DNA of 34,845 nucleotides from positions 1 to 34,845 of the forward strand of contig CANROR010000003.1 in assembly GCA_947632275.1 (NCBI GenBank). The letters run 5' to 3'. A program made the translations under genes and the position numbers. This DNA comes from an uncultured Bacilli bacterium (lineage in GTDB: Bacteria; Bacillota_I; Bacilli_A; RF39; UBA660). Shown in pieces: positions 1-34,845 of this stretch (the stretch's first letter is position 1; each line of letters starts with the position of its first letter). The notes beneath the pieces were generated by a model that was not told where the DNA came from, did not search any database, and saw only the letters and a list, made by a program, of their open reading frames with translations.

Positions 1-1
1 T

Positions 2-2110
2 TGTTCGGCTTGTTCAAATGGTTTAGAAAAATACTTAAATAAACAAGAAGGCGTGGAAGCTCAAGTTAATTTAGTTATGGCCACGGCTTCCATTAATTAC
101 GATGCGACTAAAGTTGGCATAAAAGATTTAGAAAGGTTTATCACCGAAGCCGGTTTTGAATCTTTAGGTGAAAATCTTAATTTAAAAACGCACCATAAGA
201 AAATTTATAGTCTTATCTTTTTTGCCCTTTTAGCCATTTTTCTCATGTATTTATCCATGGGCGAAATGGTGGGTTTAAAAGTGCCAACCTTTATATCTTT
301 AAGGCATCATCCTTATTGCTATCTTAGTTTGGTAATTGGTATCTCGCTTTTGGCTATTATTTGGGGCTTTGATATTATCAAAAATGGTTTAAAAAATCTT
401 TTACATTTTATGCCCAACATGGATTCGTTAATTGGCCTTGGGGTAATTGTTAACTTTTTTTATAGTCTTTATAATGCTATCAGTTGTAACTGGGATAAAT
501 TGTATTTTGATTCCGTTTTAATGATTATCTTATTTGTTAAAATTGGGCGGTTTATCGATAGTAAAAATAAGGCAAAAGCGGTCGATGCGATTAAAAATTT
601 AGTAACTTTAACGCCCGAAGAAGCCACCATTTTAAAAGATGGTCACGAATTAAAAGTTAAATTAAATGAGATAAAAAAAGGCGATATTGTTGTTTGTAAA
701 CCGGGGGGAAAAATTGCCGTCGATGGGAAAATAACGAAAGGTCAAACCCATACGGATGAATCTTTTATTACGGGGGAGGCTAAACCGATCAAAAAACAAA
801 AAGGTGATTTAACTTTGGCCGGGTCGCTTAACTATGATGGTTATATCGAATATGAAGCTTTAAATATTGGGAAAGATTCAAGTATTTCGCATATTGTCGA
901 TTTAGTTGTTGAGGCCACCAACACGAAAGCCCCAATTGCTCGAATTGCCGATCGCATCAGTAGTTATTTTGTGCCTTTTATTTTTCTTATTGCCCTTTTT
1001 AGTTTTATTTTAAATTGGAGCTTTTTCCATAATTGGGCCTTAAGTATTGAGGCTTTAGTCACGGTTTTAGTAGTGGCTTGTCCTTGTGCTTTAGGGCTCG
1101 CCACCCCTTTAGCTATGGTGGTGGCAATTGGTAAAGCTAGTAAAATGGGTTTGGTTGTTAAAAGTAGTGAAGTAATTGAAAATTTAAATAAAATAGATAC
1201 AATTATTTTTGATAAAACGGGAACGCTTACGCAAGGCAAACTCACCCTTGTGGAACAAAAAATAATTCCCGAATTAAAACCGGCGGAAGCTTTAAAAATA
1301 TTGCAAGCCTTAGAAGCTAAATCTAATCATCCTTTAGCCCAAAGTATTTGTCGAGGCGTTAAAGACTTTTTCCCAGTTACTAATTTTAAAGAATTAAGTG
1401 GGAAAGGCGTTAAAGCCCAACTAAATAAGCAAACTTATTATGCCGGGAATTATAAGTATTTAACGAGCTTTAAATTAACCAATCCTTTTGCAAAAGAGGA
1501 AAAAGCTTTTTCGTTAAAAGGGGAAAGTATTATTTATCTATGGAATGAGAAACAAGTTTTAGCCATTTTTGGTTTAAGAGATGAAATTAAACCAACGATT
1601 AAGGCAACTTTACGAAATTTAGAGGCTTTAAATAAAAAAATTGTAATGTTAACCGGTGATAATCAAAATACGGCGAAGATTATCGCCGAAGAACTTGGTA
1701 TCCGAGATGTATATAGTGATATTTATCCGGCCATCAAAGCCGAAATTGTTCAAAAATTAAATAAAGAAAATAATGTCATGATGGTGGGCGATGGCTTAAA
1801 TGATTCGCCAGCTTTAAAGACTGCCGCCATTGGCGTAAGTGTTAAAAGTGGGGCCGATATAAGTAATGACGCGGCCGATGTCATCATGATGTCTTCCGAT
1901 ATGAATCGTCTTACCGATTTTTTCCAAATAGGTAAAAAAACCACCAAAATTATTACCGAGAATTTAATTTGGGCTTTATTTTATAATGTCTTAATGGTTC
2001 CTTTAGCTACAGGTTTACTTCCTTTAAAACTTAATCCGATGGTAGCTAGTATGGCTATGGTCTTATCAAGTCTTACGGTCGTATTAAATAGTTTAAGAAT
2101 TAAAAAATAG
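2..2110 (+). CDS. copA: Heavy-metal (Cu+) translocating P1B-type ATPase, 5' truncated by the window
   Basis: Frame is open from nt 2 (CSACSNGLEKYL, the HMA CxxC motif), so the GTG at 53 is not the true start. TGE actuator motif, CPC, DKTGT, GDGLND, and Cu+-type YN and MxxSS transmembrane motifs. Confidence 0.93.
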   Translation, partial: CSACSNGLEKYLNKQEGVEAQVNLVMATASINYDATKVGIKDLERFITEAGFESLGENLNLKTHHKKIYSLIFFALLAIFLMYLSMGEMVGLKVPTFISLRHHPYCYLSLVIGISLLAIIWGFDIIKNGLKNLLHFMPNMDSLIGLGVIVNFFYSLYNAISCNWDKLYFDSVLMIILFVKIGRFIDSKNKAKAVDAIKNLVTLTPEEATILKDGHELKVKLNEIKKGDIVVCKPGGKIAVDGKITKGQTHTDESFITGEAKPIKKQKGDLTLAGSLNYDGYIEYEALNIGKDSSISHIVDLVVEATNTKAPIARIADRISSYFVPFIFLIALFSFILNWSFFHNWALSIEALVTVLVVACPCALGLATPLAMVVAIGKASKMGLVVKSSEVIENLNKIDTIIFDKTGTLTQGKLTLVEQKIIPELKPAEALKILQALEAKSNHPLAQSICRGVKDFFPVTNFKELSGKGVKAQLNKQTYYAGNYKYLTSFKLTNPFAKEEKAFSLKGESIIYLWNEKQVLAIFGLRDEIKPTIKATLRNLEALNKKIVMLTGDNQNTAKIIAEELGIRDVYSDIYPAIKAEIVQKLNKENNVMMVGDGLNDSPALKTAAIGVSVKSGADISNDAADVIMMSSDMNRLTDFFQIGKKTTKIITENLIWALFYNVLMVPLATGLLPLKLNPMVASMAMVLSSLTVVLNSLRIKK

Positions 2111-2176
2111 TAACTCTTGCTTTATGTCCTTTAAAAAGAAAAAAGTTTTTGCCATAATAAAGGCAAAGGAGAGAAT

Positions 2177-2884
2177 ATGAATCAAGAAAAAATTGGCAAA
2201 TTTATTGCCCAAAAACGAAAAGAAAAAAATTTAAAACAAGAGGATTTGGCTAGTCTTTTAGGCGTTAGTGCCAAAACTATTTCCCGATGGGAAACCGGAA
2301 GAAATATGCCCGATTTAGCCTTACTTAAACCTTTAAGCTATGAACTAGGGATAACCATTCATGACCTTTTAAGTGGCGAAGTAGTTGAGCAAAAAGATTA
2401 TCCTCAACGTTATGAAGAAAATATTAATAAAGTGTTAATCAAAGCCGCAAGCGAAAATAAAAGAAAATTAGGTTTTGCTCTTTTAATTATGGCTAGCATT
2501 TTAATTTTTTATCATTTAGTTTTAATGATTATGTCGCTTACTAAAGAAGGAATAAACTATTTTTATTTACTAGATCAAAATCTTGCCATCATTCCTTTCG
2601 TTGGAACTTATTCGGGTTTAAAATATGGCTTTTATCAAGCTTTTTTGCAAAATTGTTTAGTTAATTTTAGTTTTACTTTTCTTACTTTTCTTAGTTTAAG
2701 TTATTTAAAAATAACCCGGAATCAACATTTGATAATCTTTATCGTAGTAACTGTTTTAAAAGAGTTATTAAAATGGCTTTTACTAATTGGCCCTTACGAT
2801 ATTGATGATATTTTAATGCAAATTCTATTTTACTTTATTTTAGAGAAGATTTTAAGAAGCAAAAATATGTTAAAAAAACGTTAA
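2177..2884 (+). CDS. XRE-family HTH regulator with C-terminal multi-TM VanZ-like domain
   Basis: N-term IAQKRKEKNLKQEDLA...SAKTISRWETG..PD is an HTH_3 pattern. C-term is hydrophobic with NLAIIPF...GPYDIDDILMQ, resembling VanZ-like motifs. SD AAGGAG upstream. Confidence 0.75.
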   Translation: MNQEKIGKFIAQKRKEKNLKQEDLASLLGVSAKTISRWETGRNMPDLALLKPLSYELGITIHDLLSGEVVEQKDYPQRYEENINKVLIKAASENKRKLGFALLIMASILIFYHLVLMIMSLTKEGINYFYLLDQNLAIIPFVGTYSGLKYGFYQAFLQNCLVNFSFTFLTFLSLSYLKITRNQHLIIFIVVTVLKELLKWLLLIGPYDIDDILMQILFYFILEKILRSKNMLKKR

Positions 2885-2998
2885 AAATTTAACATATTTT
2901 TTATATATGTTAAAAATAAATGAAAAATTTTATTATAATTAAGCCTTAGAAAAAAGAAAATTAAAGACTTTTTGGCAAAAATAAGATATAATTTAATT

Positions 2999-4015
2999 AT
3001 GGAAAATTTAATGAATTATACACCCAAAATGTTAAAAGATTATTTAGCAAATTTAGGGGAAAAAAGTTTTAAACAAACCCAAATATATGAATGGTTATAT
3101 CAAAAGAAAGTATATGATTTTGATAAATTTTCGAATGTTAGTAAAACTTTACAAGAACATTTAAAACAAGACTTTAATTTAGATTTTATTAAAATCGAAC
3201 AAGTTTTAGAAGGGCCGCTTGTTAAAAAATTTTTGTTTCGGCTTTTAGATGGGGAAAAAATCGAAGCCGTTTTGATGGAACATGATTATGGTTTGTCGGT
3301 TTGTGTATCCAGTCAAGTTGGTTGTAATATGGGTTGTCGTTTTTGTGAAAGTGGGCGGCTTAAAAAGGTAAGAAATTTAGAAACTTATGAAATTGTCGAA
3401 CAAATTATTTTAATTGAAGAATATATCAAGATGCGCATCAGTCATGTCGTGGTGATGGGCATTGGCGAACCTTTTGATAATTACAATAATATTATTAATT
3501 TTGTTACCATTATTAATGATGCGAAGGGTCTGGCGATTGGTTCGCGCCATATTACGATTTCGACCTGCGGATTAGTTCCTAAAATTAAAGAATTCATGAC
3601 TTTAGATTGGCAAGTTAACTTAGCCATTTCTTTGCATGCGCCAACTAATGAAATTCGAAATAAAATTATGCCTGTCAACCAAGTGTATAGTCTTGATATT
3701 TTAATTGACACAATTAAGGAATATATTGCGAAAACTAATAGACGAGTGACTATAGAATATGTTATGCTTAATATGGTAAATGATAAAGAAGAAGATGCGG
3801 AGGCTTTAGCCAAGTTATTAAAAGGAATGAATGTTTATGTTAATTTAATTCCGTATAATGAAACGGCGCACATCGAATTTAAAAGAAGTAGCAAAGAACG
3901 CATTGATAAGTTCTTTAACATTTTGAAAAAGCATAAAATTAATGTTACAATTCGCAAAGAATTCGGGGGAAACATTAAAGCTGCCTGCGGACAGTTAAGA
4001 AGTGAGAGTGATTAA
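2999..4015 (+). CDS. rlmN: 23S rRNA A2503 C2-methyltransferase (radical SAM)
   Basis: CVSSQVGCNMGCRFC, MGIGEP, SLHAP and C-terminal AACGQL motifs. ATG at 2999 preferred over TTG at 2972. Confidence 0.95.
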   Translation: MENLMNYTPKMLKDYLANLGEKSFKQTQIYEWLYQKKVYDFDKFSNVSKTLQEHLKQDFNLDFIKIEQVLEGPLVKKFLFRLLDGEKIEAVLMEHDYGLSVCVSSQVGCNMGCRFCESGRLKKVRNLETYEIVEQIILIEEYIKMRISHVVVMGIGEPFDNYNNIINFVTIINDAKGLAIGSRHITISTCGLVPKIKEFMTLDWQVNLAISLHAPTNEIRNKIMPVNQVYSLDILIDTIKEYIAKTNRRVTIEYVMLNMVNDKEEDAEALAKLLKGMNVYVNLIPYNETAHIEFKRSSKERIDKFFNILKKHKINVTIRKEFGGNIKAACGQLRSESD

Positions 4016-4763
4016 TACGAAAGCTTATTATTTAACCGATACGGGACAAGTTAGAAGTCATAATGAAGATAGTGTTACAATTTTACGGAATAGTAGTGAT
4101 GAAATTTTAATGATAGTCGCGGATGGGATGGGAGGACATCGTAAAGGCGAAGTGGCCAGTTCCTTAACCGTTACCCATTTAGGTAAACGCTTCACCGATT
4201 TATCGAGTGTCGGAACCAAACTTGATGCCATTAATTGGCTTAATGATAATATCAATGAAATAAATCGGGAAATTATTGATTATGGCGAAAAAAATGAAAA
4301 TTCCAAAGGCTTAGGCACCACTTTAGTGGCCGCGATTGTAACCAAAGAATTTATTATTATGTGTAATATTGGGGATTCTTCAGGATATGCCATGAAAAAT
4401 GGTAAACTGCATAAAGTAACGAAACCCCACACTTTAGTTAATTTATTAGTTGATGCCGGCAATCTAACGGAAGAAGAGGCGAAAAATCATCCAAAGAAAA
4501 ATGTTTTAATGCGCGCTTTAGGAGCCGCAGAAAAATGTGAAGTCGATATGTTTGATGTCGATAATGATAGTGAAGTAATTTTACTTTGTAGTGATGGCTT
4601 AACCAATATGTTAACTGATGAACAAATTGAAAAAGTTTTACTAACCGACGAACTCACACCAGAAGAAAAAGTAATTAAATTGATTAAAAAATGCAATGCA
4701 CGAGGGGGAAATGATAATATTTCGGTAGCGTATTTAATCCGAGAAAGTGGTGATATATTATGA
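4002..4763 (+). CDS. prpC: PP2C-family Ser/Thr phosphatase (Stp1/PrpC)
   Basis: RSHNED, VADGMGGH, NIGDS, CSDGL and GGNDN motifs; coupled to the downstream kinase. Confidence 0.93.
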   Translation: MRVINTKAYYLTDTGQVRSHNEDSVTILRNSSDEILMIVADGMGGHRKGEVASSLTVTHLGKRFTDLSSVGTKLDAINWLNDNINEINREIIDYGEKNENSKGLGTTLVAAIVTKEFIIMCNIGDSSGYAMKNGKLHKVTKPHTLVNLLVDAGNLTEEEAKNHPKKNVLMRALGAAEKCEVDMFDVDNDSEVILLCSDGLTNMLTDEQIEKVLLTDELTPEEKVIKLIKKCNARGGNDNISVAYLIRESGDIL

Positions 4764-6520
4764 TAATGAAAGGGCAAAAGATTAGTGATAGATACCAAAT
4801 AATCAAAAGCATTGGCGAAGGTGGGATGGCTAATGTTTATTTGGCTTATGATACGATTTTAGATCGGAATGTCGCAGTCAAAGTTTTAAGGGGGGATTTA
4901 GCCAATGACGAAAAATTTGTGCGCCGTTTTCAAAGAGAAGCCCTATCAGCTTCTAGTTTATCGAATCCGAACATAGTCGAAGTTTACGATGTCGGCGAAG
5001 ATAATGGCGAATATTATATTGTCATGGAATATGTCGAAGGAAAACACTTAAAAAGTTTACTAAAAAAACGAGGAAAATTAACCTTGCCGGAAGTAATTGA
5101 TATTGTTTTACAAATTACGAATGGTTTGTCGGTGGCGCATGATTCCTATATTATCCACCGGGATATTAAACCCCAAAATATATTGATTTTAGAAAATGGT
5201 TTAATCAAAATTACCGATTTTGGAATTGCGATGGCTATAAATTCGACCCAACTTACCCAAACTAATAGTGTCATGGGTTCGGTACATTATTTGCCACCAG
5301 AACAAGCCAGTGGCAAAGGAGCAACCCTCCAAAGTGATATTTATTCCATTGGGATTTTAATGTATGAACTTTTATGTGGTAAGTTACCTTTTAAAGGGGA
5401 TAATGCCGTCGAAATTGCGCTTAAACATTTAAAGGAACCGATGCCAAGCATTCGCGATGAAATTCCCGAGATTCCCCAAAGTGTCGAAAACATTATTTTA
5501 AAGGCCACGGCCAAGAATCCCAAGAATCGTTATGCTGATGCTCGGGAAATGCATGAAGATTTAAAAACTTGCTTAGATGAATCGCGAGCTAATGAACTGA
5601 AAATAACCTTTAAGTATCCCGAAAATGATTATGACGATACAAAGTTATTAAAAACGATTAAAACCCAAGAAAAGGTAAGTAAAAAAGAAGTAGGTGATGA
5701 TGAAATAGCGAAGAAAGTAAATAAAAAAGATTACAATAATAACCAAAACAAATTGCTCATTATCTTAGGAAGCATCTTTGTTGGCTTAGTCGTAATTGTA
5801 ACCACCATTTTTGTTCTTATTCCTTATATGACGAAATCCAAACAAATTGCGATTCCTGATGTCACGGGAAAAGATTTAACCGAAGCCATTCAAGAATTAC
5901 AAAACGCGGGATTTGTTGTTGCCGACGAACAAGTGGAACAACCAAGTGGTGATGTGGAAGCGGGTCAAGTTATTAAAACCAATCCGGCCGCCGGCAGTGT
6001 TCGAAAAGAAGGCTTTGAAATAACTTTATATGTTTCCACGGGCGATAGTCAAATTGAAATCGAAGATTATGTTGGGAAAAATTATAACGAAATAAAAGGA
6101 AAACTTGAAGCTTTAGGATTACAAGTTATTATCGAAAAAGAAGATATTCCTTTAGAAGACACATCTAAATACGAAGAAGGTATTATTTTTAAACAAGATA
6201 TTGAAGTTGGAACTAAACTTTCTAAAGGTGATATGATAACTTTATATATTCCGGCCTTAGATAATAAATATCCAGATTTTGTCGCCGAAGGTTATACCGA
6301 AGAAGCTTTAAATGATTTTGCCAAAGATATGGGGATTACCATCAATCCTACTTATGTGGAAGTAACTGATCCTAATCAAGTTGGCAAAGTAATTTATCAA
6401 GCCCGGGCGGCTGGTAGTAAAATTGTCAGTGGCACGACTTTAAATGTTAAAATAGGGAAAGCAGTGACGGTAGCTCCTGAAGAACCTGAAGAAACGCCGG
6501 AAACCGATTTAAATGGTTAA
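4760..6520 (+). CDS. prkC: PASTA-domain Ser/Thr protein kinase
   Basis: GEGGMA, VAVK, HRDIKPQN and DFG motifs, one TM helix, about 3 PASTA repeats (IPDVTGK, IEDYVGK, YPDFV). Confidence 0.95.
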   Translation: MIMKGQKISDRYQIIKSIGEGGMANVYLAYDTILDRNVAVKVLRGDLANDEKFVRRFQREALSASSLSNPNIVEVYDVGEDNGEYYIVMEYVEGKHLKSLLKKRGKLTLPEVIDIVLQITNGLSVAHDSYIIHRDIKPQNILILENGLIKITDFGIAMAINSTQLTQTNSVMGSVHYLPPEQASGKGATLQSDIYSIGILMYELLCGKLPFKGDNAVEIALKHLKEPMPSIRDEIPEIPQSVENIILKATAKNPKNRYADAREMHEDLKTCLDESRANELKITFKYPENDYDDTKLLKTIKTQEKVSKKEVGDDEIAKKVNKKDYNNNQNKLLIILGSIFVGLVVIVTTIFVLIPYMTKSKQIAIPDVTGKDLTEAIQELQNAGFVVADEQVEQPSGDVEAGQVIKTNPAAGSVRKEGFEITLYVSTGDSQIEIEDYVGKNYNEIKGKLEALGLQVIIEKEDIPLEDTSKYEEGIIFKQDIEVGTKLSKGDMITLYIPALDNKYPDFVAEGYTEEALNDFAKDMGITINPTYVEVTDPNQVGKVIYQARAAGSKIVSGTTLNVKIGKAVTVAPEEPEETPETDLNG

Positions 6521-7382
6521 GATGGAAGGAATAATTACTAAAATTGTTAGCAATCAATATACGGTACAAGTAGGTACGGAAAAATACTTATGTCAAGCGC
6601 GGGGAAAATTTCGCTTTTTGAAAGATTCCCCCGTCGTTGGCGATAAAGTCGTAATTGATGCGGAAAAGAAACTAATAACCGAGATTTTGCCCCGCCTTAA
6701 TAAATTAGATCGGCCGCCGGTAGCTAATATTTACTATGCTGTTGTGGTCGTTAGTTTAAAAAAACCGGATTTAGATCTTTATTTACTTGATAAAATCTTG
6801 GTGGCTATTGCTAAAAAATGTGCTAATGTTATTATTCTATTTACAAAAGTTGATTTATGTAATGCTGAGGAATTAAAAAAAGCTCAAGAATTACAAAAAT
6901 ATTATCACCAATTAAATTATCAAGTATATTTTAATAATGATGAACAAGCCGTTATAAAGATGAAAAAACAATTAAAAGGTCATATTGTGACTTTAACTGG
7001 CCAATCGGGAGCCGGGAAAAGTACTTTTCTAAATAGATTACTACCGAATTTAAATTTAGCCACTTCTCCCATAAGCGAGGCCTTAAATCGGGGTGTGCAT
7101 ACGACTCGACACAGTGAAATTTATGATATTGAAGGAATATTATTTGTCGATACGCCTGGTTTCTCGGCTTTAGACTTAAATATGTCAATCGAAGCTTTAA
7201 AAGAAGCTTTTCCTGAATTTCAAAATATTAAGTGTAAATATCAAGATTGTAATCATGATAAAGAAGATGATTGTGCCATTAAAAAGGCAGTAGAAGTGGG
7301 TAAAATTTTAAAAAGTAGGTATAATAATTATATAATGTTTAAAAAGGAGATTTATGAAAATAGCCGTAAGTTTTATAAATAG
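6513..7382 (+). CDS. rsgA: Ribosome small subunit-dependent GTPase A (CpgA)
   Basis: Permuted G motifs TKVD, GQSGAGKS, HTTR, DTPG; C-terminal CxxxxCxHxxxxxC zinc site. Start may be ATG 6522. Confidence 0.95.
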   Translation: MVKMEGIITKIVSNQYTVQVGTEKYLCQARGKFRFLKDSPVVGDKVVIDAEKKLITEILPRLNKLDRPPVANIYYAVVVVSLKKPDLDLYLLDKILVAIAKKCANVIILFTKVDLCNAEELKKAQELQKYYHQLNYQVYFNNDEQAVIKMKKQLKGHIVTLTGQSGAGKSTFLNRLLPNLNLATSPISEALNRGVHTTRHSEIYDIEGILFVDTPGFSALDLNMSIEALKEAFPEFQNIKCKYQDCNHDKEDDCAIKKAVEVGKILKSRYNNYIMFKKEIYENSRKFYK

Positions 7383-7968
7383 TTACTATGATTTAAATAA
7401 GACCTTGGAATTAATTGATGCTTCCAATGCCGATTATATTCATGTCGATATTATGGATGGTAGATATGTCCAAGACAATAATTTTGATGTTAATTTATTT
7501 CCTATATTAGCCAAATGTCATAAACCATTAGATGTGCATTTGATGGTCAAAGAACCTGAAAAATATTTACCATATTTTCAAGATTTAAACGTTGATTGCA
7601 TAACAGTTCATCCCAGTGAAGTTAAAGACTTTATGAAATTTAAACTTGATTTAGCTCAAGAGGGAATAAAACTAGGAATTGCCATAAATCCTAGTGAAGA
7701 CATTGATTATTTTGAACAATTTTTACCGCATGCTAATAAAGCTTTAATTATGAGTGTTTATCCGGGCAAAGGTGGCCAAATATTCATGGAAAGTGTTTTA
7801 TATAAAATCAAACAATTACAAGGTTATAATTTAGAAATTGGGATTGATGGGGGAATTAATGCCGAAACCATTAAACTAGTCGAAGGCGTTGATTATGTCG
7901 TCAGTGGTTCCTTCGTTTGTTGTAGTGATGATTTTAATCGGCAAATAGCTATTTTAAAAAATAATTAA
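7354..7968 (+). CDS. rpe: Ribulose-phosphate 3-epimerase
   Basis: HVDIMDG, DVHLM, MSVYPGKGGQ and IDGGIN motifs; conserved position after rsgA. Confidence 0.93.
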   Translation: MKIAVSFINSYYDLNKTLELIDASNADYIHVDIMDGRYVQDNNFDVNLFPILAKCHKPLDVHLMVKEPEKYLPYFQDLNVDCITVHPSEVKDFMKFKLDLAQEGIKLGIAINPSEDIDYFEQFLPHANKALIMSVYPGKGGQIFMESVLYKIKQLQGYNLEIGIDGGINAETIKLVEGVDYVVSGSFVCCSDDFNRQIAILKNN

Positions 7969-7995
7969 AAAAGACGAGGCAATTTCGACCTCGTC
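7966..7995 (-). terminator. Intrinsic terminator, probably for rpmB
   Basis: GACGAGG-N9-CCTCGTC stem (7973-7995) preceded by an A-run, which gives a U-tail on the minus strand. Confidence 0.6.
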
Positions 7996-8000
7996 GTTAT

Positions 8001-8037
8001 AATATCAAAGCTAACAATCAGCTTTGATATTTTTATT
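8001..8037 (+). terminator. Intrinsic terminator, probably for the rlmN-rpe operon
   Basis: AATATCAAAGCT-N7-AGCTTTGATATT stem followed by TTTATT. Confidence 0.6.
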
Positions 8038-8075
8038 ATATGTAATTATGAAAAAATTATACATAAAAACTGTCC

Positions 8076-8255
8076 TTAGGCAGCTTTTTTGGTATTTTTA
8101 TTCATTGTTCTAGCTTCTCTAGCACTTAATATTACTTTTTCTCCATTAATAGTTTTCTTTTGTAAATTTGGTTTTTGTTTCATCTTTGTTGCATTTAAAG
8201 CATGGCTTCTTCTATTTCCTGTTAAAGGTTTTTTCGTTGTAATCTTTGTGGCCAT
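8076..8255 (-). CDS. rpmB: 50S ribosomal protein L28 (59 aa, not in ORF track)
   Basis: Manual translation MATKITTKKPLTGNRRSHALNATKMKQKPNLQKKTINGEKVILSAREARTMNKNTKKAA with the GNxxSHA..T....PNLQ signature. SD AAGGAGGA; usual position after rpe. Confidence 0.95.
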   Translation of the reverse strand: MATKITTKKPLTGNRRSHALNATKMKQKPNLQKKTINGEKVILSAREARTMNKNTKKAA

Positions 8256-8284
8256 AATAATTCCTCCTTTTTTCTAACATTAAA

Positions 8285-8313
8285 ACTATAACATTTTATG
8301 CCTGTATTGTCAA
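8285..8313 (-). promoter_or_regulatory. SigA promoter of rpmB
   Basis: TTGACA-17 bp-TATAGT with extended -10 TG. Confidence 0.8.
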
Positions 8314-8337
8314 ATAAATTATGCAAAAATTAAGGAT

Positions 8338-9363
8338 TTAAGATTTATTTTTTCGTTTAATTTTTAGAGATAAGAAAATTAAGATTAAAACTAATAAAAT
8401 AAAAAGAGCATAGATGAAGGTATTATAAATAATCATAATTAAATTAAAGTGATTTTCGACAAATAAGGTGGTAAATAATGCAATAATAATTAGCCAAAGG
8501 GAAGGGTAAAAATTATTGCCTTTACTTAAATTTTTTAAGCGATTCATAACTAAAGACATACTGATAAATAAGTCTCCTAACCAAATAAAGGCTAAAATAT
8601 TTTCCACATTTTCAAAAAAACGAAAGAATTCGATTTTGCGAAGAATGGCATATTCGGGATAACTAAACATGCGAACTAGGGTATCTCCTAAAACGGAAGT
8701 GATATTAACAATCACAAAAATGGTCGTGATAGTGCCAATTAAATAATTGCCGAGAGCTTCTTTAAAAGAAATTTTTTCATCGATAAGTAAAAGAAAAGGG
8801 GTAATTGATAAAGTAGCATAAAATAAAGCTCCTAAGATAATTTTGCCAAACGAAGTCGTATAAATAGGTAAAAAGAAACTTAGTTCCGCGGCATCAGTTA
8901 AAAGCAAAATTTTGATAATAGTTACAATTAAACAAAGGGGAAAAATTATTTGGGCTACGCGGCCCACGCATTTTAACCCTTTACTTGTAATATAGATAAG
9001 TAATAAAACAATCGGTGCACAAATTAAAAAGGATGGAGTATGGGATAAATAATAAGCCGAAACCAGTGTCGATAAAAATAAAATATTAACTAAAAGCATT
9101 AAAGTATAAAGGAAAAAGAAAAGCATTTTTAAGAAAATATTGCTAAAAGTTTTCTGTTGGCAAAAATTATTTAAATTGCTCGGCATTTTATTCGAACAAT
9201 AATTAATAATATAAAGAAATATAATACCTAAAAGAACTCCTAAAAGGGCACTTATCCATGCATCTTTGCCACATAAAGCAAAAATATTAGACATTCCCCC
9301 ACCTAAAAATAAGGCTCTTGTTAAGAAAAAACTGACTGATCGATTTTGATTTTTAGTTAGCAT
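8338..9363 (-). CDS. gerKB: Spore germination receptor B subunit (GerAB/GerKB family)
   Basis: About 10 TM helices, GKDAWIS and FFRFFENVE (FFERIE-like) motifs. ATG 9363 with SD GAGGTGG; third gene of the ger operon. Confidence 0.82.
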   Translation of the reverse strand: MLTKNQNRSVSFFLTRALFLGGGMSNIFALCGKDAWISALLGVLLGIIFLYIINYCSNKMPSNLNNFCQQKTFSNIFLKMLFFFLYTLMLLVNILFLSTLVSAYYLSHTPSFLICAPIVLLLIYITSKGLKCVGRVAQIIFPLCLIVTIIKILLLTDAAELSFFLPIYTTSFGKIILGALFYATLSITPFLLLIDEKISFKEALGNYLIGTITTIFVIVNITSVLGDTLVRMFSYPEYAILRKIEFFRFFENVENILAFIWLGDLFISMSLVMNRLKNLSKGNNFYPSLWLIIIALFTTLFVENHFNLIMIIYNTFIYALFILLVLILIFLSLKIKRKNKS

Positions 9364-10423
9364 CTTCCACCTCATAAATGATTCCTTTTTTATTGATATT
9401 AAATTGGACATCGCTATTAATTTTTAGACTTTGCCAAAGTTTTTTATTTTTATCGCGGGTATGAATGTAATAATTTTCGCCTAAATGCAAGATATCACTT
9501 TTGGTCGATTGTAATTTTTGAATAAACTCCGTAATTTGATTATTTAAAACATAGTAAAAAGTATCTTCAATTTTCCTTAAGGTAGCACTATCCTTTAAAT
9601 TAAAATTAGGTTGATTTTCTAAGACTTCCGCTTTTACTTTGCCACTTACTTTAATTTCGTGATTATCGACCGTTATTTTAATATCGGAAGCCATAATTGA
9701 ATTAGCAAAAAGTTTGCCATCGTAATCATAATTAATTAAAAAATTGTTGGTTTCATTATTAATTAAATTAAGTAAAGCCGTATCTTCTTTGGGAAGTTTG
9801 GCGACCATTTTATAACCGGAAAAGATAGCAAGGTCTTGTACCTTTATTTTATCTTTATTAATATCAATAATAGATATCGCGGCATCTTGGCCAAAAGATA
9901 AAATTTCTTGGGCCATATTAATATACTTTTTTTTAAGAATAAAACTGCCACTGTATTTGTCGGCATCAATAGCATTATTGATACTGCTACTAACGACGGC
10001 TAAAGATTCACTAGTTTTGGCGAGTAACTCTTTCGGATTTTCATTAATAATGACATTTAAAGTTTCCCGAATATTTTCGTTTCGCAGTAGATAATCTAAA
10101 ATATCTTCCATATGGTTTTGGGCCACTTCTTCACTTAAAACTAAAAGGTCGGCATGGGAATAGTAGCCGCGTTTTGGAATAGCATCGCTCGTAAGTTCTA
10201 AAGCCACGGGAAAACTTTTATTTTTCTCGGTTATCGTATAAGATTTGGTATTGGCTGCTTCTTTATCGACATTATTACTAATAACCTCATAAGTTATGAC
10301 ATATTCCTCGTCTTGATAATCAATGCCGATACCAATCACAATAGCTCGATCATTTAGTTCATAATAATCGTAACAACCGCCTAAAGTTAAAAGAAAAAAC
10401 ATTAAAATAATTATTTTTTTCAT
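9353..10423 (-). CDS. gerKC: Spore germination receptor C subunit lipoprotein
   Basis: Lipobox LGGC followed by YDYYELNDRAIVIGIGID, a Ger(x)C signature. Confidence 0.88.
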   Translation of the reverse strand: MKKIIILMFFLLTLGGCYDYYELNDRAIVIGIGIDYQDEEYVITYEVISNNVDKEAANTKSYTITEKNKSFPVALELTSDAIPKRGYYSHADLLVLSEEVAQNHMEDILDYLLRNENIRETLNVIINENPKELLAKTSESLAVVSSSINNAIDADKYSGSFILKKKYINMAQEILSFGQDAAISIIDINKDKIKVQDLAIFSGYKMVAKLPKEDTALLNLINNETNNFLINYDYDGKLFANSIMASDIKITVDNHEIKVSGKVKAEVLENQPNFNLKDSATLRKIEDTFYYVLNNQITEFIQKLQSTKSDILHLGENYYIHTRDKNKKLWQSLKINSDVQFNINKKGIIYEVEDAN

Positions 10424-11850
10424 TGGTTTTCTCCTTGTTTAATGATATTTTTACGCGTTAAAGCTTTACTACGCTTCCGGTCTTTCGTAATCGGACTTTT
10501 AATAACCGTATTTTGAAAATATTCTTTATCAAAAGGGGCAATCGGTAAAAAGTAAGGTTTCGAAAATGTGTCGATACTACAAATATAAATAAGAAAATAA
10601 ATAAAGGCTAGGAATAAACCATAAAGGCCAAAGATGGCCGAAGCAAATAGAAAAATATAAGTAAAGAGCCGCATCGCATTACTAATTTCTAAATCTGTGA
10701 AGGTTAGGGAAGCAATAAAAGTAATGGCAACTACAATAATGATAATCGGAGAAACTAAGCCAGCTTCAACCGATGCTTGGCCTAAAATGATAGCACCAAG
10801 AATAGAAATGGAAGAACCAAAGGAAGAAGGAAAACGGAGATCACTTTCTTTTAAAATATCGCAAACAATTAACATTAAAATGGTTTCGACAATCAAAGGA
10901 AAAGGGACACCTTCGCGTTGAATGGCAAAATTAATGAGTAAATCCATGGGAATAGATTCAGGATTATAACAGAGGAGGGCATTAAAAAAAGCCGGCGTAA
11001 TAATGCCAATGAAAAAGATAATTAAACGTAAAATTTTTAAAAAATTAATATTGTTGCTTTTGGTATAATTGTCGGAAATCGGATTTAAAAAATCAATAAA
11101 AAAGGCCGGAATGATTAAAACAAAAGGGGAAGTATCAATAACTAAAACAATTTTGCCACGCAAAAGTTCAATTACGGCATCATCCGGCCGTTCACTATAT
11201 TTAATTGTTGGGAAAACGGTTTTGTTTTCATTATCGAGTAAAAACGAAATTGAAGAAGAATCGACAATGCCATCAATGTCTATTTGCTCTAATTTTTTTA
11301 AGACTTTTTGGACTAATTTTTCTTCGGTAACGTCATCAATATATAAAACCCCGACCGCCGTATTCGTTAAGCGCCCCACGAAACGATTTTCAATTTTTAA
11401 ATGACTGGATTTAATTCGTCTTTTAATTAAACCAATATTTGTTTGATAATTTTCGGTAAAAGCATCCTTGGGACCATTGATGGCCGTTTGGACTTCATTC
11501 GGGGCAATACTTCTTGTTAGTTCGGCTTTGGTTTCAATGGCTAAAATTAAATTATCTAAAATTACACAAGTAAAACCATTAGTTAAATAATATTCAATTT
11601 CATCTAATTTTTTAACTGTTTTTTGATTGGGGCCAGCTAAAAAGTTATTTAAATTATTTTTTCTTAAATATTGTTGATTTTCTTTGTTAGTTAAAGGTTT
11701 TAAAATATAATCGTTTACTTGAGCACTACTACATAAGGTTTCAATAAAAACAACATAAATAGTTTTAAAAAGATTAAGTTTTATTTCTTTAATATCTAAA
11801 TCGGGAGTTTGACTAAATTCTTTTTTTATTCGCGTAATTATTTTGTTCAT
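10420..11850 (-). CDS. gerKA: Spore germination receptor A subunit
   Basis: GPKDAFTE..TNIGLIKRRIK, SERPD and REGVPFP motifs. ATG 11850 with SD GGTGAGGA. Confidence 0.92.
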   Translation of the reverse strand: MNKIITRIKKEFSQTPDLDIKEIKLNLFKTIYVVFIETLCSSAQVNDYILKPLTNKENQQYLRKNNLNNFLAGPNQKTVKKLDEIEYYLTNGFTCVILDNLILAIETKAELTRSIAPNEVQTAINGPKDAFTENYQTNIGLIKRRIKSSHLKIENRFVGRLTNTAVGVLYIDDVTEEKLVQKVLKKLEQIDIDGIVDSSSISFLLDNENKTVFPTIKYSERPDDAVIELLRGKIVLVIDTSPFVLIIPAFFIDFLNPISDNYTKSNNINFLKILRLIIFFIGIITPAFFNALLCYNPESIPMDLLINFAIQREGVPFPLIVETILMLIVCDILKESDLRFPSSFGSSISILGAIILGQASVEAGLVSPIIIIVVAITFIASLTFTDLEISNAMRLFTYIFLFASAIFGLYGLFLAFIYFLIYICSIDTFSKPYFLPIAPFDKEYFQNTVIKSPITKDRKRSKALTRKNIIKQGENQ

Positions 11851-11864
11851 ATCCTCACCATTAG

Positions 11865-11893
11865 TATTATTACCAATATTTGGTAGGTTATGT
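11865..11893 (-). promoter_or_regulatory. Possible forespore (SigF/SigG-type) promoter of the ger operon
   Basis: Minus strand ACATA...GGTAATAATA. The -10 fits the SigF pattern GGnnAnAnTR (14-nt spacer), or ACATA-17-AATAATA fits a SigG-like layout. The -35 is imperfect. Confidence 0.35.
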
Positions 11894-11895
11894 AT

Positions 11896-11924
11896 TTGCA
11901 TTTGGTTTTTATTGATGTTATACT
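11896..11924 (+). promoter_or_regulatory. SigA promoter of tagA
   Basis: TTGCAT-17 bp-TATACT with extended -10 TG. Confidence 0.65.
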
Positions 11925-11953
11925 TTAAACAAGTTTAGTATTTGGGGTGAAAA

Positions 11954-12673
11954 ATGAAAAAATATTTTGCAAAATTATTTAAAAACAGTAAAGCTGATTT
12001 TTATAAGTTAGTAACTAAGACAATAGATAAAGAAGAAAAAATGTTTATTATTACGGCCAATCCGGAAACTTTTAGTTGGGGAAGTAAAGATGAAGTGGTC
12101 GATAAAATGCTTTTAGATAATAAAACAACCATTATTCCCGATGGCATAAGTATTGTTCGGGCGGCCAAAATGTTGGACTTTCCTATTAAAGAAAGAATCA
12201 CGGGTGTTGATTTAGCTATTTTTCTTTTAGAATATGCAAATAAAAAAGGATTAAAGGTAGCATTTTTAGGTGCCACTAGCGAAGTTCAAAAATTATTAAA
12301 AGCAAAAATAGCTTTAGATTATCCTCACATAAAGATTGTAGCCAGTGGCGATGGCTATAAAACGGACCGCGATAAATTTATGAACGATTTAAAGAAAAAA
12401 GATGTTGATATTGTTTTTGTAGCCTTAGGGATTCCAGTGCAAGAAAAATTAATTTATGAATATTATTCCCAATTTAAAAAAGGCATCTTTGTTGGGGTCG
12501 GTGGTTCTTTAGATGTAATAAGTGGCTCTAAAAAAAGAGCACCCAAATTATTTATCAAATTACATGCCGAATGGTTATATCGTTTAATTAAAGAACCGAA
12601 AAGAATAGGGCGCTTTTATCAAAATAATATTAAATTTATGTTTAAAATAATGAAAATGAAAAAAAATAAATAA
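11954..12673 (+). CDS. tagA: WecB/TagA/CpsF family glycosyltransferase (N-acetylmannosaminyltransferase)
   Basis: ITANPE, PDGISIV, ERITGVDL, VALGIPVQE, GVGGSLDV and KRAP..EWLYRL motifs. Confidence 0.88.
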   Translation: MKKYFAKLFKNSKADFYKLVTKTIDKEEKMFIITANPETFSWGSKDEVVDKMLLDNKTTIIPDGISIVRAAKMLDFPIKERITGVDLAIFLLEYANKKGLKVAFLGATSEVQKLLKAKIALDYPHIKIVASGDGYKTDRDKFMNDLKKKDVDIVFVALGIPVQEKLIYEYYSQFKKGIFVGVGGSLDVISGSKKRAPKLFIKLHAEWLYRLIKEPKRIGRFYQNNIKFMFKIMKMKKNK

Positions 12674-12697
12674 AGTAAATTTAATATAATACTTTAT

Positions 12698-12991
12698 TTA
12701 TTTTTTTAAAATGTTGGAATGACTACCTGTACTAATTAATAATAAAATCAAATTAGCGTCATTATATTTGTATATTAAAACCCAGTCTGGTTCAATATGA
12801 CAATCTCTACAATTTTTAAATTTTTTATTGTTGTACAATGCATGATCTTTAAATTTAGAATCTAAAGGCTTTTTTTGTGAAAGAATATCTACTATATATA
12901 ATAATTTATCTATGTCTTTACCTTGCTTGATGACTTTTTTTAGAGCTTGTTTAAAATTTTTAGAATATTTTATACGATATTTAATCGTCAT
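12698..12991 (-). CDS. yafQ: YafQ-family mRNA interferase toxin
   Basis: KDHAL, RDCHIEPDWVLIY and TGSHS motifs; overlaps the antitoxin stop. Confidence 0.9.
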   Translation of the reverse strand: MTIKYRIKYSKNFKQALKKVIKQGKDIDKLLYIVDILSQKKPLDSKFKDHALYNNKKFKNCRDCHIEPDWVLIYKYNDANLILLLISTGSHSNILKK

Positions 12992-13289
12992 TTAATAAAG
13001 CCTTTTTTAAATCATTTACATTATCGTAGCTCTTATACTCATCTAAATGTTTTTCCATATAAGCAAGTTCTTTTGCTGAATCTTCAAGTTCTTTTTCGGT
13101 AAAATATTTAAGTAAATCATCATCTTTAGGTAATGCAACATCAAAAGGAATTCCACCATGCATTATTACTTGTTTAATTGTCATGTTTATTAAGCCACTC
13201 ATACTAACACCTAATTTTTGTAATATGGCTGTAACTTTTTCTTTATCCTTTGTGTCCATTTGAACACTTATAGTGGTGGTTAATGCCAT
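12981..13289 (-). CDS. dinJ: RelB/DinJ-family antitoxin
   Basis: ISVQMD...LQKLGVSMS..INM.IKQ...GGIPF pattern directly upstream of yafQ. Start ATG 13289 (alternative 13298), downstream of the promoter. Confidence 0.85.
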   Translation of the reverse strand: MALTTTISVQMDTKDKEKVTAILQKLGVSMSGLINMTIKQVIMHGGIPFDVALPKDDDLLKYFTEKELEDSAKELAYMEKHLDEYKSYDNVNDLKKALLNDD

Positions 13290-13314
13290 AAAATTCATCT
13301 CACTTTCTTTAAAA

Positions 13315-13343
13315 AGAATACCATTTATTATATATTTTGTCAA
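13315..13343 (-). promoter_or_regulatory. SigA promoter of dinJ-yafQ
   Basis: TTGACA-17 bp-TATTCT with extended -10 TG. Confidence 0.7.
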
Positions 13344-13444
13344 TAATAATTACATAATTCTTATATAATTATTATATGTATTTACCTTAAAATTATGCAT
13401 AAAAAATTCTTATTTTGGGATAAATTTAAGAATTTAAATATAAG

Positions 13445-13732
13445 TTATTTTAATAAATCTTCAAAAAGTTTATCTACACTGTTATATCCTTTATATTTTC
13501 CCGGATGTTTTTTAATTTTTTCCGCTTCTTTTAAAGCACTTAGTAGCTTTTTACTAGGTTTATTTTCATGAATTTCAAAAGGTATTGCTTGTTCTTTAAT
13601 ACTTTGAGTTAAAAATACATTTATAGCAGTATTCATACTAAGTCCAAGTCTTTGGAAAAGATTTTCTGCTTCTTTTTTTAAATTACTATCAATTTTAAGA
13701 CTTAGATTAGTTGTTTTTGGCATATTTTCCAT
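13445..13732 (-). CDS. Orphan RelB/DinJ-family antitoxin
   Basis: NLSLKIDSNLKKEAENLFQRLGLSMNTAINVFLTQSIKEQAIPFEI is a typical RelB/DinJ pattern; no toxin gene immediately follows. Confidence 0.88.
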   Translation of the reverse strand: MENMPKTTNLSLKIDSNLKKEAENLFQRLGLSMNTAINVFLTQSIKEQAIPFEIHENKPSKKLLSALKEAEKIKKHPGKYKGYNSVDKLFEDLLK

Positions 13733-13755
13733 ATATTTCTCACTTTCTTGTTTAA

Positions 13756-13784
13756 ATTATAAAAAGTGCTTGAATTATTGTCAA
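13756..13784 (-). promoter_or_regulatory. SigA promoter of the orphan antitoxin
   Basis: Consensus TTGACA-17 bp-TATAAT. Confidence 0.8.
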
Positions 13785-13819
13785 CAGATTTATGACAAAA
13801 ATAAATAAAAATTCCTAAT

Positions 13820-13853
13820 TTCGACAAATTTAGGAATTTTTATTTGCTAAGAT
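13820..13853 (+). promoter_or_regulatory. Spo0A-activated spoIIG promoter
   Basis: Perfect 0A box TTCGACA (13820-13826, reverse complement of TGTCGAA), then 21 bp, then TAAGAT with extended -10 TG. Confidence 0.7.
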
Positions 13854-13869
13854 AATCAGGGTGATAAAA

Positions 13870-14658
13870 GTGACTATATATCTTGATGTCGTTTTTTTCT
13901 TAAATTTATGTTATGATTTTTTGCTTTTAATAACTGTGGATATGACTTTAAAAAGAAAGGTTTTATTGCGAAGAATAATTTTGGCTAGTTTAATTGGGGC
14001 CTTATCTCTGGTACTTTTGTTTATTCCCTTGAATCAATATCTTTTATTTTTCTTTAAGATTCTCGTAAGTATAATTATGGTTCTAGTGGCATATGGTTAT
14101 AAAGATATAAAATATACCTTTAATAATTTATTTTATCTTTATATGTGTAGTGTCATTCTAGGAGGTTTTTTATATCTACTTAATAATGAATTTAGTTTAC
14201 ATCAATATGGTTTGGTTTTTGTTAATGATGGTTTAAGTATTAATTATTTAGTTTTATTAATTTTAGCGCCTTTAATATTGGGAGCCTATATTTATCAAAA
14301 TAAAAAAATTAAGAAAATTTATAATTATATTTATGAAGTTAAAATTGTATTAAAAGATCAAAAAGAAGTAAAATGTCAGGGTTTTTTAGACTCGGGAAAT
14401 AAATTAAAAGATCCGATCACGAATAAATATATTATTTTGGTCGAACAAGAAAAGCTAAAAGAAATAAAGGCTAATCCGATTTATGTGCCGTATAAAGCTT
14501 TAAATAAAGAAGGATTACTCGAATGTTTTAAAATTAATTATTTAGAAATTGAGAATCAAAAATTTACGAATTATTTAGTGGGTATCTCGACTACCAAATT
14601 TAATATTGATGGAGTGAGTTGCTTACTTAATAATAAATTATTGGAGGATCTATGTTAA
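13870..14658 (+). CDS. spoIIGA: Pro-sigmaE processing aspartic protease
   Basis: IYLDVVFFLN N-terminus, 5 TM helices, catalytic LDSGNKLKDP. GTG 13870 follows SD AGGGTGA; overlaps sigE. Confidence 0.92.
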   Translation: MTIYLDVVFFLNLCYDFLLLITVDMTLKRKVLLRRIILASLIGALSLVLLFIPLNQYLLFFFKILVSIIMVLVAYGYKDIKYTFNNLFYLYMCSVILGGFLYLLNNEFSLHQYGLVFVNDGLSINYLVLLILAPLILGAYIYQNKKIKKIYNYIYEVKIVLKDQKEVKCQGFLDSGNKLKDPITNKYIILVEQEKLKEIKANPIYVPYKALNKEGLLECFKINYLEIENQKFTNYLVGISTTKFNIDGVSCLLNNKLLEDLC

Positions 14659-15332
14659 AAAAATTACTTTTATACTTAAAAGGGAAGTATGCGGAAGTTT
14701 TCTTTGTCGGGGCGACGGATAAATTGCCACCACCTTTATCGAAAGAAAAGGAACTAGCTTATTTAATTAAAGCCCAACAAGGCGATATCGAAGCCCGAAA
14801 TATTTTAATTGAACATAATTTAAGATTGGTTGTATTCTTAGCTAAAAAGTATGAAAATACAACTTATGATATCGAAGACTTAGTTTCCATTGGTTCGATT
14901 GGTTTAATTAAAGGCATAAATACTTATAAAATAGATAAAAATATTAAACTTGCCACTTATGCTTCTCGTTGTATCAGTAATGAAATCTTAATGTTTTTAA
15001 GAAAAAATAAACGTAGAAAAACGGAAGTTTCTTTAGAAGAAACTTTAAATTATGATGCCGATGGCAACGAACTTCATTTAGAAGATATTTTAGGAACGGA
15101 TACAGAACTTGTTCCCAATATGTATGAAGAAGTGGTCGATAAAGAATATTTAGCCAAAGAAATATCTTCGTTAAATAAACGAGATAAACAAATAATGATG
15201 TTACGATATGGCTTAAATAATGGTAAAGAGTATACGCAGAAAGAAGTAGCCGAAATGTTAGGCATTTCGCAAAGTTATATTTCGCGGATTGAAAAGAAAG
15301 TAATCAAAAAATTAAAACAATTAATGCAATAG
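14652..15332 (+). CDS. sigE: Sporulation sigma factor SigE (pro-form)
   Basis: Short basic/hydrophobic pro-peptide, LPPPLS, NLRLVVFLAKKYEN, IKLATYASRCISNEILM and TQKEVAEMLGISQSYISRIEK; downstream of spoIIGA. Confidence 0.93.
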   Translation: MLKKLLLYLKGKYAEVFFVGATDKLPPPLSKEKELAYLIKAQQGDIEARNILIEHNLRLVVFLAKKYENTTYDIEDLVSIGSIGLIKGINTYKIDKNIKLATYASRCISNEILMFLRKNKRRKTEVSLEETLNYDADGNELHLEDILGTDTELVPNMYEEVVDKEYLAKEISSLNKRDKQIMMLRYGLNNGKEYTQKEVAEMLGISQSYISRIEKKVIKKLKQLMQ

Positions 15333-15334
15333 TT

Positions 15335-15387
15335 ATCGTAATAAATTGGCAAAATATTGAAAAAATTACGCCATGGCGTAATTTTTT
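15335..15387 (+). repeat. 53-bp direct repeat, copy 1, containing the sigE terminator hairpin
   Basis: ATCGTAATAAATTGGCAAAATATTGAAAAAATTACGCCATGGCGTAATTTTTT; 50/53 identical to 16793-16845. Confidence 0.95.
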
Positions 15388-15397
15388 TATTTTATTT

Positions 15398-15460
15398 GGT
15401 ACAAATCATAAAACAAAAACGGTACAAATCATAAAGTAAAAATGGTACAAAATATAAAAT
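15398..15460 (+). repeat. Three tandem direct repeats with a 23-bp period
   Basis: GGTACAAATCATAAA at 15398 and 15421, GGTACAAAATATAAA at 15444. Confidence 0.9.
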
Positions 15461-15465
15461 GATTA

Positions 15466-15494
15466 TTTACATTATTATAAAATTACGTTATAAT
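15466..15494 (+). promoter_or_regulatory. SigA promoter of the ATPase gene
   Basis: TTTACA-17 bp-TATAAT; SD GGAGG at 15501. Confidence 0.75.
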
Positions 15495-15515
15495 TAAATT
15501 GGAGGAAAATTAAGT

Positions 15516-16784
15516 ATGAAAGAATATATGCCAAGAATTATTGATAAAATTTTAAAAAATAAATTAGAATATATGGGAGCTGTGGTAATCGAAGGACCTA
15601 AATGGTGTGGCAAGTCTACTACTGCTAAAAATATTGCTAAAAGTTTAATAGAACTACAAGATCCTGATAATAAAATTCAGTATGATAATATTAATGCTAC
15701 AAAGCCTTCTTTATTTTTAGAAGGAGAAAAACCTCGGTTATTAGATGAATGGCAAATGTATCCTGTTATTTGGGATTCGATTAGAACCGATGTAGATAGA
15801 ACAGGATTAAAAGGCCAATATATTCTTACAGGATCAACTAATATGTTAAATATTAATCATAAAACGATGCACAGTGGCACAGGAAGAATTGCTAAACTTA
15901 CGATGCGACCAATGTCACTATATGAATCTGGTGATTCTAATGGAAAAGTTTCCTTAGAAGATATCATTAATGGTAAAGATATATCTGGCGTATCGAATTT
16001 AGAATTAGAGGATATTATAAATGTTATAATTCGCGGTGGTTGGCCAGAATCTATTAATATTCCCGGGGATAATAAATATAAAATTGTTCGCGACTACGTA
16101 TATAGCTTATATAATGAAGAGGTAAGAAAAATTGATGGCGTTGAAAGAGATAAAATAAAAATGGAAGCTTTACTTAAAAGTCTTAGTCGAAACATTTCAA
16201 CTTCCGTTAGTAAATCAACTATAGCTAGTGATGTTGCCAATGTCTTTTCTAAAGAAGTATCTATGCCCACGGTAAATGATTATTTAATTACCTTAGAAAA
16301 ACTATTTGTTTTAGAATATGTTCCAGCAACTAATTTAAATTTGCGATCTTCTATTCAATTAAGAACTAGTCCCAAACTAGAATTAGTTGATCCTTCAATT
16401 GCTATTGCGGCTTTAGGCTTAAATAGAAATGATTTAATAAATGATTTAAATTTCATGGGCTTTATTTTTGAAAATTTATGTTATCGTGATTTAAAAATAT
16501 ACGCAGAGGCAATAGATGCTAATTTATTTTATTATCGTGATAATAAAGATTTTGAAGTTGATTTTATCCTTAAAACGGCTAATGATAAATGGGGGGCTAT
16601 TGAAGTTAAATTAGGAGCTAAGCAAATTGATGAAGCTGCCGAAACTCTTAAAAAATTTAAAACTAAAGTAGATTTAAAGAAAAGTGGAGAACCAGCATTT
16701 TTAATGGTTTTAACCGGTTCTAGTTTATCCTATGTAAGAGAAGATGGGGTTTATGTTGTATCAATTGGCAATTTAAAAAATTAA
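15516..16784 (+). CDS. AAA_14 ATPase with DUF4143 and C-terminal PD-(D/E)xK-like domain
   Basis: Walker A GPKWCGKST, Walker B LLDEWQ, ILTGS, RGGWP, FENL and EVDFIL...AIEVK motifs. Confidence 0.88.
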   Translation: MKEYMPRIIDKILKNKLEYMGAVVIEGPKWCGKSTTAKNIAKSLIELQDPDNKIQYDNINATKPSLFLEGEKPRLLDEWQMYPVIWDSIRTDVDRTGLKGQYILTGSTNMLNINHKTMHSGTGRIAKLTMRPMSLYESGDSNGKVSLEDIINGKDISGVSNLELEDIINVIIRGGWPESINIPGDNKYKIVRDYVYSLYNEEVRKIDGVERDKIKMEALLKSLSRNISTSVSKSTIASDVANVFSKEVSMPTVNDYLITLEKLFVLEYVPATNLNLRSSIQLRTSPKLELVDPSIAIAALGLNRNDLINDLNFMGFIFENLCYRDLKIYAEAIDANLFYYRDNKDFEVDFILKTANDKWGAIEVKLGAKQIDEAAETLKKFKTKVDLKKSGEPAFLMVLTGSSLSYVREDGVYVVSIGNLKN

Positions 16785-16792
16785 GATAATCA

Positions 16793-16845
16793 ATCGTAAT
16801 AAATTGCCAAAATATTGAAAAAATTACGCTGTGGCGTAATTTTTT
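16793..16845 (+). repeat. 53-bp direct repeat, copy 2, containing a bidirectional terminator
   Basis: ATCGTAATAAATTGCCAAAATATTGAAAAAATTACGCTGTGGCGTAATTTTTT; begins 9 nt after the ATPase stop. Confidence 0.95.
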
Positions 16846-16853
16846 GCGGTTTA

Positions 16854-17289
16854 TTAATCTTTTTTTGCTTTATTTTGTTCTGAATTTTTTCTACGATATT
16901 TAACAATAATTAGGGAAGATGCTAATAAAATAATAGCAATGCACCCTAAAATATAATATCCATTATAATTTTTAGGAGGATAAAAACTATTCATTAATTC
17001 ATCAACTACTGGTGTTCTTTGCGTTAAAAATTCTTTTATTTGATTTAAATCGTGGCCAGGAATTGTTCCCCAACGATCTTGTTCTTTGGTAAATACTTCT
17101 TGAGGAATTTGATTTTCAAAATTATTAAATTCTTGCATAACATAATCAACATTTAGAAATTCTTTCTTTCATCTTTTTGGCTAGCCATATTGGATAAGTT
17201 ACCATTTAAATATAGCTTTGGCAATTCATTGGCTTTAACCATTGGAATACTTAAAACTAAAATTATAAAATAACAAATTTATTCATCAT
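16854..17289 (-). pseudogene. Probable internally deleted, frameshifted CotH-like secreted/anchored protein
   Basis: Three frame pieces: MMNKFVIL*, then signal-peptide-like IILVLSIPMVKA-NELPKLYLNGNLSNMASQKDERK, then KEFLNVDYVMQEFNNFENQIPQEVFTKEQDRW...LNQIKEFLTQRTPVVD plus a C-terminal TM helix. Both ends resemble CotH-family termini, recognised by eye. Confidence 0.55.
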
Positions 17290-17385
17290 TACATCTTATT
17301 CTTTGTTCAATTATATAATTGAGTGATAAAAGTCAAAATTTTAAATTGTTAAAAACTTAATATCTAAAAAATTTGATAAAAAAAC

Positions 17386-17414
17386 TTGAAAATATATATA
17401 TATATATATATAAT
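17386..17414 (+). promoter_or_regulatory. SigA promoter with a (TA)10 tract in the spacer
   Basis: TTGAAA (17386-17391), 17 bp, TATAAT (17409-17414); (TA)10 spans 17393-17412. Confidence 0.85.
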
Positions 17415-17463
17415 TAGGGGGATAGGGGGAAAATCAATTTTTTAAAAATATGTAGGAGAAATT

Positions 17464-18168
17464 ATGAAAACGTTATCAGTTTATCGAACAGAAAATAAGT
17501 ATATTATAAATTCTATTCAAATGCAAAATATAAAAGCTAAATTGGATAAAATCTTAAAAAGAGATTTTCATTCCCAAAATGGTAGTTATATGGTTAGAAG
17601 TTTATATTTTGATTCAATTAATAATATTGATTTTCAAACTAAATTAGCCGGCACGGAAATACGAAAAAAAATTAGAATAAGAACATATGATACGCATGCT
17701 AATAAATGCAAATTAGAAATGAAAGCTAAAAATGGTGATAATCAACATAAAATTAGCTTATGGATTACGAAAGACGATACTTACCAATTAATAAATCGAA
17801 AATTTGATGTTTTAAAAAAATATTTTAATACAAATGAAGCAGCAATAGATATTTACTTAACAATGAGATTAGGTTGCTACATACCGGTTGTAATGGTGGA
17901 ATATGAACGGATTGCGTATACTTATCCTATTAATAATGCGAGAATTACATTTGATTTTAATATAAAAAGTTCTGAAAGTAATTTTGATTTATTTGATTCT
18001 AATATTTTATACAATAATATAATGTTAGAAAATATAGTTTTGGAAGTTAAATATAATGGTAAAAGTATTAGTTTTATAAATAACATTTTAAATAAGTTTA
18101 AAATTGTAAAAACATCAATAAGTAAATATTGTTTAAGTCGATATATATTTTATGATTTTAATTTTTAG
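17464..18168 (+). CDS. VTC-domain (polyphosphate polymerase-like, CYTH/TTM fold) protein
   Basis: RxExKY, VRSLYFDS, RKKIRIRTY, LEMK, VEYERIAY, RITFD, VLEVKY and SISKY motifs. Confidence 0.88.
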   Translation: MKTLSVYRTENKYIINSIQMQNIKAKLDKILKRDFHSQNGSYMVRSLYFDSINNIDFQTKLAGTEIRKKIRIRTYDTHANKCKLEMKAKNGDNQHKISLWITKDDTYQLINRKFDVLKKYFNTNEAAIDIYLTMRLGCYIPVVMVEYERIAYTYPINNARITFDFNIKSSESNFDLFDSNILYNNIMLENIVLEVKYNGKSISFINNILNKFKIVKTSISKYCLSRYIFYDFNF

Positions 18169-18178
18169 GAGGTAAAAA

Positions 18179-18847
18179 ATGACAAAAGAAAAAATATTTA
18201 ATTACTTTTTAACAAATAATGCTAATTTAGGAGTAAAAATGATTGTTTTTACCATGTTAGCAGCATTAGTAATTGCTAGTATAATTTATGTAACTTATTA
18301 TAATACTCATAAAGGTGTTGCTTATAATAAAGGGTTTAATGCTTCATTAATAATTGTTTTATTAATTTCGGTTGTAATAATGCTAATGATAAGTAGCAAT
18401 ATTGTTATTTCTTTAGGGATGGTCGGAGCATTATCAATAGTTCGTTTTCGGACGGCAGTAAAGGATAGTAGAGATACAATTTTTATATTTTGGTCGATAA
18501 CTGAAGGTTTATGTGTTGGTTCTTTGAATTTTAAATTAGCTTTTATAACGACGTTATTTATTTCCATAATTTTATTAATTCTTACTAATTTGCCAAAATT
18601 AAATTGTAAATATTTACTTGTAATTACGGGAAATAATATTGATAATTTGGCAATCGAAAAAATCTTAAATACGTATTCAACACATAATAAGATAAGATCA
18701 AATAATAAGAATGAAGAAAGTCAAGAAATAATATATGAAATAAGAACTAAAAAAGAATTAGATGCTAATATAGTAAACGAATTAGTAAAAACAAAAGGAA
18801 TTGAAACTGTAAATTATGTTATTGAATCTAGCGAAACAGTTGGTTAA
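18179..18847 (+). CDS. DUF4956 membrane protein
   Basis: ISLGMVGALSIVRFRTAVKD..D..FIFWS signature, 4-5 TM helices and a small soluble C-terminal domain. Confidence 0.88.
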   Translation: MTKEKIFNYFLTNNANLGVKMIVFTMLAALVIASIIYVTYYNTHKGVAYNKGFNASLIIVLLISVVIMLMISSNIVISLGMVGALSIVRFRTAVKDSRDTIFIFWSITEGLCVGSLNFKLAFITTLFISIILLILTNLPKLNCKYLLVITGNNIDNLAIEKILNTYSTHNKIRSNNKNEESQEIIYEIRTKKELDANIVNELVKTKGIETVNYVIESSETVG

Positions 18848-18849
18848 TT

Positions 18850-21063
18850 ATGAAAACTAAATTTTTAAAATGGCAATTAGTTATTACAATTGGTATTTTT
18901 CTTATAGTAATATTTTCTTTTTATTATTTTGAAAATAAAAATTTAAAAGCATACCCGGATGATGTTTTATCGTTTAATATTAATAGTGGTTTTTATGATA
19001 AAGAAATTGATATCGAAATTAAAAAATCATTTTCTTTGCCATTTGGAACCAAATTATATTACACCTTAGATGGGAATGATCCCTCAAATGAAAGCAATTT
19101 ATATACAGGTAAAATTTCTTTATCCCTTGATGAAAAAAATTTAAAAGTTTATCCTTTAAAAGTTGTTGCATATTATAAAGGCAATTATAGTGAAATTTAT
19201 AATGAAACTTACATATTGGATAAAGAAATAAAAGAAAATGATATAACACTTATAAGTATTACCTCGGATGAAAAAAATTTATATGATTATGATAAAGGTA
19301 TTTTAGTTAAAGGAGCAAATGATAACTATTATCAACGAAGTGATGATTGGCTAAGGGATGCCCATATTGCCATTTTTAGTGAAAAAGGCGAAAATTTATT
19401 ATCCCAAAATATATTGTTGGGAGTATCAGGGGGAAGTAATTCTTCTGAAAATCCCAAATCATTTAAAATAAAGGCCATAAATGAGGAAAAATTAAATTTA
19501 AATTTTTATGATGAAGATTATAAAGCGTCTTTTTCCTTAATAAATAATTATAATAGTTTAAGATTAAGATCAGGATCTCAAGATTTAAAAACTGGAAATA
19601 TCCGTTCAGGAATAATTAGCCAACTTGCTAGTGATAGTAATTTTGACGGTGCTTCAATTTCTAAAAGAGCAGTAGTATTTCTTAACGGTGAGTTTTATGG
19701 TATTCACGATATAGAACAAAATTATTCAAATTCTTTTTTAGCTAAAAAATATTCTTTACCAAATTCTGATTTAATTGAAAAATATAAGGGTAAGGATATT
19801 ACAACGACAGTTGACGCTAAAATAATTCAATATTTTTATCAAGATTTAAATATGGAACAAAATCGACAAGAATTAGAAAAATATGTGGATATGGATAGTT
19901 ATTTATTTTATTATGCTATTGAAATTTTAGCTAATAATATTGATTGGCCAAATAATAATTTTGAAATATGGCGTTACACCGGTGAGTACAATCCAAATAA
20001 TAAATATACGGACGGAAGATATAGATTTTTAATTTATGATGTTGATGCCATTTTTTCTGGAGATATCCATATTGGCGATTTAGGGGATGATTATCGTGAT
20101 GTATTAATGTTAATTATGAATAATATGTACAATCAACAAAATACATCATTTGTTCAAGTAATGAAATCAACTTATTATCGAAATAAATTTGTTAGAATTG
20201 TAGAAGATTTATTAAATACATCTTTTTCTAGAGAAAATATGCTAAAAATTGCTGATGAAGAAGCTAATAAAATTAATAAAGCAGTTTCAACTTATTACAC
20301 GAAAGAAGAAAAAAATAATTTTTTATATCATGTTGAGTATATAAAAGAAAATATGGAAAATCGGAAAAAAGAAATTGAAAATGACTTTAATCAATTATTT
20401 GCTTTAAAAGAAAAACATAAAATAAATATTGCTTCTACCACTGGGATGAAAATTTATTGGAATAATGTGGAATTATTGCAAAATGAACAATATGAAAATG
20501 AATATTATACCGATATTAAATTGGATTTTCATTACGAAGAATACCCAGGGTATAAATTTCAATATTGGCTTGTAAATGGTAAAAAAATATATGATAAAGA
20601 TTTAATTATTGACAACAATTATAAAAATAAAAATGTGGAAATTAAAATTGTAACGGAATATGTACCAGATATAAATCATTTAATAATTAGTGAAATTTAT
20701 TCTAATGGAAGCTATGATTGGATAAAAATTACTAATACGGGAAAAAATGAGATTAATTTAAAAAATTATTTTCTTTCGGATAATATAAATAAATTAGATA
20801 AATATCGGTTACCAGATGTAATTTTAAAAAGTAATCAAAGTATAATTATAAATGGTAGCAAAAATTATTATGCGTTAGGAGATTATATTTCAAATTTTAA
20901 TTTAAAAGAATATGAATATCTTTATTTGACTTATAATGATCAAATATGCGATAGTTTACAAGTGCCAAGAACATCAAGTATCGAAACATATGGTCGAGTT
21001 GATAATAGTAATACTTTTAAATTTTTCATAAATTATAATAATTTACGAAAAAATAATACGTAA
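18850..21063 (+). CDS. CotH-family kinase with N-terminal membrane anchor, Fn3-like domain and C-terminal lamin-tail-like domain
   Basis: N-terminal TM helix, SGFY...YYTLDGNDPS, VFLNGEFYGI, DWPNNN, RYRFLIYDVD; C-terminal LIISEIYS..DWIKITN....INLKNYFLSD. Confidence 0.85.
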   Translation: MKTKFLKWQLVITIGIFLIVIFSFYYFENKNLKAYPDDVLSFNINSGFYDKEIDIEIKKSFSLPFGTKLYYTLDGNDPSNESNLYTGKISLSLDEKNLKVYPLKVVAYYKGNYSEIYNETYILDKEIKENDITLISITSDEKNLYDYDKGILVKGANDNYYQRSDDWLRDAHIAIFSEKGENLLSQNILLGVSGGSNSSENPKSFKIKAINEEKLNLNFYDEDYKASFSLINNYNSLRLRSGSQDLKTGNIRSGIISQLASDSNFDGASISKRAVVFLNGEFYGIHDIEQNYSNSFLAKKYSLPNSDLIEKYKGKDITTTVDAKIIQYFYQDLNMEQNRQELEKYVDMDSYLFYYAIEILANNIDWPNNNFEIWRYTGEYNPNNKYTDGRYRFLIYDVDAIFSGDIHIGDLGDDYRDVLMLIMNNMYNQQNTSFVQVMKSTYYRNKFVRIVEDLLNTSFSRENMLKIADEEANKINKAVSTYYTKEEKNNFLYHVEYIKENMENRKKEIENDFNQLFALKEKHKINIASTTGMKIYWNNVELLQNEQYENEYYTDIKLDFHYEEYPGYKFQYWLVNGKKIYDKDLIIDNNYKNKNVEIKIVTEYVPDINHLIISEIYSNGSYDWIKITNTGKNEINLKNYFLSDNINKLDKYRLPDVILKSNQSIIINGSKNYYALGDYISNFNLKEYEYLYLTYNDQICDSLQVPRTSSIETYGRVDNSNTFKFFINYNNLRKNNT

Positions 21064-21086
21064 TTAAACAAAATAATTCGCTAAAT

Positions 21087-21115
21087 TTGCATTTTTGGCA
21101 TATATATGCTATAAT
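21087..21115 (+). promoter_or_regulatory. SigA promoter of the acetyltransferase gene
   Basis: TTGCAT-17 bp-TATAAT with extended -10 TG; spacer contains the palindrome GCATATATATGC. Confidence 0.7.
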
Positions 21116-21158
21116 TAAGACACATCAGGGGAAATTACTAATTTAGAAGGGGGAAATT

Positions 21159-21881
21159 ATGGAAAATATTATTAAAGGAAAAAATGTAATTGTTCATCCT
21201 ACGGCAATTATTTATCCTAATGTCATTTTACATGATAACGTTTTTATAGGGCCATACTGTATTATTGGCGAACCAACTTCGGATTACTATAAAGATCCTG
21301 ATAATCATGTATTTAAAACGACGGAAATTGGGGAAAATTCAATTATTAGATCAAATAGTATAATTTATGAAGATGTGCATATTGGTAATAATTTTCAAAT
21401 GGGACATCATGCAACGATAAGAGAACAAACTGTTATTGGTGATAATTGTTCGCTTGGTACTTTAGGTGATATTCAAGGTAAAGCTAAAATTGGTAATTTT
21501 GTAAGAATGCATTCCAATAGTCATGTTGGTCAATTTACAACTATTAAAGATTATGTATGGATATTTCCATATTCTATCACGATTAATGATAAGTATCCAC
21601 CAATGGATAAGTTAGTTGGTTGTACGATTGAAGAATATGCGCTTATAACAACCGGTTCAATAATTATGCCGGGGGTAAAAGTTGGTAAAAATGCCCTGGT
21701 AGCGCCTGGTTGTGTAGTGACCAAAGATGTTAAAGATGAAATGGTAGTAATGGGCGTACCAGCCAAAGAAAAATGTTCGATAAGAGATATTCGGGATGAA
21801 GAAGGAAATCCAGTTTATCCTTGGAAAGATTATTTAAAAGAAGATCGCGGATATCCTTGGCAAAGAAAAAGAACTAAATAA
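21159..21881 (+). CDS. Hexapeptide-repeat (LbH) N-acyltransferase, probably for a nucleotide amino sugar
   Basis: Extensive [IV]GxNxxI repeats, INDKYP, VVTKDV and GVPAK motifs. Confidence 0.82.
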   Translation: MENIIKGKNVIVHPTAIIYPNVILHDNVFIGPYCIIGEPTSDYYKDPDNHVFKTTEIGENSIIRSNSIIYEDVHIGNNFQMGHHATIREQTVIGDNCSLGTLGDIQGKAKIGNFVRMHSNSHVGQFTTIKDYVWIFPYSITINDKYPPMDKLVGCTIEEYALITTGSIIMPGVKVGKNALVAPGCVVTKDVKDEMVVMGVPAKEKCSIRDIRDEEGNPVYPWKDYLKEDRGYPWQRKRTK

Positions 21882-21884
21882 AGT

Positions 21885-21908
21885 GAGGAACAGTATTTGT
21901 TCCTTTTT
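21885..21908 (+). terminator. Intrinsic terminator
   Basis: AGGAACA-GTATT-TGTTCCT stem followed by a T-run. Confidence 0.7.
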
Positions 21909-21990
21909 GTTTGTTAAAAATTGAGAAATTTGTTATACTAGTAATGCTAAAAATAATTTGTTATAATTAAAGTAGTTGAGGTGAATTAAT

Positions 21991-22785
21991 TTGAAAACAT
22001 TTATGAATAATATAATGTATAGTTTGCAAAAATATAAATTTTTGATGTCGCAATTAGTTAGTCGAGATTTTAAAGTTAAGTATAAAAGAAGCGTTTTAGG
22101 GATTGTTTGGAGTTTACTGTATCCGGTTTTAACTATGGCTGTTATGGCTTTAGTATTTACCAATATGTTTAAAATGAGTATGCCTGGCGTTAATTATTTG
22201 GTATATTTAATGAGTGGTTTGGTTCTATTTAACTATTTTAGTGAAGCATCAAATCTTGCTATGAGTAGTGTGGTAGGCAATTTTAGCTTACTTAATAAAG
22301 TTTATATTCCTAAATATATTTTTCCACTTTCTAAATGTCTATTTGTAGGAATTAACTTTTTGCTTACTTTAATTCCTTTATATGCAATTATTCTTTTAAC
22401 GGGAACTGGATTAAACTGGTATCATTTATTACTTCCATTTGCCTTTATTTGTTTATTTTTATTTACTTTAGGAATGGGTTTTATTTTATCGACGATTTCC
22501 GTATTTTTAAGAGATATGTTTTATATATATGGCGTTGTTTTAACTTTATGGACATATATGACACCAATTATGTATGATTTTGCCATGATTCCTACCCAAC
22601 TTCAATTTATTTTTAAATTAAATCCATTATTTTGGATTCTATATTTTGTTCGGGATATTATTATTTATCATCAAGTTCCGGGAATTAATGTTTGGATATA
22701 TTGTTTATTATTTGCTTTTGGCTTCCTTTTTATTGGAATGTTTGTATTTAAGAAAAATCAAGATAAATTTATTTATTATGTATAG
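21991..22785 (+). CDS. wzm: ABC-2 polysaccharide export permease
   Basis: RDFKVKYKRSVLGIVWSLLYP, TPIMY and LNP motifs; SD GAGGTG before TTG. Confidence 0.92.
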   Translation: MKTFMNNIMYSLQKYKFLMSQLVSRDFKVKYKRSVLGIVWSLLYPVLTMAVMALVFTNMFKMSMPGVNYLVYLMSGLVLFNYFSEASNLAMSSVVGNFSLLNKVYIPKYIFPLSKCLFVGINFLLTLIPLYAIILLTGTGLNWYHLLLPFAFICLFLFTLGMGFILSTISVFLRDMFYIYGVVLTLWTYMTPIMYDFAMIPTQLQFIFKLNPLFWILYFVRDIIIYHQVPGINVWIYCLLFAFGFLFIGMFVFKKNQDKFIYYV

Positions 22786-22793
22786 GTGATAAA

Positions 22794-23573
22794 ATGAAAA
22801 AGACGAAAAAAGATGTAATGATTAAAGTTGATAATGTTTCTATGCGATTCAATTTAGGAATTGATAAAGGATTTTCTTTAAAGCAAGGCTTTGTTAATAT
22901 GTTAGATCCTAAAAAAAGAAAAGCCCAAAAAGAAGCTAAAGATAAAAATGAATTTTGGGCTTTAAAAGATGTAAGCTTCGAAGTAAATCGCGGTGAAGTC
23001 ATTGGTTTTATCGGTTCCAATGGGGCAGGAAAATCAACCCTTTTAAAAGTAGTTGCGGGCGTTATGAAACCTACCAAAGGGAAAGTGGAAGCGTATGGTA
23101 ATATTTGCCCTATGATTGAACTGGGGGCCGGTTTTGATTCACAACTTACGGCTCGGGAAAATATTTATTTAAATGGAGCAGTTTTAGGTTATCCTAAAGA
23201 ATTAATTGAGGCTAAATTTCAAGAAATTGTTGATTTTTCCGAATTACATGACTTTTTAGATGTCCCTGTCCAAAACTTTTCTTCTGGGATGGTGGCAAGA
23301 TTAGCTTTTAGTATTGCTACCATTGTCGAACCCGAAATTTTAATTGTTGATGAAATTTTAGCAGTAGGTGACATGGCTTTTCAAAAAAAGAGTTTAAATA
23401 AAATGATGAGTATGATAAAAGGCGGAACAACAGTCCTATACGTTTCTCATTCAATTGATCAAGTAAAAAGCTTATGCGATAAAGCCGTATGGTTAGAACA
23501 TGGGGTTGTTCAAGATGCTGGTGATTGCGAAAAAATTTGTAAAAAATATGAGGATTTTGTTAATAATAGATAG
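22794..23573 (+). CDS. wzt: ABC polysaccharide export ATP-binding protein without C-terminal carbohydrate-binding domain
   Basis: FWALKDVSF, GSNGAGKST, FSSGM signature, ILIVDE and VSH motifs; 259 aa. Confidence 0.93.
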   Translation: MKKTKKDVMIKVDNVSMRFNLGIDKGFSLKQGFVNMLDPKKRKAQKEAKDKNEFWALKDVSFEVNRGEVIGFIGSNGAGKSTLLKVVAGVMKPTKGKVEAYGNICPMIELGAGFDSQLTARENIYLNGAVLGYPKELIEAKFQEIVDFSELHDFLDVPVQNFSSGMVARLAFSIATIVEPEILIVDEILAVGDMAFQKKSLNKMMSMIKGGTTVLYVSHSIDQVKSLCDKAVWLEHGVVQDAGDCEKICKKYEDFVNNR

Positions 23574-23584
23574 GTTGTGAAGAA

Positions 23585-24649
23585 TTGAAAAAAATAATTT
23601 TCTTTAGCAAAAATATGCAAATTGGCGGAATGGAAAAAGCCTTATTAAATTTACTTAATGCTTTAGTAAATTATTTTGATGTTACCTTAGTTTTGGAAGA
23701 AAATAAAGGCGAATTATTACCATATTTAAATAAAAAAATTCATGTTCAAGAGTATAGACTATCATATTCTAAATTTTTGTTATGGAAAAAAGGTTATAAC
23801 TATCTTAAAAGAAAAATTTGGACCTTAAAAAATAAAAACAAATATGATTTTGCGTGTAATTATGCTACGTATTCTATTATTGGTTCGTATCAAGCTTTAC
23901 AAGCATCACGAAATAATATGTTATACGTTCATAGTGATTACTATAATGTTTATAATAAAGATAAAACATTAATTAAAAATTTTTTTAATAGTGTTAAAAT
24001 GGAAGAGTTTAAAACTGTTGCTTTTGTTTCCAATGAAGCTCGGGATAATATATTAAAAATATATCCGCATAAAAAAAATAATTTTGTAGTGATTAATAAT
24101 TTATTTGATTATAAAACTTTAAAGAAAACTAATAAAATAGTAAAAAATAAAAAGAAGACCTTTTTATTTTTGGGAAGATTTGAAGAAGAATCGAAAAAAA
24201 TTTACCGATTGCTTGATGCTTTAAAAATTTGCTTACGGGCAAATTGTGATTATGAATTATGGCTAGTCGGTAGTGGCAAAGATAAAAAAAATTATCAAGA
24301 TTATGTGATAGAAAATAAGTTAGAGGCTAATGTTAAATTTTTTGATGCAACTATAAATATTTCTCCTTTTTTAGAAAAATGTGATATACTGGTACTTGGT
24401 TCGGAATACGAAGGATTTCCGGTTGTCTATCTTGAGGCATTATACTTTAATAAAAAAATTCTTACAACTGTAAAGGTAAGTGATGATTACTTAGATATAA
24501 GTAATTATGCTTTGGTTGTTGCCAAAAATGCTAAAGCTATTGCCAAAGGTATGCAAAGTATAAAGAAAAATAATTGCAATTATGCGATAGATTTTGCTAA
24601 ATACAACAAAAGTATTTTAGAAAAACTAAAAACAATTATTTATAATTAA
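23585..24649 (+). CDS. GT4-family glycosyltransferase
   Basis: IGGMEKAL, LGRF..K and SEYEGFPVVYLEA motifs. Confidence 0.88.
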   Translation: MKKIIFFSKNMQIGGMEKALLNLLNALVNYFDVTLVLEENKGELLPYLNKKIHVQEYRLSYSKFLLWKKGYNYLKRKIWTLKNKNKYDFACNYATYSIIGSYQALQASRNNMLYVHSDYYNVYNKDKTLIKNFFNSVKMEEFKTVAFVSNEARDNILKIYPHKKNNFVVINNLFDYKTLKKTNKIVKNKKKTFLFLGRFEEESKKIYRLLDALKICLRANCDYELWLVGSGKDKKNYQDYVIENKLEANVKFFDATINISPFLEKCDILVLGSEYEGFPVVYLEALYFNKKILTTVKVSDDYLDISNYALVVAKNAKAIAKGMQSIKKNNCNYAIDFAKYNKSILEKLKTIIYN

Positions 24650-24662
24650 AGTGGTGAGCGTT

Positions 24663-25853
24663 ATGAAAAATGAATTATTTACAATTATTCTATTATATTA
24701 CAAACAACCCAAACTGATTTATGAAGCTTTGGATTCCGTGTTAAAGCAAGACTATAAAAATATTGAGTTAATTATTACAGATGACGGATCAGCATTAAAT
24801 ACTACTAAAATAAAAAAATATATTGATAAAAATAACAGTGGTAATATAACAAATTTACGATTTGTAATAAACGAAAAAAATATTGGTACAGTTAAAACAT
24901 CTAATAAAGCTTTAAGAATTGCTAAAGGTAGTTATATTTTAATTTTTGCGGCCGATGATGCTCTTTATAGTAAAACTGTTATTTCTAATTTTGTTTCTAA
25001 TTTTAAAAATAACTCTAACGATTTTATCCTTACTGCTCAAGCTATAATGTATAATCAAACATTAACGAAATCTTATGGCAAATATGTTAACGTTAAAAAA
25101 GCTTATCATAATAATTATTTAAGCGCAAAAAATCAATACCTGGCGATGTGTGATAATTGTATTTATGGAGCCGGGGCTACCGCATATCGTAAAGAAGTTT
25201 TTGAAAATCTTAATTATTTCAATGAAGATTACTTTTTAGTGGAGGATTGGAGCTTTTGGTTAAGAGCAACGAGATGTGGATATAAGATTAAGTTTATTAA
25301 TTTTATTGCGTTAAAGCATCGTGATGGGGGTGTAAGTAAAAGTGAAAATCAGCACCGAAAAAAATCAATGACGGTTTGTCGTTACTATTATGATTTGGCT
25401 TTAATAAATGTAAATGAAATTTTACCGTATTTAAATCATTTTCATATAATAAGAAATATAAATGTATTAAAAAAATATAATAGCATTATATATTTTTTAA
25501 ATTGTAATGTGAAAGATATGGTAACGTCTAAAATTTATTCTCGCAAATTATATTATCAAATTCCCGAATATTTTATATATAAAGTGTTAATAAAAATAAA
25601 AGCTTTAGTTTTAAAAATACTAAGAAAAATAAAAAGATTATTAATTATTTCACTAAAACTTATAAAAAAAATAATAAAAGGAATATTAAAAAATAGTATT
25701 TGGTTATTATTAAATTTTATAGTTCTAGCTATTAAAGATAATTATTTAAAAATATTTATTATTATTTTAAATTTTTATTTAAGTTTATTGATTAAATATT
25801 ATTTGCTAGCAATTGTATTTAATAAAAAAGTAGAGGTATTATATGAAAAATGA
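24663..25853 (+). CDS. GT2-family glycosyltransferase with hydrophobic C-terminus
   Basis: ELIITDDGS, FAADD and EDW motifs. ATG 24663 chosen by comparison with the paralog. Confidence 0.87.
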   Translation: MKNELFTIILLYYKQPKLIYEALDSVLKQDYKNIELIITDDGSALNTTKIKKYIDKNNSGNITNLRFVINEKNIGTVKTSNKALRIAKGSYILIFAADDALYSKTVISNFVSNFKNNSNDFILTAQAIMYNQTLTKSYGKYVNVKKAYHNNYLSAKNQYLAMCDNCIYGAGATAYRKEVFENLNYFNEDYFLVEDWSFWLRATRCGYKIKFINFIALKHRDGGVSKSENQHRKKSMTVCRYYYDLALINVNEILPYLNHFHIIRNINVLKKYNSIIYFLNCNVKDMVTSKIYSRKLYYQIPEYFIYKVLIKIKALVLKILRKIKRLLIISLKLIKKIIKGILKNSIWLLLNFIVLAIKDNYLKIFIIILNFYLSLLIKYYLLAIVFNKKVEVLYEK

Positions 25854-26925
25854 ATTATTTACCATTATTATTACTAATTATAATCAAGAAAAATATATTT
25901 TTGATGCCATAAATTCTGTATTAGAACAAACTTATTCAAATATTGAGTTAATAATTACGGATGATTGTTCTAAAAAATTTGACCAAGCTAAAATCACTAG
26001 ATATATTGAAGAAAATTCTAATATTAATTTTGAATTTGTGGTTAATGAAGAAAACTTAGGGACAGTAAAAACTTTAAATAAAGCATTAAAAAGAGTTAAA
26101 GGAGAATTTTTTTTATTTTTTGCTGCGGATGATGAATTACAAAATAAAAATGTTGTTAATAACTTCATTAAGGCATTTAAAAAGAATAAGAATGACATAA
26201 TTTCATCGATTTGTCTTTTATGTGATAATAAAATGGAACAAATAATTGATAAATTTCCACATAAAAAAAATATTGAAAAATTTAATCAAAAATCGGCTTT
26301 GAAACAAAATAGAATGCTAAAATTAGGCCCAATCTTTGCTCCTGGAGCTACGGCATATAGATCGAATATTATGAAAAAAATTAATTATTTAGACGAAAAT
26401 TATTTTTTAATAGAAGACTGGCCGACATTTTTAAAATTGACTAGATTAAAAAATAAAATTTATATTGCTAATTTTATTAGCATGAAACATCGGGGTGGCG
26501 GTGTAAGCGAAGAAATGAAATTGGCTAAAGAAACGATTATAAAGATTTTAAAAGATACTGATCGAACATATCGTAAAGAAGTATTTATTTCTTTCAAAAA
26601 ATTAAGTTTAGAAGAAAAATTACAAATTTTAGATCGCTATCAAAGATTTAGTTACGCATATGGTTTTAAATATTGGCCAATTTATTTTAAATATTATTCA
26701 TTAATTTTTACTAATTTAGATGTATTATTACATAAATTATCTTATAGTAAAACAGTAGTTTTTAAAATATTTTTACCCATTGTTTCATGTATGTTAGCCG
26801 GAATTTTATTCTTATTATTAAATAATGTTTATATCTTGATATTTGGAAGCGTTTTAATTTATTTATTTTTAAGAGTTATAATTAGTCAAATTTTTTATAG
26901 GAGGATAAGAAATGAAAAAAAATAA
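25843..26925 (+). CDS. GT2-family glycosyltransferase, paralog of the previous gene
   Basis: ELIITDDCS, FAADD and EDW motifs; two C-terminal TM helices. Confidence 0.88.
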   Translation: MKNELFTIIITNYNQEKYIFDAINSVLEQTYSNIELIITDDCSKKFDQAKITRYIEENSNINFEFVVNEENLGTVKTLNKALKRVKGEFFLFFAADDELQNKNVVNNFIKAFKKNKNDIISSICLLCDNKMEQIIDKFPHKKNIEKFNQKSALKQNRMLKLGPIFAPGATAYRSNIMKKINYLDENYFLIEDWPTFLKLTRLKNKIYIANFISMKHRGGGVSEEMKLAKETIIKILKDTDRTYRKEVFISFKKLSLEEKLQILDRYQRFSYAYGFKYWPIYFKYYSLIFTNLDVLLHKLSYSKTVVFKIFLPIVSCMLAGILFLLLNNVYILIFGSVLIYLFLRVIISQIFYRRIRNEKK

Positions 26926-28003
26926 TCAAAAAATAATACCAATTATGTTTTGCTTTGATAAAAACTATGTTATTCCTGCATCGGTTGCTTTTTATTCTTT
27001 ATTAGAGCATGCCGATAAGACTTATTATTATAAATTTTATGTATTAAATAGTGATATATCAAAAGAACAACAAAAAAAATTAAAAGAAACTTTAAAAGAA
27101 TTTGAAAAAAATTATGACATTACGTATATTGATATGAAAAATAAATTTGAAGATGTTTGGGAAAATCTTAAATCTAAAGTTCATTTTTCTAAAGAAGTAT
27201 TGTATAAGTTGTTGATGTCTAGTATTTTTCCACAATATGATAAAATGATAGTTACTGATGTTGACGTAGTTTTTTTAGATGATATTTCGAAAAGTTATTT
27301 TGCTTTTGAACCTAATGAAGACTATTATGTAGCTGGAGTAAAATCAATTGGCGTTTTGAAGCAATTTAACACTGTTTATGACGGAAAATTTTCGCCGGAA
27401 ATGGTTAAAAAGTTAAGTAATGTTTGTGGCGGTTACTTGGTTTTTAATTTAAAGAAAATAAGAGAAGATAACATGGAAGAAAAATTTGTTAAATTTTTAA
27501 AAGAAAACGTTGATAATCTTATTTATTTGGAACAAGACGTTATAAATGCTTGTTGTTATGGCAAAATAAAATATTTACCGCTTAGCTATGTTACTTGCAC
27601 TTACATGTGGACTTTATATGGCTCTAAAGAAGAAATGGAAAGAGATGAAACATATTCATATAAAGAATTAACATATGCGATGAATCACCCAATTCAACTT
27701 CATTATGCTTCGACGGAAAAGCCTTGGAAATATGTGGATTGTGTAAAATCAGAAGTATGGTTTAGTTATATTGTTAAAACGGCATTTTTGCGCGACTTTC
27801 TTGAACAATTGCCGCATATGATAGTACTTCCAACAAAAGATGCTAATTCTAGCAATGGTGAAAATAATAATTCGAACGTAGTAAAACCTTCAAAAATAAA
27901 ACGGATTTTAAAATATATAAAAAATAATCCATTCTTTTTCTTAAAAAAGGAATTTTATCAAAAACTTATTAACAAAATAAAATGGAAACTAAGAAGAAAA
28001 TAA
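26912..28003 (+). CDS. GT8-family glycosyltransferase
   Basis: IMFCFDKNY, DVD (DxD), EQDVIN and HYASTEKPW motifs. Confidence 0.88.
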   Translation: MKKNNQKIIPIMFCFDKNYVIPASVAFYSLLEHADKTYYYKFYVLNSDISKEQQKKLKETLKEFEKNYDITYIDMKNKFEDVWENLKSKVHFSKEVLYKLLMSSIFPQYDKMIVTDVDVVFLDDISKSYFAFEPNEDYYVAGVKSIGVLKQFNTVYDGKFSPEMVKKLSNVCGGYLVFNLKKIREDNMEEKFVKFLKENVDNLIYLEQDVINACCYGKIKYLPLSYVTCTYMWTLYGSKEEMERDETYSYKELTYAMNHPIQLHYASTEKPWKYVDCVKSEVWFSYIVKTAFLRDFLEQLPHMIVLPTKDANSSNGENNNSNVVKPSKIKRILKYIKNNPFFFLKKEFYQKLINKIKWKLRRK

Positions 28004-28055
28004 TATACTTTTTAGTTTTTTTTTGTTATACTTTTATTAGATAGTGGAGGTTATA

Positions 28056-29006
28056 ATGCTTAAGAATTGCAAATTAGTAGAATTTCATAATTTTAAAGAC
28101 GATCGCGGAAATTTGGTAGCTATTGAAAATCCCAAAAACTTAGATTTTCCTATTAATAGAATCTATTATATATATGGTGTAGACAGTGATGCAGAAAGAG
28201 GATTTCATTCTCACAAAATATTACATCAAGTTTTAATAGTTGTATCGGGAAGTGTTAAAATTAGAATTAGTACTAATAACGAAGAAGAAACTGTACTTTT
28301 GGATGACCCATCTAAAGGATTATATATTGGGCCAATGATCTGGCGAGAAATGTATGATTTTTCCAAAGATGCAGTGCTTTTAGTTTTAGCTAGCGAAAAA
28401 TATGACGAAAGTGACTATATTCGCGATAAGGATGAATATTTAAAATTAGCCAGTGAATATTTTTCTAATAATGATAAAGATATAGTAATGCATAGTAAAA
28501 ATTTTAAAATGAAATACGTAACATTAGGCGATGCAGATTTTATTTTGAAACTTCGAACTAATGAAACACTTGGTCAGTATATATCACCAACTGATAATTC
28601 ATTATATAAACAAATTAGTTGGTTAAATGAGTATAAAAAAAGAGAGCGTGAAAAAAAAGAATTTTATTTTAAAACTTATAACGATAATGAAGATATTGGC
28701 TTTTTTAGATTATATAATATAGATTATAATAAAAAAGAATTAACATTTGGTAGCTTTATCTTTAAAGAAAACAAACCTAAATATGCAGCAATTGAATCTA
28801 TAATCGTAGCCATGGAAATTGCTTTTAAAAAATTGCAAGTGCAAAAAGTATATTTAGATGTAAGAGTTAAAAATATTAAAGCTAAAAATTTTTATAATCG
28901 TTTTGGTTTTCAAAAAATAAACGAAGATGATTTAAATGAATATTATGAACTAACTAAAGATGAATATGACAAATTATATGAAGAAAAATATAAAGAATTT
29001 TTATAG
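28056..29006 (+). CDS. FdtA/QdtA-type dTDP-4-keto-6-deoxyglucose 3,4-ketoisomerase fused to a GNAT acyltransferase
   Basis: N-term DDRGNL, RIYYIY, RGFHSH, WREM and LLVLASEKYDESDYIR. C-term GNAT: DADFILKLR, GSFIF, LDVRVKNIKAKNFYNRFGF. SD GGAGG. Confidence 0.88.
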   Translation: MLKNCKLVEFHNFKDDRGNLVAIENPKNLDFPINRIYYIYGVDSDAERGFHSHKILHQVLIVVSGSVKIRISTNNEEETVLLDDPSKGLYIGPMIWREMYDFSKDAVLLVLASEKYDESDYIRDKDEYLKLASEYFSNNDKDIVMHSKNFKMKYVTLGDADFILKLRTNETLGQYISPTDNSLYKQISWLNEYKKREREKKEFYFKTYNDNEDIGFFRLYNIDYNKKELTFGSFIFKENKPKYAAIESIIVAMEIAFKKLQVQKVYLDVRVKNIKAKNFYNRFGFQKINEDDLNEYYELTKDEYDKLYEEKYKEFL

Positions 29007-29018
29007 GAGGAAGGAAAA

Positions 29019-30104
29019 ATGAAAATACCATTTGCGACAGTTGTGCCAATGCACAAAGAAATCGAAGAAGAATTAAAGGGGGCAATTAATAAGGTTATCG
29101 ATGATGGCCTATTTATTGGTGGTGATCCAGTAAAGAAATTTGAAGAAGATTTTGCTCAATATTTAGGAGTAAACTATTGTGTCGGTGTAGGGAATGGACT
29201 TGAAGGTATTCTTTTAGCTCTTGAAGCTATGGGAGTTCAAGCTGGTGATGAAGTAATTGTGCCATCACATACATTTATTGCTACTACACTTCCTATTTCG
29301 AGATTAGGGGCTAAAATCGTTTTTGTGGAACCTGATGAATTTTATACGATTGATGTTAATAAAATAGAAGAAAAAATCACGGACAAAACGAAAGCCATAA
29401 TTGTAGTTCATTTATATGGTCAATGTGCTAATATGGAACCAATAATGGAAATAGCGCATCGGCATAATATAAAAGTATTAGAAGATGCGGCTCAAGCTCA
29501 TGGGGCAACTTATAAAGGCAGAAAAGCAGGTTCTTTAGGAGATGTCGCCGAATTTAGTTTTTATCCGGGCAAAAATTTAGGTTGCTTAGGTGATGGTGGT
29601 TGTGTTGTTACCAATGATCAAGAAATTGCCGATAAAGTAAGAGCTTTGGGAAATTATGGTTCTTTTATCAAATATAAACATATTTATAAAGGCTATAATT
29701 CCAGATTAGATACCATGCAAGCGGCGGCTTTGGATGTAAAATTAAAATATCTAGATAAATGGAATAAAAGAAGACAAGAAGTGGCGACAAGATATATAAA
29801 TGAAATTAAAAATCCTAAGGTTATTTTACCAAAAGTAAGAGAAGACAATACGCATGTATGGCATGTTTTTGTTGTAAGAGTAGAAAATAGAGAAGAATTT
29901 ATGAAATATTTAGAAGATAAAGGTATTCAAACATTGATTCATTATCCAACGGCTATTCATAAACAAGAAGCATATAAGGAATTAAATAATGAAGTTTATC
30001 CTTTAGCTGAAAAATATGCCAAAGAAGTTGTTAGCTTGCCAATGTATTATGGCTTAACAGAAGAAGAGGTAAGTTACGTTATTGATGCCATTAATAATTA
30101 TTAG
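29019..30104 (+). CDS. fdtB: DegT/DnrJ/EryC1/StrS aminotransferase (FdtB/QdtB-type)
   Basis: [31 protein letters not shown] and GYNSRLD motifs; follows the fdtA-like gene. Confidence 0.88.
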
Positions 30105-30119
30105 GAGGTTTTAAGGTTT

Positions 30120-30992
30120 ATGAAAGGAATTATTCTTGCCGGTGGTAAAGGAACAAGACTTTATCCGATGACGAAAGTTGTTTCCAAGCAACTTTTACCG
30201 CTTTATGATAAACCCATGATTTATTATCCCTTATCAATTTTAATGCTTGCGAGCATTCGGGATATTTTAATTATTTCCACTCCAAAAGATTTACCCCTTT
30301 ATATCGAACTTTTAGGTGATGGTTCTAATTATGGGATAAATTTAAGTTATAAAGTTCAAGAAGAACCAAAGGGTTTAGCGGAAGCATTTATTTTAGGAGA
30401 AGAATTCATTGGCAAAGATTCCGTTTGTTTAATTTTAGGTGATAATGTTTTCTATGGGCAAGGAATGACTAAACTTCTTCGCGAAGCCGAAAATAATAAT
30501 ACGGGAGCAACTATTTTTGGTTTTCCAGTTAAAAATCCTGAAGAATTTGGTGTAGTTAATTTTGATGAAAATAGAAACGTTACAAGTATTGAAGAAAAAC
30601 CGAAAAATCCTAAATCTAATTATGCCGTGCCTGGTTTATATTTTTATGATAATAATGTAGTTGAAATTGCCAAAAATATTAAACCATCGGCGCGTGGAGA
30701 ATTAGAAATTACTAGTGTAAATAATGAATATTTAAAACAAGGTAAATTAAAAGTTGAACTCATGAATAGAGGTATTGCATGGCTAGATACAGGAACAACT
30801 CATAATATGTTGAAAGCTGCCAGTTTTATTCAAGAAATTCAAGATATGCAAGGATTATATATTGCATCTTTAGAAGAAATTGCTTGGCGGCGAGGTTTTA
30901 TTGATGATGCTAAATTAAAGGAATTAGGTAACGATTTAATCCAAACGGATTATGGTAAATATTTATTATCTTTATTAGAAAGGAAAGATTGA
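30120..30992 (+). CDS. rfbA: Glucose-1-phosphate thymidylyltransferase
   Basis: [34 protein letters not shown] and WLDTGT motifs. Confidence 0.96.
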
Positions 30993-30994
30993 AA

Positions 30995-31999
30995 ATGAAA
31001 TTTTTAGTTACTGGTGGGGCTGGGTTTATTGGTTCAAATTATTTACATTATGTTGTAAATAAATATCCGGAAGATTATTTTGTTTGTTTAGATGCTTTAA
31101 CTTATGCCGGAAATTACAATAATATTAAAAGTTTAGAAGGAAAAGAAAATTATAAATTTGTTAAAGGTGATATTCGCGATAACAAATTTATTGATCAACT
31201 TTTTAATGACGAAAAATTTGATATTGTAATTAATTTTGCGGCCGAATCGCATGTGGATAATTCAATCAAGAATCCTAATCTTTTTGCGGATACCAATGTG
31301 TTAGGAACAATGACTTTGCTTAATGCATCTAAAAAATATAATGTTAAAAGATATCATCAAGTATCAACTGACGAAGTATATGGTGACCTGCCTTTAGATC
31401 GCCCGGATTTAAAATTTAAAGAAACCACCCCAATTCATACATCAAGCCCTTATTCGGCATCAAAAGCCGGAGCTGATTTACAAGTTTTAGCGTATGCTCG
31501 AACTTTTGGCATACCTGTTACTATTTCAAGATGCTCCAATAACTATGGCCCTTATCAATTTCCAGAAAAATTAATTCCAGTTGTTATATCCAAAGCTTTA
31601 AATAATGAAGCTATTCCGGTTTACGGTAAAGGCGAAAATGTTCGGGATTGGATTCATGTTCATGATCACAATGTGGGCGTTGATTTAATTGTCCGAAATG
31701 GTCGAGTAGGTGAAATATATAACTTAGGAGGCCATTCAGAAAAATCAAATTTAGATGTTGTTAAAACAATTTTAAAACATTTAGAAAAAGATGAATCTTT
31801 AATTAGTTTTGTAACAGATCGACCTGGTCATGATTTAAGATATGCGATTGATTCCACGAAAGTTGAAGAAGAACTAGGTTGGACGCGTACTTATAATTTT
31901 GATGAAGGTATCAAAGAAACCATTGATTGGTATGTTAATAATCAAGAATGGATTGAAGAAATAAAAACAGGAAAATATAAGGAAGCATATAAAGGATAA
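30995..31999 (+). CDS. rfbB: dTDP-glucose 4,6-dehydratase
   Basis: VTGGAGFIG, FAAESHVD, STDEVYG, YSASK and DRPGHDLRY motifs. Confidence 0.96.
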   Translation: MKFLVTGGAGFIGSNYLHYVVNKYPEDYFVCLDALTYAGNYNNIKSLEGKENYKFVKGDIRDNKFIDQLFNDEKFDIVINFAAESHVDNSIKNPNLFADTNVLGTMTLLNASKKYNVKRYHQVSTDEVYGDLPLDRPDLKFKETTPIHTSSPYSASKAGADLQVLAYARTFGIPVTISRCSNNYGPYQFPEKLIPVVISKALNNEAIPVYGKGENVRDWIHVHDHNVGVDLIVRNGRVGEIYNLGGHSEKSNLDVVKTILKHLEKDESLISFVTDRPGHDLRYAIDSTKVEEELGWTRTYNFDEGIKETIDWYVNNQEWIEEIKTGKYKEAYKG

Positions 32000-32015
32000 A
32001 ATTGGTTAAAACTAT

Positions 32016-32050
32016 AAATAATATGAATTAAAATTCATATTATTTTTTTT
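32016..32050 (+). terminator. Intrinsic terminator after rfbB
   Basis: AAATAATATGAATT/AATTCATATTATTT inverted repeat running into a T-tract; AT-rich stem. Confidence 0.6.
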
Positions 32051-32099
32051 GTATTTTAGAAAAATAAAAATTTTTAAAATACAAAATTTTGAATTAGTC

Positions 32100-32128
32100 T
32101 TGCAAAAATATATATATATATATATAAT
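32100..32128 (+). promoter_or_regulatory. SigA promoter with a (TA)9 tract in the spacer
   Basis: TTGCAA (32100-32105), 17 bp, TATAAT (32123-32128); (TA)9 spans 32109-32126. Confidence 0.85.
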
Positions 32129-32152
32129 AAAAGGGAGAAAAAGAGGTACAAT

Positions 32153-33109
32153 ATGGAAAATTTATCAATTATTATTCCATGTTATAATGAAGAAAAAAAT
32201 ATAGAACTATTTTTTGAAAAATGTTTAGAAACTTTTAAAAAAGAAAAAATAGAATATATTTTTATAAATGATGGTAGTAAAGATCAAACATTAAATAAAA
32301 TTGAAAAATTAATTAAAAATAATAAAAAAGAAAATATTATTTGTTTAAATTTTTCGCGAAATTTTGGTAAAGAAGCGGCTATATATGCAGGATTGAAGGA
32401 AAGCTCTAGTAATTATGTAGCTATAATAGATGCGGATATGCAACAAAATCCTCAATATATTTTACAAATGAAAGATGTTTTAGATCAAAATAAAGAATAT
32501 GATGCTGTTGCATGTTATCAAGCAAAACGTAAAGAAAATAAATTTCTTTCTTTTTGTAAAAGTTGCTTTTATAAATTAATTAATAAAATTTGTGATACAA
32601 GATTTGAAAAAAATGCTTCGGATTTCCGATTATTAAAAAGAAATGTAGTTAATGCCATATTAGATATGCCTGAATACTATCGTTTTTCAAAAGGCTTATT
32701 TTCTTTTGTTGGCTTTAATACTTATTATATGCCTTATGAAGTGGAAAAAAGGATGTATGGTAAAAGTTCTTGGAATCTTACCTCTTTAGTAAAATATGCT
32801 TTTGATGGTATTATTAGTTTTTCTGTTTTTCCTTTAAAAATTTCAACGTTTATTGGCATAATTTCTTTTATTGCCGCTTTTGTTTATATGGCTATTATTG
32901 TTATTCAATGGTTTTTCATCGATGTTACTGTTTCCGGATATGCTACAATTGTTTGTTTAATTTTATTATTTGGAGGATTGCAAATGATATTTTTAGGCAT
33001 TTTAGGAGAATATATTGGTAGGACTTATATAGAGGCGAAAAATAGGCCAGTATATATAATAAAAGATAAATTAAATTATGATAATGTAAAAGAAAATGGT
33101 GAGAGGTAA
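32153..33109 (+). CDS. GtrB/CsbB-like undecaprenyl-phosphate glycosyltransferase (GT2)
   Basis: IIIPCYNEE, NDGSKD, FSRNFGKEAA, IDADMQ and SDFRL motifs, two C-terminal TM helices, GEYIGRTY. Confidence 0.92.
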   Translation: MENLSIIIPCYNEEKNIELFFEKCLETFKKEKIEYIFINDGSKDQTLNKIEKLIKNNKKENIICLNFSRNFGKEAAIYAGLKESSSNYVAIIDADMQQNPQYILQMKDVLDQNKEYDAVACYQAKRKENKFLSFCKSCFYKLINKICDTRFEKNASDFRLLKRNVVNAILDMPEYYRFSKGLFSFVGFNTYYMPYEVEKRMYGKSSWNLTSLVKYAFDGIISFSVFPLKISTFIGIISFIAAFVYMAIIVIQWFFIDVTVSGYATIVCLILLFGGLQMIFLGILGEYIGRTYIEAKNRPVYIIKDKLNYDNVKENGER

Positions 33110-33110
33110 A

Positions 33111-34664
33111 ATGGCAAAAATAAAAGAATTTTGGAAAAATAATTTTAAAGAAATATTAACTACAATATTTGTATTTTTTATGTTTTTAATTTTATTTAGA
33201 ATAATTCCCATGATGTACGATGGTTGGGGAGCAAAGCTTTATTATTCTAAATTTGACGGTATTTTTCCTTATATAATAAATATTTTTACTTATTATTATA
33301 AATATCTAAATGGTAGAATTTCACAAAATATTTTATCTGGCTTTTTAGAATCTTTTAAGTCAGAATGGGTTTTAGATATATTTAATGCATTAATAATTGT
33401 GGGAATTTTTTTGTGTATTTACAAGATATTAAATTTAAAAGATAAAAAGAAAAAATTTTGCTTGGCATTTTTATTTTATATGAGTTTAATTTTATTAATT
33501 TCTCCTGATATGCGAATACAAGTTCTATTTTATGCGAATACTACTTATATTGTCCCAATATTTTTAGTGTTGCTATATTATTTGTTATATCAAAAATTAT
33601 TAAATAATGAATGTAAAAGCGATAACAAACAAATAGTTTATATGTCACTATTAGCCTTCGCTATTTGTACTTGGATAGAGCATATTGCGGTAGGATTTAC
33701 TATTGTTTTATTTGGCATGACCTTATATAAATTTTATAAAAAAGATCAAAGAAGATTTAAATTATTTTTTCCATTGGTAATGGCCATAATTGGCGTTTTA
33801 CTAATGTTTTTATCTCCTGGTTTAAGAGGAGGTAGAGTTTTATTAGATATTAATTTTTTAGAAAGATTAATTAAAAATATGTCATCATTTTATATTGATA
33901 TAATATCAAATAATATTTTTATAATTTTTATTTTAGCTTTGTTTGGAGTTATTATTTTTTCAAAGAATATAAAAGGAAAATTTGGCAATAAATTATTAGT
34001 ATTAAATTCCCTAGGACTTAGTATTTTAAGTTTGGCAAAACTAATAACTAATAATTTTAATATAAAAGTATTAAAAAATATTACTAATTTTATTTTTCCT
34101 ACTGATGTTAAAGATGCTAATTTAATAGTTATAATAATTGTTACTTTGCTTATTATTGTATTACTTTTAAATATAATTATAAATTCAAAAAATAAAAAAA
34201 TTTTATTTTATATTGCTTTTATAGTTTTATTAAGTATTGGTCCGATGTGTTTTTCACCTAATACGGGTCCAAGAATTTCTTCTGTTGGTTTTTTCGGCTT
34301 AGTAATTATTCTTACAATAATTTATTTGGAAAAATTTGATTTAAAATTAACAAAAAATTTAAAATTGTTAGCAATCATTTTAGTAATAATTTCTTGTGAT
34401 AAAACAATTCTTTTAGAAAGAAGAGTATATGAAGTTACAGAAAAAAGAGAGAGAATATTGAAAAATGTTGTAGCAATGCAAGAGTTAGGTTTATGGAATT
34501 ACGATAATTATGTATATTTGCCATTGTACGAAGAGGGAGATATTTTACATAGAGGCGATATGTCAAATGATAATTTCTATTTTGGGCAATTTATCTATGC
34601 ATATGGCATAAATGTTAATACCAAAATATATAAGCATGAAGAAATGGAAAATGAGGAATATTAA
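33111..34664 (+). CDS. Polytopic membrane protein, GT-C-like (DUF6056-like)
   Basis: More than 10 TM helices, PMMYDGW after TM1, Y..LNGR and LSPG motifs. ATG 33111 with SD GAGG; follows the gtrB-like gene. Confidence 0.62.
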   Translation: MAKIKEFWKNNFKEILTTIFVFFMFLILFRIIPMMYDGWGAKLYYSKFDGIFPYIINIFTYYYKYLNGRISQNILSGFLESFKSEWVLDIFNALIIVGIFLCIYKILNLKDKKKKFCLAFLFYMSLILLISPDMRIQVLFYANTTYIVPIFLVLLYYLLYQKLLNNECKSDNKQIVYMSLLAFAICTWIEHIAVGFTIVLFGMTLYKFYKKDQRRFKLFFPLVMAIIGVLLMFLSPGLRGGRVLLDINFLERLIKNMSSFYIDIISNNIFIIFILALFGVIIFSKNIKGKFGNKLLVLNSLGLSILSLAKLITNNFNIKVLKNITNFIFPTDVKDANLIVIIIVTLLIIVLLLNIIINSKNKKILFYIAFIVLLSIGPMCFSPNTGPRISSVGFFGLVIILTIIYLEKFDLKLTKNLKLLAIILVIISCDKTILLERRVYEVTEKRERILKNVVAMQELGLWNYDNYVYLPLYEEGDILHRGDMSNDNFYFGQFIYAYGINVNTKIYKHEEMENEEY

Positions 34665-34845
34665 TTGAAAAATGGATTAGTGAAAAATGGAGCAATAGTC
34701 TTTGCTTTAACAACGTTAGGTAGTATTTTAAATTATTTATGTCAACTTTTTATGGGAAGGCTTTTTTCCGTCGAAAATTTCGGCGTAATTAATACGATAT
34801 TTTCTTTAGTGTTAATTGTAAGTGTGATTGGTAATACAGCTTTTA
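34665..34845 (+). CDS. Wzx-type oligosaccharide flippase, 3' truncated by the window
   Basis: Manual translation from TTG: MKNGLVKNGAIVFALTTLGSILNYLCQLFMGRLFSVENFGVINTIFSL, the MATE/Wzx N-terminal pattern (RxLxxExFG-like). SD GAGGA. Confidence 0.75.
   Translation, partial: MKNGLVKNGAIVFALTTLGSILNYLCQLFMGRLFSVENFGVINTIFSLVLIVSVIGNTAF

Follow-up and report, generated by a model that had tools for sequence, protein, structure and literature searches.

TA-spaced promoters across the genome of an uncultured gut Bacilli bacterium: candidate slippage switches ahead of a VTC-DUF4956-CotH operon and a secreted-protein family

The promoter of the VTC-DUF4956-CotH operon in the stretch of DNA analysed here (34,845 nucleotides; hereafter the window) has a perfect (TA)10 microsatellite in the spacer between its -35 and -10 hexamers. 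This tract is one of about 29 TA-spaced promoters distributed genome-wide, and not a one-off, a point missed by an earlier sequence-only reading of the window. Collectively, these promoters look like a genome-wide set of slippage-driven on/off switches. We lean, with modest confidence, toward the whole explanation in which (TA)n spacers serve as slippage switches and the VTC operon is both ON and switchable. The window is contig C3 of a metagenome-assembled genome (G000) that measures 1.14 Mb in 97 contigs, has a G+C content of 29% and is 92% complete.

Phase variation through repeat-spaced promoters is textbook knowledge for a few pathogens, such as Haemophilus, Neisseria and the mycoplasmas. 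To our knowledge, it is hardly documented in uncultured gut commensals, and a literature search returned no account of promoters with (TA)n spacers, whether from gut Bacilli or from metagenome-assembled genomes. The main appeal of the present case is its scale, with about 29 copies in 1.14 Mb and recurrence in related species. The device heads, and is predicted to control, a large secreted-protein family, an accessory polyphosphate/CotH operon and a glycosyltransferase.

The features of the VTC locus and its surroundings are collected in Table 1. The sequence-only reading had described a TTGAAA-A(TA)n-TATAAT promoter with a spacer of exactly 17 bp, which direct reading of the sequence bears out; its corollary, that a single slipped unit would yield a spacer of 15 or 19 bp, holds as well. 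The final two units of the tract belong to the -10 hexamer itself, and the tract ends 51 nt upstream of the operon. Tandem Repeats Finder reported the repeat at 17392-17412 (period 2, 10.5 copies, 100% matches). A perfect short-unit repeat between -35 and -10 is a feature of phase variation by promoter-spacer repeats, and n = 10 falls in the hypermutable length range of the proven hif and Mycoplasma mycoides examples. A consensus scan placed the site, with 11 of 12 consensus matches, at the top of 36 promoter-like sites in 16500-21500. Such sites are not enriched over shuffled sequence (36 vs. 45.7 +/- 6.1), and hexamer matching alone therefore says little in DNA this rich in A and T. Transcription of the operon is predicted to start at about 17420-17422. 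The direct repeat at this point resembles the G-rich 5' UTR of a promoter cassette that recurs in the genome, as detailed below.

Table 1. Features of the VTC-DUF4956-CotH locus and neighbouring elements (positions in the window).
Feature	Position	Strand	Basis or context
DUF4143/AAA_14 ATPase gene, upstream of the VTC operon	15516-16784		
Terminator-like hairpin, 12-pair stem then T run	16818-16845	+	downstream of the DUF4143/AAA_14 ATPase gene
-35 hexamer TTGAAA	17386-17391	+	sequence read and consensus scan
17-bp spacer, A(TA)8	17392-17408	+	sequence read and consensus scan
Perfect (TA)10 tract, proposed slippage-prone element	17393-17412	.	sequence read, Tandem Repeats Finder, genome tract census
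-10 hexamer TATAAT	17409-17414	+	sequence read and consensus scan
Direct repeat TAGGGGGA x2 at the predicted transcript start	17415-17430	+	sequence read and Tandem Repeats Finder
Ribosome-binding site AGGAG, 5 nt ahead of the ATG at 17464	17454-17458	+	sequence read
VTC-domain protein (polyphosphate-polymerase-like), 234 aa	17464-18168	+	PF09359, E 9.4e-34
DUF4956 membrane protein, 222 aa	18179-18847	+	PF16316, E 2e-9
CotH kinase-family protein, 737 aa; also Fn3_assoc, CHB_HEX_C_1 and LTD (lamin-tail)	18850-21063	+	PF08757, E 2e-19
Second same-class promoter: TTGCAA, AAA(TA)7 17-bp spacer, TATAAT	32100-32128	+	(TA)9 tract 32109-32126

The three operon genes are co-oriented with intergenic gaps of 10 and 2 nt, and each of their Pfam matches exceeds its cut-off. 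Because the terminator-like hairpin closes the upstream gene, the operon forms a separate transcription unit. Within the genus, the VTC protein was found in one of 56 genomes, namely the window's own, and no orthologue was found in the 55 others searched. The operon adjoins a glycan cluster (21159-31999) that includes an ABC-2 exporter, GT1, GT2 and GT8 glycosyltransferases, and FdtA-, DegT-, RmlA- and RmlB-like genes. Judged by domains and context, the CotH protein with its Fn3_assoc and LTD domains and the neighbouring glycan cluster are candidate surface or envelope traits. At the end of this cluster, the second promoter of the class stands ahead of genes for a GT2 glycosyltransferase (32153-33109) and a DUF6056 protein (33096-34664). 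The best relatives of this GT2 protein, in G062 and G065 (48-49% identical), have no TA tract upstream and are uninformative as orthologous promoters. The window also carries the sporulation genes SpoIIGA, sigma-E and GerA/B/C, which mark the organism as a spore-former and not a mycoplasma.

The combination of genes in the operon has precedents. CotH, VTC polyphosphate-polymerase and DUF4956 proteins constitute an accessory set of Gram-positive Pel exopolysaccharide loci (bioRxiv 10.1101/768473), and the set is also found in NELoc-2 of Clostridium perfringens (PMC2879425), according to the parts of these sources drawn on here. As in those loci, the three domain families are contiguous in the window and lie beside polysaccharide biosynthesis genes. 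Unlike the Pel loci, the window shows no pel genes, and DUF4832 was not found. A repeat-spaced promoter is not mentioned in the parts of either account that we drew on.

Some further features of the window can be recorded here. No known RNA was matched in it by Rfam at the gathering threshold, and NCBIfam offered no useful name for the operon proteins, for the secreted-protein family or for a minus-strand ORF at 16854-17138. The 94-aa product of this ORF, which lies between the terminator and the TA promoter, carries a hydrophobic segment at its C-terminus and matched no family, and the 5' end of the ORF shares 90% identity with G000 C5:2006-2068. The gap separating the sigma-E and DUF4143 ATPase genes holds a 23-nt tandem repeat (15398-15459; 2.7 copies, 84% identity).

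A census of TA tracts in G000 counted 704 of three units, 58 of four and 5 of five, none of six to eight, and then 7 of nine, 19 of ten and 3 of eleven. The (TA)10 tract might in principle be a chance, functionless microsatellite in AT-rich intergenic DNA, as a G+C content of 29% in the genome and of 24-28% around the VTC promoter would allow. This idea is in effect refuted by the 29 tracts of at least nine units, against 0.0017 (TA)9 starts expected under a first-order Markov model of G000, and by the empty classes of six to eight units. Moreover, the long tracts share a common setting. A TTG- or TTTAC-type -35 hexamer lies at most 14 nt upstream of 28 of the 29, and in these same 28 a T placed two bases past the tract closes a TATAnT -10 hexamer (25 TATAAT, 3 TATAGT); the -35/-10 layout as a whole is present in at least 25. 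An ORF in matching orientation starts 26-160 nt downstream of 22 tracts. The seven others comprise three that run off contig ends, three interrupted by an intron and one, on C68, that has no -35 hexamer or other promoter context. The VTC tract is thus a strongly non-random promoter spacer in the ON register, the meaning of which is taken up below.

Most of these promoters (19 of 29) head a paralogous family of secreted proteins, 309-682 aa in length, with an N-terminal MKRK followed by a hydrophobic anchor. A common cassette is seen in 18 of the 19 family promoters: CTTGAA (or CTTGCA/ATGAA), (TA)n, ATTA, a G-rich stretch with GAAAGTAGGA, and ATG. The C41 tract heads a family gene without the G-rich UTR. 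A profile search for the family retrieved 33 ORFs, of which 17 have a tract upstream and 8 have none; the position of a contig end prevents assessment of another 8. Pfam gave only weak matches, to DUF6273, Laminin_G_3 and Glug, in three members, and an Atlas look-up pointed to DUF6273-type hypothetical proteins of Bacillota. Six promoters of the class lie outside the family, namely those of the VTC operon, the GT2 gene of the same window, and loci on C51, C77, C14 and C86. The C51 cargo is a small membrane protein, the C77 cargo presumably bears a SipW-like signal peptide, and the C14 and C86 loci are cut off by contig ends.

The VTC promoter itself is related to the family cassette. Its region (17337-17425, plus strand) is 80% identical to the cassette at G000:C46:2228-2311 (E 6.6e-13), and window positions 17350-17419 are 83% identical to a (TA)10 promoter of G012. 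Given this homology, and with VTC found in no other of the genus genomes searched, the accessory operon appears to have picked up a copy of the native promoter cassette.

The same TA-spacer device occurs in four other genomes of the same bacterial family, with n = 8-16. Nine of the 56 genus genomes contain tracts of at least nine TA units; only G000, G062, G063 and G064 have them in large numbers. Searching for TTGMA, 0-4 nt and (TA)8, a pattern that misses TTGACA-type -35 boxes, identified the device in 5 of 56 genus genomes and in 11 of 301 genomes drawn from the order; in the order draw, many sites were found by this pattern only in G000, G062, G063 and G144, the last of which belongs to another genus. 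Tract lengths in G062 (15 tracts) are n = 8 (1), 10 (9) and 11 (5). G063 has at least 22 tracts, among which those examined have n = 8 (1), 9 (16), 10 (4) and 11 (1), and the 28 tracts of G064 have n = 9 (23), 10 (3), 12 (1) and 13 (1). In G144, seven tracts stand before a single paralog family, with n = 9, 10, 10, 10, 13, 15 and 16. The N-termini encoded behind TA promoters differ between species. It is the promoter device, rather than one gene family, that these comparisons indicate to be conserved. Solo TA promoters in three other genus genomes have spacers of 16-19 bp, as measured to the best -10 hexamer, and two solo promoters (G012, G064) precede lipoprotein-like N-termini.

Two observations from these comparisons stand apart. 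First, a second canonical promoter (TTGAAT, 17 bp, TG-extended TATAAT) follows some TA promoters by about 60-100 nt, at G000 C7:20395, C20:83, C32:1997, C92:546, C14:21719 and C86:90 and at many loci of G062-G064; its spacer contains an imperfect palindrome, ACATCTA..TAGATGT, a possible operator that is kept in four species. Second, a pair of loci in different genera (G270 L167 and G112 L169) have identical flanks around TA tracts of 13 and 9 units, respectively. The tract of this pair is enclosed by an inverted repeat, CCCTTCTTTGAA ... TTGAAGGG, in a hairpin-like and not promoter-like layout.

A different view of the tracts is that they are DNA-structure or mobile-element sites (a cruciform palindrome, a recombination site or a group II intron homing site), with the hexamers an AT-rich by-product. 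Indeed, (TA)10 is a perfect palindrome, promoter-like sites in 16500-21500 do not exceed those in shuffles, and GTGCGACC immediately follows 3 of the 29 G000 tracts and 4 of the 15 G062 tracts; on C72 this sequence leads on to an Rfam hit, RF02005 (group II intron D1-D4). We nevertheless consider this view improbable: all but one of the 29 G000 tracts end in TATAnT and are preceded, at a short and constant distance, by a -35-like hexamer, the ORF starts lie at 26-160 nt in matching orientation, and the intron appears to have inserted later, into promoters that already existed. The tract end has clearly served the intron as an insertion site; the intron seems to be homing to this point, turning TATAAT into TATAGT. 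Its copies, beginning with GTGCGACC after the last TA unit, are at G000 C67:6336, C70:5901 and C72:5535 (L036) and, in G062, at L070, L076, L080 and L082; the C72 match to RF02005 scores 49.7 bits and is cut off by the contig end.

If the tracts are promoter spacers, their length in base pairs should be read against what the genome otherwise uses. With the TA tracts masked, we tallied pairs of TTGACA-like and TATAAT-like hexamers by spacer across G000. At a stringency of 5 or more of 6 matches to TTGACA and 6 of 6 to TATAAT, the pairs numbered 11, 16, 6, 19, 48, 15, 12, 15 and 10 for spacers of 13 to 21 bp, and three other stringencies again gave a peak at 17 and a dip at 15. Ordinary promoters of G000 are therefore spaced by 17 bp, with 15 bp the least frequent value. 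By the genome's own standard, then, the proposal that the VTC operon is "currently ON" was right, its 17 bp being the peak of the masked promoter-like pairs.

The TA promoters as a class are distributed differently. In G000, spacers of 13 bp occur in 4, 15 bp in 16, 17 bp in 6, 18 bp in 1 and 20 bp in 1, with one tract assigned none. The corresponding figures are 11 bp (1), 15 bp (9) and 17 bp (5) for G062; 13 bp (2), 15 bp (16), 17 bp (3) and 19 bp (1) for the G063 promoters examined; 13 bp (1), 15 bp (20), 17 bp (2), 18 bp (1), 21 bp (1), 23 bp (1) and none (1) for G064; and 13 bp (1), 15 bp (3), 21 bp (1), 25 bp (1) and 27 bp (1) for G144. Pooled over the five genomes, 64 of the 100 TA promoters examined are at 15 bp and 16 at 17 bp. 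In G000, the 17-bp spacer is found at the VTC operon, GT2 and C51, at two members of the family that both have n = 11 (C2:18398 and C7:6460), and at one copy interrupted by the intron. On the most economical interpretation, unique genes stay in the ON register and most members of the multigene families lie one unit below it, the pattern that a population consensus should show if each cell expresses only a few of them. Two other assignments of the 15-bp class were rejected: a -10 hexamer TAATWA at 17 bp would lack the conserved T at -7, and recognition by sigma-H, with GAAT as -10, is at odds with the TTGCAA shown at that place by the G063 and G064 promoters.

Whether tract length changes was addressed by comparing cassettes within G000 over 40 + 40 flanking nucleotides. 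Six pairs share at least 80% of their flanking bases, and in four of these n is unequal; the closest three, with 74, 68 and 66 of 80 positions identical, have n = 11 vs. 9, 11 vs. 10 and 10 vs. 9. Near-identical cassettes that differ in n suggest that TA units are gained and lost faster than flanking bases change, and the range of n = 9-16 within one family of G144 points the same way. Homologous promoters, as far as these alignments go, thus demonstrably vary in n while their flanks stay alike, a statement about the class and not about the VTC locus itself. For the latter, a search for strain copies with the 20 nt just downstream of the tract gave three matches among metagenome contigs, all unrelated, of 45-50% G+C and without the tract. 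Assembly imposes its own limit on the family loci: the part of the cassette that does not vary spans about 48 nt, roughly one typical assembler k-mer, and many tracts have a contig end only 50-110 nt away, such that n may be mis-assigned to individual family loci. The VTC flanks are unique, and n = 10 should accordingly be the true majority allele there.

The main rival to switching is a spacer of fixed length. Here the tract would be a conserved design feature of the cassette, kept because it melts easily, is flexible, responds to supercoiling or is recognised by a dedicated factor; its length would be held by selection, with switching too rare to matter, and the cassette would have spread by duplication and been homogenised by gene conversion, leaving differences between copies as old fixed variants that tune strength. 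Several observations favour it. Tract lengths are narrowly spread, with 19 of 29 at n = 10 in G000, 23 of 28 at n = 9 in G064 and the gap at six to eight units. All five genomes share one modal distance from TTG to TATAAT, made up of TTGAA + (TA)10 in G000, G062 and G144 and of TTGCAAA + (TA)9 in G063 and G064, as if one had compensated for the other. Narrow lengths and a constant modal distance look like constraint or gene conversion, not free slippage, and cassettes resemble others of their own genome more than those of other genomes, an indication of concerted evolution. In the three unique 17-bp promoters the extra 2 bp are non-repeat A's and not an added TA unit, which hints at a stable n. 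G000 has both MutS and MutL, so slippage may be slower than in mycoplasmas. Finally, the genome has eight sigma-70 region-2 matches, leaving room for a dedicated sigma factor. One of these eight genes, G000 C87:339-548, lies directly upstream of a family member with a TA promoter (C87:2009).

Other observations are hard to reconcile with a fixed length. The modal 15 bp is the rarest spacing among other promoter-like pairs, which would make a poor sigma-A promoter as a fixed design, and neither the differences in n between near-identical cassettes nor the range of 9-16 units in the single G144 family would be expected of it. Furthermore, H. influenzae, the host of hif, also has mismatch repair. 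Perfect (TA)9-11 in the same position switches there, as described in the part of the source drawn on (PMC2651432). On balance, we regard a spacer fixed by concerted evolution or by selection on n as rather unlikely, and prefer slippage: the data support slipped-strand phase variation of the hif/Vmm kind as a probable property of the class.

The slippage mechanism we propose would run as follows. The (TA)10 tract would be the spacer of a sigma-A-type promoter, TTGAAA-17-TATAAT, the sole strong promoter predicted ahead of the VTC operon, and would belong to a lineage-specific class of (TA)n-spaced promoters that mostly head paralogous families of secreted or membrane-anchored proteins. Slipped-strand mispairing would add or remove TA units and thereby shift -35 and -10 relative to one another in 2-bp steps, with 17 bp ON and 15 or 19 bp weak or OFF. 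The VTC operon would be ON in the majority population and able to switch OFF and back, and a family with most members at 15 bp and few at 17 bp would generate combinatorial surface variation. Two elements of this proposal are inferred: a rate of slippage high enough to be of consequence inside populations, and a dependence of expression on n. Selection on such switching by phage or immunity, as the earlier reading had suggested, is conjecture.

This type of mechanism has well-described counterparts, which we summarise from the parts of the sources drawn on. A (TA)9-11 tract between hifA and hifB controls the fimbriae of H. influenzae (van Ham et al. 1993, via PMC2651432, PMC3899988). In M. mycoides strain 95010, poly-TA tracts of N = 10-16 precede lipoprotein genes (PMC3053259), and Vmm phase variation has been attributed to poly-TA promoter tracts (PMC3053259, PMC10502178). 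In JCVI-syn3A, (TA)13 between -35 and -10 is the OFF state and shortened alleles are ON (PMC10448532). Like hif, the present promoters have a perfect tract of 9-11 TA units as the -35/-10 spacer, with 2-bp steps that alter the spacing, and the hif cargo, as those portions describe it, is a surface structure. Unlike hif, a single bidirectional locus of a Gram-negative pathogen in the sections drawn on, they amount to about 29 unidirectional promoters in one genome; and the switching of hif was shown by experiment, as those sections report, whereas that of the present promoters is predicted from sequence.

The resemblance extends to the Vmm/Vmc systems of the M. mycoides cluster, where, within the passages drawn on, several paralogous surface-protein genes have a TA tract in the -35/-10 spacer with lengths that vary among copies, in hosts with small AT-rich genomes that are Bacilli in the wide sense. 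By the same passages, mycoplasmas have 5-6 such loci, compared to 29 here (about fivefold), and their cargo consists of lipoproteins, whereas the G000 family has an N-terminal membrane anchor and no evident lipobox when N-termini are read by eye. Lengths are also tighter here (9-11) than in the mycoplasma loci covered by those passages, and the device is used by the VTC-DUF4956-CotH operon and a glycosyltransferase as well. The G000 host, unlike a mycoplasma, is walled, spore-forming, equipped with MutS and MutL, and commensal. Compared by family name, no Vmm or Vmc entry was among the Pfam and NCBIfam matches. In sum, the type of mechanism is already known from hif and Vmm; the number of loci, the non-lipoprotein cargo, the type of host, the tight lengths and the recruitment to VTC are what differ.

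The wider picture can be drawn only tentatively, and we hold it to be somewhat less likely than not. A lineage of spore-forming Bacilli of the rabbit gut may possess a TA-spacer regulon of about 25-30 promoters per 1.1-Mb genome, most of them parked one slip short of 17 bp, such that any one cell would express a few members, drawn at random, of a family of some 20 secreted proteins. The portable cassette would have been recruited to accessory operons (VTC-DUF4956-CotH) and glycan genes, and parasitised by a group II intron homing to the tract end. If true, this regulon would be the largest dinucleotide contingency system described, and in a mismatch-repair-proficient commensal, not a pathogen. 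If the switching is real, single consensus genomes of such organisms conceal an extensive repertoire of surface combinations, and the genes that are ON in a host could be told from the tract lengths in sequencing reads.

Lastly, G000 contains homopolymer runs of 12-32 A or T bases, mostly at contig ends (C9:1, C26:490, C18:3, C52:8661, C5:31809, C12:24188, C37:10749 and others), which may be a second kind of variable tract or the tails of retroelements. Two pairs of them have the same flank and unequal length, namely A12 and A18 before GCAAGAGTTGCC, and A19 and T18 beside CTAGGGTTTTG.
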